Shown here piece after piece: positions 1-64,000 of a stretch of DNA of 64,000 bases (within the stretch, counting starts at the first letter, position 1; every line of letters begins with the position of its first letter). The notes beneath the pieces were generated by a model that was given only the letters and a program-made list of their open reading frames with translations, had not been told where the DNA came from and did no database searches. Where the stretch lies: positions 96,001-160,000 of the forward strand of contig JBHLKM010000009.1 in the NCBI GenBank assembly GCA_048886685.1. Direction: 5' to 3'. The position numbers and the translations under genes were made by a program. The stretch is from Candidatus Hodarchaeota archaeon. GTDB taxonomy: Archaea; Asgardarchaeota; Lokiarchaeia; Sigyniarchaeales; SOKP01.

Positions 1-215
1 ATTAGAAAAATATATCTTGAGTAAATAAAATTATGAAAAGAAGTCATAAATTTTTGGCGATTTATTGAAGCATACCCCGCCTTTTTAAACTCCTCCACTA
101 TTATTTCAATTGCTTTCACTTCACCCTCAGAACCAATAAGTCGAGGAAATGCTAACTTTTCTGTGATTTTGTATGCGTTATCTATATCAATCAATTCATC
201 ATAACCTTTTTTCAC
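1..215 (-). CDS. Probable M28-family peptidase, N-terminal part (runs off window start)
   Basis: Not in ORF track. Manual translation from GTG at 215: MKKGYDELIDIDNAYKITEKLAFPRLIGSEGEVKAIEIIVEEFKKAGY..., open to position 1. FPRxxGSEGExKA resembles M28 peptidase N-termini. Confidence 0.6.
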   Translation of the reverse strand, partial: MKKGYDELIDIDNAYKITEKLAFPRLIGSEGEVKAIEIIVEEFKKAGYASINRQKFMTSFHNFIYSRYIFL

Positions 216-313
216 AATCGAGATCTTGTTTTAATTAATTTTCCTTTACTTCTAAATTAGGAATCATATTCCTTTATCATATACAAAATATTTAAACCAC
301 TCGAGAGTGAATT

Positions 314-1156
314 TCAATTATTCCATCCATGGGTAGCGTTAAGAGGGGCGTTGGTCATATAGGCATCGATATCCCGGATCAAACCATCTTCGATTTTAAA
401 GATCTCATGAAGCAATAAACACCGCGGTTTAACACGCAATTCATGTTGTACAGAACCTTGGGGTAATTGCCTATCTTTTACATTTGTACCCGGTATGTCA
501 AAAACAACTATCCCCCAAACCAAACCTCTATTGATATCTACAATAGGATATCGTCGCTCCCGAACCTTCGTTATATAATCCAAACGATAAATTCCGGCTT
601 GGGTGCTGAAATTTAGTAAATCGGGATTGTTTGTTGTTTTAATACCGTTTTCTTTACGTTGGCAATCCGGATGAAAATTGACAATGGATCCATCCGATTT
701 TTCAATCCCTTCAAAATAGCTGTCCGCAATACTAATAAGTTCCTCTCGTGTTAATCGATCCGATTCCGGGATTGGCGTGTCCCAAAGTGGATTGTTTCGT
801 GCTGTATCCGGGCTGAACAAGGGATGACATCCTTTTCTCGAGAGCAAGGTTTCGATTTCAGTAATCTGATTGTCGATGATTTTTAGGCGAAGTACAAACA
901 GGGCTTTCTCACCTCCTTTCTCTTCCAAAACACCCCAAAAACCTCCCTGATTTTCTGAAGCATCTACAAAAGATTTTCGTAATACGATAGTTCGAACCGT
1001 CTGCCAGATCCCTTCACCTAAAATCAATGGATCACCGTTTTCAGTAGCCTTGTAATTTTCTGCCAACTTTAACTGAGTGTGATCGTGGTCTAAGAGTGCT
1101 TCGAGGTAGTCATTGATAAATCGTAAAAGGATTTTTCTATTGGATTTGATATTCAT
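314..1156 (-). CDS. Hypothetical protein, possibly two NTF2/SnoaL-like halves
   Basis: 280-aa ORF directly downstream of the carboxylesterase. Both halves end in similar strands (LKIIDNQITEIE / FKIEDGLIRDID). Confidence 0.55.
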   Translation of the reverse strand: MNIKSNRKILLRFINDYLEALLDHDHTQLKLAENYKATENGDPLILGEGIWQTVRTIVLRKSFVDASENQGGFWGVLEEKGGEKALFVLRLKIIDNQITEIETLLSRKGCHPLFSPDTARNNPLWDTPIPESDRLTREELISIADSYFEGIEKSDGSIVNFHPDCQRKENGIKTTNNPDLLNFSTQAGIYRLDYITKVRERRYPIVDINRGLVWGIVVFDIPGTNVKDRQLPQGSVQHELRVKPRCLLLHEIFKIEDGLIRDIDAYMTNAPLNATHGWNN

Positions 1157-1165
1157 ACAATCTCC

Positions 1166-3139
1166 TTATCTAACCGGTATTAATGGGGGTATACCTTTCG
1201 GTGGTGGTTCATAGTGCTCGGCAATACCTGTTTCCATCCGCAGGGGGACCTCATCATCACTTATAAGGAGAAAATTGTCTTTAGCACTGTCGTAAGGGGT
1301 CCATGTGGTCTCATCAGCTATTTTTCCTTGGATATTGGGATCACCAGTTTTGGCAAATTGGACCCACATGTCCATCATCTTATTAGATATCTGATCATCC
1401 AGTTCATCAATACCTGGATCAGGCTGTTTAGCACCTCCAGTTCGAGAAAGGTTCAACATGACACTGGACTTCAGACCTTCTTGAACATCACCAAAAACAT
1501 ATGGAATTTCGAGTCCATGAAATGCCACAACACCTTCCTTTCGCCATCGTGTGGGAACATGTCCAAAAAGGTATGCGAATATATTTGATTGACTGTTTTC
1601 ACTTATTAAAATGGACCAATCCTTAACGCCCTCTATCATCCCGCGAACCATGTCTGTGCGATTGGCGCCAATAATTATAGGTATATCGTTATGCAGTTTC
1701 TTTTCAAACACGGATGTTGCTTCTTCCAACAGATACCAGTTGTCGATTGTAATTAGACGTATATTGTTAAACCGAATCTCTTGACTGGCCTTAACTATAT
1801 CCTGCCAAGATTTCTCCCTCATTTCTTTGAGCATATCTTTGCTGTCTTTAATACCCAATTTTTCCATGAGAGCCACCCCTCGGGTTTCAGCCTCTTTTAG
1901 ACGTGGGGTATGCCGTTCACCTATTGAAAATACCCCACTTTGGATAATCGCTCGATGAAATAGTCCTTTGGCAAGTGGAGAAATGATCAAATTAAAGGTT
2001 TTGCCCCCACCGCCAGATTCCCCAAAAATTGTTACACAATCAGCATCCCCCCCAAATACAGAAATATTTTCTTGAATCCATTTTAAAGCAGCAATCAAAT
2101 CCAGCTGACCGTAGTTCCCGGAAACTCCTTTCTCGGATTCCGCACTCAATGCCGGATGAGCCATATAACCTAGTGGACCAAGTCGATGATTCACAGTGAC
2201 AATGATGGCGCCTTTGGCAGGAAGAGCGGTGTTATTATAACTCGTTCTATTAGCTGACATAGCATGAAATCCTCCCCCATGAAACCAGACCATCACCGGG
2301 AGCTTCTTGTCGTCTGTATTTTTAGGTGCAATGATATTCAGATTCAGGCAGTTTTCGCTTAAATTCCCATGACTAGCTGGTCCTAACTCTCCTTGACCAC
2401 ATTGATCTCCCCATTGAGTACAATCGCGAACTCCTTCCCACGCTGTTAATAATTGTGGTGGTTTCCAACGCAGGTCTCCTAATGGGGGTTCAGTATAAGG
2501 AATTCCACGCCAAGTATATGTATTGTTGTTAGTTGCATAACCAACAATTCTACCTGATGATATTTCTACAATTTTATGACAGTCTGATTCCAGACGATTC
2601 GGATCCAAACTTACTTCAAAACTTGCTTGAGCTGCTGAAGCGTCTCGTATGGGGCGCATACCGAAATTGCCAGTATCCGGAAATAATTTCTCGGAATTCA
2701 ACTTTCCTATTAAGGATTTCAATACAGGATCAGACCGAAATTGCTCAGGAGGTTGATTAAAATTAAGTTGTCCACTATATCCCGAAACAATTGTTGCTAT
2801 CTTTCCCGAAATTCGGATTCCATTTTTTATATTACCATCCTCATCCAACGTTTGTAATAATATACATAAATTTATAATACGTTGATCACTGGAGTTCTCT
2901 GCTCCCGAGACGATGTCGATCAGGGATATCCTCTCTTTACCAACAGTCTCTCCGATGATCAGTTTACCAATGGAGAATACCACAGATTCTCCTGCAATAT
3001 AACGAAATTGACCTTTTATATCCGTAATTCCTGAAAATGTGGCTGATTGATAAGATAAGCCTTCAATGGGAATCCCTTGAAACGCACCAACCATTTCCTT
3101 TTTCGTGAGTCCTTCACCGCTTTTAGTTTGATTTTTCAT
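1166..3139 (-). CDS. Type-B carboxylesterase with an extra ~180-aa N-terminal domain
   Basis: WRGIPY..PPLGDLRWKPP, SENCLNLNI, WFHGGGF oxyanion hole, GESGGG nucleophile elbow, AFHGLEIPYVF catalytic His. Confidence 0.9.
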   Translation of the reverse strand: MKNQTKSGEGLTKKEMVGAFQGIPIEGLSYQSATFSGITDIKGQFRYIAGESVVFSIGKLIIGETVGKERISLIDIVSGAENSSDQRIINLCILLQTLDEDGNIKNGIRISGKIATIVSGYSGQLNFNQPPEQFRSDPVLKSLIGKLNSEKLFPDTGNFGMRPIRDASAAQASFEVSLDPNRLESDCHKIVEISSGRIVGYATNNNTYTWRGIPYTEPPLGDLRWKPPQLLTAWEGVRDCTQWGDQCGQGELGPASHGNLSENCLNLNIIAPKNTDDKKLPVMVWFHGGGFHAMSANRTSYNNTALPAKGAIIVTVNHRLGPLGYMAHPALSAESEKGVSGNYGQLDLIAALKWIQENISVFGGDADCVTIFGESGGGGKTFNLIISPLAKGLFHRAIIQSGVFSIGERHTPRLKEAETRGVALMEKLGIKDSKDMLKEMREKSWQDIVKASQEIRFNNIRLITIDNWYLLEEATSVFEKKLHNDIPIIIGANRTDMVRGMIEGVKDWSILISENSQSNIFAYLFGHVPTRWRKEGVVAFHGLEIPYVFGDVQEGLKSSVMLNLSRTGGAKQPDPGIDELDDQISNKMMDMWVQFAKTGDPNIQGKIADETTWTPYDSAKDNFLLISDDEVPLRMETGIAEHYEPPPKGIPPLIPVR

Positions 3140-3215
3140 GCGTTACTTATAATGGAAGGTGATATATAAAGTCAATAGAATACGGTTTTGGACAAAATTG
3201 GATTTGTTCTTTAGC

Positions 3216-4181
3216 TTAGATGGATGATTCTTTTTCATTTAAAAAAAATCTAAACCACTTGATTGGAAGCAGATTTTTCACTCTTTCCAGAAATTCTGGA
3301 ATACTCATAATTCCTAAATCTGAAATTATCCCTGAAATATATTCTGAGGGGATTATATCAAAATAATAATTCAAAACATCTATTTTCGCATCTTTTTCTA
3401 TATCAAATACTTCACTACTCAATTTTTTTTCAATTAAAATCTCATGACCATAATGGCTTCTAAGGTTGTACTTATAAGAATCTCCTATTGCATATACATC
3501 AATATTATTTAACTTAGCTAATGCAACTAAAGGATAAGTACCAATTTTATTAATAATCGCGCCATCTCTCAAAATACTATCTATTCCTACAAAAACCAAA
3601 TCAACTTCTTCAATGAATTTTCCCATCGCAGCATCAATTATTAAATTTGTTTTAAAATGTTTCGACAGAAGTTTAGCAGTAGTACGTCCTTCAAAGAGAG
3701 GTCTTGATTCTAATACAAATATCTCTAATTCAAAATCTTTATTTTTCTTTAAAACATTGAGAACTGTTGAACTATATGATATCAACATAATTTTCTTCAG
3801 TTTCTTCTCTCTCTCTTTTAAAAATTGACGAAATTTATATTCGAGAGCTTTTTCTTTCTCGATTTCCTTATAAAAAAATTGCTCAATTTTTTTTTCTAAA
3901 GCTGTCTTGTTAATAATAGTTAAATCATGCAGGATAAAACCAGCAAAGTTAATTAAAGGTGCCATAGTTGGTCTAGAATCAATAATCTCCTTAAATAATG
4001 AATGAATTTCTTTAGTTATATCCAGATTTCGATCTTCAAGCAGATCTAATTGAAATTTTACAATTTCAAGAGCATCTTCGATAAATTCACTGGCTCCTGA
4101 GGATTTATTTTTCCTGAGAGCTTTTAATAAAAATTCTATATTACTCCTATTCATTTTAACCACATTATTTGGATTAATCAA
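3216..4181 (-). CDS. eIF-2B alpha/beta/delta-like protein (IF-2B / sugar-phosphate isomerase family)
   Basis: SRPTMAPL, VLESRPLFEG, VGIDSI..G.IINKIGT, FDIIP..I..IISDLG motifs. Confidence 0.85.
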   Translation of the reverse strand: MINPNNVVKMNRSNIEFLLKALRKNKSSGASEFIEDALEIVKFQLDLLEDRNLDITKEIHSLFKEIIDSRPTMAPLINFAGFILHDLTIINKTALEKKIEQFFYKEIEKEKALEYKFRQFLKEREKKLKKIMLISYSSTVLNVLKKNKDFELEIFVLESRPLFEGRTTAKLLSKHFKTNLIIDAAMGKFIEEVDLVFVGIDSILRDGAIINKIGTYPLVALAKLNNIDVYAIGDSYKYNLRSHYGHEILIEKKLSSEVFDIEKDAKIDVLNYYFDIIPSEYISGIISDLGIMSIPEFLERVKNLLPIKWFRFFLNEKESSI

Positions 4182-5149
4182 GAAAAATAATTCTTAAATA
4201 TTTTACAAACTGATAGAGCAACCCAGAAAGTGAGATCTTTATCTTTTGTTCTCAATAATTTCAGATCCCAAAGGCCATTATCTAACTGTCGATCTCTTAG
4301 AAAATTTAGACTTTCCTTAATTTGAGGGTAGTTGTAGTTAAAACCAAGGTAAAAAAGAGTATCAAGAGATGAGACTATATCTGTAAACCAAAAAGGAAAT
4401 GAAACTTTTGTCCAGAAATCTCTCGTTCGGCGATCAGGATATTTATCTGGTTTGAAAAATCTGGATGCTAATAACTCTCCAGCAATCTTCGCTTCCTTAT
4501 ATTTTTGATATTCTGGGTGGGCTGCAAATGCTCGTAAGATTACGCCAGTTACCATATGAGAAAATGGTTTGGATCTATTTGGTTGTAAAGTTTCTTCACT
4601 ATTCATAACTCCATCCCATTTTGCATTATTAGTTCTTATCGGTATTGCCCATCCACCATCGTCTTGACGACATGATAATAACCATTTAAATCCCTTTTCT
4701 ATTCGAGGATCATCTGTATATCCTGCTTTTACTAAAATTTCTATTATTGCAGCAGTATAATTTGGGGAATATTGATTACCATAGATACCTCTTATGTCTC
4801 CCTCTTCAGTTTGAAATGAAAATAAAAACTCCGCAGCATTTTCTATAAAGTAATGTCTATTTGTTAAACCATATTTTTCTATTAATTCTCCTAATTGCCT
4901 AAAAGTCTCAATTTGGTTATAATTTTCTTGAACCCGAAAATCTTCTTTACTACTTGGATATTTCCATGAACCATCTTGTTGTTGTTTTTTAAATATTTTT
5001 TCTACTTCTGGAAGATTCCATAAGTTTTCTACAGATTCTACTTTCTTCTCTAAGAGATCTCGATTGACAAAATAAAGAATTGCTGAATTTTTTACTGAGC
5101 ATAGAGGTGTTAATGGATCAAATTTCAAATTATCTTTCCAATCTTTCAT
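4178..5149 (-). CDS. Prenyltransferase/squalene-cyclase-repeat alpha/alpha-barrel protein
   Basis: QW-type repeats QQQDGSW, QTEEGDI, QDDGGW, QLDNGLW. No DxDD cyclase motif seen. 4-nt overlap with the downstream gene. Confidence 0.7.
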   Translation of the reverse strand: MKDWKDNLKFDPLTPLCSVKNSAILYFVNRDLLEKKVESVENLWNLPEVEKIFKKQQQDGSWKYPSSKEDFRVQENYNQIETFRQLGELIEKYGLTNRHYFIENAAEFLFSFQTEEGDIRGIYGNQYSPNYTAAIIEILVKAGYTDDPRIEKGFKWLLSCRQDDGGWAIPIRTNNAKWDGVMNSEETLQPNRSKPFSHMVTGVILRAFAAHPEYQKYKEAKIAGELLASRFFKPDKYPDRRTRDFWTKVSFPFWFTDIVSSLDTLFYLGFNYNYPQIKESLNFLRDRQLDNGLWDLKLLRTKDKDLTFWVALSVCKIFKNYFS

Positions 5150-5174
5150 AGTCCAATAATAGTGAAATCAATAA

Positions 5175-5675
5175 TTATTCAGATATTTCATCTGCCTTTT
5201 TAATGTAATCCGGAATAAAATGGGTTTTAAATAGATTAGAATTTCCAGTAGATATTAAATTTCCCTCCAGATCATAAATCTCGCCTATTGCGTGAATTAT
5301 ATTCTTCCCTTCTCTCACAATTTTTCCAATTACTCTAACTTTTTCTCCAACTTTCACTTTTCCTAAATAATCGACATGAAAATCTATACTAATAGGAAAT
5401 CCCTCAAATCCCAAAGTAGCTGTAGTCATCCCTATAGTATCATCCATTAAAGCGCACTGCATACCTCCATGTAAAAGCCCAGTTGGATTCGCCATTTCAG
5501 GTCTCACTTCGAATTCCAATTCAATTATGCCATATTCTGCTTTAATTATCTTTCCATCTAACCATTTTGAAAAAGGAGGTACTGGAAAATCTTTTAAATT
5601 TTTATCTTTGAATGTGTTAAATAATCTTACCATTTGCTCTGATCTTTTCATAATTTTATCTTTGTCTTCTACCAT
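5175..5675 (-). CDS. PaaI-family hotdog-fold thioesterase
   Basis: NPTGLLHGG..ALMD motif; 166 aa. Confidence 0.9.
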   Translation of the reverse strand: MVEDKDKIMKRSEQMVRLFNTFKDKNLKDFPVPPFSKWLDGKIIKAEYGIIELEFEVRPEMANPTGLLHGGMQCALMDDTIGMTTATLGFEGFPISIDFHVDYLGKVKVGEKVRVIGKIVREGKNIIHAIGEIYDLEGNLISTGNSNLFKTHFIPDYIKKADEISE

Positions 5676-6030
5676 AAAATCCTAACCTGTTCTTGAAATT
5701 ATAAAATAACTTTCTTAAGCATTAATTATATTTACATTCTTAATAATACTTAATATCATAAAATATGATATTGAAATCCATGAGTAAAAATAATGAAAAA
5801 AAAAAAGAGAGTTGATAAAAAAAATAAGAAAATCATTACAATAATAGTCTTCGCTTTTTTAAAGGCTACTATGATCTTATCAATTTTAATTAGAGACATT
5901 ATCTTCTTTCGTAAATTTTCTTTATGTTCTAAAAATTTTAATGCCTAATATCAAATAAAACTAGAATATAGGAAATTTATTAGTAATTAAAAAAAAAATT
6001 ATTTAAAATATGATGAATTCGTAACTAAAA

Positions 6031-8175
6031 CTATTTCTTACTTCCTTTCCATGTAAAGTGTTCAACACCAATTAAATAATTACTAGTCAGGATATGATCA
6101 GCACGGTTACTAACGATTGCCATATAGAAGTAATCACCTCTAGATTTTGTAACCCACATTCTTCCGGTTTGAGTACCATATCGAACATGCATGCGACGAG
6201 CCCACTTCATATGCATAGCTGGCCACTCTCCATATTTAACATTTATTACTGTGACTTCCCAATCGTTATAAAGTATGCCATCGGTTACATACCATCCAGT
6301 GGTAGCCCATCCATCTTCACCGGCTTCAACATCATCAAGTGGAAATACTCCATTTGTAATTTCGATATCATCAACATACATATTTTGTAAAGTAAATGCA
6401 CCATCTTGCCATAAACGGAAGTGAATTTCAATTTGATGACCTTTAAAAGCGCTCAAATCCATACTTATAGGTATCCATCCGCCACTAAGTCCTGTAAATC
6501 CAAACCATGTACCATCTGTCTCATAAGTTGTTGGTTCCTGTTCATCAGGAGTATTTGGATTATCTTGCGGCTGATCAACAAAAGTTCGCATAGGTACATA
6601 CTCATAAGCATGAAGGGTCAGATTATAAACATACATACGAGCATTAGGATCATTTAATGTAACCCATACATCATCTGTTAAATCATGGACCTCAACATAG
6701 CCATAATCCCAATCATCTTCGATTTCAAAATATGTCATAAAGTTTAAAGTCGCACCGTCTTCAGGGATAGTAAATGTTTGAGAGAAGCTCCTCCATGCCC
6801 AAGCATTAGCACCTGAATACCACTCTAAAGTACCACTATATGCTGTTACACCAGAAAAAATGTCCCCTTCCATATATACTTTAGCGAAGGTATCAGTTGT
6901 AAATCTATAGTAATGTGCGGTATAAGGTTGTGGAGTACCCCACCAACCAGTTAGCTCCCAATCTCCAGAAAAGATAGGTTCTCCATATCCATAGGTTAAG
7001 ATGTCATCAAGTGTCCAAAACCAAGTATCTGGACCACCCATTTCTAATGTTTCATAACCATATTTGCCTCCCCATCTTGAAGTATCATCAAGATAATTTG
7101 CTATTGTCCACCTGTCAAATATTCTATCAAAGGAGATACAATATCCATGAGCATAAAGAGTCTTTTGAATTCCCTCTATCCCATTAGCTTGTTCTTGAAC
7201 TAAATCTACGATAAAATCTGCTCCACCAAAATGTTCAAATAGATAGAGTATAAAAAGATAACTAGCCCCGTAATCTTCCAATCCATTACCCCAGAATATA
7301 AGAGATGTGAACCAGTGATATGCAAGATAATTCCATATGTGGCTAGCCCAATGACCGTAACCACATAAATAAATCGCCAGGTCAGCAAGACCTTCATCCA
7401 CCCATGAAGGTTCATCTGGATCTTGATCAAAGTGTACTAAATGTTCAAATTCATGGGCAAAAGCGCCCTCCATTGTTCTATCTGAGCCTGGACCAGCATT
7501 ATTTTCCCAATCATATGTATCACAATGAAAAATATTTTTGTTATATTCTGCGCTAGTGCTGGCAGAGAAATAACCTACTGCATAAGATGTTTGTGAGTCA
7601 TCATAGTAGGACTCGTCTCGAATATTGAATATTAAAATCCAAACTTTCTGTCCTTCATCACCTCGAGGAAGAGGTTCTCCAAAAACACCAGTTACAGTTG
7701 GATAGATATTTGTATCAAATTCCGTCATCAATCCTTCGAGTTGAGCGTCTGTGATTAAATCTCCATATCTACCCCATGTCCCATAAGGATTAGAAAAATT
7801 ATAGTAAGTTCCATCAAAACTATCGTAGGCATCTTGTGTAATAAGAATAAGACTATGTACTCCTTTCATTAAAACTATAAAGTCTTCATCATATCCTCCA
7901 TAATAATCATCAGATAATTCAAATGTAAAAGGATCACCTATTTCTGCGGCTTCTCCTATCGGAGAAGCTTGAGTTGCACTTGCTGATCCAAATTTTGCTG
8001 CTTCCCTTCTAATTGCTAGCTCTTCTTCACCAAGCATGTCAGGTGTGAAGTCCATTGGAACTCGATCTTTAATTATTCTAGAAGTACCACTAGCGGTTGT
8101 TGACGGAATAAAAGCCATGAAAGAACCACCGAGAAAGCTCAATATGACTAGCATTATTAATATTTTTTTTCTCAT
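6031..8175 (-). CDS. Secreted zinc metallopeptidase (immune-inhibitor-A-like C-terminal region)
   Basis: Signal peptide MRKK plus hydrophobic stretch; AHEFEHLVH (HExxH); WVDEGLA third ligand; YFEIEDDWDYGYVEV and MYVDDIEI beta-sandwich motifs. Confidence 0.8.
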   Translation of the reverse strand: MRKKILIMLVILSFLGGSFMAFIPSTTASGTSRIIKDRVPMDFTPDMLGEEELAIRREAAKFGSASATQASPIGEAAEIGDPFTFELSDDYYGGYDEDFIVLMKGVHSLILITQDAYDSFDGTYYNFSNPYGTWGRYGDLITDAQLEGLMTEFDTNIYPTVTGVFGEPLPRGDEGQKVWILIFNIRDESYYDDSQTSYAVGYFSASTSAEYNKNIFHCDTYDWENNAGPGSDRTMEGAFAHEFEHLVHFDQDPDEPSWVDEGLADLAIYLCGYGHWASHIWNYLAYHWFTSLIFWGNGLEDYGASYLFILYLFEHFGGADFIVDLVQEQANGIEGIQKTLYAHGYCISFDRIFDRWTIANYLDDTSRWGGKYGYETLEMGGPDTWFWTLDDILTYGYGEPIFSGDWELTGWWGTPQPYTAHYYRFTTDTFAKVYMEGDIFSGVTAYSGTLEWYSGANAWAWRSFSQTFTIPEDGATLNFMTYFEIEDDWDYGYVEVHDLTDDVWVTLNDPNARMYVYNLTLHAYEYVPMRTFVDQPQDNPNTPDEQEPTTYETDGTWFGFTGLSGGWIPISMDLSAFKGHQIEIHFRLWQDGAFTLQNMYVDDIEITNGVFPLDDVEAGEDGWATTGWYVTDGILYNDWEVTVINVKYGEWPAMHMKWARRMHVRYGTQTGRMWVTKSRGDYFYMAIVSNRADHILTSNYLIGVEHFTWKGSKK

Positions 8176-8410
8176 TTTTTATCAACTCATTTTTTTTTGT
8201 AAATGTTAGGTTCTAAGTTCTTAAAAATTCATTATTTTCCGCTAGGAAAGAATGAAATATTTTGAACATTTCTGTAAAGACTCGAAATTTAAAAATAAAT
8301 TCAAGGCTTCGATGGTTGAAATATTTGCAGCCTTGTTATTTAAAATTTTCCCTTTTATCTTTTAACAAAAGTGAAAAAATCGTGGGTATGTTATCCCATT
8401 ATATTTAATT

Positions 8411-8506
8411 TCAATTTTAGACATCTATGTAGAAGATTTACCAATCTTGGACAATTCTGTAGAAGAGTTACCAATTTTGGACAACTTTGGAAAAAAACCC
8501 CCAATT
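8411..8506. repeat. Degenerate 30-bp tandem repeat, about 3.2 copies
   Basis: tcaattttagacatctatgtagaagattta / ccaatcttggacaattctgtagaagagtta / ccaattttggacaactttggaaaaaaaccc / ccaatt. Confidence 0.85.
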
Positions 8507-8530
8507 AAATAGTTCTTTTTTTTCTATTTA

Positions 8531-8658
8531 ATGACTAAAAAAAGCTGTTCTCAGTTAAATGCTAAAGATTTTTCATTCATTAATAATGTCAAATACGTAG
8601 TGGTTATAAGCTCATGAAAAGAAAGGAATTTCTATTTTTATAAGGAATATGTATATCT
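8531..8658 (+). pseudogene. Decayed 5' duplicate of the acyl-CoA synthetase gene
   Basis: MTKKSCSQLNAKDFSFINNVKYVVVISS* aligns with MTEHSSSQLNIKDISFINNIKSIAVIGPS at 8792. Stop at 8615-8617. The upstream region is duplicated too (8367 vs 8680). Confidence 0.85.
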
Positions 8659-8791
8659 AATCTCCATTTTATGGGAAAAAAAAGTGAAAAAATGTAAGGA
8701 TGTTATCCAATTACATTTAAACTATATTATGGATAATTTCGGAAATAATTAAATCTCAAAAAATTAATTATCTGTTTTATTTTATTAGTTA

Positions 8792-10231
8792 ATGACTGAG
8801 CACAGCAGTTCTCAATTAAATATTAAGGATATTTCATTCATTAATAATATTAAATCTATTGCAGTAATAGGACCATCAAAAAAAAGGAATTATTATTTTT
8901 TGAGAAATCACGCTGCAGATTTTAGGGGAAATGTATATGCTGTACATCCTTCAGCCAAAGAAATTCCTGATTATGATCCAAATAAGATCTTCTCTTCTTT
9001 AAGAGAAATTCCTGAAAATATTGATTATGTCTGGGTTTCAGTAGCCCGTTCTCAGATCCTAGGTGTAATAGATGATTGCGTAGATAAAGGGGTAAAGCTT
9101 ATTACTATTTTTGCTTCTGAGTTTTCTGATTCTGGAACAGAAGAAGGGATAGAATTAGAGAGAGAGGTATTAAAAAGAGCTCAGAATAAAGTAAGAATTC
9201 TAGGACCAAATGGGATGGGTTTATTTTATCCAAAAATAGGAATTGCTTGGCGTCCAGGATTCCCTACTACAGCAGGAACCATTGGTTTCATCGCTCAATC
9301 AGGAGGGATGTGTAATATTGCAATATATGGAGCAAATGCATTAGGAATTAACTATTCTAAGGTATTTTCTTTTGGAAATGGAGCTGATCTCGATATTGTC
9401 GATCTTCTATATTTTTTAAGTAAAGATCCTGAGACAAGTATTATTTTATGTTATTTAGAAGGAATAAAAGAGAATAGAATAGATGATTTAAAAGTAGTAC
9501 TTAAGCAAAATGCAAAACCTGTAATTATACTTAAGGGAGGTAAGTCAAAATCTGGCTCAATTGCTGCTAAAACTCATACTGCTTCAATTTCAGGAGATAA
9601 TCAACTGTGGACATCCTTCTTTAAACAAAATAATATAATTGAAGTGGATTCTTTAGAGCAACTATTAAATACAGCTCGATTAGTTGATTATTATGGCGTT
9701 TTTAAGCTTAACAATGTGGCAGTTTGCAGTGTAAGTGGAGGATATGGAGTAGTTTTAGTAGATTTATTAGAAAGATATGGAATAAAGGTTCCTTCTTTTA
9801 GTTCAAATACTCAAGAAAAGCTAAAATCAAAATTTTTCATGCCTGGAACAAGTCCAAAGAATCCATTAGATTTAGCAGCACATTTCTTTTTTGAAAATTT
9901 CGTTCATGATGTCGTAGAGATTGTTTTATCAGATAGTATTATAGATGGATTAATCTTAGATATGCCAAGTTTTTATTTAACACCATTTTTTTCGAGATCC
10001 AGATATAATCAATCTTTTGAATTAAAAATGATTGAGATTTTTAGTTTGGGACATAAATATAATAAGCCTATCATTCCAATTATTCAGCGATTGAATCGTC
10101 CAAAAGACAGAGAGAGAGTTTATGGTAAGTTGGTGAAGAAAAAAGTCCCGATGTTTGGAGATCCTTTAGAATTTATCCCTCTCCTGCAAAAAATTTCAGA
10201 ATATAAAAGAAAACAAAGAAAATATAATTAA
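8792..10231 (+). CDS. Acyl-CoA synthetase (NDP-forming) alpha-subunit-like protein
   Basis: CoA-binding SIAVIG, RILGPNGMG, IAQSGG, SFGNGAD, AAKTHTAS phospho-His, NPLDL. Confidence 0.88.
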   Translation: MTEHSSSQLNIKDISFINNIKSIAVIGPSKKRNYYFLRNHAADFRGNVYAVHPSAKEIPDYDPNKIFSSLREIPENIDYVWVSVARSQILGVIDDCVDKGVKLITIFASEFSDSGTEEGIELEREVLKRAQNKVRILGPNGMGLFYPKIGIAWRPGFPTTAGTIGFIAQSGGMCNIAIYGANALGINYSKVFSFGNGADLDIVDLLYFLSKDPETSIILCYLEGIKENRIDDLKVVLKQNAKPVIILKGGKSKSGSIAAKTHTASISGDNQLWTSFFKQNNIIEVDSLEQLLNTARLVDYYGVFKLNNVAVCSVSGGYGVVLVDLLERYGIKVPSFSSNTQEKLKSKFFMPGTSPKNPLDLAAHFFFENFVHDVVEIVLSDSIIDGLILDMPSFYLTPFFSRSRYNQSFELKMIEIFSLGHKYNKPIIPIIQRLNRPKDRERVYGKLVKKKVPMFGDPLEFIPLLQKISEYKRKQRKYN

Positions 10232-10256
10232 CTATTATCTTTAATTTAAATAATTT

Positions 10257-11429
10257 CTAGGCCCCATTTTGTAATAATTTCATGAGGACTACATTAAAAT
10301 CCAAAACATCTATTGCTAAGTTATGTTTATTAGTCACTTCACGGAATTGATACTCACAAAATGGACATGAAGTAAGTAAGGTACGTCCTCCTAACTCCTC
10401 TATTTCCTTTAATCTTTTTAAGGTAGTTATCTCCGCTAATTCTGGAAAGGCAGAGCGTACACCTGAACCTGAACCGCAACAATTAGTGTCTTGACGGTTT
10501 TGTTTGAATTCCAAAAAAGGTATATTAAGTGTATTTAAAATAGTTCGCGGTTCTTCATATATCTCGAGACCTCGAGCCAAATGACATGGATCATGCCAAA
10601 TAATTGGACTCTTAATTTTATTGCTTAGTAAAGTTTTAACCTTTTGTTCAAGGTCCCCTAATTTCGAGATTTTATCAAGTAGATATTGAGTAAAGTGTAA
10701 TAACTTTGTAGTTCCAAATTTCTCTCCTAATTGTGATTTGAAAATCTCTTTAAAGGAAGTTAAGCATCCAGGGCAAGTAAAAATAATTTGTTTGGGTGGT
10801 TTTTTATGCAATTCATCAAACATTGGTTTAAGAATTTCTGCTAATTCTTCAGTATGACCAATCCTGTATAAAATCCCTGAACAACATGTTTCATCTTTTA
10901 ATACTCTTATCTCCTCTCCTAAAATTTTACATAATTTTATACTATTTAACGCAATTTCAGGAGTTCGATAAATTGCCATACATCCTGGAAAATAAACAGT
11001 TTCAGCATCAACATTATTTCTCAAATCTTCCCATTCTTGAGCTCTAGGTGCTTTTTCTCCAAAAGGATTACCATATTTTTTAATATTTTCAACAATTTTT
11101 ACGTGCGGTTTGGGGTAATTGTCAGCATCTACTAATAATTTCTTACCAGTGTAAATGATTTCTGGTACATTGACGCCAGATGGACAAATATAATAACAAT
11201 GAGCACATCCTGTACAAGAAAAAAGCCTCTCCTTCGCTAACTCACTATTTTGAAATCTTAGATGGGGATTTTTGATCATACCATGCACAATACTCAGTTT
11301 TCCTCGAGCATAAGAGCTTTCCCAGCGTCCATCGTCATCAAATGCAGGGCATTCAAGATCTTTAGGACAGAAACCACATAAGCTACATTTCCAGACTATC
11401 CCCATAATATCTTCTTCATTCATCTTCAA
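10257..11429 (-). CDS. Fe-S oxidoreductase, GlcF/HdrD-like (2x4Fe-4S plus CCG domains)
   Basis: CSLCGFC, CTGCAHCYYICP, TCCSG, TCPGC, HDPCH, CCGSG, SCPFC. Confidence 0.9.
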   Translation of the reverse strand: MKMNEEDIMGIVWKCSLCGFCPKDLECPAFDDDGRWESSYARGKLSIVHGMIKNPHLRFQNSELAKERLFSCTGCAHCYYICPSGVNVPEIIYTGKKLLVDADNYPKPHVKIVENIKKYGNPFGEKAPRAQEWEDLRNNVDAETVYFPGCMAIYRTPEIALNSIKLCKILGEEIRVLKDETCCSGILYRIGHTEELAEILKPMFDELHKKPPKQIIFTCPGCLTSFKEIFKSQLGEKFGTTKLLHFTQYLLDKISKLGDLEQKVKTLLSNKIKSPIIWHDPCHLARGLEIYEEPRTILNTLNIPFLEFKQNRQDTNCCGSGSGVRSAFPELAEITTLKRLKEIEELGGRTLLTSCPFCEYQFREVTNKHNLAIDVLDFNVVLMKLLQNGA

Positions 11430-12913
11430 GCATCCTCCAAATTATCTAAAAAATTTAAAAGTTTTTTAGGGAATGAATACAACTTACCGGGATTTAAGAT
11501 ATTGTTTGGATCAAATATTTTTTTTATCTTTCTCATAATATCAATGGCATCTGTTCCATGTTCTAGGGGTAAATAAGGAGCTTTCCACACTCCACAACCA
11601 TGTTCAGCTGTCACCGAACCACCTAATGAAATTGCAAATTTTACTAATTCATTTTGTATTGAACTTAGTTTCTTTATATCATCATTAGATGTAATAGGAA
11701 TAGAACAGATTAAATGAACATTGCCATCACCTAAATGACCCATTCTAATACTTCCCAATTTATTCGCTTCCATAATCTTACCATATTTTTGCATTAATTC
11801 ATTGATCTTGCTAAATGGGACTGAAAAGTCTAAACTTGCGGGTAAATAAGTGCCTACATTTTGCACCGAAGGAGAAAGACGACCTATCGCAGGACCAGCA
11901 CCGTTTCTGGCGTTCCATAGGTATTCATGTTTAACACCTTCAAAAATTTCAGTGTTCGATGAAGATTTATCTTGTAAAAGTAACTCACTAATTTTATTGG
12001 CTTGAGTAGAAGTTATTTCATTATTCCCATCAAGTCTGATAAGAAGTGTTGCCTCTGCGTTTTTTAATGAAATTTTAGGTGTCAATCTTGCTAAATATGC
12101 ATTCATTCCCATGAGAGTTATTCGATCTACGAGTTCAAGGGACATAGGAGTTAATACTTCTTTAATTTTCTTGGCTGAGTTGACTGCCATTTCGATAGAA
12201 TCAAAAGACCCAATTACAGTCTTGAAACTCTCGGGAAGAGCTAGAAATTGAAGTGTAGCTTCGGTTATTATCCCTAAAGTTCCTTCAGACCCAACAAATA
12301 AGTTAAGTAAATCTAATCCAGAGACGGATTTTTTTACTAGCGTTCCAAACTGAAGGCTTTGTCCTGTTCCTAAAATAGCTTTTAGATTTAAAACATAATC
12401 CTTTGTTGTTCCGTACTTTATAACAGATTCACCAGAAGCATCATTTGCAATCATTCCTCCAATAGTACATACATCGGCAGATCCGGGATTACAAGGGATC
12501 CAATAACCTTTTTCAGTATTCTGTAACTTTTTACCAAGATCTATATAAAGTACTCCAGGTTCTACAACCGCATAATTATCGTCTGTATTTATTTCTAATA
12601 TTTTATTCATTCGAGTAAAATCTAAGATCAAACCGCCCTCTATTGGTAAGAATTGACCCCCAAAACTGGTTCCCGCACCACGTGGTATTATCTTTAGATG
12701 TTCTACATTGGCTAAATCTACTATTTCTTTAATTTGATCAGCATTTTGGGGTTTTATAACCATATCTGCCTTTAATTCATAATCTTCTTTAACCCAACTT
12801 AGAGCCCGGCTAAAACTATCATGAGAGTAACAATAAATTTCTACAGGATCATCTGTTATGTATTTTTCTCCAACAATACTTTTTAACTTTGATTTGACTG
12901 AATTATCTAACAT
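11426..12913 (-). CDS. glcD: FAD-linked 2-hydroxyacid dehydrogenase (GlcD / D-lactate dehydrogenase family)
   Basis: PRGAGTS, TIGGMIANDASG, GSEGTLGIIT, GHLGDGNVH, AEHGCG, FDPNNILNPGK. Confidence 0.88.
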   Translation of the reverse strand: MLDNSVKSKLKSIVGEKYITDDPVEIYCYSHDSFSRALSWVKEDYELKADMVIKPQNADQIKEIVDLANVEHLKIIPRGAGTSFGGQFLPIEGGLILDFTRMNKILEINTDDNYAVVEPGVLYIDLGKKLQNTEKGYWIPCNPGSADVCTIGGMIANDASGESVIKYGTTKDYVLNLKAILGTGQSLQFGTLVKKSVSGLDLLNLFVGSEGTLGIITEATLQFLALPESFKTVIGSFDSIEMAVNSAKKIKEVLTPMSLELVDRITLMGMNAYLARLTPKISLKNAEATLLIRLDGNNEITSTQANKISELLLQDKSSSNTEIFEGVKHEYLWNARNGAGPAIGRLSPSVQNVGTYLPASLDFSVPFSKINELMQKYGKIMEANKLGSIRMGHLGDGNVHLICSIPITSNDDIKKLSSIQNELVKFAISLGGSVTAEHGCGVWKAPYLPLEHGTDAIDIMRKIKKIFDPNNILNPGKLYSFPKKLLNFLDNLEDA

Positions 12914-13291
12914 AAATCTTCAATTTGAGTTTTAATTCCAATTAATTTAAGTAAGAAAGTATTATAAAAAAAATCAAGTATTATTTTTACCTTTTTTTAT
13001 CTCTTAATCTCCCCATTTATCATCACTATCGTCAAAAGCTTTCTTTTAGCTTTCACTAAACCTCTTTTTCATGAAATCTTCTGAATGTTTTTGATACCAC
13101 GCAAAAATTGCATTAAACCTGTTTAAAACATTTTTAATACTTTTTAGTCAAATTAGTGGAAATACTTTATTAACAAAATAAAAAACTTTAATTTCATTAA
13201 ACCTTAAACACAATTACTTAGTAGGTTTCGATTTAAAAACCTTAAATCACTGCAGATAAAATAAATTTAAGTAAATTTAGGGTAATAGAAT

Positions 13292-13744
13292 TTGCCAGTA
13301 TTTAGAGCTGATTTATATCTGAGAATCAAAATTTCAGATTTTGATTTAGTAAATTCAAGTGAAAAATTCTTAGAGATTTTAGAAAAATCATCTTGGTTGC
13401 GCAATATTCAAATGACAAAAGTCAGACAAGACAAAGAATTGCATGGAAGAATGGCAATTAATGAATGGTATGAAATTTCCGGTTCTATAGATGTCCCTGA
13501 GGGGAGTAAATCTTTCTGGGTTCTTTCAAAACAATTCTCTCAAGATGAGCCCTATAATTTTTTTGTGAGAATAGATCGGAATATTGAAGCGGAGGATTAT
13601 GATAGGGCTCAAAAAAAAGCTGCTGACTGGATAAAGGAGATATTAATTGAATCTATAAAAAAGGAATTTCTCGTTGATAATATTGAGGTTGAACCACCAA
13701 TAAATTTAAGAAAACAAGTATATCTAATGAGGGAATCAAAATGA
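13292..13744 (+). CDS. Hypothetical protein translationally coupled to the fumarate reductase flavoprotein
   Basis: 150 aa; ATGA overlap with the next gene. Confidence 0.7.
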   Translation: MPVFRADLYLRIKISDFDLVNSSEKFLEILEKSSWLRNIQMTKVRQDKELHGRMAINEWYEISGSIDVPEGSKSFWVLSKQFSQDEPYNFFVRIDRNIEAEDYDRAQKKAADWIKEILIESIKKEFLVDNIEVEPPINLRKQVYLMRESK

Positions 13745-15450
13745 ATTTTGAAATTATAGATACGGATGTTTTAATTGTAGGTGCAGGAGGTGCAGGATGT
13801 CGAGCAGCAATTGCAGCTTCAGAATTAAATCAAGATGTTCTTATCATAACGAAAGATATTTTAGGTAAAGCCCATACAGTTATGGCGGAGGGTGGATACA
13901 ATGCTGCTTTAGCAAACCTAGATCCTGATGATTCATGGGAAATACATGTACGCGATACATTAAATGCAGGAGCTTTTCTTAATGATCAGGAACTTGTTGA
14001 AACTCTCGCAAAAAAGGCTCCAGATCGGGTCTTTGATCTTGAAAGTTTTGGAGGAATATTTTCTCGTACACCAGATGGATTAATTATGCAACGTCCTTTT
14101 GGACATCAAACTTATCGAAGAACTTGTTATGCAGGAGATAGAACTGGTCATGAAATGTTAGGAACACTTACTGACGAATTAAGAAAAAGGGAAATCACGA
14201 TAATAGATGAAGTTTATGCAACATCACTTCTATGGGATAATAACCATGTAGCAGGAGTCACAATTATAGATATTAAATCAGGGATTTTTAAAGTAATTAG
14301 AGCATCTTCTGTTGTTATGGCAGCAGGAGGTGCGGGTAGAATTTATGAAACTACAACTAATGCTCAAGCTGATGTAGGGAGCGGTTATTCAATTGCTTAT
14401 AGAGCTGGTGTAGAGCTTATTGATATGGAACAGTTTCAATTCCATCCTACAGGAGTAGCTGTACCTCCCTCAGCCAGGGGTCGTCTTGTCACTGAAGGTG
14501 TTAGAGGTGAAGGAGGGATACTCTTAAATAAAGATGGTGAGCGATTTATGAAAATATATAATCCTAAATCAATGGAATTGGCTGGTCGGGATGAAGTCGC
14601 CAGATCCATCGCAACCGAGATTCGAGAAGGACGTGGAACCGAGAATGGGGCTGTATATCTAGATATTTCATTTATACCGTCTAAAATTATAGAAGAAAGA
14701 CTCCCTACAATGTTAGAGGATTTTCTCGATATTGGTTTAGATATTAGAGATGAACCAATGGAGGTTACTCCCACTGCACACCATATGATGGGGGGAATTA
14801 AAATTAATAAAAATACAGAGACAAATCTTAAAGGATTATATGCTGCGGGTGAAGTTGTTGGTTGTGTACATGGAGGTAATCGTCTTGGGGGAAATGCTCT
14901 TGCCGATACCCAAGTATTTGGACAAATAGCAGGAAATGTTGCTTCGATACATGCTAAAAGTGTCTCACCACCCAAACTTAATAGAAAAATTATAGATCAA
15001 GAATATTCTCGAGTTATAGCTCCTTTAGATCGAGAAGAGGGTATTGAAACTCCAAATGAAAAATCACAGCTCCAAAAATGCATGTGGGATAATGCAGGAA
15101 TATTCAGAAATGAAAAAGATCTTAAAGATGCTCTAAAATTCATAGAAAAACAACGAGAGCGAGTTATAACTCAGTTAATGGTGAAAAATAAAGCAACTAG
15201 ATATAATACAGAATGGGTAAGTTCTTTAGAATTATATGATATGTTAGATGTATGCGAAATGCTTGTTCGTTCAGCAATTATGCGTAAAGAATCACGTGGG
15301 GCTCATTATCGAACTGATTATCCTACAGCAGATCATAAACAATGGCTCGCAAATATTATAATCAAAAATCAAAATCAACAGATGATATTAGAAAAGAGAC
15401 CTGTTATAATAACAAAATGGAAACCACCATGGATTGGCAATTCCATATGA
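13741..15450 (+). CDS. tfrA: Fumarate reductase flavoprotein (TfrA / SdhA-FrdA family)
   Basis: GAGGAG FAD site, KAHTVMAEGG, QFHPT, TEGVRGEGG, HGGNRLGGNAL, ESRGAH. The partner subunit has the TfrB architecture. Confidence 0.85.
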   Translation: MNFEIIDTDVLIVGAGGAGCRAAIAASELNQDVLIITKDILGKAHTVMAEGGYNAALANLDPDDSWEIHVRDTLNAGAFLNDQELVETLAKKAPDRVFDLESFGGIFSRTPDGLIMQRPFGHQTYRRTCYAGDRTGHEMLGTLTDELRKREITIIDEVYATSLLWDNNHVAGVTIIDIKSGIFKVIRASSVVMAAGGAGRIYETTTNAQADVGSGYSIAYRAGVELIDMEQFQFHPTGVAVPPSARGRLVTEGVRGEGGILLNKDGERFMKIYNPKSMELAGRDEVARSIATEIREGRGTENGAVYLDISFIPSKIIEERLPTMLEDFLDIGLDIRDEPMEVTPTAHHMMGGIKINKNTETNLKGLYAAGEVVGCVHGGNRLGGNALADTQVFGQIAGNVASIHAKSVSPPKLNRKIIDQEYSRVIAPLDREEGIETPNEKSQLQKCMWDNAGIFRNEKDLKDALKFIEKQRERVITQLMVKNKATRYNTEWVSSLELYDMLDVCEMLVRSAIMRKESRGAHYRTDYPTADHKQWLANIIIKNQNQQMILEKRPVIITKWKPPWIGNSI

Positions 15451-15453
15451 GGA

Positions 15454-17031
15454 GTGATAACAATGGTAGAAAAGCAAATTGTAAAGTTTAAAATTCTTCG
15501 GTATAATCCTGATGTTGACGATGAACCTTATTTCGTGAAATATGATATTCCCTATACTGGAACATTAGCTATTTTGGATGTCCTACAATATATATTTCAC
15601 AATATCGATTCTACTTTAGCTTATCGTTGGAATTGTAGGACTGGACAATGCGGTTCATGTGCTATTAATATTAATGGGATTCCAGGACTTGCCTGTCGAA
15701 CGGTTGTAAATCCCGCAACTAACTATGTTTTAGAACCTTTGTCTAACTTTCCAGTTATAAGGGATCTTGTTGTAGATCTCGGACCTGGTTTTAAACGTTT
15801 AGCAAAATTACGTCCATATTTAGAACGAACATCAGTACCTGATCTTCCAGAAAAACTTACAAGAGAGCAGATTTCGACATCTATGGATCTCAGATCTTGT
15901 ATTGAATGTTTTTCATGTTATGCTGCCTGTCCAGCGGTAGAATCTGCTAGACAAGAATTTTCAGGACCGATTTCCATGCGTGAATTGGCAAGTTTCGAAT
16001 TTGATCCTCGTGATGAAGGTGATCGTGTCCAAATAGCTGTGAGCAGTGGGATTTATGATTGTACTAGTTGTGGTTTATGTAAAGAAGTGTGTATTCCAAA
16101 GCATATCGATACTCGAAGGAAGGCAATAGAAGGTCTACGAGCTCGAGCGGTAGAACGTGGTATGGGTCCATTACAGGGGCATCAGAATTTTATTGACCAG
16201 ATTAAAAGCACAGGATATGCAATCGATGTAATTGATAAGCCTTTTACCGAACAAGTTCCAGATGTTATTAAGGTTGACAATCCTATTGATGAATTAATTT
16301 TTTTTCCAGGATGTTTAATAAACTTAAGACTTCAGCAGATAGGCCATAATATTATAGAAGTTCTAAAACGAAATCATATTCAAGTACATATACCAAAAGA
16401 TTTTGTTTGTTGCACTAGTGTAGCTTTTCGTACAGGTTCGCGAACTATAGCATATGATATGGTATTAAAGAATGTAGAATATTTTAGAAAGCTAGGAGTA
16501 ACCAAACTTGTAGGGCTCTGTCCGGGCTGTATGTCGACTATAAAACAAGATTGGCCCATTGTTCTACATGAACAGGGCAAAAAAGAGTATCAATTTGAAC
16601 CCTTTGATATTAATGAATATTTAATTAGAGAAATTGGTACTGAAAATTTAAATATCCAAGATTTGAAACCTCTTGAAATAAAAGTAACGTATCATGATCC
16701 ATGTCATTTAAATCGACATCAAGAAATCACTGAAGAGCCTCGTAAGTTATTGAGGTTAATCCCTGGAATTGAGTTTATAGACGTTGAGCAGAGTGATAGA
16801 TGTTGTGGAGCAGGAGGAGGTGTACGGGCGGGTCGAAGAGAACTTTCAGAGGAAATTTCAAGGATTAAATTAGATATACTAACTGAACCAAATCCAGATA
16901 TTATAGCAACTTCTTGTTCTTTTTGTTTCATTCAAATAGCAGATGCAATTAAACGCGCAGGCTCAAACACCAAGGTTATGAATGTTATAGACTTACTTGC
17001 TGCTTCTTATCGTGGTGAGAAATTGAAATAA
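15454..17031 (+). CDS. tfrB: Thiol:fumarate reductase Fe-S subunit (SdhB-like plus HdrD-like CCG domains)
   Basis: CRTGQCGSC 2Fe-2S, CIECFSCYAACP, CTSCGLCKEVC, then VCCTS, CPGC, HDPCH, CCGAG, SCSFC. No membrane-anchor genes adjacent. Confidence 0.85.
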   Translation: MITMVEKQIVKFKILRYNPDVDDEPYFVKYDIPYTGTLAILDVLQYIFHNIDSTLAYRWNCRTGQCGSCAININGIPGLACRTVVNPATNYVLEPLSNFPVIRDLVVDLGPGFKRLAKLRPYLERTSVPDLPEKLTREQISTSMDLRSCIECFSCYAACPAVESARQEFSGPISMRELASFEFDPRDEGDRVQIAVSSGIYDCTSCGLCKEVCIPKHIDTRRKAIEGLRARAVERGMGPLQGHQNFIDQIKSTGYAIDVIDKPFTEQVPDVIKVDNPIDELIFFPGCLINLRLQQIGHNIIEVLKRNHIQVHIPKDFVCCTSVAFRTGSRTIAYDMVLKNVEYFRKLGVTKLVGLCPGCMSTIKQDWPIVLHEQGKKEYQFEPFDINEYLIREIGTENLNIQDLKPLEIKVTYHDPCHLNRHQEITEEPRKLLRLIPGIEFIDVEQSDRCCGAGGGVRAGRRELSEEISRIKLDILTEPNPDIIATSCSFCFIQIADAIKRAGSNTKVMNVIDLLAASYRGEKLK

Positions 17032-17036
17032 AATTA

Positions 17037-17633
17037 TTAAATTCCTAATTTTTCATATATCTCTTTTTGGTTCTTTTCAACATCAATCTTCACTTGTTCA
17101 TATAAATTAGAACCATGAGAATCTATTGCGATTATCAAAGGGCCAAAACGTTTAACTTCCATAATCCATAATGCTTCAGGCATACCAAGATCTAACCAAG
17201 AAACCTCTAAAATTTTGTGTACCGCTTTTGCAGCTAATACTGCGGCTCCACCAATATAGGCTCCGTAAACAGCACCAACCTTTTGCATAGTTGCAGTCGT
17301 CTTGGGACCCATTCCTCCTTTTCCAATAATTACACGAGGTTTAAATGCTTCAAGAAACTCAGATTCAAACATTTCCATGCGAGTGCTTGTGGTTGGCCCT
17401 GCAGCGACAATTTCCCATATCCCCTCGACCTTACGAACAATAGGACCACAATGAAAAACAGCTAAACCAGATGGGTCTATTGGTAATAATTTCCCTTCTT
17501 TAAACCATTTTAATGCTCTCTCGTGTGCTTCATCCCTAGCAGTAAAAATAGTACCAGTAATATAGAGGATATCATTTGTATGTAATTTGCGAATATCCTC
17601 TTCAGATATTGGTGTAGTTAATTCATATTCCAT
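17037..17633 (-). CDS. Class I fumarate hydratase beta subunit (tartrate dehydratase family)
   Basis: TARDEAH, HCGP, GPTTSTRM, IGKGGM, DLGMPEA. Confidence 0.92.
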   Translation of the reverse strand: MEYELTTPISEEDIRKLHTNDILYITGTIFTARDEAHERALKWFKEGKLLPIDPSGLAVFHCGPIVRKVEGIWEIVAAGPTTSTRMEMFESEFLEAFKPRVIIGKGGMGPKTTATMQKVGAVYGAYIGGAAVLAAKAVHKILEVSWLDLGMPEALWIMEVKRFGPLIIAIDSHGSNLYEQVKIDVEKNQKEIYEKLGI

Positions 17634-17636
17634 AAT

Positions 17637-18515
17637 TTAATTCACCTCATGAGATGTAATAATTGTTTTTCCCTCTTTTGTAATAGTTGCTGATGCCCTT
17701 CTTGCTGCCCAACATTGAATTGCAAGCCCTACTGGAAATGAAGCAGGATGTCTCATGGTAGTCTCAATGTGGACATCTAAAACGGTTGTATCTCCACCTA
17801 AGCCCATAGGTCCTATCCCAGTTTGATTTAAAGCATCTAATAATTCTACTTCAATTTCTGCTATCCTTTCATTCGGATTACGTTGACCGATAGGGCGGAA
17901 AAGTTGTTCTTTTGCAATTTTCATACAAATATCAGCTCCACCACCAAGTCCTATCCCTATTATTGTAGGAGGACAAGGTTTTGCTCCTGCTTCAACAACT
18001 GCATCGATTACAAAACGCTTCATCCCTTTTATTCCTTGACCCGGTGTAAGCATTGTCAATTGAGACATGTTTTCAGATCCACCCCCCTTAGGAAAAACGG
18101 TAATTTCTAAATCAGTTCCATTATTAACCTTCCAATTAATCCATGGGATGCTTAAACCATCATTATCTCCAGGATTCTCATTCGTTAATGGATTTACTGT
18201 ATTAGGTCTTAAAGGAATCTCCTCTGTAGCTCTTCTAACTGAATTTCTAATAATTTCAGGTATTTGATCAATGAGAGGAAATTGTGCTCCAACGTTAACG
18301 TAAAAAATTTGAATTCCTGTATCCTGACAGATTGGTATTAAATGATTTTTAGCAAGTTTTACATTTTTTAGAATTGCTTCTAATTGATTTTTAGCCGTTA
18401 TGTTTCTTTCATTGTTAAAGGCTGTTTCAAGACTCTTAACAACATCATGAGGCAATTCTGTTACAGCTAGCCGCAAAAGTGATATTATTATTTCTTCTAA
18501 TTTGATAGCTTTCAT
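17637..18515 (-). CDS. Class I fumarate hydratase alpha subunit
   Basis: PICQDTG, KGGGSEN, PCPP, GIGPMGLGG, QCWAARR. Confidence 0.92.
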   Translation of the reverse strand: MKAIKLEEIIISLLRLAVTELPHDVVKSLETAFNNERNITAKNQLEAILKNVKLAKNHLIPICQDTGIQIFYVNVGAQFPLIDQIPEIIRNSVRRATEEIPLRPNTVNPLTNENPGDNDGLSIPWINWKVNNGTDLEITVFPKGGGSENMSQLTMLTPGQGIKGMKRFVIDAVVEAGAKPCPPTIIGIGLGGGADICMKIAKEQLFRPIGQRNPNERIAEIEVELLDALNQTGIGPMGLGGDTTVLDVHIETTMRHPASFPVGLAIQCWAARRASATITKEGKTIITSHEVN

Positions 18516-18567
18516 CTCTATATTCTCCTTTTAAATTACTTAATTTAAATTAAAATATATAATAATT

Positions 18568-20244
18568 TTAAAATATTTGGGGAGATTGATATTCTCCAAA
18601 TACTTCTCGTAGTACATCACAAATTTCTTGTATAGTAGCGTATGTTTTGACGGTTTCAATCATAATTGGCATAATATTTTCAGAGGAATAAGCAACTTTT
18701 TTTAGTTGATTCAACTTTTCTTTAACGAGACTTTCATTTCGATTTTTCTTTAAATCTTTAAGAGATTCAATTATTCTGTTCTCAAAATCTTTATCGTGTT
18801 TGAATGTTTCTATTTTATGTTCCTCATCAATACGAAAACTATTTACTCCGATTACTTTATCGATACCTTTATCGATTCTGATTTGTTCCAAATATGCGTT
18901 ATTTAGAAGTTCTTGTTGAATGAATGCATTTTCAATAGCTGCTGGCATACCACCCATTTTATCTATTTTTTCAATATATTCCATAGCTTTTTCTTCTAGT
19001 TTATTTGTTAAATATTCGAGATAATAAGAACCACCTAATGGATCAGCAACATCGGCTACACCTGTCTCATATGCAAGCACTTGTTGTGTTCTTATTGATA
19101 ATCTAGCTGAATCCTCAGTTGGCAGTGATAACGCTTCGTCTGCTCCACAGGTATGAAGAGATTGAGTACCTCCCAAAATTGCCGCTAAACCTTGGAGTGC
19201 AACTCGAACAATATTAACTTGAGGTTGTTGGACTGTAAGTGACATTCCTGCTGTGTGTACATGAAATCTTAATCTAAGAGAATTAGGTTTCTTAGCGCCA
19301 AACCGATTTTTCATAACTTTAGCCCATATTCTCCTCGCAGCTCTTAATTTCGCAATTTCCTCAAAAAAGTTGTTATGCGTAGTGAAAAAGAATGATAATC
19401 TTGGAGCAAACTCATCAACATCTATCCCCCTTTTAAGAACCTCATCAACATAAGAAATACCATCAGCCATAGTAAACGCAATCTCTTGGATAGCATTACT
19501 TCCGGCTGCACGCATATGATAACCACATATACTGATTGTATTAAATAGTGGTAGATGCTTAGAACAATATTCTATTATATCTGCTACTAATCTTAAGGAT
19601 GGTTTTGGAGGAAATATATAAGCACCCCTTGCTACAAATTCTTTCAAAATATCATTTTGAACTGTACCCATTAGCTTTTTTGAATCAATTCCCTGTTTTT
19701 CACCAACAGCAATATACATTGCTAAAATAACAGCGGTTGGGGCATTTATAGTCATGCTAGTAGAGACTTCATCTAAAGGTATCCCGTCAAAAACTCTTTC
19801 AAAATCCTTTAAAGAATTTACAGTGACCCCAATTCTCCCTATTTCCCCAATACATATATTATTATCAGAATCATAGCCCATCTGCGTAGGAAGGTCAAAT
19901 GCGACAGAGAGTCCCTTTTGTCCTTGAGATATCAAAAATTTAAATCTATCATTTGTTTTCTCGGCATCAGCAAACCCTCCATACTGTCTCATTGTCCAAA
20001 TTCTACCGCGATACATATTTGGATATACTCCTCGAGTAAAGGGTGGAGTTCCTGGAAACCCTAAATCTTCAATGAAGTCTAAACTTTCAATATCCTCTGG
20101 ACTATAAACTTGTTTTAAGGGTATTCCTGAGGGTGTTTCAAATTTGTCCTTACGTTCACCTCTATCTGTAAATTTAGATAAATTATTTTCTTCCCACTCC
20201 AATCTCTTGTTTTTTATTTTTTCAAGTTCTTTTCTAGAGAACAT
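18568..20244 (-). CDS. Methylmalonyl-CoA mutase, substrate-binding large subunit
   Basis: PFTRGVYPNMY, WTMRQYGGF, AFDLPT, QNDILKEFVARG. The Tyr and Arg specificity residues match MCM rather than the Phe/Gln of isobutyryl-CoA mutase. No B12-binding domain fused. Confidence 0.92.
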   Translation of the reverse strand: MFSRKELEKIKNKRLEWEENNLSKFTDRGERKDKFETPSGIPLKQVYSPEDIESLDFIEDLGFPGTPPFTRGVYPNMYRGRIWTMRQYGGFADAEKTNDRFKFLISQGQKGLSVAFDLPTQMGYDSDNNICIGEIGRIGVTVNSLKDFERVFDGIPLDEVSTSMTINAPTAVILAMYIAVGEKQGIDSKKLMGTVQNDILKEFVARGAYIFPPKPSLRLVADIIEYCSKHLPLFNTISICGYHMRAAGSNAIQEIAFTMADGISYVDEVLKRGIDVDEFAPRLSFFFTTHNNFFEEIAKLRAARRIWAKVMKNRFGAKKPNSLRLRFHVHTAGMSLTVQQPQVNIVRVALQGLAAILGGTQSLHTCGADEALSLPTEDSARLSIRTQQVLAYETGVADVADPLGGSYYLEYLTNKLEEKAMEYIEKIDKMGGMPAAIENAFIQQELLNNAYLEQIRIDKGIDKVIGVNSFRIDEEHKIETFKHDKDFENRIIESLKDLKKNRNESLVKEKLNQLKKVAYSSENIMPIMIETVKTYATIQEICDVLREVFGEYQSPQIF

Positions 20245-20269
20245 ATTCTCATTTCCTCCTTAAATTTAA

Positions 20270-20623
20270 TCAATTTGGTGAAAAAACATAATTATATATT
20301 TCTTTCCCATCTAGATCATCACAAATTTTAGTATAGATGGGTTTTAGTTCCATTCCAGTTTTTAAATTTTCTTGAATTGTCAATTGGCCAAGAGCTTTTA
20401 CTCCGTTTTCAAATTCAACAACTCCTAAGGCATATGAAGAATTTTTCCTAAATTCAGCAGGAGGTGCTTTTAAGATTGTAAAAGTAAGGAGTTTACATGT
20501 TCCTGAAGCATTTATATTTTCAAATGTACTATTTTTACATTTCAAACATCTTATATGAGATTTATGCTGTAAATACCCACAGTTTTTACATTTTATCCAT
20601 GTTTCTTTTTCTACTTTTTCCAT
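20270..20623 (-). CDS. DUF35 Zn-ribbon/OB-fold acyl-CoA-binding protein
   Basis: CKNCG...CLKC zinc ribbon followed by LTFT...PP.F...Y.LGVVEFENG OB fold. Confidence 0.9.
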   Translation of the reverse strand: MEKVEKETWIKCKNCGYLQHKSHIRCLKCKNSTFENINASGTCKLLTFTILKAPPAEFRKNSSYALGVVEFENGVKALGQLTIQENLKTGMELKPIYTKICDDLDGKEIYNYVFSPN

Positions 20624-20714
20624 TGTTGATTCATCTTTTCAAAGAAAAATTATTGTAAAATTCTTATTAATAATAATATAAACTCAATAAAATTCATTTC
20701 GGAGAACTTAGTTT

Positions 20715-21266
20715 TTATAATTCTGCTGATAGAGTTTTGAATTTTTTATACAAGGCCTCAATAATTGCGTTAAATGCCTCAATAACGCCATTCCCCGTTT
20801 TAGCTGACGTTATATAATACCCAAGAAAATTATATTTACTTACTATTTCTTGGATATCAGAATCATCAATGTTATCTTCATCAACTAAATCTACTTTATT
20901 TGCGAACAATACAATAGGAATATTTCCACAATATTTTAAAATTTCTTTATACCAATCAGGAATATGATTGAAACTCTCTTCACCAAGTTTGTTTTCTTCT
21001 AGACTATATACAATTATGGCTGCTTCACTTCTCTTATAAAAAGAAGGTCGTAAGAAATGAAAGGTATCTTGTCCTGCTATATCCCAAAATTGTAATTTAA
21101 TTTTGTCCCCATCTATTTCTTTAACATACGTTGATAGTTGAGCCCCAATTGTCTTAATATATTCCTTTTCAAAGTAACTATGTGTAAATTTTTGAATTAA
21201 TGAAGTTTTACCTACCTGCCCGTCACCAATCACGGTGATTTTGAAAATAAAGCTTATATCATTCAT
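20715..21266 (-). CDS. Rab-like small GTPase
   Basis: GDGQVGKT, KTIG, WDIAGQ, NKVD, TSAK. No C-terminal Cys motif. Confidence 0.95.
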   Translation of the reverse strand: MNDISFIFKITVIGDGQVGKTSLIQKFTHSYFEKEYIKTIGAQLSTYVKEIDGDKIKLQFWDIAGQDTFHFLRPSFYKRSEAAIIVYSLEENKLGEESFNHIPDWYKEILKYCGNIPIVLFANKVDLVDEDNIDDSDIQEIVSKYNFLGYYITSAKTGNGVIEAFNAIIEALYKKFKTLSAEL

Positions 21267-21445
21267 AGAATTTTGAATAAAGATCAGAATAATAAGTTAA
21301 ATAAATCTTATATGATGTAAGATTAGATTTATTATGTTATAAAATTTTTGAATATTCTCGTCAATAACCTAAAAGAATCTAGAACAATCAATAATTATCA
21401 AAGCTCAGTAATTCTTCTTTAAACTGAATAATCAATCTTTTAATT

Positions 21446-22003
21446 CTACAGATTATCAGATAATGATTTAAACTTATCATATAACTCATCTATCAATGTA
21501 TTAAATGCTGTAAGTACGCCCTTCCCTGTTTTTGCTGATGTTAAGTAGTACCCCATAAAATTATTCTCTTCAACTATTTTTTTGATAGCTGAATGGTCTA
21601 TAGTATCTTCGTCAACCAGATCAACTTTATTTGCAAATACAACTATCGGAACATCTCCACAATGTTTTACAATTTCCTCATGCCAAGTTGATATGGATTT
21701 AAAACTCTCGTCCCCAAGTTCAGTTTCCTCAAGACTATATACAATAATAGCAGCTTTACTGTTTTTAAAAAAAGAGGGACGTAAAAAGTGAAAAGTATCC
21801 TGCCCCGCTATGTCCCAAAATAATAGTCTGATTTTATCTCCTTTTATTTCCTTATTATACACTGAAAACTGTGCTCCTATTGTCTTAACATAATCCTTCT
21901 TAAATGATCCTTGAGTGAACTTCTTAATAAGGGAAGTTTTTCCAACCATTCCATCACCGATAACCGTTACTTTGAATCGAAACCTACGTCCTTCCTCACT
22001 CAT
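21446..22003 (-). CDS. Rab-like small GTPase
   Basis: GDGMVGKT, KTIG, WDIAGQ, NKVD, TSAK. Close paralog of 20715 and 26742. Confidence 0.95.
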   Translation of the reverse strand: MSEEGRRFRFKVTVIGDGMVGKTSLIKKFTQGSFKKDYVKTIGAQFSVYNKEIKGDKIRLLFWDIAGQDTFHFLRPSFFKNSKAAIIVYSLEETELGDESFKSISTWHEEIVKHCGDVPIVVFANKVDLVDEDTIDHSAIKKIVEENNFMGYYLTSAKTGKGVLTAFNTLIDELYDKFKSLSDNL

Positions 22004-22156
22004 AGAATCTTAAAAGAAATAATTTGTGTATTTATTCTAGTTAAAAAATTATATTTAAACTAAGATCAGTTATTTTTTAATATAAAATTTTGGTTTCTGA
22101 TTAAAATAAACTGAAAAATAGACAATTTTATATTTAAATTAAAAAAAATTAAAAAA

Positions 22157-22192
22157 AAGTTTGGATTATTTGAGATCTTTTAATCCAAACTT
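22157..22192 (-). terminator. 12-bp-stem hairpin followed by T-tracts on the minus strand
   Basis: aagtttggatta (22157-68) and taatccaaactt (22181-92) are exact reverse complements. A-runs at 22141-58 read as poly-T on the minus strand. Confidence 0.55.
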
Positions 22193-22273
22193 GAATTTTT
22201 TTGGATTTAAAAGATAATCTCCTATCGAATATTTCCAATCATCTTTTTTCTTCTTTTTCTTCGTTTTTTTCAA
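22166..22273 (-). CDS. Putative basic microprotein (35 aa)
   Basis: Manual translation (TTG start): MKKTKKKKKKDDWKYSIGDYLLNPKKFKFGLKDLK*. GGAGG lies immediately upstream; start codon uncertain. Confidence 0.45.
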   Translation of the reverse strand: MKKTKKKKKKDDWKYSIGDYLLNPKKFKFGLKDLK

Positions 22274-22299
22274 CCTCCATTAAATTTTTTGATAACTAA

Positions 22300-22392
22300 T
22301 TATTTTATTATACGATTAATAAACTCCTTATGTTCTTCTAAACCGTTCTTTATCTTAATCCTCTCAATTCTCTCTAATTTTTTGTTTTTCAT
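22300..22392 (-). CDS. Putative microprotein (30 aa)
   Basis: Manual translation MKNKKLERIERIKIKNGLEEHKEFINRIIK*, preceded by the SD-like AGGGGAGGG. Confidence 0.5.
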   Translation of the reverse strand: MKNKKLERIERIKIKNGLEEHKEFINRIIK

Positions 22393-22429
22393 TATTTTTC
22401 GCCCTCCCCTTATCATTTAGATATATATC

Positions 22430-22464
22430 AAAAAAATGGAGGGGGAAAATTTAGGTCCCCCTCC
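22430..22464 (-). terminator. GC-rich hairpin plus T-tract (terminator or attenuator)
   Basis: ggaggggga (22438-46) pairs with tccccctcc (22456-64); followed by ATTTTTTT on the minus strand. Confidence 0.6.
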
Positions 22465-22544
22465 CCCTGATTTTATTTCTCCCTGACTTTTCTACTTCGG
22501 TTTGTCGGATGAATTGAATCAGCGTGAAGATGACAGAATTAATT

Positions 22545-22790
22545 TTAATAATTTCCGAAATTCCTGTAATTTATACTTCTTCTGATGTTCTCTATAGGAA
22601 TTTGTTCTTCTAAATACTTAGGATTATATTTAGCTTTCTTCAATAATTTCAATAAAGCTTTTTTAACTGGTTTCTCCTCTGCTTTTACTCGAACTATTGT
22701 ATAATCTTCTTCAATAGCAGGGAGCTCTTCTAATATAATTACATCTTCTAATACCTCTAGTTCCTTTTTCTTAATTAAAACTTGGACCAT
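22545..22790 (-). CDS. Small NP[RK]Y[FL]EE-motif protein, copy 1
   Basis: Contains YNPKYLEEQIPI. Start placed at ATG 22790 because GGAGGTG precedes it (the ORF track extends to 22808). Confidence 0.75.
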   Translation of the reverse strand: MVQVLIKKKELEVLEDVIILEELPAIEEDYTIVRVKAEEKPVKKALLKLLKKAKYNPKYLEEQIPIENIRRSINYRNFGNY

Positions 22791-22832
22791 TTTATAAACC
22801 ACCTCCAATTCATGTTTCTAAACTATTGTAAA

Positions 22833-23096
22833 TTAAAAAACCCTAAAAATATTGAATTTGGAATTAGCAATTATATCTGAGGTATATAATTTTTCTTTTG
22901 TATCTTTTAGTGGAATTACTTCTTCGAAGTATCTAGGATTTTGATTCTTGAATAATTCAAATAGTTCAATTTGTTTTTTAATTTGCTCAATATCTTTTTG
23001 TTCTTCTTTAGAAGTTTTTCCCGAAAGAACTATATATAGATCTTTAAGTTCAATAATGGTATCTTCATTTACTATTACTTGTCTCATTTTTTTCAC
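22833..23096 (-). CDS. Small NP[RK]Y[FL]EE-motif protein, copy 2
   Basis: QNPRYFEEVIPLKDTKEKL...SKFNIFRVF. Confidence 0.75.
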   Translation of the reverse strand: MKKMRQVIVNEDTIIELKDLYIVLSGKTSKEEQKDIEQIKKQIELFELFKNQNPRYFEEVIPLKDTKEKLYTSDIIANSKFNIFRVF

Positions 23097-23120
23097 ACTC
23101 TTTTTTTCCTATAAGATTAC

Positions 23121-23171
23121 TTAGATCAAGGTTTAATTAATAGTTTGATTTCGCAAAGTTCAAATGGAATT
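23121..23171 (-). promoter_or_regulatory. TATA-like promoter with a degenerate palindromic operator
   Basis: ttagatcaaggtttaattaatagttt-N9-aagttcaaatggaatt; homologous to 23995-24045. Confidence 0.6.
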
Positions 23172-23313
23172 TAAGACTTGTTTTAGACTTTTATCAACTT
23201 TTCTTAAAAAAAATCTCTGTTTAATATGAGTTTAAATCTAGGTAGTTGCTATAGATTTTAGAGCCTATGAGTAGAATGGTCTAGCAATCGGTAAAGGTTC
23301 AACTCATTAGGTT

Positions 23314-23730
23314 TTAAAAATTTCTTGACCAATATTCCTCGTAAGTTAAATTGTTGGGTATATCTCTATTACCCCTATAAATTCGAGGAACAGCTTTAGA
23401 ATCTATTAATATCTTGATGAATTTATAGTTAGCTAAATGATCGAGAGCATCCTTAAATTGATAATAAGACTTATAATCTTGTACTTTACCCGTGATATCT
23501 ATCAAATCATAATCAAAGAGTAATTGATCAATATTCGGAAATTGATCCTGAAGCCAATTGTCTCTACAATCTTCAATAATTTTTATAGCATATTCAAAGT
23601 TGCTAGAGTGAGTTTTTGAAGAAAAACTTGTCATATTCGCATAAATGATAAAATACTTTGTTTTTAAGGATTTCAAAAACAGAAAATTTTTATATGAATT
23701 AGTCGAATTACGAAAAGTAAATCTAATCAC
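23314..23730 (-). CDS. Hypothetical protein (true start possibly ATG 23634)
   Basis: Open frame with protein-like composition from MTSFSSK onward; no family recognised. Confidence 0.55.
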   Translation of the reverse strand: MIRFTFRNSTNSYKNFLFLKSLKTKYFIIYANMTSFSSKTHSSNFEYAIKIIEDCRDNWLQDQFPNIDQLLFDYDLIDITGKVQDYKSYYQFKDALDHLANYKFIKILIDSKAVPRIYRGNRDIPNNLTYEEYWSRNF

Positions 23731-23778
23731 TAAAATAAATACATAAAAATGAGAGATTAAAAAAATTATTTTATACTT

Positions 23779-23955
23779 CTAAAAAACACTAAAGAGATCA
23801 TATTTAGATCCTACACAAGCATGAATTTGGTCTTTCGCTTCTTTTAGATGGATAGCTTCCTCAAAATATCTTGGGTTTAAATCTCCAAGAAGTGCTTGAT
23901 TTTCTTCAACTTTAGGTCGTTTCATTATCATTATTTTTTGATAAGTTTGGGTCAT
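23779..23955 (-). CDS. Small NP[RK]Y[FL]EE-motif protein, copy 3 (58 aa, absent from ORF track)
   Basis: Manual translation MTQTYQKIMIMKRPKVEENQALLGDLNPRYFEEAIHLKEAKDQIHACVGSKYDLFSVF*; clearly paralogous to 22833-23096. Confidence 0.85.
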   Translation of the reverse strand: MTQTYQKIMIMKRPKVEENQALLGDLNPRYFEEAIHLKEAKDQIHACVGSKYDLFSVF

Positions 23956-23994
23956 TTTTTATAAACACTTTTTCGGTTTTTTTATTAAGAATAA

Positions 23995-24045
23995 TTAGAG
24001 CAAGGTTTAATATATAGTTTAATTCTATGAACTCTGAGTGGAGTC
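23995..24045 (-). promoter_or_regulatory. TATA-like promoter with palindromic operator
   Basis: ttagagcaaggtttaatatatagttt-N9-aactctgagtggagtc. Confidence 0.65.
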
Positions 24046-24121
24046 TTAGATTCTATTTAGATCATCCCTTAATTCTCCAGAATTTTACATTTTATACGTC
24101 CAGATATAATGTTCATTTTTG

Positions 24122-24137
24122 AACTCTAATTAGAGTT
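24122..24137. promoter_or_regulatory. Perfect 16-bp palindrome, candidate operator upstream of the wHTH-TPR gene
   Basis: aactctaattagagtt, followed 6 nt later by aaaatatataaata. Confidence 0.65.
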
Positions 24138-24210
24138 TGGATCAAAATATATAAATAAACCCTTTTCATATTATTATTATAAGTAATATTTATTGGTAAT
24201 TGGATGAATT

Positions 24211-26733
24211 TTGGTTCCATCTTGTAATTATCCCCCTGACGAGATTTTAAATCCTGTAATTGGTAAGCCTAATTATGAGTATATTATTCTGTGGATATTG
24301 AGTAATAATGAAATATGCTCATGGGCAGATTTAAAAGAAAAAGTGAATAGATCAACGCTTTCTAATTATTTACGTGACCTTAAGCGTAATGGATATGTTT
24401 TAAAAAGTGATTTCAATCAATATAAAATCACATCTAAAGGAAGGGAAAGATATTACGAATTAGGACAAGCCAAGAAGGGAGGAAGGAACTTAAGTTTTCC
24501 TCCTAAGGTAATTCTCGAAAAAAGGAATTATGACCATACGATCCTTTGGATGACCTATAACAATAATTACTGTAAGTGGGCAGATTTTCTTGAAGAACCT
24601 CTTTCTATTAATCAATCTTCCTTATCAAAGAATATGAATAAATTAATGGAAAAAAATTTTGTAATAAAAGAAGAAAAGGAATATAGAATTACTCGATTGG
24701 GAAAATCGGAATATTCTAAAATGCTAACCTATTATGATCTAGACAGACAGTCGATTTTAGAAGAAGAAAGCAAAAGAATTTCTGATTTAACACAAAAAAC
24801 ACTAAATTTCTTCGCAAAATTTGAAATTATTGAAAGAGATATTCAATTTCGATTCCTAAATAGTGTTCTAAGGTTAGATTATGAAAAAATTAAAACCGTT
24901 TTAAGAGAGGAGGAGGATTTTCATAAAATACTGCTGTTCCTTTCAATTAATCATCCAAATGATTATCCTAAATATGTATCACCTGAAGAATTCTCTGAAA
25001 AATATGGAATTAAAAAAACTACTCTTGATTATTATATTGATGAAATTGTAGAGAATCAAATTTTTCCAATAAAATTTTTTAAATTGGTGGTGCTCCCAAA
25101 TAAATTCTATTATTTCCAATCAGATGAAAAAGTCGAGATGATGCTTAGGATTATTACAGAGGAGCATATTACAAAGTTTACCTATCTAAATAAGCTTTTT
25201 GAGGGCAAATCAGATTTAATTCTCCCTCTGAATATGAGTTCTACGGTAAACGCTATTTTAGAAGAAGCTTGCCAAAATGTATTTGATGAAGGATTAAAAA
25301 ATTCATTAAGAAAATTATTACCTGAATATATCAATTACTTAGCATACAAAATCGAAAAAGAAAAGAAGTTGGTTGGTGTTTCTGATAAATTGGAAGGAAT
25401 TATTTGGCAGAACATTCCTGAAATAATTCAATCAGACATTTACAAAACTTCTCAATATCAATTTATAAGTGAGAGTGAAATGAATTATTATTTAGATACC
25501 TCAATATTAGAAATATTACAGCCTTACCTAGCTTTCTGGTTTAAGCAGGAAGAGTTAAATTTAAAAATCCAAGAGTACTTAAAATCGAAAGAATATGATA
25601 AGGCTTTAAAATTGGATGAATTAGGTAAGGTTTTTACTTATTCTAAATCGAAGATAAAGAATTTGGATCTCATTATTGTTAAAGGGATTATTCTTTGCCA
25701 TTTGAATAGAAATAGAGAATCGATAGATTTTCTAATGGATAATGTAGATTTATCTATTATTAATAAAGAAGATGAGATATATGCACCATATCTTTTTGTG
25801 TTAGCTTTTTCATATATGACTCTTGGAGATATTAAAAACGCTCTGAATATGGCATATAAAGCAATAGAAATATTTCCTAAAATACCTCTTTCTCATATTT
25901 TAAAGGGACTTGTACTTGGTTATAATAGTATTTATAATTTCGATGCAGAAAAGGCAGATAAAGAAAATGGGATAAGTGATATAGATAAAGCTATTAATTT
26001 AGAATCAAATAAATTCAACAAAGCAAGATATTATCAGTTAAAGAGCCAAATCTTATTAGAATTGAATAACTATGAAAATGCTTTAGAATCGATTGATAAC
26101 GCACTTGAATTAAATCCTAAAACTCTAGATTTGTATAATTCTAAATTTAGGATTTTGAATTATTTTGATAAGTTCTATGAAATAATAGCTATATTGGATA
26201 AATTACTAATTGATTTTCCTGAGTGGGAAAAGAATCTTAAAATTAAAAAAATATACATGCTCAAAGAAATGAAAAATATTGAAGAAGGCCTAGAGATTAT
26301 CAATGAATTAATCGAAAAATATCCTGAAGATAATAATCTTCTTCTTAATAAGATATATTGGTTACAATATTTAGATGAAAAAGAAGAGGTAATAACAACT
26401 ATAGAGAAGCTTATACAAGAAAATCCCAAGGTAGGAATATACCGTGATACTTATGGAGAGATTTTAATGAATTTTGAGGAATATGAAAAAGCCATAAAGG
26501 AATTCTTAAAAACGATAGAATTAGCTAGTGATGATTGGTATATTAATCAAACCTATATAAAGTTGGGAATATGTTATAAGGAACTTGAAGACTATGATTT
26601 AGCAACTGAATATCTTATGAAAGGTCAAGAATATACAAACAAATGCTTTTGTGATCTTGAAACAAAAAGAAGATGGATGGCAATTGTTAGTCTCTATTTG
26701 GCAGAAATTGAACAACTAGAAGCCGATTTTTAA
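24211..26733 (+). CDS. Tandem winged-helix plus TPR-repeat protein (putative transcription regulator)
   Basis: Two repeated units (PP...NY..ILW...NN..C.W.D......S.LS.....L...Y.IT..G...Y), a third HTH-like segment (KYGIKKTTLDYY) and C-terminal TPRs (ALESIDNALELNP, YRDTYGEIL, YIKLGICY). Confidence 0.8.
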   Translation: MVPSCNYPPDEILNPVIGKPNYEYIILWILSNNEICSWADLKEKVNRSTLSNYLRDLKRNGYVLKSDFNQYKITSKGRERYYELGQAKKGGRNLSFPPKVILEKRNYDHTILWMTYNNNYCKWADFLEEPLSINQSSLSKNMNKLMEKNFVIKEEKEYRITRLGKSEYSKMLTYYDLDRQSILEEESKRISDLTQKTLNFFAKFEIIERDIQFRFLNSVLRLDYEKIKTVLREEEDFHKILLFLSINHPNDYPKYVSPEEFSEKYGIKKTTLDYYIDEIVENQIFPIKFFKLVVLPNKFYYFQSDEKVEMMLRIITEEHITKFTYLNKLFEGKSDLILPLNMSSTVNAILEEACQNVFDEGLKNSLRKLLPEYINYLAYKIEKEKKLVGVSDKLEGIIWQNIPEIIQSDIYKTSQYQFISESEMNYYLDTSILEILQPYLAFWFKQEELNLKIQEYLKSKEYDKALKLDELGKVFTYSKSKIKNLDLIIVKGIILCHLNRNRESIDFLMDNVDLSIINKEDEIYAPYLFVLAFSYMTLGDIKNALNMAYKAIEIFPKIPLSHILKGLVLGYNSIYNFDAEKADKENGISDIDKAINLESNKFNKARYYQLKSQILLELNNYENALESIDNALELNPKTLDLYNSKFRILNYFDKFYEIIAILDKLLIDFPEWEKNLKIKKIYMLKEMKNIEEGLEIINELIEKYPEDNNLLLNKIYWLQYLDEKEEVITTIEKLIQENPKVGIYRDTYGEILMNFEEYEKAIKEFLKTIELASDDWYINQTYIKLGICYKELEDYDLATEYLMKGQEYTNKCFCDLETKRRWMAIVSLYLAEIEQLEADF

Positions 26734-26741
26734 AAAAACAC

Positions 26742-27284
26742 TTAGGTTAAAACCTTGGATTTATTATACAATTCATTAATAATAATATTAAAAGCCTCAT
26801 GAACACCTTGCCCTGTTTTTGCTGAAGTTAAGTAATATCCTAAAAAACCTTGTTCTTCAACAATTTTTTGAATCGGAGTATCATCCAAATTATCTTCATC
26901 AATTAAGTCGACTTTATTAGCAAAAAGAATTATTGGGATTTCTCCACAGAATTTTTTAATATTCTCATACCAATTGGTTATATGCTCAAAACTTCGTTTA
27001 CCTAACTCATTTTCCTCAAGACTATAAACAATAATTGCTGCTCCGCTTTCCTTATAAAATGAAGGTCGTAGAAATAGGAAATCATCTTGACCGGCTATAT
27101 CCCAGAAGATCAATCGAATCTCATCTCCCTCTATTTCTTTTTCATATTTAGAGAATTGGGCACCTATGGTCTTAACATAATCTTTCTCAAATGAACTCTG
27201 AGTAAACTGTTTAATCAATGAAGTTTTACCTACTTGTCCATCTCCTATGACGGAAATTTTAAATCGAAATTGTGCAGCAGTCAT
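26742..27284 (-). CDS. Rab-like small GTPase
   Basis: GDGQVGKT, KTIG, WDIAGQ, NKVD, TSAK. Confidence 0.95.
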   Translation of the reverse strand: MTAAQFRFKISVIGDGQVGKTSLIKQFTQSSFEKDYVKTIGAQFSKYEKEIEGDEIRLIFWDIAGQDDFLFLRPSFYKESGAAIIVYSLEENELGKRSFEHITNWYENIKKFCGEIPIILFANKVDLIDEDNLDDTPIQKIVEEQGFLGYYLTSAKTGQGVHEAFNIIINELYNKSKVLT

Positions 27285-27507
27285 TTACTTTTTTGGAGAA
27301 ATCACTATTTCATGTTTTATTTAATAGTAGATTAGGTTTTTTGTAATTTAAAATTTTAGTTATTAAAAAAAACCTAGTTGATACAAATTTAGTGATTAAA
27401 TATTAAAAGATTTGAATTTCATTTAATGAAATTAGTTAAATATCAACTAAAATACAATTAAAATTAAAGATTTGATAAAAATTAAAAAAGAAGAATAAAA
27501 AAAGAAT

Positions 27508-27588
27508 TTATTTACGTAAATCCTTAAAAGCCCAATTTTGGAAATGATTATTTATATTTATTAATCCTTTATTCGCATTTTTTCTCAT
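27508..27588 (-). CDS. Putative microprotein (26 aa)
   Basis: Manual translation MRKNANKGLININNHFQNWAFKDLRK*. GAGGG SD-like site upstream, own operator-promoter at 27641-27676, and a C-terminus resembling the 22166 ORF. Confidence 0.5.
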   Translation of the reverse strand: MRKNANKGLININNHFQNWAFKDLRK

Positions 27589-27640
27589 TTTTTTTCCCTC
27601 AATAATAGGTTCTTATTAATTTTAATATAGATTGACAACT

Positions 27641-27676
27641 ATATTTAGTTTAACTTCGTAAACTCCATGTGAAGTT
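27641..27676 (-). promoter_or_regulatory. TATA-like promoter with palindromic operator
   Basis: atatttagttt-N9-aactccatgtgaagtt; same spacing as the 23.1 and 24.0 kb promoters. Confidence 0.65.
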
Positions 27677-27841
27677 CGAATTTAACGCGAAGGGCTTCTC
27701 AGTTTTGTCAGAATTATTTAAAATGAATATGTATTAATATCTTAAAGCTCTTTAATTTTAATCTTGTTGAATGAAGTATCCATACCTTTTTCCCCAATTC
27801 ATCCAATTCCTCTTCACTAAGTATTTAGTTTTTACTGCATG

Positions 27842-27857
27842 AACTTTAACCAAAGTT
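27842..27857. promoter_or_regulatory. Palindromic candidate operator upstream of the second wHTH-TPR gene
   Basis: aacttt-aacc-aaagtt, with AAACTA-like boxes facing outward on both sides (10 and 12 nt away). Confidence 0.6.
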
Positions 27858-27944
27858 ATATAGTATTAAAAACTATTATACTATAAGAAGACTATAAGAA
27901 TTTAGTATGCTAAACATTAAGAAAACTCTTTCAAAAATGATATC

Positions 27945-29849
27945 ATGAGTCATATAAATTATCCACCTAAAGAAATTTATAATCCTCCCGTATTAGAGAA
28001 AAAAAATTTTGAGCTTATCATTCTTTGGATGCTATATAATAATGAAGAATGCGAGTGGGCTAATTTTACTCAAGAACCCCTTGAACTTCGGTTATCTACT
28101 CTCTCAAAATATCTTTCATTATTAAAGGGGAAGGGATATGCAGAGAATATTTCAAGAGGGCTTTATAAAATTACTTCAGAAGGCAAAAAGAGATATCTTG
28201 AATTATCACAGGCAAAGGAAAAAGAAAGAACTCTAAGCTATCCCCCTGCTATCATTACAAGAAGAAGAAATTATGATCATTGGATTCTTTGGATGGTTTA
28301 TAACAATAACTACTGCAAATGGTCGGATTTTATTGAAGAAAATTCACCTGTAAGAATTAATCAATCATCCTTATCTAAAAATATGAATATATTAATCGAT
28401 AAAGGATTTATAGAAAAAGAAGAGAAGAAATATAGAATCACCCGATCAGGTAAAGTGGAGTATTCTAGAGTATTACAAGAATATGATTTAGATAGACAAT
28501 CAATTTTGGAGGAAGAAAGTAAGCGAATTGAAGAGATTACAATGAAGACTATAAAATTTTTCAATAAATATGAAATTGAAAATAAGGACATACAATTTAG
28601 ATTACTCAACAATATGCTGAAATTGGATTATACCAGGGTTGAAGCAATGCTCACAGATGAACAAGATTTTAACAAAATCTTACTTTTTATCTCAATTAAT
28701 CATCCAAGTCAATATCCTAATTATATTTCTGTAGATGGTTTCTCGAAAATTTATGGAATTAAAGATTCAAAATTGGATTATTATGTTGATGAAATTATTG
28801 AAAATGAGATTTTTCCCGTTAAATTTTTTAAAATAATTGTACAACCAGATGTCCATTATTATTTCCAAGAGAATGAAAGATTAGAAATAATGCTTCGAGC
28901 AATCACAGAAGATCATATCACCAAATTCACATATTTAAATAAATTATTTTCGAGACCATTTGACATAAGAAGTACAGTGGATGATATATTAGAAGATATT
29001 TGTGAGGTATTATTTCACGAGGATTTAAAAGAATCCTTACACAAATTTTTACCAAAATATATTAATTATTTAGCCTATAAAATTGAAGCTAAAGTTGAGC
29101 TGAAAGAGACTTATGATAAATTAGAAGGAATTATTTGGCACAATATGATAGACATATTTGAAACAAGAAATATTGAAGAATTACAAGAAGATTACAGAGT
29201 AGAAATCAAGAAAATTGATAAAAAGATTGAGTCAAATCCAGAGGACCTTGATTTATATAACTTAAAGATAAGAATTTTGATTTATTACAATCAATTCGAT
29301 GAGGTACTGAGCTTATTAGATGAAATGTTAGAAATTTTCCCGAAAGATGAATTAGATGTAAAGATGAAAAAGGCATCTGTATTGAGAAGGATGCAAGATG
29401 TAAGTAAGGGTTTAGAAATAATTAATGAGTTAATTGAAAAATACCCTAAAAACAATGACCTTGTGAGTTATAAAGCTTATTGGCTTCAATATTTAGATCG
29501 AAAGGAAGAATCTCTCAGCATAATTCATGATCTTGTTGAACTTATTCCTGAAAATGGAATGTACCATGACACTTATGGAGAAATTCTAATGTATTTTGAG
29601 GAAAATGAAAAAGCTATAAATGAATTCCTTAAAGCGATAGAATTAGCGGGTGATGAATGGTATATTCATCAAACCTATATTAAGCTAGGAATCTGTTATA
29701 AAGAAGTTCAACAATTGGAACGTGCGCTTGAGTACCTAACTAAAGGGAAGAAATTAACAGAAAAGATTTCAATTGACGCCGAAACTAAACAAAAATGGAT
29801 CACAATTGCGAATCTCTTTCTTTTAGAATTAGAGCAATTAGAAGAATAA
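27945..29849 (+). CDS. Tandem winged-helix plus TPR-repeat protein, paralog of 24211
   Basis: Same repeated wHTH units, YDLDRQSILEEESKRI linker and TPR tail; about 200 aa fewer central TPRs. Confidence 0.8.
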   Translation: MSHINYPPKEIYNPPVLEKKNFELIILWMLYNNEECEWANFTQEPLELRLSTLSKYLSLLKGKGYAENISRGLYKITSEGKKRYLELSQAKEKERTLSYPPAIITRRRNYDHWILWMVYNNNYCKWSDFIEENSPVRINQSSLSKNMNILIDKGFIEKEEKKYRITRSGKVEYSRVLQEYDLDRQSILEEESKRIEEITMKTIKFFNKYEIENKDIQFRLLNNMLKLDYTRVEAMLTDEQDFNKILLFISINHPSQYPNYISVDGFSKIYGIKDSKLDYYVDEIIENEIFPVKFFKIIVQPDVHYYFQENERLEIMLRAITEDHITKFTYLNKLFSRPFDIRSTVDDILEDICEVLFHEDLKESLHKFLPKYINYLAYKIEAKVELKETYDKLEGIIWHNMIDIFETRNIEELQEDYRVEIKKIDKKIESNPEDLDLYNLKIRILIYYNQFDEVLSLLDEMLEIFPKDELDVKMKKASVLRRMQDVSKGLEIINELIEKYPKNNDLVSYKAYWLQYLDRKEESLSIIHDLVELIPENGMYHDTYGEILMYFEENEKAINEFLKAIELAGDEWYIHQTYIKLGICYKEVQQLERALEYLTKGKKLTEKISIDAETKQKWITIANLFLLELEQLEE

Positions 29850-29915
29850 AGCACAAGGATTTTTGGTAACTTAACAGTAAACTTATCAAAATAATATAAA
29901 AAAAGGATAGAGACC

Positions 29916-31706
29916 CTAACTTTTTTCTACTAATTGTTCTAACTCTTCGATTTTGTCAGATAGATAATTAATTCCTTTTTGCCAGAATGAAGCATCCTTT
30001 AAGTTGATACCAATTTCAGATAATATTTCTTCAGGTGTTAATGAACCTCCAACAGAAAGGAGTTTAATAAATTTTGGGACAAATTTTTCTTTTTGCTCAA
30101 GATATAATTGATATATTGAGATTACCAACAGATTAGACATGTTATATGCATACACATAGAAAGGTACTTGTAAAAAATGGTGCACAACAAAACAGTAATT
30201 GGCGTAATCTTCTCTAATGTTACTAATAGAGTTGCCAAACATTAATTCCATTTCTCTAACAAAAGTATCTTTAATTTCTTCTGTTGAGGGTAATTTCTCC
30301 TCCAGTAAATTATGAATACTTTTTTCAAACCTATAGAAAGCATTTTGTCTATGGGAAGTACTGAACTTTGATTCAATGAAATTACTTAACAAAGAAATCT
30401 TTTCTTCTCTCGATAAATTTGTATTCATTAAATGGTCAAAAATTAAAATTTCATTGAAAATTGAGGCAATTTCAGCCATAACCAAAGAAATTCCTATATT
30501 TATGAAGTTTTGATTTTTTAAATTATAATATGCGTGAAATGCATGGCCAAGTTCATGAGATAATGTTCTTAATGAATCGATTGTACCAGTAAAATTTACA
30601 AATACGAACGGATAATGCTTCAGTTTCCCATTGGAACAAAAGGCACCACGATTTTTTCCAATTCTGGGAGTGACATCAATATGATTAGATAAAACCATTC
30701 TTTCTATTATCTCTTTAAATTCTGGAAAAAATCTTTCATCAGCATCTTTAATAAGTTCTAAATTTTCCTTATAGGAATAATTTTTTGTTATTTGACCAAT
30801 CGGGACATAAATATCCGACATATGGAGTTCAGGGAGATTTAAGATTTTTTTCTTTAAGTTGTAATATTTCTCCACGATAGAATAACTTTTTGTGGTTACT
30901 TCTCCTAAAATTTCAACACTCTCATCACTAACTTCATTTTCGAGATTTCTTCGTGATATCGGTGTATTGAAATTCTTTTTTTTGCATTCTAAATCCCAGC
31001 TTTTCAAGGTATTATTAAAAGTATGAGTGAAAATCATTTCATACTCCTTATATTTGGAAACAATTGCACTTAAGGCTCTAAATCGAAGATCTTTATCCTG
31101 GTGGTACATAAAAGAAAAGACCTCTGCTTCAGTTAACTTCCTCATTTTTCCTTCTACTTCAAAATCGAAAATAAAACTGCTTTTTAATTCATTATAAAGT
31201 TTTATGAATGCTTTAGCACCTGTAATATCTTTCATTAAAACTATTTGTTCTTCTTCTTCCGAAAGTTGATGTTTTTTTTTCAATCTGTTAAATTTGAGAG
31301 CATGAGAATAATTGATAAGTTCTGGAGCATTTTTTAACTCGTTAAATTTGTGTTCTGAAATCAAATTCAATTCTAAATTAAAAAACAATAATTTTTCCTG
31401 AAATTTAGCTTTATAATCTTCTATCTTTGAGCGAAATGATTTTACATCATCATTTAATGAGTTAATTGAATATTCCAAACTTGAATAACGATCTAAGTAA
31501 TATATTTGTTCAGATATTTGTTCATATTCCTTATACCATTCTAATAATTGCTTTGGAGTAAGTAAAGGATCCCTTATCTTTCCTTTGACTTTCTTATAAA
31601 AATTTTCGACTGACTTTTCTAATTCTTTAAGATCCTTATCAATTGAAGGATCATCAATGCTTTCGTAGAAGTCGGTTAAATCCCATTTAATGATTTCTTC
31701 TGCCAT
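29916..31706 (-). CDS. pepF: Oligoendopeptidase F (M3B family)
   Basis: WDL..Y N-terminus, PRIGKNRGAFC, TLSHELGHAFH, AEIASIFNE, HF..PFYVYAY. Confidence 0.9.
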   Translation of the reverse strand: MAEEIIKWDLTDFYESIDDPSIDKDLKELEKSVENFYKKVKGKIRDPLLTPKQLLEWYKEYEQISEQIYYLDRYSSLEYSINSLNDDVKSFRSKIEDYKAKFQEKLLFFNLELNLISEHKFNELKNAPELINYSHALKFNRLKKKHQLSEEEEQIVLMKDITGAKAFIKLYNELKSSFIFDFEVEGKMRKLTEAEVFSFMYHQDKDLRFRALSAIVSKYKEYEMIFTHTFNNTLKSWDLECKKKNFNTPISRRNLENEVSDESVEILGEVTTKSYSIVEKYYNLKKKILNLPELHMSDIYVPIGQITKNYSYKENLELIKDADERFFPEFKEIIERMVLSNHIDVTPRIGKNRGAFCSNGKLKHYPFVFVNFTGTIDSLRTLSHELGHAFHAYYNLKNQNFINIGISLVMAEIASIFNEILIFDHLMNTNLSREEKISLLSNFIESKFSTSHRQNAFYRFEKSIHNLLEEKLPSTEEIKDTFVREMELMFGNSISNIREDYANYCFVVHHFLQVPFYVYAYNMSNLLVISIYQLYLEQKEKFVPKFIKLLSVGGSLTPEEILSEIGINLKDASFWQKGINYLSDKIEELEQLVEKS

Positions 31707-31860
31707 ATAACAGAAAATAAGAAATTATTATATGAAGTTTTCTAATTACTTACTGAATCCTACTCTCGAGCAATACTGAAATATTAAAAAAAATTATACT
31801 TTTTAATAAAACACTTGTTTATTTAATTAATAGCATAGTTATAATAATTAACTTTCATTA

Positions 31861-33351
31861 TTGCATTGTATGATCAAATCTGTCTTAATTGCAAATCGTG
31901 GAGAGATTGCAGTTAGGGTCATTCGAGCCTGCCGGTCAAAAGACATTCAATCAATTGCGGTTTTTTCTGACACAGACAAAAATTCTCTCCATGTAAAAAT
32001 GGCAGATGAGGCTTACAACTTAGGGAATGAATCGGTTCAGAGCACTTATCTTAACATTCCAAAGCTGATTGAAGTAATTGAACGATCTAAAGCTGACGCA
32101 GTTCACCCAGGATATGGTTTTTTAAGTGAAAATGCAGAATTTGTTAGAAGAGTTACTAACCTTGGCAAAATCTTTATTGGACCAAGCCCAAGTACCATTG
32201 ATTTCCTCGGTAATAAGATTAAAGCAAAAATACTTGCAAAAAAGGTCAATTTGCCTGTTTTACCTGGTTCAGAAGGATTTATTAATAGTTTAGATGAAGC
32301 TAAATCAGTAGCAGATGAGATTGGATATCCGATAATAATTAAGGCTGCTTTTGGAGGAGGTGGTCGAGGAATGGAAATTGTTGAATCTGAGGAAAATATG
32401 GGTACTGCGTTAGAGAGCTGCCAATCAATGGGATTAAAGTTTTTTGGAAGAAAAGAAGTTTTTATTGAAAAGTCAATTACAGCACCTCGCCATGTAGAAA
32501 TTCAATTTATAGGAGATAATTTTGGTAATGTTGTCCATTTAGGAGATCGGGAATGCACTATTCAACGATCTCACCAAAAGCTTATTGAGGAAGCCCCTTC
32601 CTTCTTAACAAGAGATGAAATTACCAATTTAGGTGAAAGAACTTGTTTTTTGGCTCGTGAATTAAATTACTCAAATGTTGGGACGGCAGAATTTCTTTGG
32701 AAGGATGGTAACATCTACTTTAATGAAGTAAATCCAAGAATCCAAGTGGAGCATGTCGTTACAGAAATGGTTACTGGAATAGATTTGGTTGAAGAACAAA
32801 TAAACATTGCTTCGAACAAACTATTAAACTTTACTCAAGAGGAGATTTCATTACATGGACATGCAATAGAGTATAGGATAAATGCTGAAGATCCCCATAA
32901 CTCATTCTTTCCTCAACATGGAAAAATAACAAATTTAATAATTCCGGGAGGCCCAAAAGTACGTTTTGATAGCTATTTATACCCTAATTACGTTGTCCCT
33001 CATGATTTTGATTCATTAATAGGAAAACTAGTCGTATGGGGAAGGAATCGTAAAAGAGCAATCAACCTTTCTAAACATGCTCTTAAAGAATTAGTTATCT
33101 CAGGAATAAAGACGAATTTAGATATGCATAAAGTAATAGTTGAGACTTATGAGTTTAAAAAAGGTGAATTATCAACTGATTTCTTAAACAAAACAAATAT
33201 TACTCATAATTTAAAAGATTTAGAGAGAAAGAAATTAGCAGCAGTATTTCAATTGGTTAAACAATTTAATTTTTCAATTCAACCTGAAAAAAAACATAAG
33301 AAAAAATCTAATAAATGGCGAGATATCGCAAAAATAGAGCAATTAAGTTAA
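31861..33351 (+). CDS. accC: Biotin carboxylase subunit of acetyl/propionyl-CoA carboxylase
   Basis: VLIANRGEIA, HPGYGFLSEN, GGGGRGM, RECTIQR.HQKL, EVNPRIQVEH. Confidence 0.93.
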   Translation: MHCMIKSVLIANRGEIAVRVIRACRSKDIQSIAVFSDTDKNSLHVKMADEAYNLGNESVQSTYLNIPKLIEVIERSKADAVHPGYGFLSENAEFVRRVTNLGKIFIGPSPSTIDFLGNKIKAKILAKKVNLPVLPGSEGFINSLDEAKSVADEIGYPIIIKAAFGGGGRGMEIVESEENMGTALESCQSMGLKFFGRKEVFIEKSITAPRHVEIQFIGDNFGNVVHLGDRECTIQRSHQKLIEEAPSFLTRDEITNLGERTCFLARELNYSNVGTAEFLWKDGNIYFNEVNPRIQVEHVVTEMVTGIDLVEEQINIASNKLLNFTQEEISLHGHAIEYRINAEDPHNSFFPQHGKITNLIIPGGPKVRFDSYLYPNYVVPHDFDSLIGKLVVWGRNRKRAINLSKHALKELVISGIKTNLDMHKVIVETYEFKKGELSTDFLNKTNITHNLKDLERKKLAAVFQLVKQFNFSIQPEKKHKKKSNKWRDIAKIEQLS

Positions 33352-33387
33352 AAAGAGAAAAAATACCTAATAAAGAGATTGTTATCA

Positions 33388-33903
33388 TTATAAAACAACA
33401 TAATTTTCTTTCCCTTTTACTGTGGATACACTTTCAATTTTAACTAGCGGTTGATCTTGACCAACATCATCTTCTACATTTACAAAGATTTGCATTATTT
33501 TTCCTTTAATTGGGGATAATATCCGATTTTTCATTTTCATTGCCTCTAATATCAACAATAATTGATCCTTTTCAACAAATTCTTGTTCTTCAATATGGAT
33601 TTCCAAAATCTTTCCAGGAATGGGAGCATTTACGGTTTCTTCTTTAACTTGTGGATTTTCATTGTTACTATCTAAAGATTTTAAATAAGGTTTAATTTCA
33701 ATATCGATTTCTTCACCCTCTAAATATAGTACTCCATTGATATATTCCAAATTAAACTGACAATCTTCAAATGTTACTCGAAATAAATTTTCTGTTTCCT
33801 GAATAACTAAAGGAGTATAGATGTGGTCATCAACTTTTATTTTTCCATCATCTATCGGTCGAACAACATAAGTTCTTCCTCGGAATTTTACTTTTTTCAG
33901 CAT
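33388..33903 (-). CDS. accB: Biotin carboxyl carrier protein
   Basis: APIPG...LEAMKM biotinyl-Lys motif. Confidence 0.9.
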   Translation of the reverse strand: MLKKVKFRGRTYVVRPIDDGKIKVDDHIYTPLVIQETENLFRVTFEDCQFNLEYINGVLYLEGEEIDIEIKPYLKSLDSNNENPQVKEETVNAPIPGKILEIHIEEQEFVEKDQLLLILEAMKMKNRILSPIKGKIMQIFVNVEDDVGQDQPLVKIESVSTVKGKENYVVL

Positions 33904-33916
33904 ACTTGTTATCTTT

Positions 33917-34720
33917 TTAACTTGTTCTTATTGTTTTTACTAGATGAGAATCAAAGAAATCAATAAGATTTTCACACATTTGTTGAAAATGATTTTCATC
34001 TGTAAAGTTATGGTTAGCTCCATCAATTATATCAATTTTTTTATTTTCAGATTGAACCTTATTGAAAAGTTGGTGAAAACCATGTTCTGGAAATAAGACA
34101 TCCTTATTACCAGCGATTAAATAAAATGGTTTTAATAACTTATCAGCTAATCTAACAGGATTATATTGTCTCGTTTGTTCAGCATACTTTATTTTAAGAT
34201 CGCCATCTGGAAATCGCATTTCTTTATTGCGCGTTAAAGCTTTTATGAAAAACTTAAACAAGGGATTTTTTGGTATAATTTCAGTATTAAAAACAGGGGA
34301 ACGTATCGCAAGACATTGAACTCTTTTATCTCTTACAGCATGGCAAAAAGCCATTGCACCTCCAAAACTTTCACCTAACAAGCCAATTCTAAGAGGATCT
34401 ATTTCGGGATGATAGACTAATTGATTTATCACTTGTTCAATATTAGCTTGAGCATCATAATAAGTAAATATCCCCGTACTACCTCTAACACCTTGATGAT
34501 CATAAGTAAAATATGCTATATTATTATTAACAAAATGACATGCAAATCTCAGTTCATCTTCTTTAGGTGATTTTCCTGGCATTCCATTAACACGTATTAC
34601 TAATGGGAAACAAGTGTTTTTAGAGTTTTCAGGCTCTATAATATCAGGTAAATACAGGATACTCTGTAGGATTTCAGTACGAACCTCAATTTCTATCATT
34701 TCCTTTCTCATTAGTATCAC
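33917..34720 (-). CDS. Alpha/beta-hydrolase, candidate thioesterase/release enzyme
   Basis: GESFGG nucleophile, AGNKD Asp, GANHNF His; overlaps the megasynthase stop codon. Confidence 0.8.
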   Translation of the reverse strand: MILMRKEMIEIEVRTEILQSILYLPDIIEPENSKNTCFPLVIRVNGMPGKSPKEDELRFACHFVNNNIAYFTYDHQGVRGSTGIFTYYDAQANIEQVINQLVYHPEIDPLRIGLLGESFGGAMAFCHAVRDKRVQCLAIRSPVFNTEIIPKNPLFKFFIKALTRNKEMRFPDGDLKIKYAEQTRQYNPVRLADKLLKPFYLIAGNKDVLFPEHGFHQLFNKVQSENKKIDIIDGANHNFTDENHFQQMCENLIDFFDSHLVKTIRTS

Positions 34721-37700
34721 TGGATTATTGGTTTGTTTTTAAAAGGTTTAATCTCACAGTACGAAAGAACATATTTTTCAGAAAATTCAACCCGTAATTG
34801 TAGATCTTTAAGATTTCTATTGATGTCTAACAAGTCATTTTTGGATTTTAAGGTAAATTTATTGTATTTTTTATTATATTTCAATTCAATGTCTCGGAAA
34901 TTAATATTAAAGCCTTCCCCTATTGCTTTTGAGAAGGCTTCTTTCGCTGTCCAGTAGATTGTTCCCAGATAGGCATCGTCTAAAATAGTTTTTCTTTCTG
35001 ATTCAGTAAATACCTCCTTATAGAATGATGGGGATCGGGATTCAATTATCTCTAAATCAATGCCAACCAAATTTTTACTTATCATTGCTACTGAAAAATC
35101 ATTGGAATGACTTATAGAAAGATTAAGTGGAATTATTTTATTCTCTTTGTTTGAGTAGTAATATGGCTTACCTTTTTCATCCTTTTGAATTTCAAAGTCA
35201 TGATATGAACCATCAACAGCAATAATCCTACGATAACATTCTTTTGCGGCAATAATGCCAGAAAAATATTCAATTTTTCTTTTTATATTCCTAAAGCGCT
35301 TTGAGTTTTCTATCTCTGTTTCAGTCAGATAAGTTTCAAAAAATTTCGGATTTATTTGATATAGATCTTTTAGTTTTGCAATAGGTAGAACTTGAATTTC
35401 GTTTTTAATTTTATTATTCTTTAGGTGGTAATACTCTTTTAAGGTAGTTAGATAATCAGAGAGGTTATTTGAGAGGTTTACTGTAATTTGTGCATGGATG
35501 ATTTCTAGGTTTTCAATTTTCGCTATAATTTCTTGATCTTCATCTAAAATTACCGAGTTATAATAAGATCTCTCCTCGTCTTTTTTTAAGAATTTAGCTA
35601 CTATGTATTTTGGTCTTTGGTTTGATTTTATTTGAATAGAGGAGGCTTTTGAGGGAAGAGAGAGATGGTTATTTATGATGTAATCAAATAACGCTGCGGT
35701 TTGAAATACACATTCCATGGATAAGGGTTCAAATTGAAAATGATCCTCTTCCTCATTATTAATAATAGGAACTGTTGGAAGATCGATCTTTGTTACTATT
35801 TTTCCTTTCTCTAATTGAATAACTTCTTCTAGAACTTGAAATTTCTTCCCATGAAAGAAAAGCTCATAAATTTCAGTTTTATCAAGTAAAGGAATTAATG
35901 GATTTAAAATTAGATCTTTTTCCCATCTCATTTCTTTTACTAAATCATCGAACTGAGCATCGAAATGGTTTTTTATTAGTGGTTTTCCTTTTAGAACTGT
36001 GGGAAAAGTCTTTGATTGAAGTGATATCTTATTATTGGATTTATTAAATGTTAGTTCTACTTCTACTGACTTACCTACTGAAATTTTCAGGGGCGTGTGA
36101 AAATTAATATTTGAAATAGAGGTTAACACCTTATCGAACACTCGATGGTAGAATTCTGCGAATGTTTCTAGAGCCATTACACCAGGAAATACAGGTTTTT
36201 TTTGAATTTGATGATCAAGAAGATATGTGTCGAATTCAGAATTTATGGTGTTAAAACCAATTATATATTCAGATTGATAATTTATTTTTTCTAACATAGG
36301 ATATTCTTTTTTATCAATAACTTCCTCAATATCAAGCATTTCCTCAAAGATCCCTAACTTCCCCGCAATTATATATTCCCCAGTGAAGTTGTTTAATACT
36401 AAATTGGTAAATATCTTTATACCAGTTATTGAAGGAACAGGTGAAACTCCTGCTTGAGTAAGGATTTGTAAAGTGGAACCTTGAGTAGCCATACCAATAT
36501 CTGCCCAAGCTGTCCAATCAAAAGTTAAAAATGGGATATTGCGTTGGTTGAATTCCCAAGCCATACGCGATAAATACGCATTAGCAAATGCATAATCAAT
36601 TTGACCCTGATTCCCATAACGTCCAGCAATTGAGGAAAAAGTTACAAAATATTTGACGTCTTGAATCTTTATATATTTGAGAATTTTTGAAAACCCTCCA
36701 ACTTTAACATCAACAATTTTATGAGCCATATTTAAATTTTTCTTCAAGAAACTTTTTGATTCTTCTATCCCAGCACCATGGATAACAACTGTTATCTGAT
36801 TTTTAGTTTCTTCATTAATTGTTTGGAAGATGTTCTTCATTTTTTCATCATTAGTAACGTCTACTGCATAATATTGAACTGAAAGACCTTTTTTCTTCAA
36901 ATTTTCGATATTACGAAGAGTATCTAATTTGTCGAGGAATTTCTTCCATTCTCTGTTAATCATAACAGGAGTTACTTTCTCTAGTGTAGATTTCAATGAC
37001 TTAACCAATTCTTCCTTTTTCTCACTCAACATGTCCGGGGTGTATTGTAAATATTCTAAAAATGAATCATCGTACGGGCTTAATCCTAAAAGAATTAGTT
37101 GTGGTTTAGTATGGTTTGTTAATTCATCAATACAAGCAAAAGTTATTCCTTGTGCTCCTCCTGTAACCAATAATACATCTTCTTCTGTTATCGAAGAATA
37201 ATTCAATTTTGGGAGCTTTTCTACTTTTTTTCTTAATAATGTATAACGTACATTTTCCCTGTAGGCTATTTCCTCAAGTTTATCCCAACTCAAGAACTCT
37301 TGAGTAATCTGTCCTAAATTCATTGAAGAAATAAGCTTGATCGGAATCTGAAATTCGCGATTGATTGTTTTTATAAAAGCACCTATACTAGAAGCAAGGG
37401 GATTAGCTCCTTGTTTCCAACCGAAAGTAGTATCTGGAGAAATAACTAAGATTTTTTCTAATATTGATAAATTTAAAGATTGAAAAATGAGAAAAAGACT
37501 GTCGAAAATGTTTAAACTATCATTAATGGTATATTGACTATTATCTGGAATAACCAATATGAGTATCTTGAAATCTATATCAAATGGAAATTCACTATTA
37601 TTATTATTTAGATCTTTAACTAAATTTTCATTAACATCAACATTGAAAATTTGAACATTTAATCCAAAATTTTCAAAATCTTTGCTTAAGTTTTTGTAAT

Positions 37701-40700
37701 TTGATAATCCTGAGTTAATGTTAAGAATTAATGTATTAATATCCTTGTATTTCAGATTTTCCTTCGAGGGGAGCAATTTAAAAACTCGGGAAGGAACTAC
37801 TTTTGACACATAAATTTGGTCATCATTTTCATTTTCTGATTTTTCTTTTACCTCGCTGATATTTTTGACAGGTTCTAATTCCATATCAACTGATTGCGAT
37901 TTTTTATTGATGAACTGGATTACAAATTCAGTGATCTCATTAGGCGTACGGATGTCAGCTATGTTAATTTCAACATTATCTTCTAGTTTGTAATATTCAC
38001 GCAAGACTCCAAAGATTTCTGCTTGCTTTACTGTATCAATCCCCAAGTCTTCTTCCAAATCATAAGAATCATCGATATCAGTAAGGTCATAACCAGTTTT
38101 GTCAGCAATAATTTTTTTTACTAAATTTTTTACCTGATTTATATCATCAATTTCATTAGATTTTAATACAATACTTTGCTGTTTAATGCTAATATCTGTT
38201 TCCATATTCTGGTCATTTAAGAATTCTCGCATTTTAAGAATTATATTCTTAATACTGCCAAGTCCTACCAAATTTATTTCTGTGTCCTCTGAGATTTTCA
38301 AATCATTCCGAAGTTCTCCAAAAATCTCCGCTTGTTTGACAGTATCAATACCTAAATCCTCTTCTAAATCAAACTCAGGATCGATATCTTCAATATCGTA
38401 TCCTGTCTTTTTAGAAATGATTTCAATTAACTTATTTTCAAGTGATTTATTATCTAAACCCGAGGAACTATTACTAGAAACAATATCATGACCTAAAGAC
38501 TCATTGAGCATGTGAACGATATCATTTATAGTGCGATAGTCTGCTATATTGAATGAATCATCAATTTCAATTTTCCATTTTTCTCGGATTTCTCCGAAAA
38601 TCTCTGCTTGTTTGACAGTATCAATTCCAAGATCTTCCTCCAAATCATAGGTTTCTTCAATGTCTTCTGGATTATAACCGGTCTTTAAAGCGATGATTTT
38701 TTTGATCTCAACTATCATATCGATTTTACCAACCGAAATTGATTGCTGAGGGATTTCTGTTTCTTTTGGTGATTGAATTGTAGTAATTATAGCAGAAATA
38801 CGTTCTGTATTCATCTTTAAGACTCTACCATCCATGAATACTTGTGTCCCGCTCCCACCTACATTTTGAAGCCATTGTTCATAGTTTGGTTTGGTAAAAC
38901 GATTATCATATGATACTAAACGGAATAAGACAATGGCTAATTGTGAACCGAATCCAGCGGCAAAACGTAAAGCATATTTCTTTCGTTCTCTTACTCCTTT
39001 TGAAAAGTTGAAATTTGAATAGTTTGAATCTATCTTATTAAAATTCGCTATCGGGGGAATTTTTCCTTTCTCCATTGATTTAATTGCCACAGCTTCTTCA
39101 ATACCTGCACCCATCGCATGACCAGTATATCCCTTCGTATTAATTATAATCATATCATAAGCATTTTTACCAAATGTATTTTCTAATGCTCTTAATTCTG
39201 ATTCCGCACTTCCACCTCGAGCAGGGGAATAAGTTTCATGACTTACAAACATCCCTTCATTAGCCAATTCTCTTTTACTAATACCATGTACTTTTTCCAT
39301 CTTTAAAATAAAATCGTTAAGTCTTTGGGAAATATCATCCTTATCTAATCGTGTACCATGATAAGCGCTATTCCCAAAATAAGAACCAAGAATTTCTACA
39401 ATTGGTTTTACTCCTCGAGCTTCAGCTTCGGAATTTTGTTCAATAACAAATGCACTTGCTCCTGCACCTAATACAATTCCATTCCTTCCTTCTCCAAAGG
39501 GAAGTACTGCTTCCTCCCATCGAGATTTTGTTGTAGCGGCTCCACTTGCAATAAATCCTGCACCAATCCATTGAAAAAGGTTCTTACTTGTTACATTATC
39601 GGCAGTGATTACAACAACTCGTTTACATCTCCCAGTTCGAATCCAGTCTTCTGCAATACCTATTGCTTGAGGTGCAGAAGCACAAGCTGCATTAATAGAT
39701 GTATTTGGTCCTTTAGCTTTTATTAATTGAGCAAATTGAGAATGTCCCATAGATAAAACTCTAAATAAAAATGAGCGATTAAAATTTTCTACACTTTCCT
39801 CACTAGAATTTAATTGATTGAATTTAAAATTAGAGCACTGTTGAGAATCTTCTGCAAAATTATCGTATCCTGGAAATGCAGATGCAAAAATGATACCTGT
39901 ATCATCTTGTAATGATTCTGGTAAAGCCCAGTCACCAGATAATGTCTTACCCGTAGAGGTTTTAATAGTGCTACGAACTAATGGAATTCCCGCGTCTTTA
40001 AGTGCATCATATCCTGCACAAATTGCTAGTTGGAATGTAGTATCTAAAGCATTTAGGATTTTAGGATTAAGTTGATAATCCTCTGTCGGGTTAAAATCCC
40101 CCATCTGTCCTGCCAAGTGAATTACTTTAGAAATATCATCTATAGGCACAAATTTAGCATTACCATTAGGGGATTTTTCCAAACGAATTATATTTTTTTG
40201 ATATAATTGTTCTTGAAATTCACTACTTACCGATTCGATTAGATTAACTCCATCTAAAATATCATCGATATTTTTATCATCAAAAATTTTACGATTTTTG
40301 CCAGGAAGTCCAATACCTACACCAGTGATTACGACAGGTGTAGAATTAAGCAGTGATCCTTTCTTATCATATTTATTTTCAATTGAAATATGATATTTCT
40401 TAAGATAATTATGAAATCCTTGAATCATAACCGAAGACAAAAGTTCTTTTTGTTCTTCTAGAAATTCATTAAAAAATGGAAGTTGCTTTAATTTAGATAA
40501 GTCTTCATTCGAAATTAAAGAATTTTGATTTTTTTCAAGTGTAGGGGATTTTTTCGATATTTTTGGTTTTTGATCTGGAATAGCTGGTGGTTGAGTTTTG
40601 ATTTCATCAATGGGGCTAGCTGATTTTATACTACTGAACTTCTCAAAAATCTTTTGAATATGCTCTTCTTCAGAAGATTTTGGTGAAAGTGTAAAATCAA

Positions 40701-43700
40701 CCTCAATATCTTTATATTTTTTTAATATATCTTTTGTAAAAAAGAAGAGAGCCTTTTTTGGTCCGATTTCTATAAATTTTCGGCCCCCATTTTGATAAAT
40801 ATTCAAAATCTCATCAACCCATCTAACAGGGGATGTAATTTGCTTAAGAAGGATTGATTTTATTTTGTCAGGATTATCAGGATATATTTTGCCTGTTACA
40901 TTACTAAATACAGGTATTCTAGGAGATTTAAATTCTATTGTTTTCAAAAAGCTTTCCAATTTTTCTTCAGCGTGAGTGACAAATTTAGAATGAAATGCAT
41001 TTGACACGTTTAATTTTAGAGCTCGAATTTCTTTTTCTGAAAATACTTTCACTACAGATTCAACTGCCGATAACTCTCCTGATATGACCGTTTGAGATGT
41101 AGAGTTATAATTTGATATTGAAACATCATCAATTGATAGCTCATCTAAAGTTTTCTCAACAACTTCCGGTGATATAAATATCGCCGCCATAGAACATTGA
41201 ACACCAAGAGGTAACTTTGACATTGCTTCTCCCCTTTTGATTACAATTTTTAACCCATCTTCAAAACTCAATACTCCTGCTGTAGTTAAAGCCACGAATT
41301 CCCCTAAGCTATGACCTCCAACAATTCCCGGAGTTAAATCTTTAGTTTTAAAAAGTTGCAATAGAGCCATTTCAACTGAATAAATAGCCGGTTGAGTGAA
41401 CTCCGTTTGTTGTAATCTATTGGAATTTTCTTCTTGTGATAAATTTGGAGATCCAAAAATTACTTCTAGTAGGTCAAAACCACCAAAATCTTTACATATA
41501 TCGTTTGCTTTATCAAGTGTATCTTTGACGACTTGGAACTTTTCGTATAATTCCCTTGACATCCCTACATATTGACTTCCTTGACCACTAAAAAGAAAAC
41601 ATAAATCGGTTGAATACGGAGTACTCAAATGATCAAGTTGAGGTTCAAAATGATCATACATATGTTCTTCACATAGAGGATACGATCTAGCTTTTTCTAT
41701 CGATGATATCTCGTAGGATTGAGGTAAGAATTCTTCGAGGATTACATGATAATTTGCCCCTCCAAATCCGAATGATGAAACACCGGCTCTTCTTATTCCT
41801 GTTTTGGGAGTTAACCACTCAATTGGTTCCGTATTAACATAATAAGGAGCCGTATCCCAATTTATTGTGGGATTAAGAGTTGAAATGTTAATAGATGGAG
41901 GAATAATTTTATTATGTAATGCTAATACTGTTTTAATAATACCAGCTATACCTGCAGCACTTTTGAGGTGTCCAATTTGACTTTTTATTGACCCAATTGC
42001 TAGTTTTTGCTTTTCATTTCTTTCAGAAAACACATCGTCTAGCACATTTAATTCAGTAGCATCTCCAACGACTGTAGATGTTCCATGGCATTCAAGATAT
42101 TGAATGTCTGATGGGCTTATATTACTATTCTTTAAAGCCCGTAATATGGCTAATTTTTGTCCATCTGGATTGGGTGCAGTAATGCCCTTACCTTTTCCAT
42201 CTGAAGAACCCCCATACCCCATAATAATCGCATAAATTTTGTTCTCATCACGTAATGCATCTTCAAGGCGTTTTAAAACTAAAAATCCAGCTCCTTCTCC
42301 CATAACAAACCCGTTAGCACGAGCATCAAAGGGATATGAGCCATCTTCAGACAAAGCACCAATTTTACAGAATTTAATGTATGTTTGAGGATCCATTGAA
42401 CTATCGACCCCCCCTACAAGGACTGTATCATAATCCTTAACTAGTAACCCATTAACAGCTGTATCAATTGCGGCTAAACTAGAAGCACAAGCAGCATCAA
42501 TTGTCATGCTTTTACCAGTTAAATTAAACACGTTTGCGACTCTACCAGCAATTATGTTTGACAATTCACCTGGCATAGTATCTTCGTTAATCACTGGAAT
42601 TTGATTAATTATTTTATCTTCAAGGAAATTTAGAAGATTATTTTTTTCTTCTTTCTTCAGAATCATCAGAGAGCTTGCTTCATTGATTCTATATTTGATT
42701 TCATTAAAAAGTATACGTTTATTGCTGAGACGTTGTTTATCTCCCCCTAAGGAGTTTCCAACGATAATTGCAATGGGCAAACGTTTTTTCCCGTCAAAAG
42801 GATACCCCGCATCAAGAAGTGCTTCTTTTGCTGTAATAATAGCCCATATCTGAACTAAGTCCATCCTTTCTGCCATTTTTGGAGGAATTCGATATTTAAT
42901 AGATTTAAATTCAAATTTTTTCACAAATCCACCAATTTTTGTATATGATTTATCGGGGGATGAATGATCTTTATCATAAAAGATTTCAGGTTCCCATCTG
43001 TCTATGGGAACTTCTGTAATCGAATAATTTTTATTCACAATATTTTTCCAGAATTGTGGAATGTCCTCAGCATCTGGAAAGAGACCTCCTAAGCCAATGA
43101 TGGCTATTTTATTTACTATGGACAACTTTTTTTGTGATTTTTTATCCTTTTCCATTATTACTTGACCTAAAGAATCTTTTATTGTTTGATTCGATATTTT
43201 TTTGATAAATTTGTAACCCCCTTCAATTATATCATAATGTATTTGGGGGATTGTTCTAATTGTATTTTGTAAGGAAATAGAATCACCTGTCATAAATGCA
43301 CCTTTAACTACTTGGTCTTTTACTGAGATCGAAGTAAATTGGGACTTCTCGCTCCCTTCTATATGATTATCATTCCAAATCTCAGCTCTGGAAGCTATTC
43401 TTAGTGCACCTAAATTGTCTTTCTCATACAATTCTTTTCTTTGCGAAATAGAAATACCTTGCGCTTTTCGCAAAAATTCTTGCTTAATAGTGTGATGGGA
43501 AAATTCGGTAGAGATTACCCTTGCTCGAGTATTTACAGTTGTGCCAATCACTTTTGTAGATGAATTATTAAGTAATAATTCTTGATAAACTGGGGATAAA
43601 GCTCTAGTTGTCACAATTTCTTCGCTTAAGAGGTAAGCAGTTCCCATTTGAATACCAGGATTTATAATATCTAAATGATTTCCAATCATACCTCCCAACA

Positions 43701-45288
43701 TAGCTGAACTTACTTCATCAATAATCCCACCAGCAAAAATAACATTTAATTTCTCGGTGAATATATCTTTTTCCTTATCCAAATATTCTAAAATACACTC
43801 CCAAAGAATGAAAGATGATAATGTTCCAAAATGACCTCCACACTCACTACCTTCTAATATCATATAATCGAGGTTACTTTTTATGGCTTTTTTAAACATA
43901 GAAAGCACAGGTGTGTGTATTAAGACCTTATTGCCTAAATTCTTAACTTGAACACCAAGATCAATAGTACCAGCGGCAATTAAGGTGATTTCGGGACCAT
44001 ACTTTTTAATACATCTAAGATGTTCATCCCTACGAGTCTTTACAGCTTCTAAACCTATAATACCACAACCGTATGGCTTCTTTGATAAATCTTTCACACT
44101 AATGTTTGATAAGAGTTCAACTGTTTCAGTTGATAATAATCCACCTAAAGCTAATATTGGAAGGGCACCATTATCTGCTACTTTTCTAGCAAATTCTAAT
44201 TTATCAGAGATATTCGCCATTGGCCCTTGAATAATGGGATATGTAATGTTTAGTTGTTTCGCAAATTCAGAATTTTTGGCAAAAGGCCAATGTTCTATAC
44301 TATTTTGAATCTGATTAGAGATTATTTTAACTAAATCATTTAGAAATTTTTTTAAATCGCCGAACTTGGCTAAAATATAGTTCGCAAAACAAATACCATG
44401 ATCACTTGGTAAAAAAGAATGGTTGGGCTCTGTATCAGAATATATATGACAATGATTTTGAAATTTGGTAATTCTATGAAGAAATTCATGTTTGAGAGTA
44501 AAATAATCATTGTTAAATTCTTCATTTAATTTTGAAAAATCTTTTTGCTCAACTTCCTTTATTGATCGAATTGATTTATTAGCCAATTTTCCAATCAAAC
44601 GATAATTATATCGTAAAGTTTCATGTACAAGATAAAAATCATTCTCTTCAATTGTCTTAATATAATTTTTAAATTTTTGATTTAAAGGACATTCAGGTAG
44701 CAAGAATAACTGACTTTCTAATACGATTCCTAAAGTCCCACCAATAAATGCTGAACATATGTTATATACCCCAAAACCTCCCTGAATTATGAATGGAAGA
44801 CCTGCTTTTTGGAATTCTTGAATGAGTATAAAAGTATTTTTAGTTCCGACTAAACCACCTGCTTCATTCCCTTTAACAAGAAAAAAGTCTGCCCATTCCG
44901 CGGTTTCATAAGCTTCTTCTAAGTATAACACTTCGGAAAGAATTAATTTTGAATTTTTCTGCATTATAAGAATTTCCTTATAATTTGGAGAGAATGCACA
45001 GATGATAATTGGAATTAGTTCTTGAAATTCGAGTGCATAAAGGACTTCTTGAGAAGAAATCCGGATACCCCATATGTGATCAGAAGATAAAGATGATTTT
45101 AATTTATTAAAAAGTATTTTACATTGATCAATATTAAGTCCTTCAAAATCTACTAAACCAATTCCCCCGGTCTGGCATATTTGAACTGAAAGTGAAGGAT
45201 CTGTTATACCTTTTGGTGAATAACCCCAAATAGGAATTCTGTTTTTTAAAATTTGCTGGATATTCTTTTTCTTTTTCATAAAAATCAA
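34717..45288 (-). CDS. Single-chain iterative type I PKS/fatty acid synthase (Pfa-like): ER-like, ER, KS, AT, KS, ACP, ACP, ACP, KR, DH, PPTase
   Basis: FabK/PfaD-like barrel (PIIQGPM, EGSECGGH, FAGGI, QMGTAYL); KS1 (DAACASS, HGTST, IGHLK); AT (FSGQGSQ, GHSLGE, NAFHS); KS2 (NAACASA, HETYS, TGHAMG); 3x DLGIDTVKQAE; KR (VTGGAQGIT, GQIDYAFAN); DH (LLDHQIQKKPVFPG); Sfp-type PPTase (GKP, SISHS, VGIDLE, WTAKEAFSK). Confidence 0.93.
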   Translation of the reverse strand: MIFMKKKKNIQQILKNRIPIWGYSPKGITDPSLSVQICQTGGIGLVDFEGLNIDQCKILFNKLKSSLSSDHIWGIRISSQEVLYALEFQELIPIIICAFSPNYKEILIMQKNSKLILSEVLYLEEAYETAEWADFFLVKGNEAGGLVGTKNTFILIQEFQKAGLPFIIQGGFGVYNICSAFIGGTLGIVLESQLFLLPECPLNQKFKNYIKTIEENDFYLVHETLRYNYRLIGKLANKSIRSIKEVEQKDFSKLNEEFNNDYFTLKHEFLHRITKFQNHCHIYSDTEPNHSFLPSDHGICFANYILAKFGDLKKFLNDLVKIISNQIQNSIEHWPFAKNSEFAKQLNITYPIIQGPMANISDKLEFARKVADNGALPILALGGLLSTETVELLSNISVKDLSKKPYGCGIIGLEAVKTRRDEHLRCIKKYGPEITLIAAGTIDLGVQVKNLGNKVLIHTPVLSMFKKAIKSNLDYMILEGSECGGHFGTLSSFILWECILEYLDKEKDIFTEKLNVIFAGGIIDEVSSAMLGGMIGNHLDIINPGIQMGTAYLLSEEIVTTRALSPVYQELLLNNSSTKVIGTTVNTRARVISTEFSHHTIKQEFLRKAQGISISQRKELYEKDNLGALRIASRAEIWNDNHIEGSEKSQFTSISVKDQVVKGAFMTGDSISLQNTIRTIPQIHYDIIEGGYKFIKKISNQTIKDSLGQVIMEKDKKSQKKLSIVNKIAIIGLGGLFPDAEDIPQFWKNIVNKNYSITEVPIDRWEPEIFYDKDHSSPDKSYTKIGGFVKKFEFKSIKYRIPPKMAERMDLVQIWAIITAKEALLDAGYPFDGKKRLPIAIIVGNSLGGDKQRLSNKRILFNEIKYRINEASSLMILKKEEKNNLLNFLEDKIINQIPVINEDTMPGELSNIIAGRVANVFNLTGKSMTIDAACASSLAAIDTAVNGLLVKDYDTVLVGGVDSSMDPQTYIKFCKIGALSEDGSYPFDARANGFVMGEGAGFLVLKRLEDALRDENKIYAIIMGYGGSSDGKGKGITAPNPDGQKLAILRALKNSNISPSDIQYLECHGTSTVVGDATELNVLDDVFSERNEKQKLAIGSIKSQIGHLKSAAGIAGIIKTVLALHNKIIPPSINISTLNPTINWDTAPYYVNTEPIEWLTPKTGIRRAGVSSFGFGGANYHVILEEFLPQSYEISSIEKARSYPLCEEHMYDHFEPQLDHLSTPYSTDLCFLFSGQGSQYVGMSRELYEKFQVVKDTLDKANDICKDFGGFDLLEVIFGSPNLSQEENSNRLQQTEFTQPAIYSVEMALLQLFKTKDLTPGIVGGHSLGEFVALTTAGVLSFEDGLKIVIKRGEAMSKLPLGVQCSMAAIFISPEVVEKTLDELSIDDVSISNYNSTSQTVISGELSAVESVVKVFSEKEIRALKLNVSNAFHSKFVTHAEEKLESFLKTIEFKSPRIPVFSNVTGKIYPDNPDKIKSILLKQITSPVRWVDEILNIYQNGGRKFIEIGPKKALFFFTKDILKKYKDIEVDFTLSPKSSEEEHIQKIFEKFSSIKSASPIDEIKTQPPAIPDQKPKISKKSPTLEKNQNSLISNEDLSKLKQLPFFNEFLEEQKELLSSVMIQGFHNYLKKYHISIENKYDKKGSLLNSTPVVITGVGIGLPGKNRKIFDDKNIDDILDGVNLIESVSSEFQEQLYQKNIIRLEKSPNGNAKFVPIDDISKVIHLAGQMGDFNPTEDYQLNPKILNALDTTFQLAICAGYDALKDAGIPLVRSTIKTSTGKTLSGDWALPESLQDDTGIIFASAFPGYDNFAEDSQQCSNFKFNQLNSSEESVENFNRSFLFRVLSMGHSQFAQLIKAKGPNTSINAACASAPQAIGIAEDWIRTGRCKRVVVITADNVTSKNLFQWIGAGFIASGAATTKSRWEEAVLPFGEGRNGIVLGAGASAFVIEQNSEAEARGVKPIVEILGSYFGNSAYHGTRLDKDDISQRLNDFILKMEKVHGISKRELANEGMFVSHETYSPARGGSAESELRALENTFGKNAYDMIIINTKGYTGHAMGAGIEEAVAIKSMEKGKIPPIANFNKIDSNYSNFNFSKGVRERKKYALRFAAGFGSQLAIVLFRLVSYDNRFTKPNYEQWLQNVGGSGTQVFMDGRVLKMNTERISAIITTIQSPKETEIPQQSISVGKIDMIVEIKKIIALKTGYNPEDIEETYDLEEDLGIDTVKQAEIFGEIREKWKIEIDDSFNIADYRTINDIVHMLNESLGHDIVSSNSSSGLDNKSLENKLIEIISKKTGYDIEDIDPEFDLEEDLGIDTVKQAEIFGELRNDLKISEDTEINLVGLGSIKNIILKMREFLNDQNMETDISIKQQSIVLKSNEIDDINQVKNLVKKIIADKTGYDLTDIDDSYDLEEDLGIDTVKQAEIFGVLREYYKLEDNVEINIADIRTPNEITEFVIQFINKKSQSVDMELEPVKNISEVKEKSENENDDQIYVSKVVPSRVFKLLPSKENLKYKDINTLILNINSGLSNYKNLSKDFENFGLNVQIFNVDVNENLVKDLNNNNSEFPFDIDFKILILVIPDNSQYTINDSLNIFDSLFLIFQSLNLSILEKILVISPDTTFGWKQGANPLASSIGAFIKTINREFQIPIKLISSMNLGQITQEFLSWDKLEEIAYRENVRYTLLRKKVEKLPKLNYSSITEEDVLLVTGGAQGITFACIDELTNHTKPQLILLGLSPYDDSFLEYLQYTPDMLSEKKEELVKSLKSTLEKVTPVMINREWKKFLDKLDTLRNIENLKKKGLSVQYYAVDVTNDEKMKNIFQTINEETKNQITVVIHGAGIEESKSFLKKNLNMAHKIVDVKVGGFSKILKYIKIQDVKYFVTFSSIAGRYGNQGQIDYAFANAYLSRMAWEFNQRNIPFLTFDWTAWADIGMATQGSTLQILTQAGVSPVPSITGIKIFTNLVLNNFTGEYIIAGKLGIFEEMLDIEEVIDKKEYPMLEKINYQSEYIIGFNTINSEFDTYLLDHQIQKKPVFPGVMALETFAEFYHRVFDKVLTSISNINFHTPLKISVGKSVEVELTFNKSNNKISLQSKTFPTVLKGKPLIKNHFDAQFDDLVKEMRWEKDLILNPLIPLLDKTEIYELFFHGKKFQVLEEVIQLEKGKIVTKIDLPTVPIINNEEEDHFQFEPLSMECVFQTAALFDYIINNHLSLPSKASSIQIKSNQRPKYIVAKFLKKDEERSYYNSVILDEDQEIIAKIENLEIIHAQITVNLSNNLSDYLTTLKEYYHLKNNKIKNEIQVLPIAKLKDLYQINPKFFETYLTETEIENSKRFRNIKRKIEYFSGIIAAKECYRRIIAVDGSYHDFEIQKDEKGKPYYYSNKENKIIPLNLSISHSNDFSVAMISKNLVGIDLEIIESRSPSFYKEVFTESERKTILDDAYLGTIYWTAKEAFSKAIGEGFNINFRDIELKYNKKYNKFTLKSKNDLLDINRNLKDLQLRVEFSEKYVLSYCEIKPFKNKPIIQ
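37915..38720 (-). repeat. Three tandem ACP domains within the megasynthase
   Basis: KTGY.......DLEEDLGIDTVKQAEIFG repeated three times; boundaries approximate. Confidence 0.9.
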
Positions 45289-45300
45289 CCAGTTTTATAG

Positions 45301-46872
45301 TTATACCGGGGAGATCCCATGTTTTCTTCTAGGAGTCTGTTCACGTTTAGTTTCAAAAAAGTTCAGATATTTAATGATCTCGCTGCGAGTTTCATGTGGA
45401 AAGATTACTTTATCTATATGTCCTTTTTCAGCGACTTGATAAGGATTTGAAAATTCTTTTTTATAGCATTCAGTGAAATCCTTTAATATAGCATCGGGAT
45501 CTTCTACATCCTTTAAATGATTTCGAAACAGAATCTTACATGCACCTTCAGCACCCATCACGGCAATTTGGGCCGAATTCCATGCGATATTAACATCTGC
45601 TCCCAATTCTTTTGAATTCATGACAATATAAGCACCGCCATAAGCTTTACGAATAATAACAGTAATTTTTACGATTGTAGCTTCTGAATATGCATATAAC
45701 ATTTTAGCACCATGCCTGATAATTCCAGAGTGTTCTTGTTTAACGCCAGGCATAAATCCCGGAACGTCTACTAGGGTCAAAAGAGGTATATTAAAAGCAT
45801 CACAGAATCTAATAAATCTTGTCGCTTTATCCGATGCATTGTAATCTAGAGCTCCACTAAGGAACATAGGTTGATTCGCAATTATACCCACAGTCTGATT
45901 TTCTATTTTCCCGAACCCAATTATTATATTTTTTGCCCAATCTGGAAAAAGTTCTAAAAATGAATCTTGATCCACTATTACATTAATTACACTTTTCATG
46001 TTATATGGTTCATCTTCATTTTTTGGTACTATTTGTTCTAATAAATAGGGATCTTCACCATAAATTTGCTTTAAAGAGTGAGGAATATCATCTAAATTAT
46101 TTGACGGGATATATGATAATAGTTTCTTGGTGAATTCTAATGCTTCTTCTTCAGTATCTAAGGCTTTATGACATACCCCTGAAATAGTCGAATGAACTTC
46201 TGAACCTCCTAATTCTGAAAAAGAGGTATTTTCTCCTGTTACTGCATTTACTACTTGAGGTCCTGTTATAAACATATAAGCGTTCTTTCCACCCATAATA
46301 ATAAAATCTGTTAATGCTGGACTATAAACTGCCCCTCCAGCAGAAGTGCCTAAGATAACAGAAATTTGAGGGATAATTCCTGAAGCTCGAACATTTCGAT
46401 AAAAAATATCCCCTAACCCGTCAAGGGCATCAACTCCTTCTTGAATACGAGCACCTCCCGAATCTATTAATCCAATTAAAGGACAACCCATTTTTAAGGC
46501 TAAATCCATGATTTTACAAATTTTCTGAGCATGAGCTTTCCCTATAGTCCCTCCCAATACTGTAAAATCTTGACTATAAATGAATACTCTTCGACCCTCT
46601 ATTGTACCATAACCAGTTATTACCCCATCTCCAAGAAATTTCTTTTTTTCCATACCAAATTTATTACACTGATGCTTAACAAATGAATCAATTTCTACAA
46701 AGGTTCCGAAATCTACCAGAAATTCGAGTCTTTCCCTAGCAGTTAATTTACCCTTTTTATGTTGAATATCAATATGATCTTGTCCACCCCCTAATTTGGA
46801 CTCATTTCGTAACTCTTGTAGCTTCTCTGTCAATTCAAAGTTATCTTCTGATTTACCATCCTTTAAAATCAT
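45301..46872 (-). CDS. Acyl-CoA carboxylase carboxyltransferase subunit (PccB/AccD-type single chain)
   Basis: GKLTARER, QDFTVLGG, DSGGARIQEG, AGGAVYSPALTD, DVPGFMPG, RKAYGGAY. Confidence 0.95.
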   Translation of the reverse strand: MILKDGKSEDNFELTEKLQELRNESKLGGGQDHIDIQHKKGKLTARERLEFLVDFGTFVEIDSFVKHQCNKFGMEKKKFLGDGVITGYGTIEGRRVFIYSQDFTVLGGTIGKAHAQKICKIMDLALKMGCPLIGLIDSGGARIQEGVDALDGLGDIFYRNVRASGIIPQISVILGTSAGGAVYSPALTDFIIMGGKNAYMFITGPQVVNAVTGENTSFSELGGSEVHSTISGVCHKALDTEEEALEFTKKLLSYIPSNNLDDIPHSLKQIYGEDPYLLEQIVPKNEDEPYNMKSVINVIVDQDSFLELFPDWAKNIIIGFGKIENQTVGIIANQPMFLSGALDYNASDKATRFIRFCDAFNIPLLTLVDVPGFMPGVKQEHSGIIRHGAKMLYAYSEATIVKITVIIRKAYGGAYIVMNSKELGADVNIAWNSAQIAVMGAEGACKILFRNHLKDVEDPDAILKDFTECYKKEFSNPYQVAEKGHIDKVIFPHETRSEIIKYLNFFETKREQTPRRKHGISPV

Positions 46873-47287
46873 AATAATCCCATATTTATTTAAATAAACA
46901 AGTAATTATTTTTATCAAAAGTTAATTTATAAAATTATTACTTGAAGACACACTATTATTAGTATTACGGGTTTGACCATATATTATTAAAAATTCTTCT
47001 TTTTTTTAATAAACCTATAATCGAGATTTTTATGAGAAGATAATTAATAATTTATTGAATTAATAAACTAATTTCAGATTTTAATATAATTTAATTCAAT
47101 TTCTAAATTTGAACGTTTATAAATTTTCAATTAACTTATATAGTAAGACTTTTTTCGAGAATTATCCATTTTTTTATTTTTTGAATTAATTTAATAAAAA
47201 ATCAGACAATAAATTTGAAAACAATTTATATTAACCCGTGTATTTATTTTATTAATCTCTCTTTTAAGCAGCAGATTAGAATAAAAT

Positions 47288-48043
47288 ATGTTCTTAAAAA
47301 TAAAGATTGTTCACATTGACGAAACTAAATCTACCCAAGACAGTATAACCGAATACCTTAAAAATGATTACTATTCGTCACTATTGTTAGTTGCGAAAAC
47401 GCAAACAAAAGGTCGTGGAAGAAAACAAGATGACTGGCATTCTCCAGAGGGAGGATTTTGGGCAACTCTGGGATTAACCACTTCATTAACTTTGAATGAA
47501 TCACAATTAGCTTTGTTCCACTATTTTACAGCAACATTATTATCACGAATTATTAAGGAAGAATATGATTTACAAGTTCAAATTAAGTGGCCTAATGACA
47601 TATTATATGAAAATAGAAAACTAGCAGGAATCTTAATCGATTATGTAATATGTTCCCAAGAAAATTATATACTGATTGGAACGGGAGTAAATTTAAATAA
47701 TTCAAGTAATGAGATGCCGGAAAGTTTAAAATCATCAGCAATTTCAATAAAAGATATATTACATAAACCAGTATCAATTGATACTTTTGCTCTAAAAATT
47801 TGTTTTTATGCAAACGAATATTATTCACCAATTATAGAATGTAATCAAAAAAAAATTCTAGATTTAATTCAAGAATATAATCAAAACTCTCGAATTTTCG
47901 GTAAAGATGCTATTCTTGATGATTTACAAAAATATTATTGCCATGGAATTAATAAAGAAGGATTATTGCAATTTTCGAATAAAAACTCAAAGTTAAATTT
48001 AAAAATTGATGATTTAACAAGGATAAAAAAGATAATTTTCTGA
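47288..48043 (+). CDS. birA: Biotin--protein ligase (no HTH domain)
   Basis: STQD, QTKGRGR, W.SPEGG, KWPND, KLAGIL. Confidence 0.93.
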   Translation: MFLKIKIVHIDETKSTQDSITEYLKNDYYSSLLLVAKTQTKGRGRKQDDWHSPEGGFWATLGLTTSLTLNESQLALFHYFTATLLSRIIKEEYDLQVQIKWPNDILYENRKLAGILIDYVICSQENYILIGTGVNLNNSSNEMPESLKSSAISIKDILHKPVSIDTFALKICFYANEYYSPIIECNQKKILDLIQEYNQNSRIFGKDAILDDLQKYYCHGINKEGLLQFSNKNSKLNLKIDDLTRIKKIIF

Positions 48044-48049
48044 TAAGCA

Positions 48050-49279
48050 TCACATAGTCTCTACGAGTATGGAAATAATATTATTACCGAAACCTCCGAA
48101 GTTGCATGTAATTCCAGCTTCTGCACCTTCGACCTGTCGTTTCCCAGCTTCACCTCTTAATTGCCAAACTAACTCAACAATTTGAGCAACTCCTGTCGCA
48201 CCTAAAGGATGTCCTCGTGCTTTTAATCCTCCTGAGGGATTTATAGGAATTTTTCCCCCAATTTCAGTTTGTCCGTTATGAGCTGCTTTTGCCCCTTCTC
48301 CTTTTTTGAAGAAGCCAATATCTTCTGATTGGACTGCTTCAAGGATCTCAAATGCGTCATGCAGTTCAGCTACATCTATATCTTTGGGGGATTTTTTTGC
48401 CATTTTGTATGCTTGATCTGAACATAATCTTAAAGCTTTTAGGGTAGTAAGGTCTTCGCGTTCAAATACGATGTGAGTATCTGTTGCTTGACCTATACCT
48501 GAAATCATAATAGGTGTATCAATAAAATCCTTAGCTTTTTCAGCATTACATAAAACTAAAGCTGCTGCTCCATCTGAGATGGGACAAATATGAAAAAGTC
48601 TTAAAGGATCGGCGATTATTGGATTTACTTCATCATCTTTTAGAAAATCATGAATGTTGTTCCAATTACCCCTTCCCTTTTGAGTGGCACTCTTCATAAA
48701 ATCATCAATTGCCCTTTGAAAATGTGCATTCGGGTTTAAAACTCCATTTTTATGGTTTTTAATCGCGATATCTGAGATCCATTCAATTTTAGCATTATAT
48801 TTTTCAAGATATACTCGTGTTAATAAACCCGCGAAAGAAGGAAGAGAAACACCATGAGGTTTTTCTGCTTCGGGATGTGTTAAAGTGGCAACATTGGAAG
48901 TAATATAGCCAGGAGTCGTAATATGAGTCATTTTTTCTCCACCAACCACTAATACTAAATCACTCATTCCTGAGGCAATTGCTTGAAAACCAGCTTTTAT
49001 TGCTGATCCTCCACTAGCAGGTCCATTTTTAATATCATCTGCTGCTGCAGGAATCAAACTGATTCTATCTACTAAAGCACTCGCAATACCAGATAAATGA
49101 TTGAGAATTTCTGGACTCATAACACCTACATACACCGAATCAAAATCTTTATCCCCAGTGTTGGAATCTTCAATAGCTTCTAAAGATGCTTCACATAAGA
49201 GATCCATTAATCCTTTGTCTTGTAGTCTACCGAATTTAGTATGCCCTACTCCAATAATTGCTACCTTGTTCATTATCAT
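48050..49279 (-). CDS. Archaeal/SCP2-type thiolase-family protein lacking the nucleophilic Cys
   Basis: VAIIGVG.TKFG, NGPASGG in place of xACASG, CPISDGAAA, ELHDAF, NPSGGL..GHPLGATG. Confidence 0.85.
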   Translation of the reverse strand: MIMNKVAIIGVGHTKFGRLQDKGLMDLLCEASLEAIEDSNTGDKDFDSVYVGVMSPEILNHLSGIASALVDRISLIPAAADDIKNGPASGGSAIKAGFQAIASGMSDLVLVVGGEKMTHITTPGYITSNVATLTHPEAEKPHGVSLPSFAGLLTRVYLEKYNAKIEWISDIAIKNHKNGVLNPNAHFQRAIDDFMKSATQKGRGNWNNIHDFLKDDEVNPIIADPLRLFHICPISDGAAALVLCNAEKAKDFIDTPIMISGIGQATDTHIVFEREDLTTLKALRLCSDQAYKMAKKSPKDIDVAELHDAFEILEAVQSEDIGFFKKGEGAKAAHNGQTEIGGKIPINPSGGLKARGHPLGATGVAQIVELVWQLRGEAGKRQVEGAEAGITCNFGGFGNNIISILVETM

Positions 49280-49416
49280 AAAGAATTATAGGTATTTAAA
49301 AAATCTTCTTAGACTTTTTAAATTTTCTGATATTCAAATAACTTAAGATCTTTTCACACAATTTTATTTTCTAATAAACAAACCTAATTCAAAATGTAAA
49401 AAAAAGGGATAAACAA

Positions 49417-49818
49417 TTGAGATTTAAGTATATTTATCCTTTATTTGCTTTTTTAATTTCCATGTTTTTAGTTACGGTTTTTTTAATACAAGATTACATC
49501 TGGATAATAATCCCTTCTTTTGTTATATTTTATCCGATGCCATATCTTTCTGCACTTAAAGAGACAGCACGGAACAAAAGCGTGGTTGTTAAAATTAAAA
49601 ATAAGTCCCCATTCATGATTCCTATTATATTCTTCTCTTTACCTACAATAATTATCAATAGCATCTTTCTTTATAGAGATTTGATTGCTTTATTACTATT
49701 CTTTATGATCTTTTTTATCAGTTTGGTGTTTTACTTTTCAGGAATTTACCTTTTAATTGGGGATTTAAAAAAGCAATTTGAAATTACGATAGACCTATTG
49801 AAGTTGATGAAGAACTGA
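49417..49818 (+). CDS. Hypothetical membrane protein
   Basis: About four hydrophobic segments; TTG start; stop overlaps the start of the next gene. Confidence 0.55.
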   Translation: MRFKYIYPLFAFLISMFLVTVFLIQDYIWIIIPSFVIFYPMPYLSALKETARNKSVVVKIKNKSPFMIPIIFFSLPTIIINSIFLYRDLIALLLFFMIFFISLVFYFSGIYLLIGDLKKQFEITIDLLKLMKN

Positions 49819-51134
49819 AAAAAAAGAAACTTTTATTAATAAATCCTGTAAACAAAGATGTAGCAGGATTAACGATTAACCCATCCTCAACATTTCCACC
49901 TTTAGGGTTAGGAATAATAGCCGCTTTAACTCCCGACACCTTTAAAATAAAGTTAATTGATGAGAATTTTGAAAATTTTGAGTATGAAGACGCCGACCTC
50001 GTTGGGATTACCGCATTTACGTCAGTGGCAAACCGTGCATATGAAATTGCTGCTCTTTATAGAAATAAAAATATCCCAGTTATTATGGGGGGAATCCATG
50101 CTTCAATGGTTCCTGAAGAAGCTTTAGATTACGTTGATTCTGTTGTAATAGGTGAAGCAGAAAGTATTTGGCCTACAATTATAAAAGATTTTCTTAATAA
50201 TAAATTAGAAAAGAAATATCAAGGTGTTCATTTAAATTTAGAGAATATTATTATCCCTAATAGAAAGATATTTAGTAATAGATATTTGTTTGGGACTTTA
50301 CAAACTTCAAGAGGGTGCCCTATGGATTGTTATTTCTGTTCGGTAAGCGCATTCAATGGAAGAAAATACAGACAACGCCCCTACGAGGAAGTCCTAGATG
50401 AATTGGAAAAAATGCCTCAAAGAATGATTTTCTTTGTGGACGATAATATTCTAGGATATGGTAAAAGTGCTGAAGAGCGAGCAATTAACCTTTTTAAAGG
50501 GATGGTGGAAAGGAAATTAAACAAAACTTGGTTCTGCCAAGCTTCATTAAACTTTGGGAGCAATGAGGAAGTCATAAAATGGGCAGCGAAAGCAGGATGT
50601 AAAATGGTATTTTTAGGATTAGAATCTGCTGATCCAGAGGAACTTAAAGCAATGGATAAAAAATTGAACCTTCAACTTGAATATGAAAGAGCTTTCAAAA
50701 ATATTAATAAATATAAGATCGCAGTTTTAGGAGCATTTATTTTTGGCTCTGATTCTGAAACAAAAGAAAGTATGTATCGAAAGGTCAAATACATATTGAA
50801 AAATCGTATTGATGTTATCCAAACTACTACTTTAACCCCGTTACCAGGAACAAGATTGTTTAAAGAATTACGACAAAACGAAAGACTTATACATGAGAAT
50901 TTTCCTCAAGATTGGAAACTTTATGATATGGGACATTTAACTTATAGTATTAAAAACATGGAAAATGAAGAATTTATGAGAAGACATAAAAAATGTATTA
51001 GAAGACTTTATTCCAAATTTTCATTGTATAAAAAATTCTTTAAGACCTGGATTCATTCTAAAAGCTTTCAAACAGCGATGTGGGCATATAGTTCTAATAA
51101 AAACTATAGAAATGTTTCTTTATCGAATACTTAA
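49815..51134 (+). CDS. B12-binding radical SAM protein
   Basis: SRGCPMDCYFC, GGIHAS, FVDDN, GLES. The frame extends upstream of the ORF-track start through KKLLLINP...FPPLGLGIIAALTP...IDEN to CTG 49815. Confidence 0.88.
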   Translation: MKKKKLLLINPVNKDVAGLTINPSSTFPPLGLGIIAALTPDTFKIKLIDENFENFEYEDADLVGITAFTSVANRAYEIAALYRNKNIPVIMGGIHASMVPEEALDYVDSVVIGEAESIWPTIIKDFLNNKLEKKYQGVHLNLENIIIPNRKIFSNRYLFGTLQTSRGCPMDCYFCSVSAFNGRKYRQRPYEEVLDELEKMPQRMIFFVDDNILGYGKSAEERAINLFKGMVERKLNKTWFCQASLNFGSNEEVIKWAAKAGCKMVFLGLESADPEELKAMDKKLNLQLEYERAFKNINKYKIAVLGAFIFGSDSETKESMYRKVKYILKNRIDVIQTTTLTPLPGTRLFKELRQNERLIHENFPQDWKLYDMGHLTYSIKNMENEEFMRRHKKCIRRLYSKFSLYKKFFKTWIHSKSFQTAMWAYSSNKNYRNVSLSNT

Positions 51135-51349
51135 AATATTTCTTTTAATCTTGAGTTAATCTTTCCTTTAATATTACTGTCAATAATGAGAAAACCACTT
51201 TGTTCATCTAATTGACTAAATAATAATAATGTATTTTAGGATAAAATTTAATAAAAAATACTAATAATCTTGAATAATTATAAATTTAATATATATCAAG
51301 AACTTAATAAGCTCTGTATCTTAATGTTATAATTTTAAACAGATTTTAT

Positions 51350-51583
51350 ATGATTATTGAAATTATCGAAGATTTATGCAAAGGCTGTGAATATTGTATA
51401 GAAATTTGTCCAGAAAAGATTTTTAATAAATCAAAAAAGCTAAATCAGAGAGGATACTCAATACCAGAAATTAAAAATTCTGATTCTTGCACATACTGTA
51501 AGAGATGTGAGTTAATATGTCCAGAAATGGCAATAAATATTGAAAAGGAGGCAAATAATAATGCAGACTCCCACGGTAGATGA
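51350..51583 (+). CDS. korD: 2x[4Fe-4S] ferredoxin (delta subunit of 2-oxoacid oxidoreductase)
   Basis: CKGCEYCIEICP and CTYCKRCELICP. Confidence 0.85.
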   Translation: MIIEIIEDLCKGCEYCIEICPEKIFNKSKKLNQRGYSIPEIKNSDSCTYCKRCELICPEMAINIEKEANNNADSHGR

Positions 51584-52757
51584 AATATTAGAACCCAAAT
51601 TACAATTTGCGACTGGAAATGAAGCAATTGTCTATGGTGCTTTGTTAGCTAATTGTCGTTTCTTTGCCGGATATCCTATTACTCCTGCTACAGAAATCTT
51701 AGAATTAATGATGAGATACTTACCTATTTTAGAAGATGGATACTGTATCCAAATGGAAGATGAAATTAGTTCATTAGCAGCTATTATAGGTGCCAGTTGG
51801 AATAATTTTAGAACTATGACCGCTACTTCTGGTCCTGGTTTTTCTCTTATGCAAGAAAATATAGGGTATGCTTGTATGACAGAAACTCCGTGCGTAATTG
51901 TAGATGTTCAAAGAAGTGGCCCATCTACTGGTCAACCTACGAAAGCAGCTCAAGGGGATATAATGCAAGCGAGATGGGGGACCCATGGAGATCATTATAT
52001 TATAGCTCTATATCCCAATAGTGCACAAGAAAATCTCTTGTTAACAATAAGAGCTTTCAATTTAGCAGATAAATATCGAGTTCCAGTAATTTTACTTTCA
52101 GATGCAGTTATCGCCCATACAAGAGAAAAACTAGTAATTCCCTTTCAAAAGGATATAGATATTACTAAAAGAGTACCAGTTACCATCGATAAGGAGAAGT
52201 ATCATCCCTTTCGAACGGGTTATACTCAACCAACTAAAGTCCCTGAAATGGACAAGTTTGGAGATGAATATTACACATATTTAACAGGTTTAACTCATGA
52301 TATAACGGCATATCCTGCCACTGAGAGTGCTGAAATACATGAAAAGTTAGTAAAACGTTTCTATGAAAAGATTGCTGATAATAGACAGGAAATAATTAGA
52401 TTTGAACAGAAATATATTGAGGATGCGGATATAATTGTCATATCTTATGGAATTTCTTCTAGAACCTCTCTGATGGCTGTTGAAGAAGCACGAAAAAAAG
52501 GATATAAAGTAGGATATTTACGATTAATAACTATATGGCCATTTCCTCATGATTTGATTCATGAATTATCACATAACATAAAAAAGTTCATAGTAGTTGA
52601 AATGAATTTAGGGCAGATTTATCATAAAATAAAAGAACATTCTAGAGGAACTTGCGAAGTAGATAGATATAATAGTATAGGAGGAAAAATACCTCATCCA
52701 AAAGAAATAATGAAAAAAATAAAAGGGGGACCGATTAGTGATGAGATCATCGACTGA
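51561..52757 (+). CDS. korA: 2-oxoacid:ferredoxin oxidoreductase alpha subunit
   Basis: GNEA, GYPITPATE, QMEDEI, TATSGPGFSLM, QRSGPSTG. Start set at the ATG after AAGGAGG. Confidence 0.9.
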   Translation: MQTPTVDEILEPKLQFATGNEAIVYGALLANCRFFAGYPITPATEILELMMRYLPILEDGYCIQMEDEISSLAAIIGASWNNFRTMTATSGPGFSLMQENIGYACMTETPCVIVDVQRSGPSTGQPTKAAQGDIMQARWGTHGDHYIIALYPNSAQENLLLTIRAFNLADKYRVPVILLSDAVIAHTREKLVIPFQKDIDITKRVPVTIDKEKYHPFRTGYTQPTKVPEMDKFGDEYYTYLTGLTHDITAYPATESAEIHEKLVKRFYEKIADNRQEIIRFEQKYIEDADIIVISYGISSRTSLMAVEEARKKGYKVGYLRLITIWPFPHDLIHELSHNIKKFIVVEMNLGQIYHKIKEHSRGTCEVDRYNSIGGKIPHPKEIMKKIKGGPISDEIID

Positions 52758-53616
52758 ATTAAGAAAAAAATATTTACGTGAAGAATTATTACCCACCCTT
52801 TTTTGTTCAGGATGCGGTAATGGACAGATATTAAATTATACTATTAGAGCTATCGATGATTTAGATATCTCACAAGATAATTTAGTTTTTGTATCTGGTA
52901 TTGGATGCTCCTCAAGATTACCTGCATATATAGAAGCAGATGGTGTTCATACAACTCATGGTCGAGCTATTGCTTTCGCAACAGGAATAAAAATAACGAA
53001 TCCTGATTTGAATGTTATTGTTTTTACTGGAGATGGTGATTTAGCTGCTATTGGATTAAATCATTTTCTTCAAGCTGTTAGAAGAAATATTGGGATTACA
53101 GTCATATGTGTGAATAATGAAACCTATGGTATGACTGGTGGTCAATTATCCCCTACTACTCCTGTTGGATATTCTACTATTACCTCGCCTTATCAAAATA
53201 TAGAATTTGCGTTTAATCTTTCATTCTTAGCAAAAGCAGCAGGAGCTGCTTACGTAGCTCGTTGGACAACAGCTAATTCAATACAGGTAATTAACTCAAT
53301 AAAAAAAGGTTTGCAAAAGAAAGGATTTGCTTTCATAGAAATCATTTCTCCTTGCCCTGTAGGTAAAAAGCAGTTCAAATATCCAAAAGATTATTTAAAT
53401 TTTTTATTAAACGAAACAATTCGCTATTCCGCTAAAGTAAAAGATGAGACTTCTGCCCGAATATTTAAAGATTTAAATGAATGTTTTACAGGAGATTATC
53501 TTGGAAAGATTATTATAGGAGAGATTGCTGATCTTGAAAAACCCTCTTTTCATGAATTATATAAACAACTAAAGGAGAGAAGCTTAAATGAATTTTGGGA
53601 AAGAAGAGCAAAATGA
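52738..53616 (+). CDS. korB: 2-oxoacid:ferredoxin oxidoreductase beta subunit
   Basis: CSGCG, SGIGCS, HGRA, GDGD TPP motif, YGMTGGQ, SPC. Confidence 0.92.
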   Translation: MMRSSTELRKKYLREELLPTLFCSGCGNGQILNYTIRAIDDLDISQDNLVFVSGIGCSSRLPAYIEADGVHTTHGRAIAFATGIKITNPDLNVIVFTGDGDLAAIGLNHFLQAVRRNIGITVICVNNETYGMTGGQLSPTTPVGYSTITSPYQNIEFAFNLSFLAKAAGAAYVARWTTANSIQVINSIKKGLQKKGFAFIEIISPCPVGKKQFKYPKDYLNFLLNETIRYSAKVKDETSARIFKDLNECFTGDYLGKIIIGEIADLEKPSFHELYKQLKERSLNEFWERRAK

Positions 53617-54133
53617 ATTTATAATTAAATTTTGTGGTTTAGGCGGTATGGGAATAATATTAACAAGCATTATCTTAGGAAAAGCAGCCGTCTATGATAA
53701 TAAAAATGCCATCCAAACTCAGTCATATGGTCCAGAACAAAGGGGTACAACAGTAACAAGTGATGTCATTATTTCTGATGAAGAATTAATATCTTTTCCA
53801 GTAGAACAAAAGTTAGATTTTCTGGTTGCATTCAGTCAAGATGCCTATAACTCTTATAAGCAAATAGTTAAAGAAAATGGTTTAATTTTTGTAAATTCGG
53901 ATTTGGCAAAAATAAATTCGGGGGAGACTAATACCTTTAAGATACCAGCGAGTTCGATCGCAATGGAATTAAATAATGAAAAAGTGTTAAATGTGGCTAT
54001 GTTAGGTGGTCTCGTCAAAATTACTAATTTAGTCTCAAAAGAATCGATTATTAAATCTATTAACAATACTGTCCATTCTCGATTTGTTTCTCTTAATGTT
54101 AGTGCTTTTAATAGAGGATATAGTTATTTCTAA
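53588..54133 (+). CDS. korC: 2-oxoacid:ferredoxin oxidoreductase gamma subunit
   Basis: GLGGMG, QSYGPEQRG, NVAMLG, N..AF.RG. Confidence 0.88.
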   Translation: MNFGKEEQNEFIIKFCGLGGMGIILTSIILGKAAVYDNKNAIQTQSYGPEQRGTTVTSDVIISDEELISFPVEQKLDFLVAFSQDAYNSYKQIVKENGLIFVNSDLAKINSGETNTFKIPASSIAMELNNEKVLNVAMLGGLVKITNLVSKESIIKSINNTVHSRFVSLNVSAFNRGYSYF

Positions 54134-54173
54134 TTAAGAGAATTGAGATCATAATAAAAATTATGTGTGTAAA

Positions 54174-55175
54174 TTAATCTTGAGATAATTTTTTCTTTAA
54201 GGCTTCTGTTAACATCGGGACAATTACTTTGTAATCACCTACTATGCCATAATCACACACATCAAATATAGGTGCATTAGGATCTTTATTTATAGCAATT
54301 ATTTTTTTACTGCTTTTCATGCCAACTAAATGTTGTGTTGTGCCTGATATCCCGCATGCAATATATATGTTTGGGCATACAACAGTTCCACTTTGTCCTA
54401 CTTGACATGATTTTGAGATCCATCCCGCATCAACTGCGGCTCTACTCGCACCTACCGCAGCATTCAACACTCCTGCTAATTCTTCAATGATTTTAAAATT
54501 TTCTTTACTCCCTATTCCTCTACCACCTGATACGATGACATCTGCTTCATCTATGGGTTTAACATCGATTGTCGTTGTTTCAATCTTTTCAATTATTTTT
54601 GTTTTTAGTTGACTCAGTTCAATTTCTACGGAATATTCTATAATTTCAGGATTATTCTTATCACCCGCTTCTGATTTTTCCATTACATTGGGTCTAACTG
54701 TTGCCATTTGAGGTCTTTTATCTGGACATACTATATCAGCTAAATAATTTGCTCCGTATACAGTTCGAGTCTGAATTAAATTTCCTTCTTGAATATCTAA
54801 ATCAATGCAATCTGCTGTCAAACCTGTTTCAAGAGTAGCTGCTATTCTAGGAGCTAAATCTCTGCCTATCTTAGTTGCTGGCATTAGTAAAATACTAGGC
54901 GTGTATTTCTTTACTAAATCAACTAATATTGAAGAATATGTTTCTGTAAGATATTCCTGTAATGTCTCATTTTCACATAAATAAATTTTATCGATCCCAT
55001 GGTTTGAAAGTTCCTCACAGAATTTTGATAAATTATTACCAAGTAGAACAGCACATACTTTTTCATTTGATTGTTTTGATAATTGTTTTGCCTTTCCTAG
55101 TAGTTCAAAAGAAACTCCTCTAATTGAGTCTTTTTTGAGCTCAATAAATACCCAGATATCTTTATAATCCACCAT
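54174..55175 (-). CDS. etfA: Electron transfer flavoprotein alpha subunit
   Basis: GLTADC, QMATVRP, VSGGRG, GASRAAVD, QVGQSG, GISG..QH. Confidence 0.95.
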   Translation of the reverse strand: MVDYKDIWVFIELKKDSIRGVSFELLGKAKQLSKQSNEKVCAVLLGNNLSKFCEELSNHGIDKIYLCENETLQEYLTETYSSILVDLVKKYTPSILLMPATKIGRDLAPRIAATLETGLTADCIDLDIQEGNLIQTRTVYGANYLADIVCPDKRPQMATVRPNVMEKSEAGDKNNPEIIEYSVEIELSQLKTKIIEKIETTTIDVKPIDEADVIVSGGRGIGSKENFKIIEELAGVLNAAVGASRAAVDAGWISKSCQVGQSGTVVCPNIYIACGISGTTQHLVGMKSSKKIIAINKDPNAPIFDVCDYGIVGDYKVIVPMLTEALKKKLSQD

Positions 55176-55177
55176 GA

Positions 55178-55963
55178 TTAAATCACCTTATCTTTAGATA
55201 ATAACTCAATTAACTTTACTACAGCAGCACTTGGTTCCTCAGTAATGACTATTCCCTGTTCTCTTTTAGGAGGTTCATAGAGTTTTTTTACTTCTATTAA
55301 GGAACCCGCAGGCCCATATTTATTTTTATCACCTTCAAGATCATCCGCATTCCAAACTTCATAAGGTTTTTTATTAGCGGCTAGTATTTTTGGTAGTGGT
55401 GGAATACTGGGTTGAAAAGATGAAGAGGGGATTCCCGCAATGACTAAAGGTATGGTTGATTCTATTATTCTATAGCCCTCATCTGTTTGAGCTTTTATTT
55501 TAATTGTTCCATCTACGACTACTTCAGTACTTTCTGCATATGTTACTTGAGGAATATCCAGTATTGCAGCCAATTCAGGTCCTACTTGACTTAAACCGGT
55601 ATCAAAAGAAGAATTTCCACAAAAAATTATACTATAATCGCCGATTTTTTTTATAGCAGCAGCAAGGATATTAGATGTTGCAAATGTATCAGAATCTTTA
55701 AAATTGTCATCGTTTAGTAGTATAGCTTTATCAGCTCCTAAAGCTAAACATCTCATTAAGGTACTTTTTGTTTCAGAATCGCCTATTGAGATAGCGATGA
55801 TCTCATCACCTTCTTTTCTTATCTTAATAGCTTCTTCTAAAGCAAACTGATCGAAGGGATTAATTATTGTCGAGACTCCTTCTTTCATTACCTTATTTGT
55901 CTTTGAATCAATCTTAAGTTCATTTGTTTCAGGAACCTGTTTTACACATACGATAAATCTCAT
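55178..55963 (-). CDS. etfB: Electron transfer flavoprotein beta subunit
   Basis: VCVKQVP, NPFD..ALEEA, ALGAD, DTFATS, QVGP. Confidence 0.95.
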   Translation of the reverse strand: MRFIVCVKQVPETNELKIDSKTNKVMKEGVSTIINPFDQFALEEAIKIRKEGDEIIAISIGDSETKSTLMRCLALGADKAILLNDDNFKDSDTFATSNILAAAIKKIGDYSIIFCGNSSFDTGLSQVGPELAAILDIPQVTYAESTEVVVDGTIKIKAQTDEGYRIIESTIPLVIAGIPSSSFQPSIPPLPKILAANKKPYEVWNADDLEGDKNKYGPAGSLIEVKKLYEPPKREQGIVITEEPSAAVVKLIELLSKDKVI

Positions 55964-56059
55964 AATTGTGAAAAACCTTGATTAAAATTATAGATTTTAT
56001 TTAATTCTCTTGCGAATTAATATAACTACTATTAAAAATATAAAAAAAAGTTATTGGTA

Positions 56060-57250
56060 TTACTTATAAGACGTTAATTCCTTACCTAGAAGTTCCCTTG
56101 CTACAATCATCTTCATGACTTCGCGTGTTCCTTCTGCCAATGAAAATGATCTTATTGCTCGCCAGGCTGCTTGGTCTGGACATTCTCGAGAATATCCAAA
56201 GGCGCCTTGCCACTGTATAACATCGTTTATTGCCTCGCAAGCCCAGTCAGAAGCAAACATTTTTGACATTGCTACAATTTTGCTTGTTTCAAATCGATTC
56301 CCTTTGCCTTCTTGCTCTAAATCAATCGCTCCTAATGCTTCATAACCTAATCGTCTCAACATTTCCAGCTTTGTATAGTGTTCAGCTAATCTAAAGTTGA
56401 TTTCTTGAAATTTTCCTAAGGGTTTTCCAAACACTGTTCTTTCTTTGACATAATTCATACCATTTTCCAACGATTTTAAACCTGCTGCTGCACAAATTAC
56501 AGCAATTAATGCTCTAGCATACTCATAACCTTCATGAATGATGTAAAATCCTTTATTTTCTTCCCCGAGTATGTAATGTTTAGGAATTCTCACATTATCA
56601 ATTGAAAATCCACCACAGGAAATTCCTTCTCGTCCTAAATCGTCTATGTAAGTGGGAGTTATCCCTTCAGCTGTCAATGGTAAGTAGAATACAGTCATAC
56701 CTCTCGAACCTAACTCAGGTGATTGGTGAGCGATAGTAACGTGACCTCCTCCATTATTAGCTGCTTCACGTACACCACTTATATACATTTTCTCGCCATT
56801 AACTATAAATGAATCTCCATCTCTCTTAATAGTCGTTTTTCCACCAACAACATCAGTTCCACCACCGCTTTCAGTTGTAGCAATTCCCAAAAACCATTCT
56901 CCCGAGCAGGTTTTTGGAAATATTTCTTTTTTTGCCTCTTCAGTTCCGTATTTGTTTAATAGAAAGCCCCATGCTGCTTGTACGAGATAGAATACACATG
57001 TTGATCCCGTGCAGTCTCCTTTAGCTAATTCTTCAGCGATTACTCCTGCGGTAACAGCGTTTAATCCAGATCCACCATACTCTGGATCTGCTGTACATGT
57101 TAGCAAACCTAATTCTGCCATACCTTTAATAACATCTTTAGGAATTTCTTTATTTTTCTCCATTTCAAGAGCAATCGGTGCTATTTTCTTTTGAGCAAAT
57201 TCTTTTACACTTTCTCTGATTAAATCTTGCTCTTCAGTAAATTCAATCAT
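56060..57250 (-). CDS. Acyl-CoA dehydrogenase
   Basis: TESGGGTD, NGEKMYIS, R..FGKP...Q, GAFGY, AEGT.EVM. Confidence 0.93.
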   Translation of the reverse strand: MIEFTEEQDLIRESVKEFAQKKIAPIALEMEKNKEIPKDVIKGMAELGLLTCTADPEYGGSGLNAVTAGVIAEELAKGDCTGSTCVFYLVQAAWGFLLNKYGTEEAKKEIFPKTCSGEWFLGIATTESGGGTDVVGGKTTIKRDGDSFIVNGEKMYISGVREAANNGGGHVTIAHQSPELGSRGMTVFYLPLTAEGITPTYIDDLGREGISCGGFSIDNVRIPKHYILGEENKGFYIIHEGYEYARALIAVICAAAGLKSLENGMNYVKERTVFGKPLGKFQEINFRLAEHYTKLEMLRRLGYEALGAIDLEQEGKGNRFETSKIVAMSKMFASDWACEAINDVIQWQGAFGYSRECPDQAAWRAIRSFSLAEGTREVMKMIVARELLGKELTSYK

Positions 57251-57371
57251 TTGATTTATACCTTCAAATTCACTTTTTTAAATTTTTATAAGAATTAAAA
57301 TTAAATCTTAGACTTTAAACTTATTCAATTTAGAAAATTTAGAGGAAAAAAATAAAAATTAAATAGTGATC

Positions 57372-58718
57372 TTATTTTGGATGTTCATTTCGTATAATTG
57401 TGGCAGCACCCATACCTAGACCTACACACATAGAAGATATTGCATATTCTTTGCCAGATTGTTCTAATTGATGAAGATTTGAACCTATTAAACGGGCTCC
57501 AGTCATCCCTGTTGGATGCCCTAATGCAATTGCCCCACCCCAAGGGTTAAATCGTTCATCTTTCCAATCTAATCCTAAATCATAGCAACTAGCATATACA
57601 ACTGGGCTAAAGGCTTCATTTATTTCTATAAAAGCCATATCATCTAAAGTCATATTTGCACGTTTTAAAGCTTCTGGGATTGCTTTTATCGGTCCAGTTA
57701 GCATGAGAACGGGATCAGTGCCTACAACTGCGAAATTGATTATACTTGCTCTTATTTTAAAACCATATTCTTCGGCTAGCGCTCTAGTCATCCATAACTG
57801 GGCAGCAGCACCATCAGTTGTGGGACAACTATTTCCAGCAGTGAGAAAAGCCTTACTTTTTCTTCCAGCAATCGTTCGTAAGCTTGCTAATTTTTCCATT
57901 GATGTGGTAGGTCGAGGAGTTTCATCTTTTTCAGTGAGTACTGATGTACTTGGATCTTTTGCAATTTCTTTCTTTTCATTTAGCATAGGATTACCATTCT
58001 CATCAATTTTAGGGCACCAAATAGGTTCGATTTCTTTTCCTCTTTCATTCCATGTAGAGCATGCTTTTTTATGAGAATGCAAAGATAAACCATCTAATTC
58101 ATTTCTAAATTCTTCTAATGATTTACCAGATTTCTCCATCCAATTTAATCCAAGATAATGAGCAGCAGTAATCTGATCTGCCATTTGGGCTTTATATTCT
58201 TTTGCTTTTTCTACAACTTCAGGATTAGATTGTATCTTTTTATTGGGTGGTATCATTACAGCTTTATTTTGTTCTCTATCGAATATATATGCGTCTGACA
58301 TTATTGGATATTTATTTTGCACTTCCACCCCGCCGCATATTACACAATCATGTATTCCTGAGGCAATTGCCTGCCATGCTGAAATTACAGCTTGCGCACC
58401 ACTCGCACATTGACGGTTTAAAGACATGCCCGGAACGCTTACAGGCAAATGAGCAGCCAATGCAGCAGTCCTTCCAATATCCAAAGCACAATCACCAATC
58501 TGACTATTACATGCAACTATTGAATCACCAATTATACTTGGATCGAAATTATTTCGTTTTAAGATTGTTTGGTAACAATGAACAACGAGATCATCCCCTC
58601 TATGCCATACAATAGTACCTCTTCTTTTTCCCATAGGTGTTCTAACATAATCTACAAGTACTGGTTCTCGTTTAGGATCTTTAAAGTATTTTTCATACAT
58701 ACTTACGGGTTCAGCCAT
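57372..58718 (-). CDS. Acetyl-CoA acyltransferase (degradative thiolase)
   Basis: RTPMG, NRQCASG, EINEAF, GGAIALGHPTG, MCVG.GMG. Confidence 0.93.
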   Translation of the reverse strand: MAEPVSMYEKYFKDPKREPVLVDYVRTPMGKRRGTIVWHRGDDLVVHCYQTILKRNNFDPSIIGDSIVACNSQIGDCALDIGRTAALAAHLPVSVPGMSLNRQCASGAQAVISAWQAIASGIHDCVICGGVEVQNKYPIMSDAYIFDREQNKAVMIPPNKKIQSNPEVVEKAKEYKAQMADQITAAHYLGLNWMEKSGKSLEEFRNELDGLSLHSHKKACSTWNERGKEIEPIWCPKIDENGNPMLNEKKEIAKDPSTSVLTEKDETPRPTTSMEKLASLRTIAGRKSKAFLTAGNSCPTTDGAAAQLWMTRALAEEYGFKIRASIINFAVVGTDPVLMLTGPIKAIPEALKRANMTLDDMAFIEINEAFSPVVYASCYDLGLDWKDERFNPWGGAIALGHPTGMTGARLIGSNLHQLEQSGKEYAISSMCVGLGMGAATIIRNEHPK

Positions 58719-58832
58719 GTTAATTCACACTTTTTAAAGTTTTATAGATTCTAATGTAGTTTAATTAATTAAATTTATTTATAGTTAAGAATTGTTTGAC
58801 ATGAAAATACATATTATTGAGGGAAGAAAAAA

Positions 58833-59723
58833 ATGCTGAGAGGTATCCATTTCTTATTAACTTATACATGTAATTATACATGTGATCACTGTTTTTTATA
58901 TTGTAGCCCAAGTTCTCAGGGAACATTCACTTTAACACAAATAAAAGAAGTCATAAATGAAGCGAAAAAAATTGGTACAGTTGAGTGGATTTATTTTGAA
59001 GGTGGTGAACCCTTTCTTTATTATCCAATAATGGTTGAAGGAATTAAATTTGCTAAGGAGCAGGGATTTAAAGTTGGAATAGTCACAAACTCATATTGGG
59101 CAACAAGCATTACAGATGCAGAAATATGGCTAAAACCGTTCACTGTTTTAGGTGTTGATGATGTTAGTATTAGTGATGACGCTTTCCATTATGAAGATGA
59201 GAAACAAAATTTGTCAAAAGTAGCTAAAAAAGCTTCCGATAATCTAAATTTACCTTCAATGACAATTTGCATTGAGGAACCAACAGTTAAAAAGGAACAA
59301 GAAAAAGGAGAACCAGTTATAAGTGGTGGTGCTATGTTTAAAGGAAGAGCCGTTGAAACTTTGATTGAAGGCTTACCCAAAAGACCATGGGGAGAGTTGA
59401 ATGAATGCCCATATGAGGATTTTAATGGTCTCGGAAGAATTCATGTTGATCCCTTTGGAAATGCACATATTTGTCAAGGATTAAGCATTGGGAACTTTTG
59501 GGAAACCCCATTATCGGAATTAGTTAAAAATTATGATGCCAACTCACACCCAATACTTGGGCCTTTAATTCGAGGAGGCCCTGCACAATTAGTTAAGGAA
59601 TTTGATATTGAGCATGAAAATGAGTATGTGGATGAATGCCATCTTTGTTATCTAGCAAGATTGAGTTTAATTGATAATTTTCCAAAATATCTTGCACCAA
59701 GACAAGTTTATGGATTAGAATAA
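58833..59723 (+). CDS. Radical SAM protein with SPASM/Twitch-like C-terminus
   Basis: CNYTCDHC, EGGEP, C-terminal CP...ICQG...ECHLC. Confidence 0.88.
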   Translation: MLRGIHFLLTYTCNYTCDHCFLYCSPSSQGTFTLTQIKEVINEAKKIGTVEWIYFEGGEPFLYYPIMVEGIKFAKEQGFKVGIVTNSYWATSITDAEIWLKPFTVLGVDDVSISDDAFHYEDEKQNLSKVAKKASDNLNLPSMTICIEEPTVKKEQEKGEPVISGGAMFKGRAVETLIEGLPKRPWGELNECPYEDFNGLGRIHVDPFGNAHICQGLSIGNFWETPLSELVKNYDANSHPILGPLIRGGPAQLVKEFDIEHENEYVDECHLCYLARLSLIDNFPKYLAPRQVYGLE

Positions 59724-59859
59724 ACACCAAGAATGTTAATTTCATTTTTTTTACTTTTCTGTCGATATTTTTCTTTAGTCAAAGTGTTAAATATAACTTC
59801 TTTTGTAATTTTATGGTATGAATTAGATTCATAATAATTTATTTCTCCTCTTTAAAATT

Positions 59860-60294
59860 GATTTAGATGGAAATCTTACTTATTTAAGCCCTCAAACCCT
59901 TCAAATGTTGGGATTTACCCCAAATGAATTGGTAGGTCAAAATGGCTTTAGATTTATACATCCCGAAGATCAAGATAAAGTACTAATAAACCAAAATACT
60001 CCTAAATATGGCAAGATTACAATTAGATCGGAAATTCAAAATGGAAATTATGTCATATCTGTTCAAGATACTGGTATTGGTTTAACAGAGGAAGAAAAAA
60101 AGAAGATTTTCAAAAAATTTGGAAAAGTAGAGCGTTATGGGCAGGGGTTAGATGTTGTTTCTGAAGGTTCTGGTCTAGGCCTCTACATTTCAAAAAAGAT
60201 TATTGAACTTCATGAAGGTAATATCTGGGTCGAATCTGAGGGAAGAAAAAAAGGTTCTATTTTCTATTTCTCTTTACCAATAATAAAGAATTAA
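59860..60294 (+). pseudogene. Internally deleted PAS sensor histidine kinase remnant
   Basis: PAS fragment DLDGNLTYLSPQ..MLGF.P.ELVG....FIHPED is joined directly to a HATPase tail (VQDTGIG, GSGLGL, H.G.IWVES). No HisKA domain or N-box. Confidence 0.75.
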
Positions 60295-60439
60295 AAGAGA
60301 ATTGCCTTTTTTTATCTTTTTTATTTTGTGTTTTAAGAGAATTCAAATAATCAAACACTATTATTTTATTATAATCACTAAAATGGAATAATTGTTTTAA
60401 TAATTTTAATTTTTAACAAAAAAACATCACTGATATATA

Positions 60440-61633
60440 ATGGTATATATAGATAAAAAGAAATTGCAGGCTTTATTTAAGTGGTACATGCAAGAAGTAG
60501 GCGAATCCTTGATATCAGTGCTTGTGGTAGGTCGTGATGGATTGGTAGTGGATATATCAACCCGAGATGTAGAAAATATAGATGAAAAAAAGTTTGTAGG
60601 AGCATTTAGCGCATTAGTAGAATTGGTTCTTAAGAAAATAACTCAAGACTTCGATATTGGCACTTTTGGTGCAGGTACTTTTGATACAGACAAATTTCGT
60701 TTCATTTTTTGCGAATCTGGAACAGATCATGTATTAGTATCTATCCTCCATCCTAAAGCTTTTGTTGATGACATTTTTCCATATACTTATTTAGCAGCGG
60801 ATAAAGTAGCGCGAATAATTGAAGGTGAGCTACCAGTTAGCCCGGTTATTCCTAAGATTAAGAGACAGACTGAGGTTGAAAAAATCAAGCACAAAATGGA
60901 ATATTATCAAAAAGCACCTCTCTCTTCCAAATATGTTTATAAACTGAGTTTAATTGGCGATGGTGGTGTAGGAAAGACTAGTATGGTACAAAGATATGTT
61001 CACGGAATTTTTAAGGCTGATTATAAAGCTACAATTGGAACCTTTATATCTAAAAAAGAATGTCAATTCGATGAATTAAGCACTTCTGTAAGATTCATGA
61101 TTTGGGATCTAGCGGGCCAGAGTCAATTTCAACGCCTTTGGCCAGATTACCTAACTGATTCACGTGCAGGTATTATTGTTTTTGATATAACAAACCGAGA
61201 GTCATTTGAGAACGTGAAAAAATGGTATGACATTATTACAGAAGTAGCTTTTCAAAATATAGTGCTAATATTGGTAGGTAATAAAGTAGACTTAAATCAA
61301 ACTAGAGAAATTACACCAGAAGAAAGCATGGAATTGGCAAAAAATTTAGGAATCTCTTATATAGAGACCTCAGCAAAAACAAATGAAAATATTGATGATG
61401 TGTTCGAATGGATTGCACTTCAAATAATTAATATGAATATCGAAGAAGTAAAGGATACTTTAATAGACAAACAAATTGAGGAGGGTAGCAAATTTATCAT
61501 TTCAAGCCCTCAATTGAAAATCTTGAGCCAATTCTTTACTAAACAGCTAGATTATTGTATCGGTAAAAGTGATACTAAAGAAATCATAAAATACTTAGAT
61601 ATTTTAAAGACGATACAAAAAAATAAGTTATGA
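60440..61633 (+). CDS. Roadblock/LC7-domain plus Rab-like GTPase fusion
   Basis: N-terminal VLVVGRDGLVV roadblock-like fold; GDGGVGKT, ATIG, WDLAGQ, NKVD, ETSAK. Confidence 0.85.
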   Translation: MVYIDKKKLQALFKWYMQEVGESLISVLVVGRDGLVVDISTRDVENIDEKKFVGAFSALVELVLKKITQDFDIGTFGAGTFDTDKFRFIFCESGTDHVLVSILHPKAFVDDIFPYTYLAADKVARIIEGELPVSPVIPKIKRQTEVEKIKHKMEYYQKAPLSSKYVYKLSLIGDGGVGKTSMVQRYVHGIFKADYKATIGTFISKKECQFDELSTSVRFMIWDLAGQSQFQRLWPDYLTDSRAGIIVFDITNRESFENVKKWYDIITEVAFQNIVLILVGNKVDLNQTREITPEESMELAKNLGISYIETSAKTNENIDDVFEWIALQIINMNIEEVKDTLIDKQIEEGSKFIISSPQLKILSQFFTKQLDYCIGKSDTKEIIKYLDILKTIQKNKL

Positions 61634-61650
61634 ATTTTCCCCGAAAAACT

Positions 61651-64000
61651 TCAAGCATCAATATATAGACCCGGTTTAAATGGTCTTGCTTTATTCAATC
61701 TATTTTTTGGATCGAATTCAGAGTTAATCATCAGGGAAGACCTTATTCGTTTTTCGATATATGATTTATATTGCTGGAGTAAAAATACCTCGTCTATTTT
61801 AGGAAGTTTTTTTTCCCATATTCGGTCTTTTAATTGAGTTTTAATGAAGGAAACCAGTTGTTTATTATTCATTAAATCTCTATCTTTCTTCAGTTCAGAA
61901 ATAATCCCATCGAAATTGTCTTTCTTTAAATTTATTTTATCCAAAGCTTTGTACATCCATCTAGGAGCAGTATATACATATACAATATTTGTTTTCTTAG
62001 TTTTCACAATTTTCTTTATGTTTAATACATCTTCAATTGTAGTGGTGATATATTCAAATTCAATTTCAAGATCATTATCGATGTACTCTTTGTTAAAGTC
62101 ACCCCAAACTTCTGTTGATAGAAAACTTTTATTGCCAGCAATTTCCCACAATTCTTCACATACGTGTGGTATAGTTAAGGAGAGAATCTTTAACCAATCT
62201 GGATAAATAACCTTCAATATAAATAAAAAGTCGTCTTCAGTATCAGTATCTCTAGAAAAATCCTGTATTAAATTGAAAACTTCATAAAATGAAATTTGTA
62301 AGTATCTTCTTATGTTAAATTCTTCTAAAGCTTTTTCTGCTTCTATGAATTTTTTGTTAATTTTTGATAATACTACTTTTGAATACTTAGACTTAATATT
62401 TTCATATTTTACTTCGATATTTTTTGATTGTTTAATTTTATCAGAAATAAATACGAAGAATTTTTGAATATGGTTTTTTACGGTCTGGATTTTTCTCTCC
62501 ACCCAATCCACTTTTACATCAAAATCTGCACCGTGTGAAATATAAAATCTAAATAAATCAGCTCCATAATTTTTCTGAATATCTGCTAGAGGAATTACAT
62601 TCCCTTTTGATTTACCCATTTTCTCTCCTTCAATTATCACTGGTTCAATTAGCGATATAATTTTTGGCCAATTTTTCTCTGGAAAAATTGCTACATGGTG
62701 AAAAATATAAAAACTTAAGTGGTTTGAAATGTGCATTATTGCAGTATGACGATGATCAACCGGGTACCAATATAGAAATTCTTTTTGTAGGTCTTTAAGA
62801 ATTTTTTCATCTATACTTATCTTGCTTGATAGTTTTTTTACATCTCCTCTTTCTAAGAAGACATAATCAAAAAATTCTGGAATTAACTGCTCGGGTTTAA
62901 TTCGATGTTGGTTTAATTTATGAAAAATTGTATAAAATGCCATATAAATTGTAGAGTCACTTAAAGATTCTATAATCCATTTTTTATCAAAAGGTAATTT
63001 AGTGCCTAATCCCCGTTTTCGCGCACATGGCCTCTTCTCTAACCAATTAAAGATGTTTTCAAAATTCAATCTATATTTATTAGGTATGATTTTCATATTA
63101 TTCAAGCATTTAAATGCATTTTTCTTCCAATCCCCTGCTTTAAAATTTATAAACCATTGATCTTTAAGAACAGAAACGATTACATTCGCACCACATTTAC
63201 ATTTAAGGTTTTTGGTAGCTGGAATATATAACTTATCTGCTCTATTCTCTTCAACTAAATCTTTAGAAACTTGTTTGGCAGCATCACTTACTTTCAATCC
63301 TTGATATTTACCACATTTTTCATTAAGCACCCCATTATAAAATTCGTTCTTATAATTCTCACTTGTTGCTAAATCTAACATTTTAGCTTCAGATTGTGAA
63401 TTTACATTATATTTTTCACAATAAATTTTAGCAGGAAAATCCTTATATCCCTTTAAATCAAGAATTTTGATAGGATAAATCAAATCAATTTCCGTCTCAT
63501 CCAAATCAAAATTTTTAATTAGTTTTTTATTTTTTTGTAAATCTATAAGAGCAATATAATCATAAGGAGCATGAGCGGGAACAGAATATACTACTCCAGT
63601 AGCAATAGATGTATCTACAAAATCTCCAGGTAGAATCGGAATTTCTTTTATTCCAAATACGCCTGAAGCTTTTTTGCCAATCAATGTTTCTCCCTTAAAA
63701 ATCTCCAAAATCTTAATATCTTTATTTTGGTTCTTTAATAAAATAGTGGCTTCCTCAGAAATGAACCAAATTTCCCCATTTAAAGAGACTTTTATATAAT
63801 TTCGATCTGGTCTAATCCATATATTTGTAACTCCATAAATAGTTTCAGGTCTTAATGTAGCTGCAACAAGAAAACCATCTTTAAAAGGGAACTTAATACA
63901 AATAAATTCATTTATATTTAGATCTAACTCATCTCCACCTGAAATGTCGTCTTCTCCTACAGCATTTTTATCTTGAGGGCAATATAAAATAGGATATTCC
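61651..64000 (-). CDS. leuS: Leucyl-tRNA synthetase, archaeal type (5' part outside window)
   Basis: AATLRPET (upstream of the ORF-track start; frame open to window end), TGVVYSVPAHAPYD editing motif, WIIESLSDSTIY, NHLSF, KMGKS. Confidence 0.95.
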   Translation of the reverse strand, partial: EYPILYCPQDKNAVGEDDISGGDELDLNINEFICIKFPFKDGFLVAATLRPETIYGVTNIWIRPDRNYIKVSLNGEIWFISEEATILLKNQNKDIKILEIFKGETLIGKKASGVFGIKEIPILPGDFVDTSIATGVVYSVPAHAPYDYIALIDLQKNKKLIKNFDLDETEIDLIYPIKILDLKGYKDFPAKIYCEKYNVNSQSEAKMLDLATSENYKNEFYNGVLNEKCGKYQGLKVSDAAKQVSKDLVEENRADKLYIPATKNLKCKCGANVIVSVLKDQWFINFKAGDWKKNAFKCLNNMKIIPNKYRLNFENIFNWLEKRPCARKRGLGTKLPFDKKWIIESLSDSTIYMAFYTIFHKLNQHRIKPEQLIPEFFDYVFLERGDVKKLSSKISIDEKILKDLQKEFLYWYPVDHRHTAIMHISNHLSFYIFHHVAIFPEKNWPKIISLIEPVIIEGEKMGKSKGNVIPLADIQKNYGADLFRFYISHGADFDVKVDWVERKIQTVKNHIQKFFVFISDKIKQSKNIEVKYENIKSKYSKVVLSKINKKFIEAEKALEEFNIRRYLQISFYEVFNLIQDFSRDTDTEDDFLFILKVIYPDWLKILSLTIPHVCEELWEIAGNKSFLSTEVWGDFNKEYIDNDLEIEFEYITTTIEDVLNIKKIVKTKKTNIVYVYTAPRWMYKALDKINLKKDNFDGIISELKKDRDLMNNKQLVSFIKTQLKDRIWEKKLPKIDEVFLLQQYKSYIEKRIRSSLMINSEFDPKNRLNKARPFKPGLYIDA

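Follow-up and report, generated by a model that had tools for sequence, protein, structure and literature searches.

Genes and features of the locus

The window analysed is a 64,000-nucleotide stretch of DNA from a Candidatus Hodarchaeota archaeon. The genes and features considered here are listed below, with the predicted operators given further on:

20715–21266, minus strand: Rab-like small GTPase G0, 183 aa (PF00071; tree)
21446–22003, minus strand: Rab-like small GTPase G1, 185 aa, of the group linked to clade-A regulators (PF00071; tree)
22166–22264, minus strand: 'DLK' micro-ORF, 32 aa, with ACG at the position of the orthologues' ATG (near-cognate start or decaying copy)
22300–22392, minus strand: basic micro-ORF, 30 aa, with an SD site and an orthologue in genome G017, resembling the 'IxIxN' peptide class
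22430–22468, minus strand: G/C hairpin with T run, possible terminator, 3′ of the 81-aa gene
22545–22790, minus strand: microprotein MIC81, N[AP]KYLEE family, type A (homologues, codon-position divergence)
22833–23087, minus strand: microprotein MIC84, NPRYFEE, with its own operator-TATA promoter
23314–23634, minus strand: 106-aa ORF of no known family, conserved at the matching place in genomes G003 and G017
23779–23955, minus strand: microprotein MIC58, NPRYFEE, type B (homologues, operator-TATA promoter)
24211–26733, plus strand: regulator R1, 840 aa, clade A (wHTH, wHTH, central domain, long TPR array)
26742–27284, minus strand: Rab-like small GTPase G2, 180 aa, of the group linked to clade-B regulators (PF00071; tree; co-fold)
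27508–27588, minus strand: basic micro-ORF, 26 aa, 'IxIxN' class (SD site, operator-TATA promoter)
27945–29849, plus strand: regulator R2, 634 aa, clade B (AlphaFold model, domain matches)
29916–31706, minus strand: oligoendopeptidase F (PepF, M3), convergent neighbour kept at the locus in 12 other genomes, candidate member

The sequence-only reading had described two modules, each made of a GTPase, small ORFs and a regulator. This observation is confirmed, all the named ORFs being present at their coordinates and both regulators (24211–26733 and 27945–29849) carrying wHTH plus TPR, and the system is larger than first described: both modules also contain a palindromic predicted operator, absent from that description. 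The duplication stands in the sense that the arrangement is present twice, but it is not a recent copy; the modules are old paralogues with different small proteins. R1 and R2 were placed in different clades of the regulator tree. The small genes of module 1 are three paralogues of 58–84 aa (N[AP][KR]Y[FL]EE) plus the 30-aa, 32-aa and 106-aa ORFs, while module 2 has a single 26-aa ORF of another family.

The gene at 20715 is indeed a third paralogous GTPase: G0, G1 and G2 all match PF00071 (Ras, E 1e-41 to 1e-42) with about 70% identity among the three. In the GTPase tree, G0 is a recent tandem duplicate of G1 and sister to the second copy in genome G011. G2 was kept in module 2 because the tree places it outside the GTPase clade paired with regulator-1-type genes. 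G2 also lies tail-to-tail with R1, across an 8-bp gap.

Concerning the regulators, the R2 model (pLDDT 85) consists of a wHTH (22–88), a second wHTH (110–179), a central domain with a third HTH and wing (184–406) and TPRs (414–633). The family is nearly restricted to one Lokiarchaeia family (104 of 132 genomes), and its TPR-bearing members have 625–1069 aa. Foldseek with the whole regulator returned generic TPR proteins only, and an ESM Atlas feature search with the central domain gave no usable match. A cyclin-box assignment of the central domain (R2 180–412, pTM 0.83; TFIIB, Brf, ORC6, cyclins) was kept as a lead only, because the scores (Z up to 8.9, rmsd 3–4.5, 4–11% identity) are within the range of common helical arrangements. 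Sulfolobus ArnR was dropped as a comparable wHTH-TPR protein, as the paper describes an HTH-HAMP-membrane anchor architecture. A literature search, mostly of open-access papers, found no description of the regulator family or the module.

The small open reading frames

The small ORFs behave as real genes, with Shine-Dalgarno sites at fixed spacing, orthologues elsewhere, conserved stops and motifs, and divergence in the order third > first > second codon position, the third-position bias being seen in four microprotein families. It is true that short ORFs arise in AT-rich DNA and that one copy here has ACG for ATG, but against these signs of translation, and with no Rfam match for the module, it is hardly credible that the micro-ORFs are untranslated and that the operator controls small RNAs or leaders. 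The hairpin at 22430–22468 is conserved in G017, although with z −1.6 it is no stronger than shuffles.

Pfam, NCBIfam and PADLOC gave no name for any microprotein or for the 106-aa ORF, and an ESM Atlas feature search with MIC81 gave sub-0.8 leads only. The 'DLK' family comprises proteins of 24–75 aa with the C-terminal end NPxKxxFGLKDL, and conserved C-terminal blocks on variable N-termini are found in the microproteins. MIC58 has three orphan paralogues, on contigs C7, C10 and C11 of the same genome, with the matching operator type; the 26-aa ORF has homologues in G003, in G011 and on contig C2 of its own genome. Orphan microprotein copies elsewhere in the same genome carry clade-typed operators, and microproteins are confined to genomes with the regulator (85/85). 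Their GRAVY values run from −0.4 to −1.3; the best 15-residue hydropathy is 1.07 in the window, and none of 49 family members exceeds 1.5. With no hydrophobic stretch, Sec or SHP-type export is not expected.

A palindrome upstream of regulators and microproteins

The predicted operator, found de novo, is a 20-bp palindrome with core ACTTC-N4-GAAGT and clade-specific variants. The sites at the locus, with no strand assigned, are:

23154–23173: predicted operator, score 13.0, 10 bases upstream of the CTATWWW core in the MIC84 promoter (minus strand)
24028–24047: predicted operator, score 17.8, 10 bases upstream of the TATA core in the MIC58 promoter
24120–24139: predicted operator, score 19.1, perfect 16-bp palindrome, immediately upstream of the R1 TATA-like box
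27659–27678: predicted operator, score 22.4, 10 bases upstream of the TATA core that serves the 26-aa gene
27840–27859: weak predicted operator, score 9.9, overlapping the TATA-like box of R2

In a leave-genomes-out test, 74% of held-out regulators had the palindrome some 100 nt upstream; the corresponding figures were 0% for shuffles, 5.5% for distant genes and 3.5% for GTPase genes. It was also present in 36 of 45 regulators from five genera outside the training set, and 73 cross-validated best sites fell within the −120 to −81 bins. CTATWWW lies at exactly +10 from the palindrome in 93 of 188 sites, and in 64 of 80 cases the first SD-led ORF after a palindrome-CTATWWW unit has at most 100 aa. 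The palindrome lies ahead of at least three conserved microprotein families (22–90 aa), all of them non-hydrophobic. The palindrome variant predicts the regulator clade correctly 66 times out of 69, and palindrome similarity follows the regulator clade (0.77), not the genome (0.56). The first wHTH recognition helix also varies with regulator clade.

The regulators very probably bind the palindrome as sequence-specific transcription factors. Archaeal activators bind upstream of BRE/TATA (PMC6737238), and the geometry and spacing suggest that the regulators probably activate the divergent promoters.

The large proteins could instead be TPR/winged-helix scaffolds, that is, GTPase effectors with no DNA role, with the palindrome read by another transcription factor. 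Winged helices also act as protein scaffolds, for instance in ESCRT-II, and the models matched by the wHTH regions of the regulators are generic or of chromatin type (HTH_45, Sso10a). This is very improbable when the palindrome variant follows regulator clade rather than genome, covaries with the first recognition helix and, like the microproteins, is found only with the regulator.

An operator-TATA unit precedes each microprotein, even where no regulator is near, and for this reason the microproteins look like regulated output. The earlier proposal that the TPR protein senses a small protein, as RRNPP receptors sense their peptides, is not supported, as these putative outputs have no secretion signal and the microprotein family does not track the TPR type. 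In a fuller version of that analogy, the regulator would be switched, as positive or negative feedback, by microproteins or their C-terminal fragments lodged in the TPR groove, and PepF would clear them. Small SD-led genes do directly adjoin the HTH-TPR genes, their conserved C-terminal blocks follow variable N-termini, peptide types are clade-specific, PepF is retained beside the A/B locus at 13 loci, and PlcR and Rap (Z 15.8–16.3) are among the many generic TPR fold matches of the regulator, ranked below designed and eukaryotic TPRs. However, one microprotein family accompanies clades A, C, D and J despite TPRs only 32–38% alike, clades A and B have a common TPR type yet different peptides, PepF linkage occurs at one ancestral locus only, and the hydropathy values given above speak against export. 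Such sensing is, on balance, improbable.

Linkage of Rab-like GTPases to the regulators

The genome contains 67 small-GTPase matches. In 53 sequences the G motifs G14/G19/K20/T21, T39, D62-G65-Q66, N123-K124-D126 and S154-A155 are invariant or nearly so, with the switch I Thr and the catalytic Gln present; G1 has motifs G1–G5 intact, no C-terminal Cys and no operator upstream. The nearest solved sequences are Rab23, Rab21 and Thor-Rab (E 1e-26 to 1e-29). The prenylation cysteines of eukaryotic Rabs are not a feature of this group, a C-terminal Cys (last 8 residues) occurring in one of the 53.

Of 106 subclade GTPases, 51 lie within 2.5 kb of a regulator (24 genomes; 1.25 expected), in divergent, convergent and tandem arrangements and in genera g1, g22 and g12. 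A GTPase neighbour was found for 23/24 clade-A and 17/20 clade-B regulators, and for 0/33 in clades C and D. All 27 clade-A-linked GTPases fall in one clade (support 98/96), and the trees of regulator and GTPase match. Since the linkage of regulator, small proteins and GTPase is kept in many genomes of three genera and the trees agree, the lack of conserved linkage that would have spoken against the sequence-only reading is not what was found. Linked genes yield matching trees by descent alone.

Other regulator clades adjoin fusions (longin-GTPase or GTPase-TPR) whose GTPase belongs to an unrelated lineage, and no regulator-GTPase fusion occurs among 138 regulator-family representatives. Co-transcription of the GTPase from the operator promoters was unsupported, as the GTPase genes have a promoter motif of their own (31/57 versus 1/659) and no operator site.

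The suggestion that GTPase state is an input received indirect backing from two sides. C-terminal TPR identity is 48–55% across GTPase-linked clades versus 30–39% in microprotein-only clades, at equal N-terminal divergence, so that TPR conservation tracks GTPase neighbours. In addition, co-folding of R2 with G2, GTP and Mg gave an ipSAE of 0.59 versus 0.00 for the best control, with at least 74% contact agreement among runs and partner pLDDT of at least 82. The mark was reached by 58 of 80 solved and 2 of 110 mismatched pairs, and at ipSAE up to 0.60 by seven solved pairs and both mismatches, which places the predicted R2-G2 complex in the weak class of support; it could also be an echo of TPR-GTPase complexes with known structures, p67phox-Rac (PMC8305018) among them.

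These two lines, together with adjacency in three orientations and three genera, weigh against a regulon that is real but whose GTPase never contacts the regulator, being either a passenger of an old duplicated locus or acted upon by the microproteins or by TPR-longin-like proteins encoded nearby. This alternative is unlikely, although it has several points in its favour. The GTPase genes are operator-less with their own promoter motif; no GTPase accompanies the microproteins and operator in clades C and D or in the g12/g23 copies. About 40% of the subclade occurs at a distance from regulators, next to MalT-like TPR proteins or 870-aa proteins or in fusions, which leaves room for partners other than the regulator. 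Many members are found behind 650-aa TPR proteins instead. Finally, one origin of the link and many were not separated, the GTPase-linked clades being grouped at support 54/49; if they are one clade, TPR type and GTPase linkage could stem from a single event.

Proposed mechanism

The best reading, with close to an even chance of being right, is a GTPase-gated activator of a microprotein regulon. The regulator would bind the palindrome ten bases upstream of the TATA core and activate divergent promoters, as the geometry suggests, while it probably restrains its own production through a second, weaker site at the promoter of its gene. The genes so activated would encode cytoplasmic microproteins from several families, some next to the regulator and others dispersed in the genome. 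In the R1 and R2 clades, a Rab-like GTPase of one subclade, presumably transcribed from its own operator-less promoter, would bind the conserved C-terminal TPR module and gate the regulator by its GTP/GDP state. Binding of the GTPase to the regulator is an even bet. Its nucleotide dependence is possible, though somewhat short of that, and the full proposal, a prokaryotic pathway in which a TPR effector domain puts a transcription factor under the direct control of a Rab-like GTPase, with a dispersed microprotein regulon as output, can be held only tentatively. Feedback of microproteins on the regulator is rather doubtful.

Lokiarchaeia have dozens of small GTPases whose partners are almost unknown, and genome layout is of little help in matching them (PMC10933270). 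One subclade now has a recurrent partner, with a predicted DNA site for that partner and listed target genes; therefore, even though the organisms have not been cultured, purified proteins and short DNA probes offer a way to test the chain from GTPase through regulator and operator to microprotein. One group of 'eukaryote-like' GTPases thereby gains a testable job as a possible on/off input to a regulator. If the proposal is true, prokaryotes closely related to eukaryotes had Ras-family switches connected to transcription, and an Asgard Rab-like GTPase clade has its first named effector class. The GTPase aside, there would be an operator-based regulon, mostly of sub-100-aa genes missed by standard annotation.

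Comparison with known systems

The RRNPP(A) receptors of Bacillota and phages (Rap, Rgg, NprR, PlcR, PrgX, AimR) share with R1 and R2 an N-terminal DNA-binding domain and C-terminal TPRs, an adjoining small SD-led gene, several paralogous pairs per genome and a peptide gene apparently controlled by the regulator. RRNPP pairs are recognised by a propeptide of 10–100 aa and a TPR receptor of 250–500 aa, encoded −60 to 400 bp apart, the propeptide having a basic N-terminus and a hydrophobic core for Sec or PptAB export (PMC10075063). Here the SD-led ORFs of 22–90 aa are of suitable size, the TPRs are seen in Pfam matches and in the model, and the spacings are 255 bp (MIC58-R1) and 356 bp (26-aa ORF-R2). 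On the other hand, the regulators (634 and 840 aa; 634–1000 aa here overall) have two wHTH and a third HTH instead of one XRE-type HTH, the small proteins have no hydrophobic export signal, and there are several unrelated microprotein families, orphan copies and a linked Rab-like GTPase. No RRNPP chain was among 53 sequence matches of the regulator to solved proteins. The missing secretion signal and the oversized receptor set this system apart from RRNPP.

The archaeal one-component activators Ptr2 and TK0271 (PMC6737238) likewise combine wHTH with a palindrome at fixed distance upstream of TATA, the geometry also found here. They sense small metabolites and control metabolic operons, whereas here a TPR array would be the sensor part, the predicted targets are microproteins and a GTPase is linked. 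The TPR array of p67phox, an effector of Rac-GTP (PMC8305018), binds a Ras-superfamily GTPase as is proposed here, and its structure 1hh8 is among the regulator fold matches (Z 15.4); but it is eukaryotic, activates an oxidase and lacks a DNA-binding domain, so that the generic TPR fold alone is common to both. Finally, the Asgard Rab-like GTPases (Thor-Rab, PDB 7ezb; the MK-D1 set, PMC10933270) share superfamily and intact G motifs with those described here. The MK-D1 GTPase genes are generally outside operons with their regulators, which makes partner assignment hard (PMC10933270), whereas in the present subclade the recurrent genomic partner is a putative transcription factor and not a roadblock, longin or TRAPP protein.

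Gene content and GTPases

The window comes from contig C9 of a 4.4-Mb genome. The three GTPases, two wHTH-TPR regulators and small ORFs reported by the sequence-only reading were all located where it had placed them:

20715-21266 (-), GTPase G0
21446-22003 (-), GTPase G1
22545-22790 (-), microprotein MIC81, module 1
22833-23087 (-), microprotein MIC84, module 1
23779-23955 (-), microprotein MIC58, module 1
24211-26733 (+), regulator R1, 840 aa, clade A of the regulator tree
26742-27284 (-), GTPase G2
27508-27588 (-), 26-aa ORF, module 2
27945-29849 (+), regulator R2, 634 aa, clade B

G0, G1 and G2 match PF00071 (1e-41 to 1e-42) and share 70% identity with one another, versus 30–40% for most other small GTPases in the genome. 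In their subclade (53 members checked), the switch I threonine, the catalytic glutamine and the other G motifs are conserved, and there are no prenylation cysteines. Subclade GTPase genes have a common promoter motif, a TATA-like box followed by CTARTYT (e.g., 27320-27355), found at 31 of 57 such genes and at 1 of 659 others. The window also contains a 3523-aa ORF (34717-45288) and a 397-aa protein (60440-61633) whose C-terminal small-GTPase domain belongs to another subfamily and whose N-terminus looks roadblock/longin-like by eye.

Regulators and microproteins

In the AlphaFold model of R2 (pLDDT 85), a pair of winged helices is followed by a central domain, which carries a third HTH with its wing, and by TPR repeats at residues 414-633; R1 has about 200 extra residues of TPR-like repeats. 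The central domain (residues 180-412; window 28482-29180) is highly conserved, unique to the family and weakly similar to cyclin-box folds (TFIIB, Brf, ORC6; Z ≤ 8.9); it might be the part that contacts TBP/TFB. Among 398 Asgard genomes, relatives of the N-terminal 400 residues of R2 occur in 104 of the 132 genomes of family f1 and in the sole f3 genome, with a single short match elsewhere; genus g1 has 2–13 matches per genome. A full-library profile search gave 138 representatives, all of one architecture where examined (one or two wHTH plus TPR arrays of varied length), and close relatives lie at loci in Promethearchaeota/Promethearchaeia (Lokiarchaeia) records. Three loci labelled 'Candidatus Thorarchaeota' (L181, L222, L226) also carry the regulator, the label being probably wrong.

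At least three microprotein families, none with a hydrophobic stretch, lie behind units formed by a palindromic operator and a TATA-like core.

Microprotein families
N[AP][KR]Y[FL]EE family: 58–90 aa; three copies in module 1
IxIxN-core basic peptides: 22–30 aa; 27508, probably 22300
NPxKxxFGLKDL-ending proteins: 24–75 aa; 22166-22264, with ACG in place of ATG

A profile of the 58–90-aa family matched 83 of the 132 f1 genomes and the f3 genome, and 0 of the remaining 264; the regulator is present in all positive genomes. Divergence within the microproteins is third-position-biased, a result that is partly circular since the sets were picked by protein motif; readings in which these stretches are non-coding, or the regulators serve only as scaffolds, are jointly improbable. 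In the 1 kb that precedes clade-D regulators at loci L044, L039, L075, L073 and L120, the divergent strand encodes zinc-finger-like micro-ORFs (CxxC...CxxC, 30–46 aa) and 22–29-aa peptides 3′ of the microprotein gene.

Some units stand far from any regulator in the same genome: MIC58 paralogues with clade-A-type operators on contigs C7, C10 and C11, a pair of 26 and 30 aa on C2, preceded by the genome's best operator, and a 24-aa ORF on C5. These orphans indicate that the microproteins behave as a predicted regulon and not as a cis-linked pheromone.

The operator

Starting from a perfect palindrome at 24122-24137, a gapped-palindrome search upstream of regulators yielded a 20-bp matrix (core ACTTC-N4-GAAGT). 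Scores of at least 11 were found upstream of 74% of regulators (leave-genomes-out) and 0% of shuffles, compared with 5.5% for genes distant from regulators and 3.5% for the GTPase genes; in genera outside the training set, 36 of 45 regulators had the operator. At 93 of 188 sites a CTATWWW core lies exactly ten bases past it, read on the strand that points away from the regulator; tandem sites produce another peak, 18 bases beyond the first. Of 80 such units, 64 have a first SD-led ORF of at most 100 aa. Archaeal activators typically have their sites upstream of BRE/TATA (PMC6737238). The promoter of the regulator itself often has a second, weaker operator that extends into the TATA-like box, which suggests that the regulator may limit its own synthesis.

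In 66 of 69 leave-genome-out cases the operator variant predicted which clade the neighbouring regulator belongs to. Operator similarity followed clade (0.77) rather than genome (0.56). From clade to clade the first wHTH varies in its recognition helix; that of the second is nearly invariant. Taken together, this argues that the regulators themselves would read the predicted operators. Operator-like sites also precede a few longer genes in this genome (C14:51036, C4:2710, C11:9728, C16:50335), among them a 133-aa Cys-rich ORF and proteins of 211 and 243 aa with signal-peptide-like starts, which are possible further regulon members.

Linkage of the components

Regulator neighbourhoods were cut out at 100 loci of genus g1 and 40 of other genera, and a tree was built from 117 regulators. 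Clade A regulators have a divergent subclade GTPase in 23 of 24 cases and a microprotein in 16 of 24; a subclade GTPase adjoins 17 of 20 clade B regulators; microproteins accompany clade C (13/17) and clade D (6/16), beside which no subclade GTPase was found (0/33). Within 2.5 kb of a regulator lie 51 of 106 subclade GTPases (1.25 expected), a count that shows conservation and not independent events, because the genomes counted are kin. Relative to the regulator gene the GTPases are divergent, convergent or, for the 824-aa regulators of one g22 clade, encoded on the regulator's strand immediately 3′ of it. The 27 GTPases that diverge from clade-A regulators all group as a single clade (support 98/96); G2 is not among them and sits with the clade-B partners. 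This co-phylogeny indicates that the two modules are old and have retained their partners.

About 40% of the GTPase subclade lies away from any regulator, the sampled members being behind 650-aa MalT-like TPR proteins, before 870-aa proteins or fused to other domains. The MalT-like proteins (L052:1464-3419 and 30 copies in this genome) have a conserved longin-like C-terminus, and their genes are often directly upstream of a sister clade within the same subclade. In proteins of 525–660 aa (L288:2384-4291, L289:205-2190, L290:340-2316, L291:3303-4877) the subclade GTPase is a C-terminal fusion accompanied by a second, degenerate GTPase domain; three have an N-terminus resembling, by eye, a Cdc48 N-domain. 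An oligoendopeptidase F orthologue (window 29916-31706) adjoins the A/B locus at 13 loci in 13 genomes, including genus g22, and is not beside other regulator clades.

Some other regulator clades, those without a Rab-like partner and including TPR-less 420-aa ones, adjoin fusions from an atypical, unrelated GTPase lineage with NFQD in place of NKxD, a second association of the family with GTPases.

Longin-like-GTPase (~300 aa) and GTPase-TPR-like fusions, domains by eye
L040:8224-9099
L043:5578-6534
L067:890-4113
L050:2047-3069
L087:7836-9122
C11:2880-3881 (own genome)

Ubiquitin-system-like genes (E1/ThiF-like, JAB-like, E2-like; by eye) recur near some regulator/atypical-GTPase loci: L285:779-2796 (on C11 of this genome), L040, L062, L067, L106, L117 and L129.

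Candidate ligand of the TPR region

The sequence-only reading proposed that the TPR factor senses a small protein and/or GTPase state. The last 215 regulator residues are 48–55% identical among GTPase-neighboured clades (A, B, F, G and two g22 clades) and 30–39% in microprotein-only clades, even to one another. The N-terminal 400 residues have diverged to the same degree in both sets (47–66%). Moreover, regulator clades whose TPRs are unlike share one microprotein family, and clades whose TPRs are alike differ in their peptides. Both patterns point to the GTPase rather than the peptide as the shared ligand, favouring one half of that proposal and disfavouring the other. The GTPase-linked clades may nevertheless descend from one ancestor (support 54/49), which weakens the argument.

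Co-folding of R2 with G2, GTP and Mg gave 0.59 (runs 0.28, 0.59, 0.65). The best of three controls scored 0.00; contacts agreed at 74% or more and partner pLDDT was 82 or above. In the calibration, 58 of 80 solved and 2 of 110 mismatched pairs reached the mark; at or below 0.60 it was passed by just seven solved pairs and both mismatches, and the R2-G2 run, with custom alignments and ligands, lies outside this calibration. The co-fold lends weak support to a contact, and its signal could echo solved TPR-GTPase complexes such as p67phox-Rac. The reading we consider most likely, while falling a little short of an even chance, is that GTPase state would gate the TPR-bearing activator, whose output would be the microprotein regulon; the central GTPase link is about evenly balanced. 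A real regulon whose GTPase makes no contact with the regulator is the next likeliest reading, though rather unlikely.

Comparison with known systems

No description of the regulator family, the operator or the microproteins was found in the literature searched. By the published RRNPP criteria (PMC10075063), the Asgard module resembles those systems in its small gene, TPR and adjacency, but differs in lacking an export signal and in receptor size, and no solved RRNPP member was among 53 sequence matches of the regulator. RRNPP-like sensing of the small proteins is doubtful, more so than a regulon without GTPase contact. These differences argue that the module is not an RRNPP member; it would work like a divergent activator circuit. 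No known system combines these components.

What the first reader, a model, noticed from the sequence alone, without database searches (positions are those of the whole stretch)
31861..48043. Complete ACP-dependent fatty-acid/polyketide synthesis cluster in an Asgard-type archaeal genome
Seen: a 3523-aa synthase with every reductive-cycle domain and its own PPTase, apparently co-transcribed with carboxyltransferase, hydrolase and BCCP, and flanked by biotin carboxylase and biotin ligase. Asgard-type genes (Rab-like GTPases, roadblock-GTPase, archaeal LeuRS) lie on both sides, and the cluster looks as AT-rich as the host. Known: archaea build isoprenoid ether lipids and generally lack ACP-based FAS; this domain set resembles bacterial Pfa-type secondary lipid synthases. 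Inference: this archaeon can make long acyl chains de novo from malonyl-CoA, which bears on the archaeal-to-eukaryotic membrane transition. I cannot tell whether this locus has been reported.
Basis: partly seen in the sequence, partly recalled or inferred. Interest (0 to 1): 0.92.

Follow-up and report, generated by a model that had tools for sequence, protein, structure and literature searches.

The report
Asgard fatty-acid megasynthase gene cassette
A Loki-group Asgard archaeon carries a real, intact gene cassette for one giant bacterial-style enzyme that should build fatty chains from scratch, which archaea are usually said to lack; it is not the ancestor of the eukaryotic enzyme, but it makes the question of fatty-acid making in eukaryotes' archaeal relatives testable.

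Summary
Observation confirmed. A 3,523-aa ORF reads pseudo-ER, FabK-type ER, KS1, AT, KS2, three ACPs, KR, DH, PPTase, with catalytic residues conserved. It lies among a carboxyltransferase, hydrolase, BCCP, biotin carboxylase and biotin ligase. It is not chimeric: depth is flat, contigs bridge both borders, and the flanking pepF and thiolase genes are adjacent in congeners lacking the cassette. Two features this finding omitted: all three ACPs have Thr where phosphopantetheine normally attaches to Ser, and KS2 is an intact FabF-like enzyme, not a chain-length factor. It belongs with the uncharacterised bacterial 'Type R/S' secondary lipid synthases. It is patchy in Lokiarchaeia (10/52 in this genus) and sister to Heimdallarchaeaceae copies, so probably transferred between Asgard classes. 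It occurs in 53/59 genomes of five Heimdallarchaeia families, which all have PlsY, mostly FakA, and almost never a detectable GGGP synthase. This genome keeps its ether-lipid genes. Most likely product: reduced long acyl chains from malonyl-CoA; untested. No link to eukaryotic FAS was found. A 2020 paper noted one such Heimdall cluster; this scan found the system before on other Asgard DNA.

The parts
31861..33351 (+). Biotin carboxylase subunit of an acyl-CoA carboxylase
   Evidence: Pfam Biotin_carb_N, CPSase_L_D2, Biotin_carb_C; single copy in the genome; next to the synthase in Loki and Heimdall loci
33388..33903 (-). Biotin carboxyl carrier protein (EAMKM motif)
   Evidence: PF00364; motif; single copy
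33917..34720 (-). Alpha/beta hydrolase, likely the chain-releasing thioesterase (Ser118-Asp207-His237)
   Evidence: PF12146; G-x-S-x-G, Asp207 and His237 conserved in at least 20 of 21 aligned copies; overlaps the synthase stop by 4 bp. Thioesterase role is inferred.
34717..45288 (-). Megasynthase, 3523 aa: pseudo-ER, ER, KS1, AT, KS2, ACP x3, KR, DH, PPTase
44284..45276 (-). Degenerate first FabK-like barrel (pseudo-ER); lacks the GGH histidine
   Evidence: 25% identical to the ER over 152 aa, E 5e-5; His position variable among homologues
43198..44283 (-). FMN TIM-barrel enoyl reductase (FabK/PfaD type), His486
   Evidence: best solved relatives are FabK-type reductases; His in 157/158 homologues; replaced by an adjacent FabI gene in Kariarchaeaceae clusters
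41725..43113 (-). KS1, type I/Pfa-like ketosynthase, Cys934-His1068-His1107
40675..41604 (-). Acyltransferase, GHS(1327)LG and AFH motif of malonyl-specific type
   Evidence: Ser, Arg and AFH essentially invariant in 209 homologues; malonyl assignment from known AT fingerprints (own knowledge)
38869..40323 (-). KS2, FabF-like ketosynthase with intact Cys1869-His2017-His2057
   Evidence: triad in 209-210 of 210 homologues; best solved relatives FabF by sequence and by fold (model pLDDT 92.9, TM 0.75)
37921..38715 (-). Three tandem ACP domains, each DLGIDT with Thr (2224, 2316, 2419) at the phosphopantetheine site
   Evidence: Thr2224 sits at the start of helix II in the model; the only ACP domains found in the genome
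36346..37188 (-). Ketoreductase (Tyr2899, Asn2903)
35479..36303 (-). PKS-type double hot-dog dehydratase (His3026, Glu3192, Gln3196)
   Evidence: PF21089, PF14765; conserved
34750..35397 (-). C-terminal two-lobed (Sfp-size) phosphopantetheinyl transferase
   Evidence: PF01648, PF22624; GxDxE and WxxKEA invariant in about 148 homologues; the only PPTase found in the genome
45301..46872 (-). Carboxyltransferase subunit, first gene of the putative operon
   Evidence: PF01039; present in exactly the 10 of 52 genus genomes that have the synthase; directly upstream of the synthase in every Asgard locus examined
47288..48043 (+). Biotin-protein ligase, divergent from the operon
   Evidence: TIGR00121 above cut-off; single copy
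29916..31706 (-). Left host flank: oligoendopeptidase F (not part of the cassette)
   Evidence: abuts the thiolase in cassette-free congeners
48050..49279 (-). Right host flank: archaeal-type thiolase (not part of the cassette)
   Evidence: found in 37/52 genus genomes, mostly without the synthase

Best explanation
A self-sufficient iterative type I acyl-chain synthase cassette. Shown: the genes, domains, conserved active sites, co-occurrence and native position. Inferred mechanism: (1) the ligase biotinylates BCCP, and BC + CT make malonyl-CoA; (2) the cis PPTase puts phosphopantetheine on the ACP threonines; (3) the AT loads malonyl; KS1 and KS2 condense, most likely dividing the work by chain length or between priming and elongation; (4) KR, DH and the FabK-type ER reduce fully each cycle, giving saturated long chains, as no FabA-type isomerase is present; (5) the adjacent hydrolase releases free fatty acid. 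In this Lokiarchaeon it is an accessory cassette, acquired from a Heimdallarchaeaceae-related source, working beside the ether-lipid pathway; released acids could reach lipids through its PlsY-like and tandem PlsC-like acyltransferases.
For: All catalytic residues near-invariant in 150-210 homologues. CT and synthase co-occur 10/10 and are both absent from the other 42 congeners; the carboxylase is the genome's only biotin system found. Where the fused ER is missing (Kariarchaeaceae) a FabI-like gene lies directly downstream and a FabH-like gene upstream, so full reduction is selected for. KS2 folds like FabF. The only ACPs and the only PPTase found in the genome are in this chain; the site is always a hydroxyl residue (679 Thr, 14 Ser motifs, many from close relatives; all four Thr codons used), with mixed S-T-S arrays in Heimdallarchaeum. 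Loki copies group with Heimdallarchaeaceae (SH-aLRT 99-100), and a Heimdallarchaeia-only clade is rejected (p-AU 1e-38). Shulse & Allen proposed core-FAS duty for the related Type S in D. autotrophicum (PMC3098273).
Against: No member of the family has a known product. Thr phosphopantetheinylation has no precedent in the papers searched, and from memory the E. coli ACP Ser36Thr mutant is not a substrate of AcpS (paper not held). Characterised Pfa-like relatives with PKS-type DH often make specialised long or oxygenated chains (PMC13291983). This genome lacks PlsX, FakA and DegV hits and has only a weak GpsA-family hit, so the route into membranes is open. Kariarchaeaceae clusters examined lack the adjacent hydrolase. 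The cultured MK-D1 has no synthase.
Confidence: 0.6

Rival explanations
1. Same assembly line, but the product is a specialised lipid: a very long (C20+), hydroxy, keto or methyl-branched chain, or two chains joined by KS2, used outside the bulk membrane.
For: A second, invariant, divergent active KS (HETY and RGGS motifs) suggests a step beyond simple elongation. PKS-type DH and KR. Bacterial carriers such as Chloroflexota, Acidobacteriota and Actinomycetota generally also have FAS II (own knowledge). Patchy distribution in Lokiarchaeia. The CT's best NCBIfam match is the MmdA/PCC-type subfamily, below cut-off, so methylmalonyl-CoA is possible.
Against: Malonyl-type AT fingerprint; no tailoring, transport or type III PKS genes in any Asgard cluster examined; near-universal in five Heimdallarchaeia families together with PlsY and FakA/DegV, which looks like housekeeping.
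Confidence: 0.27
2. This is the archaeal precursor of eukaryotic type I fatty-acid synthase, inherited through the Asgard host.
For: Occurs in Heimdallarchaeia, probably since early in the class (family-sorted clades); shares with fungal FAS a FMN-barrel ER and a C-terminal PPTase.
Against: Animal and fungal FAS are not among the 60 best solved relatives of KS1; fungal FAS is not hit by the ER; animal FAS ranks below bacterial PKS for KR. Domain order differs from both. No eukaryote among named homologues. Absent from all 24 genomes of f16/f17 (the single f16 hit is a FabF on a 3.7-kb contig). I could not place eukaryotic FAS in a tree.
Confidence: 0.04
3. The Thr-ACPs cannot be modified, so the cassette is inactive or works without phosphopantetheine.
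For: Canonical carrier proteins use Ser; S36T ACP is reported inactive with E. coli AcpS (from memory).
Against: Thr is kept across two domains of life with all four codons; PPTase, AT and both KS active sites are invariant; the ORF is intact in dozens of genomes.
Confidence: 0.05
4. Assembly chimera or bacterial contig mis-binned as Asgard.
For: Bin contamination is estimated at 8.4% and no 16S gene is assembled.
Against: Flat depth and bridging contigs; empty site in congeners; 67-86% identical orthologues in other Lokiarchaeia; same cluster beside the proteasome-exosome-L37ae operon in a 4.36-Mb Loki assembly and in both closed Heimdallarchaeum genomes.
Confidence: 0.01

Closest known systems
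'Type R' and 'Type S' secondary lipid synthases (Shulse & Allen 2011, PMC3098273): Koribacter, Solibacter, Elusimicrobium, Roseiflexus; Desulfobacterium autotrophicum
   Same: KS-MAT-second KS-ACP(n)-KR core, associated PPTase, and an ACC gene in one cluster; Roseiflexus, Acidobacteria and Elusimicrobia proteins are 44-48% identical in KS2 and share the Thr ACP motif where ACPs are covered. Products unknown.
   Different: Here ER, DH and PPTase are fused into one chain (the same full order occurs in Desulfomonilia); the second KS, called CLF in 2011, has an intact triad; a complete carboxylase, biotin ligase and hydrolase travel with it; that paper has no archaea and does not mention threonine.
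PKS cluster in a Shark Bay Heimdallarchaeota MAG (Chen et al. 2020, PMC7472256)
   Same: KS domains nearest to PUFA synthases in a Heimdall bin; very likely the same family (not checked by sequence).
   Different: One bin, KS-level only, read as possible antifungal or PUFA-like metabolite; no architecture, carboxylase, Thr ACP, distribution or Lokiarchaeia copy.
PUFA synthase PfaA-E (Shewanella, Moritella) and HglE/ArsA-type synthases
   Same: KS-MAT-tandem ACP-KR-DH logic, FabK-type ER like PfaD, best NCBIfam match TIGR02813 (907 bits).
   Different: Below the 1010 cut-off; no KS-CLF pair, no FabA-type DH/isomerases, second KS inserted between AT and ACPs, Thr ACPs, cis PPTase.
ACP-independent archaeal FAS complex of Sulfolobus (bioRxiv 10.1101/2024.07.05.601840)
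   Same: De novo fatty-acid synthesis in archaea; KT/DUF35 pairs are common in Asgard.
   Different: CoA-based, thiolase-driven, separate subunits; that paper states archaea seem to encode neither complete FAS I nor FAS II and nearly all lack ACP and ACP synthase.
Fungal/CMN FAS I and animal FAS I
   Same: One-chain reductive cycle; fungal FAS also has an FMN-barrel ER and a terminal PPTase (own knowledge).
   Different: Different domain order and KS lineage; no MPT or MaoC dehydratase (fungal), no MDR-type ER or fused TE (animal).

Membership tests
Type R/S secondary lipid synthase (Shulse & Allen 2011) | Core order KS-MAT-(KS-like)-ACP(3-6)-KR in one protein | tested here: met
Type R/S secondary lipid synthase (Shulse & Allen 2011) | Second KS-like domain is a chain-length factor (catalytically dead) | tested here: not met
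   Cys-His-His intact in 209-210/210 homologues, bacterial ones included; the 2011 label looks like a mis-annotation of the family rather than a difference of this member
Type R/S secondary lipid synthase (Shulse & Allen 2011) | Associated PPTase | tested here: met
   present, fused in cis rather than as a downstream gene
Type R/S secondary lipid synthase (Shulse & Allen 2011) | Sequence kinship with Roseiflexus, Acidobacteria, Elusimicrobia and Desulfobacteraceae proteins | tested here: met
   the exact type strains' proteins were not themselves retrieved
PUFA synthase (PfaA-E) | PfaA above TIGR02813 cut-off | tested here: not met
   907 bits against 1010
PUFA synthase (PfaA-E) | PfaC-type KS-CLF with FabA-like dehydratase/isomerase domains | tested here: not met
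   no FabA Pfam hit in the cluster; no second synthase gene in the genome
Canonical ACP | Ser at the start of helix II carrying phosphopantetheine | tested here: not met
   Thr in all three domains at that position
Canonical ACP | Covalent phosphopantetheinylation | not testable with these tools
   needs mass spectrometry
Fungal/CMN FAS I | Order AT-ER-DH(MaoC)-MPT-ACP-KR-KS and its KS lineage | tested here: not met
Animal FAS I | KS-MAT-DH-ER(MDR)-KR-ACP-TE with a single ACP | tested here: not met
Enediyne PKSE | KS-AT-ACP-KR-DH-PPTase without ER, with hot-dog thioesterase (from memory) | tested here: not met
   terminal PPTase shared, but ER, second KS, tandem ACPs and an alpha/beta hydrolase differ
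Primary (membrane) fatty-acid synthase | Product incorporated into glycerophospholipids | not testable with these tools
   acyltransferase genes present, but PlsX, FakA and DegV not found in this genome
Asgard (Lokiarchaeia) chromosome | Host genes on both flanks, contiguous in relatives, closest orthologues in Promethearchaeota | tested here: met
   LeuRS tree not built; no 16S assembled

The most novel reading that the evidence does not exclude
In Heimdallarchaeia outside the Hodarchaeales this synthase is the primary fatty-acid source: it carries chains on threonine-linked phosphopantetheine, the hydrolase frees them, FakA/FakB make acyl-phosphate and multiple PlsY paralogues build fatty-acyl glycerolipids, largely replacing isoprenoid ether lipids. 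Living archaea would then have crossed the lipid divide, and some Lokiarchaeia, like this one, would have gained the cassette on top of ether lipids and hold mixed membranes.
Probability: 0.22. Interest if true: 0.93.

Novelty: new variant of a known kind. Interest (0 to 1): 0.74.

Why it matters
Recent papers state that archaea lack complete FAS I/II and nearly all lack ACP, and a 2026 Asgard review still lists their lipids as unknown. Here is a complete, single-cassette, ACP-dependent candidate in about 68 of 398 Asgard species, two of them closed genomes from enrichments, so 'can Asgard archaea make fatty acids and ester lipids?' becomes a cloning and lipidomics question. Independently, a family-wide Thr attachment site with its own PPTase would be new carrier-protein chemistry, and an active FabF-like KS inside a type I chain is an unstudied design. 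It does not, on present evidence, explain where eukaryotic FAS came from.

Tried and rejected
Chimera or contamination: rejected. Carboxylase as a catabolic propionyl-CoA carboxylase serving the nearby methylmalonyl-CoA mutase: disfavoured, since it is absent from all 42 synthase-free congeners. Right-flank thiolase, B12 radical SAM, ETF and acyl-CoA dehydrogenase as parts of the system: rejected, as they occur without the synthase and vary among synthase loci. PlsC as the obligatory partner: rejected, absent from f13 (0/31) and f18 (0/12), where the synthase is near-universal (PMC8813620 also notes Heimdallarchaeum lacks it). PlsX: not found in five genomes. Missing GGGP synthase as proof of no ether lipids: not accepted, because MK-D1, reported to have isoprenoid lipids (PMC9385802), also gives no PF01884 hit, and CarS and UbiA-family genes persist. 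PPTase-ACP complex prediction: no verdict. No RNA holder listed. A low-depth joint 31542-47171 with a 21-base side in two runs was treated as spurious. Asgard monophyly of the synthase: neither shown nor rejected (support 77-98 by method; p-AU 0.71); no outgroup, so the direction between bacteria and Asgard is not resolved. 16S search empty. Ten literature searches found no description of the architecture, the DLGIDT motif or Thr modification; subscription papers are not covered; two papers on ACP Ser-to-Thr were not held. Labels f16/f17 = Hodarchaeales, f18 = Gerdarchaeales and G135 = Ca. Harpocratesius repetitus are inferred, not read from records; f13, f15, G015, G016 and G143 rest on named proteins.
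Full report
What is there. The large ORF (34717-45288, minus strand) reads: a degenerate FabK-like barrel, an intact FabK-like enoyl reductase, KS1, AT, KS2, three ACPs, KR, a PKS-type dehydratase and a PPTase. Carboxyltransferase, synthase, hydrolase and BCCP follow each other at 12, -4 and 13 bp; biotin carboxylase converges from the left and biotin ligase diverges on the right. Each is single-copy in the genome. Catalytic residues of KS1, AT, KS2, KR, DH, ER and PPTase are near-invariant in 150-210 homologues, while the first barrel lacks the ER histidine. The hydrolase keeps a Ser-Asp-His triad.

It is native. GC and tetranucleotide content match the genome. Depth is flat over both borders in two runs, and contigs bridge each border (one study, possibly the source). 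In congeners without the cluster, the left flank pepF abuts the right flank thiolase, so the 16-kb block is a discrete cassette between host genes. Its closest relatives are Promethearchaeota proteins at 67-86% identity, including one of Ca. Lokiarchaeum sp.. The same cluster sits beside the proteasome-exosome-L37ae genes in a 4.36-Mb Loki assembly and in the closed genomes of Ca. Heimdallarchaeum aukensis and endolithica.

Two features this finding did not mention. First, all three ACPs read DLGIDT: threonine replaces the serine that carries phosphopantetheine, at the start of helix II in a confident model. Across retrieved homologues there are 679 Thr and 14 Ser motifs, many from close kin; all four Thr codons are used; Heimdallarchaeum has mixed Ser-Thr-Ser arrays and a few Kariarchaeaceae-like proteins only Ser. 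These are the only ACP domains, and this the only PPTase, found in the genome. The simplest reading is that this PPTase modifies threonine; I found no precedent in the open literature and could not test it. Second, KS2 keeps Cys-His-His in essentially every homologue and resembles FabF by sequence and fold, so it is not a dead chain-length factor.

Family. The same core occurs in Desulfobacterota, Chloroflexota, Acidobacteriota, Elusimicrobiota, Spirochaetota, Actinomycetota, Myxococcota and Thermoplasmatota. This matches the Type R and S 'secondary lipid synthases' of Shulse & Allen 2011, whose products are unknown and one of which was proposed as a core FAS (PMC3098273). Desulfomonilia have the identical full domain order. 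It scores below the PfaA cut-off and lacks PfaC-type parts. Animal and fungal FAS are not among the closest solved relatives of KS1, ER or KR, and no named homologue is eukaryotic.

Distribution in Asgard. Of 398 species, 70 match KS1-AT-KS2, one being a stray FabF and one a short fragment. Five Heimdallarchaeia families account for 53 of 59 genomes (f12 1/1, f13 27/31, f14 2/3, f15 11/12, f18 12/12); f16 and f17, which I infer to be Hodarchaeales, have none in 24; Lokiarchaeia have it patchily (this family 13/133 with this genome, this genus 10/52, f3 3/14); the 156 genomes of other classes have none. The carboxyltransferase is present in exactly the same 10 genus members and precedes the synthase in every Asgard locus examined. 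In trees of KS1+AT+KS2 the Loki copies form a clade (100) joined to Heimdallarchaeaceae (99-100), and holding Heimdallarchaeia together without Loki is rejected (p-AU 1e-38; tested after the first tree was seen). With the patchy Loki distribution this points to transfer from a Heimdallarchaeaceae-related source. Monophyly of all Asgard copies is neither shown nor rejected, and without a root the bacterial-archaeal direction is open.

How it most likely works. Malonyl-CoA from the dedicated carboxylase is loaded by a malonyl-type AT onto self-activated ACPs; two ketosynthases condense; KR, DH and ER reduce fully; the hydrolase releases the acid. That full reduction matters is supported by Kariarchaeaceae clusters, which lack the fused ER but have a FabI-like gene directly downstream and a FabH-like gene upstream. 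With no FabA-type isomerase the default product is saturated. Chain length and the role of KS2 are unknown; a specialised long or joined lipid is the main rival.

Where the product could go. PlsY is in all 59 genomes of the synthase-rich Heimdallarchaeia families (mostly three copies in f13, 4-8 in f18) and adjoins the cluster in both Heimdallarchaeum genomes. FakA is in 49/59, DegV/FakB has 9-11 copies in the f13 and f18 genomes tested, and FakA-DegV-PlsY form a run in f18. That is a complete route from free fatty acid to lysophosphatidic acid without PlsX. A GGGP synthase match is found in only 2 of these 59 (similar with TIGR01769) against nearly all other Asgard. This is suggestive but not proof: MK-D1 also gives no match although isoprenoid lipids are reported for it, CarS persists, PlsC is missing from f13 and f18, FakAB could serve scavenging, and kin are not independent. 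The present genome differs: it has GGGPS, DGGGPS and GGR in one run, two PlsY-like and one tandem PlsC-like protein, but no FakA or DegV hit. Here the cassette is an addition to an archaeal lipid pathway.

Novelty. In print: the bacterial family (2011), one Heimdall cluster judged by its KS domains (PMC7472256), PlsY/PlsC in Asgard (PMC6431249, PMC6737245). Not found in ten searches of open papers: the one-chain architecture in archaea, its distribution, the Thr ACP, the active KS2, the link to FakAB-PlsY. Recent papers still say archaea lack FAS I/II and ACP. This scan has described the same system before in Heimdall genomes and the Thr ACP in another Asgard genome; those notes are unchecked leads, and I retested the points used.

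Verdict. Real, intact, native and widespread; a new variant of a known but uncharacterised kind. De novo acyl-chain synthesis is likely (about 0.85 for some acyl product, 0.6 for plain reduced fatty acid). The eukaryote link is indirect: a testable case of Asgard archaea approaching the lipid divide, not the source of eukaryotic FAS.

Noticed in passing
L047:8566-10224, L058:9835-11472, L072:9452-10942, L073:9666-11081, L074:7919-9583: Stand-alone KS2 paralogues (about 470-560 aa) away from the cluster in several f12, f13 and f15 genomes; KS2 can exist as a free protein, a handle on its function.
   Followed up: partly
L041:4999-17539 (Ca. H. aukensis): The synthase is split into 1506- and 2653-aa ORFs with overlapping KS1-AT content, a local duplication or assembly artefact; the sister genome has one 3515-aa ORF.
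   Followed up: no
L043:1925-2761, L060:17926-18717, L043:16398-17348: FabI-like enoyl reductase downstream and FabH-like gene upstream of the ER-less Kariarchaeaceae synthases.
   Followed up: yes
L097:179-2151 and L083:1429-2166 (G082:C6): FakA-DegV-PlsY gene run in f18; 4-8 PlsY per f18 genome and 11 DegV in G082.
   Followed up: partly
L112:6175-8710 (G000:C13): Two tandem PlsY-like proteins of about 400 aa with a 200-aa C-terminal part that has no Pfam match.
   Followed up: no
G143 (Promethearchaeum syntrophicum MK-D1), G135, G138: No PcrB/GGGPS-family match in these Promethearchaeaceae genomes although MK-D1 is reported to have isoprenoid lipids; an alternative first prenyl transferase may exist. 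G135 also gave no hit to this genome's DGGGPS.
   Followed up: partly
L075:8301-23063 (GCA_049602735.1): A Thermoplasmatota genome has the same synthase family with carboxyltransferase, BioY, biotin carboxylase and BCCP; these copies branch apart from the Asgard ones.
   Followed up: partly
L063:7366-21835 (Desulfobacula toluolica): The Type S-like homologue has two N-terminal KS domains, no fused PPTase, and a PlsC-type acyltransferase nearby.
   Followed up: no
window 20715-29849: Repeated module of Rab-like GTPase genes and divergent winged-helix/TPR genes next to pepF, with long AT-rich gaps.
   Followed up: no
window 6031-8175: 714-aa protein with two InhA-like MAM domains and no other family match.
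   Followed up: no
window 50025-58718: B12 radical SAM, 2-oxoacid:ferredoxin oxidoreductase, ETF, acyl-CoA dehydrogenase and thiolase block; the cassette often sits near such acyl-CoA genes in congeners but its neighbours vary.
   Followed up: partly
L065 (G057:C50, 3.7 kb): The only f16 match is a FabF-type gene on a short contig, possibly bin contamination.
   Followed up: partly

What the first reader, a model, noticed from the sequence alone, without database searches (positions are those of the whole stretch)
37915..38720. All three ACP domains have Thr instead of the invariant phosphopantetheine Ser
Seen: each ACP reads DLGIDTVKQAE (Thr2224, Thr2316, Thr2419; codons ACT 38617-19, ACT 38341-43, ACA 38032-34). 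Three diverged copies using two different Thr codons argue against sequencing error or decay. Known: carrier proteins are modified on the Ser of a (L)GxDS motif, LGIDS in Pfa synthases. Inference: either phosphopantetheinylation on threonine by the fused PPTase, which would be unusual chemistry, or non-covalent/CoA-based carrier function. I recall similar GIDTVKQ motifs in some uncharacterised bacterial synthases, so this may be a wider overlooked family.
Basis: partly seen in the sequence, partly recalled or inferred. Interest (0 to 1): 0.87.

Follow-up and report, generated by a model that had tools for sequence, protein, structure and literature searches.

The report
Threonine-type acyl carrier domains, Asgard megasynthase
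All three carrier domains of a giant, self-priming fatty-acid/polyketide synthase in an Asgard archaeon have threonine where studied carrier proteins have the serine that holds the phosphopantetheine arm; the same swap is fixed across a very large bacterial and archaeal enzyme family, which points to an undescribed, still unproven threonine-linked form of a textbook cofactor attachment.

Summary
A 3523-aa ORF (34717-45288, minus strand) reads ER-ER-KS-AT-KS2-ACPx3-KR-DH-PPTase. Each ACP has LGIDTVKQAEIF, with Thr2224, Thr2316 and Thr2419 (ACT, ACT, ACA) at the position that aligns with the phosphopantetheine Ser of solved ACPs. In the model this Thr is the first residue of helix II.

It is not decay. 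The repeats are only 57-61% identical in DNA. Thr fills this position in 595 of 598 ACPs from the 120 best homologues, in 347 of 347 ACPs found by a KS-AT-seeded search blind to the motif (Roseiflexus included), and in 297 of 304 genomic motif matches using all four Thr codons. Every exception is Ser. No other Ser or Cys column is conserved.

This genome and five other Asgard genomes have no carrier domain or PPTase outside this ORF. The fused PPTase keeps every catalytic motif.

Best reading (about 0.6): the cognate PPTase attaches phosphopantetheine to the Thr hydroxyl. This is unproven. E. coli ACP S36T is reported as unmodifiable, and I found no paper describing a Thr acceptor.

The family includes the uncharacterised 'Type R' Pfa-like synthases of Shulse and Allen (2011). 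Earlier reports of this scan noted the same swap in other Asgard genomes.

The parts
34717..45288 (-). Megasynthase ORF, 3523 aa from TTG (likely true start ATG at 45279): ER-ER-KS-AT-KS2-ACP-ACP-ACP-KR-DH-PPTase
   Evidence: Catalytic motifs intact: DAACASS 931, CHGTST 1067, GHLKSAAG 1106, GHSLG 1325, TGGAQGI 2709, YAFAN 2899. Best NCBIfam match is PfaA TIGR02813, 907 bits, below its cut-off of 1010.
43189..45288 (-). N-terminal enoyl-reductase region, NMO/FabK/PfaD-like, apparently two copies (residues about 1-700)
   Evidence: Pfam NMO, 3 stretches; TIGR03151 FabK-type match at 341-697
41884..43113 (-). Ketosynthase KS1 (residues 726-1135)
   Evidence: Pfam ketoacyl-synt and Ketoacyl-synt_C; Cys-His-His motifs
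40699..41598 (-). Malonyl/acyl transferase (residues 1231-1530), GHSLG
   Evidence: Pfam Acyl_transf_1; TIGR00128 fabD-like, 243.8 bits
38917..40335 (-). Second KS-like domain in the 'CLF' position (about 1652-2124); keeps NAACAS Cys and two His motifs
   Evidence: Second ketoacyl-synt stretch and ACP_syn_III match at 1865-1900; motif positions
38491..38721 (-). ACP1 (residues 2190-2266), Thr2224 codon ACT at 38617-38619
38215..38445 (-). ACP2 (residues 2282-2358), Thr2316 codon ACT at 38341-38343
37906..38136 (-). ACP3 (residues 2385-2461), Thr2419 codon ACA at 38032-38034
36499..37173 (-). Ketoreductase (residues 2706-2930)
   Evidence: Pfam KR; motifs
35503..36249 (-). PKS-type dehydratase (residues 3014-3262)
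   Evidence: Pfam PKS_DH_N and PS-DH
34720..35421 (-). Fused two-lobed (Sfp-type) phosphopantetheinyl transferase (residues 3290-3523): GKP 3373, ISHS 3392, GIDLE 3409, WTAKEAFSK 3446
   Evidence: Pfam ACPS and AASDHPPT_N; PDB matches to AcpS and human AASDHPPT; motifs invariant in 40 Thr-ACP-associated PPTases; only PF01648 match in the genome
45301..46872 (-). Acyl-CoA carboxylase carboxyltransferase, directly upstream on the same strand
   Evidence: Pfam Carboxyl_trans, 3.3e-181
33917..34720 (-). Alpha/beta hydrolase; its start overlaps the synthase stop by 4 bases; candidate chain-release thioesterase (inferred)
   Evidence: Pfam Hydrolase_4, Peptidase_S9 and DLH; coordinates
33388..33903 (-). 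Biotin carboxyl carrier protein
   Evidence: Pfam Biotin_lipoyl
31861..33351 (+). Biotin carboxylase
   Evidence: Pfam Biotin_carb_N, CPSase_L_D2 and Biotin_carb_C
47288..48043 (+). Biotin-protein ligase (BirA-like)
   Evidence: Pfam BPL_LplA_LipB

Best explanation
The three domains are working acyl carrier domains of an iterative Pfa-like ('Type R'-like) fatty-acid/polyketide synthase. Their cofactor attachment residue is threonine instead of serine.

Proposed mechanism:
- The C-terminal Sfp-type PPTase domain of the same polypeptide transfers 4'-phosphopantetheine from CoA to the side-chain hydroxyl of Thr2224, Thr2316 and Thr2419. This residue is the first of helix II, where the acceptor Ser sits in known ACPs.
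- The arm's thiol then receives malonyl from the AT domain. Malonyl-CoA comes from the adjacent biotin-dependent carboxylase genes.
- The arm carries the growing chain between KS, KR, DH and ER.
- The overlapping alpha/beta hydrolase releases the product.

Shown here: the Thr sits at the acceptor position. It is under strong, ancient purifying selection across a huge family, and only Ser ever replaces it. The PPTase is catalytically intact and always travels with these ACPs in the Asgard genomes examined. There it has no other possible substrate.

Inferred: the Thr-O-phosphodiester itself, the product, and the reason Thr is preferred. The preference could insulate the ACPs from foreign PPTases or hydrolases, or give a more stable linkage.
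For: 1. Position. The Thr aligns with the modified Ser of solved ACPs. It is the first residue of helix II in a confident model whose fold matches canonical ACPs.

2. Conservation.
- 595 Thr and 3 Ser in 598 ACPs from the 120 best homologues.
- 347 Thr and 0 Ser in 113 synthases chosen by KS-AT similarity alone.
- 297 Thr (ACC 142, ACG 121, ACT 18, ACA 16), 7 Ser and no Arg, Cys or Trp in a codon-neutral genomic motif scan.

3. Only a hydroxyl residue ever substitutes. Ser appears in the same motif context (LGIDSVKQVELF in P0074 and P0105). One synthase with a fused PPTase mixes Ser-, Thr- and Ser-type ACPs (P0135).

4. No alternative acceptor. No other column has Ser above 30%, and there is no conserved Cys.

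5. Closed system. In this genome (100% complete by markers), the only PF01648 match is the fused PPTase and the only PF00550 matches are the three Thr-ACPs. The same holds in five further Asgard genomes of four genera, one of them a single contig. In this family, 75 of 88 genomes at 90% completeness or better have no PPTase at all.

6. PPTase intact. GKP, ISHS, GIDLE and WTAKEAFSK are present and invariant in 40 Thr-ACP-associated PPTases.

7. The nearest PPTase relatives are fused to or adjacent to Thr-ACPs.

8. All other catalytic motifs of the synthase are intact, so it needs a thiol-bearing carrier.

9. Complex prediction of the PPTase with the ACP (CoA and Mg present) gave weak support: score 0.45, best control 0.00. 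The mark was reached by 58 of 80 solved complexes and 2 of 110 mismatched pairs. At 0.60 or under it was reached by only 7 of those 80 and by both mismatches. The runs agree in at least 84% of contacts and the partner's pLDDT is at least 79. Similar PPTase-ACP complexes are solved, so this pass may only reflect likeness.
Against: - No direct evidence of the modification exists here, and none can be obtained with these tools.
- The one experimental precedent found points the other way. E. coli ACP S36T 'cannot be post-translationally modified by 4'-PP' in E. coli and is non-functional (PMC3340395), so a PPTase that accepts Thr would have to differ from AcpS.
- I could not identify a residue or clade that sets these PPTases apart. 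A relative at about 33% identity serves Ser-type ACPs.
- Desulfoluna has no PPTase within 6 kb of its Thr-ACP synthase.
- Two other Thr columns are also highly conserved in the domain: TGY (97% of 554 distinct domains; invariant in the 59-sequence alignment A1) and a Thr before helix IV (93%).
- The literature search covered only the held open-access library.
Confidence: 0.6

Rival explanations
1. The arm, or a related prosthetic group, is attached to a residue other than the helix-II Thr, for example the invariant Thr of the KTGY motif or the conserved Thr before helix IV. In that case the helix-II Thr is structural only.
For: Two other Thr columns are 97% and 93% conserved among 554 distinct domains. 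The KTGY Thr is invariant in the 59-sequence alignment A1.
Against: PPTases of this superfamily act on the residue at the N-terminus of helix II (established for AcpS-ACP and Sfp-PCP complexes). The helix-II Thr sits exactly there. It is exchanged only with Ser. TGY also occurs in a Ser-type ACP, PigH.
Confidence: 0.07
2. The Thr carries a different group from plain phosphopantetheine, for example a CoA-derived variant. Citrate-lyase and malonate-decarboxylase carriers use a phosphoribosyl-dephospho-CoA arm. The donor or linkage would differ from the textbook one.
For: The unusual acceptor and the strictly conserved DTVKQ(A/V)E context leave room for altered chemistry. Nothing here fixes the donor.
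Against: The associated enzyme is an ordinary ACPS-superfamily PPTase with the CoA/Mg motifs intact. No CitG/CitX-type genes are among the six flanking ORFs I annotated.
Confidence: 0.1
3. The carrier domains stay unmodified and work without a covalent arm. They might dock free CoA thioesters non-covalently, or serve only as scaffolds while the catalytic domains use acyl-CoA directly, in line with the ACP-independent fatty-acid synthesis proposed for archaea.
For: Most archaea lack ACP and PPTase: 75 of 88 genomes of this family have no PPTase. E. coli ACP S36T is not modified.
Against: A catalytically intact PPTase is fused to or adjacent to these synthases in archaea and in most bacterial loci examined. 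In six Asgard genomes it has no other substrate. Tandem ACPs under strong purifying selection, with only Ser ever replacing the Thr, are hard to explain without an acceptor role.
Confidence: 0.12
4. The ACPs are dead relics, meaning a decaying or inactive gene cluster or an assembly artefact.
For: None beyond the missing Ser.
Against: The 3523-aa frame is open with all catalytic motifs intact. There is synonymous turnover between the repeats. The same Thr occurs in hundreds of species with all four codons.
Confidence: 0.02

Closest known systems
'Type R' secondary-lipid (Pfa-like) synthase cluster of Shulse and Allen 2011 (PMC3098273): Koribacter, Solibacter, Elusimicrobium, Roseiflexus
   Same: The architecture is KS-MAT-CLF-ACP(3-6)-KR with a dedicated PPTase, and acetyl-CoA carboxylase genes are often in the cluster. 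Roseiflexus sp. synthases found by KS-AT similarity have only Thr-ACPs. A Roseiflexus locus reads synthase-PPTase-CT-BC-BCCP, the same accessory set as in this window.
   Different: Here the ER domains and the PPTase are fused into a single 3523-aa polypeptide, and the host is an Asgard archaeon. The paper never mentions the Thr: 'threonine' and 'serine' each occur 0 times in its text. The product of Type R is uncharacterised. I did not place the Asgard KS in a tree.
PfaA tandem ACP domains of bacterial PUFA synthases with PPTase PfaE (NCBIfam TIGR02813)
   Same: PfaA is the best NCBIfam match. Both have tandem ACPs between AT and KR and a near-identical motif frame, LGID-x-(I/V)K. Both are iterative Pfa-type synthases with a PfaD-like ER.
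   Different: The score of 907 bits is below the PfaA cut-off of 1010. The acceptor is Thr, not Ser. A second KS-like domain sits before the ACPs. ER and PPTase are fused.
E. coli AcpP S36T with AcpS
   Same: The same Ser-to-Thr exchange at the acceptor position of an ACP.
   Different: In E. coli the mutant is reported as unmodifiable and non-functional (PMC3340395). Here Thr is the conserved wild-type state and comes with its own PPTase.
Sfp-type (two-lobed) phosphopantetheinyl transferases, e.g. human AASDHPPT (PDB 2cg5), and AcpS (1f7l, 3hyk)
   Same: The ACPS fold and motifs GKP, (I/L)SHS, G(I/V)D(L/I)E and W(T/S)xKE(A/S)xxK are present. The N-lobe aligns with AcpS and the C-lobe with AASDHPPT.
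   Different: It is fused to its synthase. Its only available substrates carry Thr. Identity to solved PPTases is low, and no Thr-specific determinant was identified.
Enediyne PKSE-type self-phosphopantetheinylating iterative PKS (KS-AT-ACP-KR-DH-PPTase); recalled from the literature, not tested here
   Same: The same C-terminal order ACP-KR-DH-PPTase, and the same principle of a synthase that primes its own carrier.
   Different: PKSE has a single Ser-type ACP and no ER.

Membership tests
Acyl carrier protein / PP-binding domain (Pfam PF00550) | Profile score above Pfam's gathering cut-off | tested here: met
   31.5, 25.1 and 25.3 bits against 20.8
Acyl carrier protein / PP-binding domain (Pfam PF00550) | Helical-bundle ACP fold with the acceptor residue at the N-terminus of helix II | tested here: met
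   AF2 pLDDT 88.9; helix II starts at the Thr; Foldseek TM 0.78-0.85 to solved ACPs
Acyl carrier protein / PP-binding domain (Pfam PF00550) | Serine acceptor in the (D/E)-L-G-x-D-S motif | tested here: not met
   Thr in all three domains and in about 99% of family members
Acyl carrier protein / PP-binding domain (Pfam PF00550) | Carries 4'-phosphopantetheine (holo form) | not testable with these tools
   Needs mass spectrometry of the expressed protein
PfaA, polyketide-type PUFA synthase subunit (NCBIfam TIGR02813) | Whole-protein score above the curated cut-off | tested here: not met
   907.3 bits against a cut-off of 1010.1
PfaA, polyketide-type PUFA synthase subunit (NCBIfam TIGR02813) | Domain order KS-MAT-ACP(n)-KR with tandem ACPs | tested here: inconclusive
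   Tandem ACPs and KS, AT and KR are present, but a second KS-like domain lies between AT and the ACPs, and ER and PPTase are fused
'Type R' secondary lipid synthase (Shulse and Allen 2011) | pfaA homologue with KS-MAT-CLF-ACP(3-6)-KR | tested here: met
   KS 726-1135, AT 1231-1530, KS-like about 1652-2124, three ACPs, KR 2706-2930; definition from PMC3098273
'Type R' secondary lipid synthase (Shulse and Allen 2011) | Dedicated PPTase directly downstream | tested here: met
   Present as a C-terminal fusion; a separate downstream gene in Roseiflexus and Lewinellaceae
'Type R' secondary lipid synthase (Shulse and Allen 2011) | KS domain falls in the Type R clade of the KS tree | not tested
   No tree was built. 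Indirect only: Roseiflexus synthases share the Thr-ACP motif and cluster content.
Sfp-type PPTase (PF01648 ACPS plus PF22624 N-lobe) | Two ACPS-like lobes with Mg/CoA-binding and catalytic motifs | tested here: met
   PF01648 at 69.7 bits, over its cut-off of 25. The N-lobe family PF22624 scores 26.8 bits, just under its cut-off of 27, but the N-lobe aligns with solved AcpS chains. Motifs GKP, ISHS, GIDLE and WTAKEAFSK are present and invariant in alignment A2.
Sfp-type PPTase (PF01648 ACPS plus PF22624 N-lobe) | Transfers Ppant from CoA to a carrier Ser | not testable with these tools
   The only carriers in the genome have Thr. Activity needs an assay.

The most novel reading that the evidence does not exclude
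O-phosphopantetheinyl-threonine is a real, widespread post-translational modification. A large family of iterative Pfa-like synthases, spread over more than ten bacterial phyla, Asgard archaea, Poseidoniales and Thermoplasmatota, uses Thr-linked carrier domains primed by co-travelling PPTases that accept Thr. This would make the system a self-contained, horizontally portable unit that housekeeping PPTases may not prime, as AcpS does not prime E. coli ACP S36T. In Asgard archaea, which otherwise lack ACP and PPTase, it would supply a complete ACP-dependent fatty-acyl synthesis line. That bears on the origin of eukaryote-type fatty-acyl membrane lipids.
Probability: 0.5. Interest if true: 0.88.

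Novelty: new variant of a known kind. Interest (0 to 1): 0.8.

Why it matters
Attachment of phosphopantetheine to a conserved serine is taught as universal for fatty-acid, polyketide and non-ribosomal peptide synthesis, and motif rules and annotation tools assume it. A Thr acceptor in thousands of synthases would extend that rule.

- **PPTase specificity.** It would imply PPTases with a different acceptor specificity. These could serve as orthogonal tagging enzymes alongside Sfp and AcpS.
- **An uncharacterised family.** It may help explain why this large family, including the Type R clusters known since 2011 in cultured Roseiflexus, Koribacter and Elusimicrobium, remains uncharacterised. Expression in hosts that rely on AcpS or Sfp could yield apo-enzyme.
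- **Asgard lipid biology.** The gene gives some lineages a complete, self-primed, malonyl-CoA-fed acyl-chain synthase in a domain of life thought to lack ACP systems. That is directly relevant to the 'lipid divide' question in eukaryogenesis.

Tried and rejected
- **Literature.** The motif string GIDTVKQ is in no paper. Other motif strings gave only unrelated hits. Searches for a threonine acceptor, for Asgard with PKS or ACP, and for Type R organisms found no paper on a Thr acceptor or on an Asgard megasynthase. Two hits on a 'DST motif' concern a Thr after the Ser, not the acceptor.
- **A different conserved Ser or Cys as acceptor.** Rejected; no such column exists.
- **A distinct PPTase clade.** Not resolved. 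All 12 long representatives that hold both a PPTase domain and ACP domains have Thr-type ACPs (one, P0135, is mixed Ser-Thr-Ser). Two stand-alone near relatives sit next to Thr-ACPs. Many contigs were too short to judge. One relative at rank about 147 sits in a Ser-type trans-AT PKS cluster. I had too few Ser-labelled PPTases to build a meaningful tree.
- **Ser versions of the motif.** In Streptomyces and Corallococcus these belong to other architectures (AT-ACP-ACP and ACP-ACP-SDR), not to this synthase type.
- **Discrete small Thr-ACPs.** 1849 small proteins matched and all 120 listed have Thr. Many look like pieces of tandem arrays cut by frameshifts or gene calling, so free-standing Thr-ACPs are not established.
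- **KS2 boundaries.** phmmer of KS1 against the KS2 region found nothing. Boundaries were set by motifs instead.
- **Stand-alone PPTases in Thr-negative genomes of this family.** One lies beside an NRPS-type LGGDS carrier and is unrelated to this system.
Full report
**What is in the sequence.** The finding lies inside one open frame, 34717-45288 on the minus strand. It translates without a stop to 3523 residues from a TTG. An ATG three codons further in gives the 3520-residue form held in the protein collection. Pfam divides it as follows:
- two NMO/FabK/PfaD-like enoyl-reductase stretches at the N-terminus;
- a ketosynthase (726-1135);
- an acyltransferase (1231-1530);
- a second KS-like domain;
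- three PP-binding domains (2194-2461);
- a ketoreductase (2706-2930);
- a PKS dehydratase (3014-3262);
- a C-terminal phosphopantetheinyl transferase (PPTase).

The KS, AT, KR and PPTase catalytic motifs are present. The dehydratase His-Pro motif is present with Lys where Gly usually stands. The best curated family match is PfaA of PUFA synthases (TIGR02813), at 907 bits against a cut-off of 1010. The protein is therefore Pfa-like but not a PfaA by that rule.

**The observation.**
- Each domain on its own passes Pfam's PP-binding threshold.
- phmmer against all PDB chains places the Thr on the phosphopantetheine Ser of PigH ACPs, Aquifex ACP and mycobacterial AcpM.
- An AlphaFold2 model built on 59 family members (pLDDT 88.9) has helix II starting exactly at this Thr.
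- Its best structural matches are canonical ACPs at TM 0.78-0.85.
- The three repeats share only 48-55% of residues and 57-61% of bases. Half of the residues they share are written with different codons.

These are old copies under purifying selection, not an error copied three times.

**Is it this gene only?** No. A search with the ACP block found 3101 proteins. The closest are from Promethearchaeota, Lokiarchaeota and Thorarchaeota genomes, so the window comes from an Asgard archaeon. More distant hits come from Desulfoluna, Saprospiraceae, Caldilineaceae, Woeseiaceae, Spirochaetes and Thermoplasmatota. In the 120 best hits, 595 of 598 ACP domains have Thr at this position and 3 have Ser.

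That search is seeded on short exact words and so favours the motif. I therefore made two checks that do not depend on it.
- **Codon-neutral DNA scan.** A pattern for G-(I/V)-D-x-V-K-Q-(A/V)-E, with the x codon written WSN (Thr, Ser, Arg, Cys, Trp or stop), was run over one genome per prokaryotic species. Those loci held 297 Thr, 7 Ser and nothing else. All four Thr codons were used: ACC 142, ACG 121, ACT 18, ACA 16.
- **KS-AT-seeded search.** A search seeded only on the KS-AT part of a Chloroflexia member returned 115 further synthases. Their ACPs hold 347 Thr and no Ser.

The hosts span Acidobacteriota, Actinomycetota, Chloroflexota, Desulfobacterota, Myxococcota, Elusimicrobiota, Gemmatimonadota, Spirochaetota, Rhodothermales, Poseidoniales, Heimdallarchaeota and Thermoplasmatales. 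Across 554 distinct ACP domains, no other column has Ser above 30% and none has a conserved Cys. A displaced acceptor Ser is therefore not available.

**Link to known clusters.** The KS-AT-seeded hits include several Roseiflexus sp. proteins, all with Thr-only ACPs. Roseiflexus, Koribacter, Solibacter and Elusimicrobium are the members of the 'Type R' secondary-lipid synthase type of Shulse and Allen (2011). That type is defined as KS-MAT-CLF-ACP(3-6)-KR followed by a PPTase gene, has an uncharacterised product and is sometimes linked to acetyl-CoA carboxylase genes (PMC3098273). The paper's text contains neither 'threonine' nor 'serine'.

A Roseiflexus locus reads acyl-CoA dehydrogenase, synthase, PPTase, carboxyltransferase, biotin carboxylase, BCCP. 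A Lewinellaceae locus reads acyl-CoA dehydrogenase, synthase, PPTase. The window has the same accessory set:
- carboxyltransferase directly upstream (45301-46872);
- an alpha/beta hydrolase overlapping the synthase stop by four bases (33917-34720);
- BCCP (33388-33903);
- biotin carboxylase (31861-33351);
- a biotin ligase (47288-48043).

The Asgard gene therefore looks like a Type R-like system in which ER and PPTase have been fused into one polypeptide. I did not build the KS tree that would settle membership.

**Does the Thr carry the arm?** This cannot be shown by computation. The indirect evidence is as follows.
- **Only Ser replaces the Thr.** Ser occurs in the same motif frame (LGIDSVKQVELF, first ACP of two Thermoplasmatota proteins). 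One synthase with a fused PPTase has Ser-, Thr- and Ser-type ACPs side by side (P0135). This is the pattern expected if the hydroxyl is what matters.
- **The PPTase is intact.** GKP, ISHS, GIDLE and WTAKEAFSK are present. The corresponding residues are invariant in an alignment of 40 PPTases that are fused to or adjacent to Thr-ACPs. Its N-lobe aligns with AcpS structures and its C-lobe with human AASDHPPT.
- **The system is closed.** In this genome (4.4 Mb, 100% complete by markers), the only ACPS-family match is this domain and the only PP-binding matches are the three Thr-ACPs. The same holds in five other Asgard genomes from four genera, one of them a single 4.4-Mb contig. Every PPTase and every carrier match lies in the giant frame, and the carrier counts equal the Thr-motif counts.
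- **Most relatives have no PPTase.** Among the 88 genomes of this family that are at least 90% complete, 75 have no PPTase at all. All eight with the Thr motif have one inside the synthase. A conserved PPTase whose only possible substrates carry Thr is the strongest argument here.
- **The nearest PPTase relatives go with Thr-ACPs.** In a word-free search of 1.8 billion representatives, the nearest relatives are fused to Thr-ACP synthases or sit beside them.
- **Complex prediction.** A prediction of the PPTase with the ACP, with CoA and Mg present, gave only weak support: score 0.45, best control 0.00. The mark was reached by 58 of 80 solved complexes and 2 of 110 mismatches. At 0.60 or below it was reached by only 7 of the 80 and by both mismatches. 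The runs agree in at least 84% of contacts and the partner's pLDDT is at least 79. PPTase-ACP complexes are solved, so this may only reflect likeness.

**Against.**
- E. coli ACP S36T is described as a protein that cannot receive 4'-phosphopantetheine and cannot support growth (PMC3340395). It is used as an apo-mimic (PMC13343975). A PPTase that takes Thr would have to differ from AcpS, and I could not point to the difference.
- The PPTase relatives do not fall into a cleanly separate group with the data I could gather. One at about 33% identity lies in a trans-AT PKS cluster with ordinary Ser-ACPs.
- Desulfoluna has no PPTase within 6 kb of its Thr-ACP synthase.
- Ten literature searches in the held library found no description of a Thr acceptor. 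That library is not the whole literature.

**Distribution in Asgard archaea.** The Thr motif is present in 60 of 398 genomes of the phylum, and the reversed-pattern control gave zero everywhere. It is patchy: 9 of 52 genomes in this genus, G000 included, against 27 of 31, 10 of 12 and 7 of 12 in three other families. This fits an accessory, horizontally mobile unit. I did not test transfer.

**Verdict.** Thr-linked phosphopantetheine is the most likely mechanism (about 0.6) but is unproven. The rivals are:
- an unmodified carrier (0.12);
- a different group on the Thr (0.10);
- a different residue as acceptor (0.07);
- a dead cluster (0.02).

I class it as a new variant of a known kind: a Pfa-like, Type R-like self-priming synthase whose carrier domains break the defining Ser rule. 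Earlier reports of this scan reached the same reading on other Asgard genomes. I re-derived every step on this window. I also added the codon-neutral genome scan, the motif-blind KS-AT check that ties the family to Roseiflexus and Type R, and the closed-system test on six genomes.

Noticed in passing
window 38917-40335 (-), residues about 1652-2124: The second KS-like domain, in the position called 'CLF' in Type R clusters, keeps an active-site-like Cys (NAACAS at 1866) and two His motifs (SHETYSP at 2016, GYTGHAMG at 2053). It may be a second working ketosynthase rather than a chain-length factor. phmmer with KS1 does not find it, so it is highly diverged.
   Followed up: partly
window 31861-34720 and 45301-48043: A full biotin-dependent acyl-CoA carboxylase set (carboxyltransferase, BCCP, biotin carboxylase) plus a biotin ligase flanks the synthase. 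A Roseiflexus locus (L136) has the same CT-BC-BCCP set after its synthase and PPTase, so malonyl-CoA supply seems to travel with the cluster across domains of life.
   Followed up: partly
window 33917-34720 (-): An alpha/beta hydrolase starts with GTG 4 bases before the synthase stop, which suggests translational coupling. It is a candidate chain-release thioesterase. Alpha/beta hydrolases also follow the PPTase in two metagenomic Thr-ACP clusters (L125 and one contig listed without DNA).
   Followed up: no
window 45279-45288 (-): The longest frame starts at TTG 45288, but the protein on record (P0002) starts at the ATG three codons downstream. Residue numbers in the finding are therefore 3 higher than in that form.
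   Followed up: yes
Asgard phylum genomes (genome search handles): The Thr-ACP synthase is patchy: 9 of 52 genomes of the window's own genus, but 27 of 31 and 10 of 12 in two other families. This suggests gain and loss or horizontal transfer of a self-contained unit.
   Followed up: partly
L125:1-6745 (metagenomic contig): One cluster combines a synthase with Thr-type ACPs, a stand-alone PPTase, an alpha/beta hydrolase, two KAS III genes, a discrete Ser-type ACP (VGIDSLALVE) and a radical SAM enzyme. Thr- and Ser-type carriers can therefore coexist next to a single PPTase.
   Followed up: no
P0135 (2353 aa, representative library): A single synthase with a fused PPTase carries three ACPs of mixed type: LGIDSIKAAEIM, LGIDTVKQAEIF and LGVDSIKIAEIL. 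It is a natural test case for whether one PPTase serves both acceptor residues.
   Followed up: no
window 35503-36249 (-), DH domain: The dehydratase His motif reads HQIQKKPVFP, with Lys where PKS dehydratases usually have Gly in HxxxGxxxxP. The His and Pro are kept.
   Followed up: no
L134 (G163:C1:78000-97900): A genome of the same archaeal family without the Thr motif has a stand-alone PPTase near a gene with an NRPS-type carrier motif (LGGDSIQGA). Some relatives therefore carry a different, Ser-type carrier system.
   Followed up: partly
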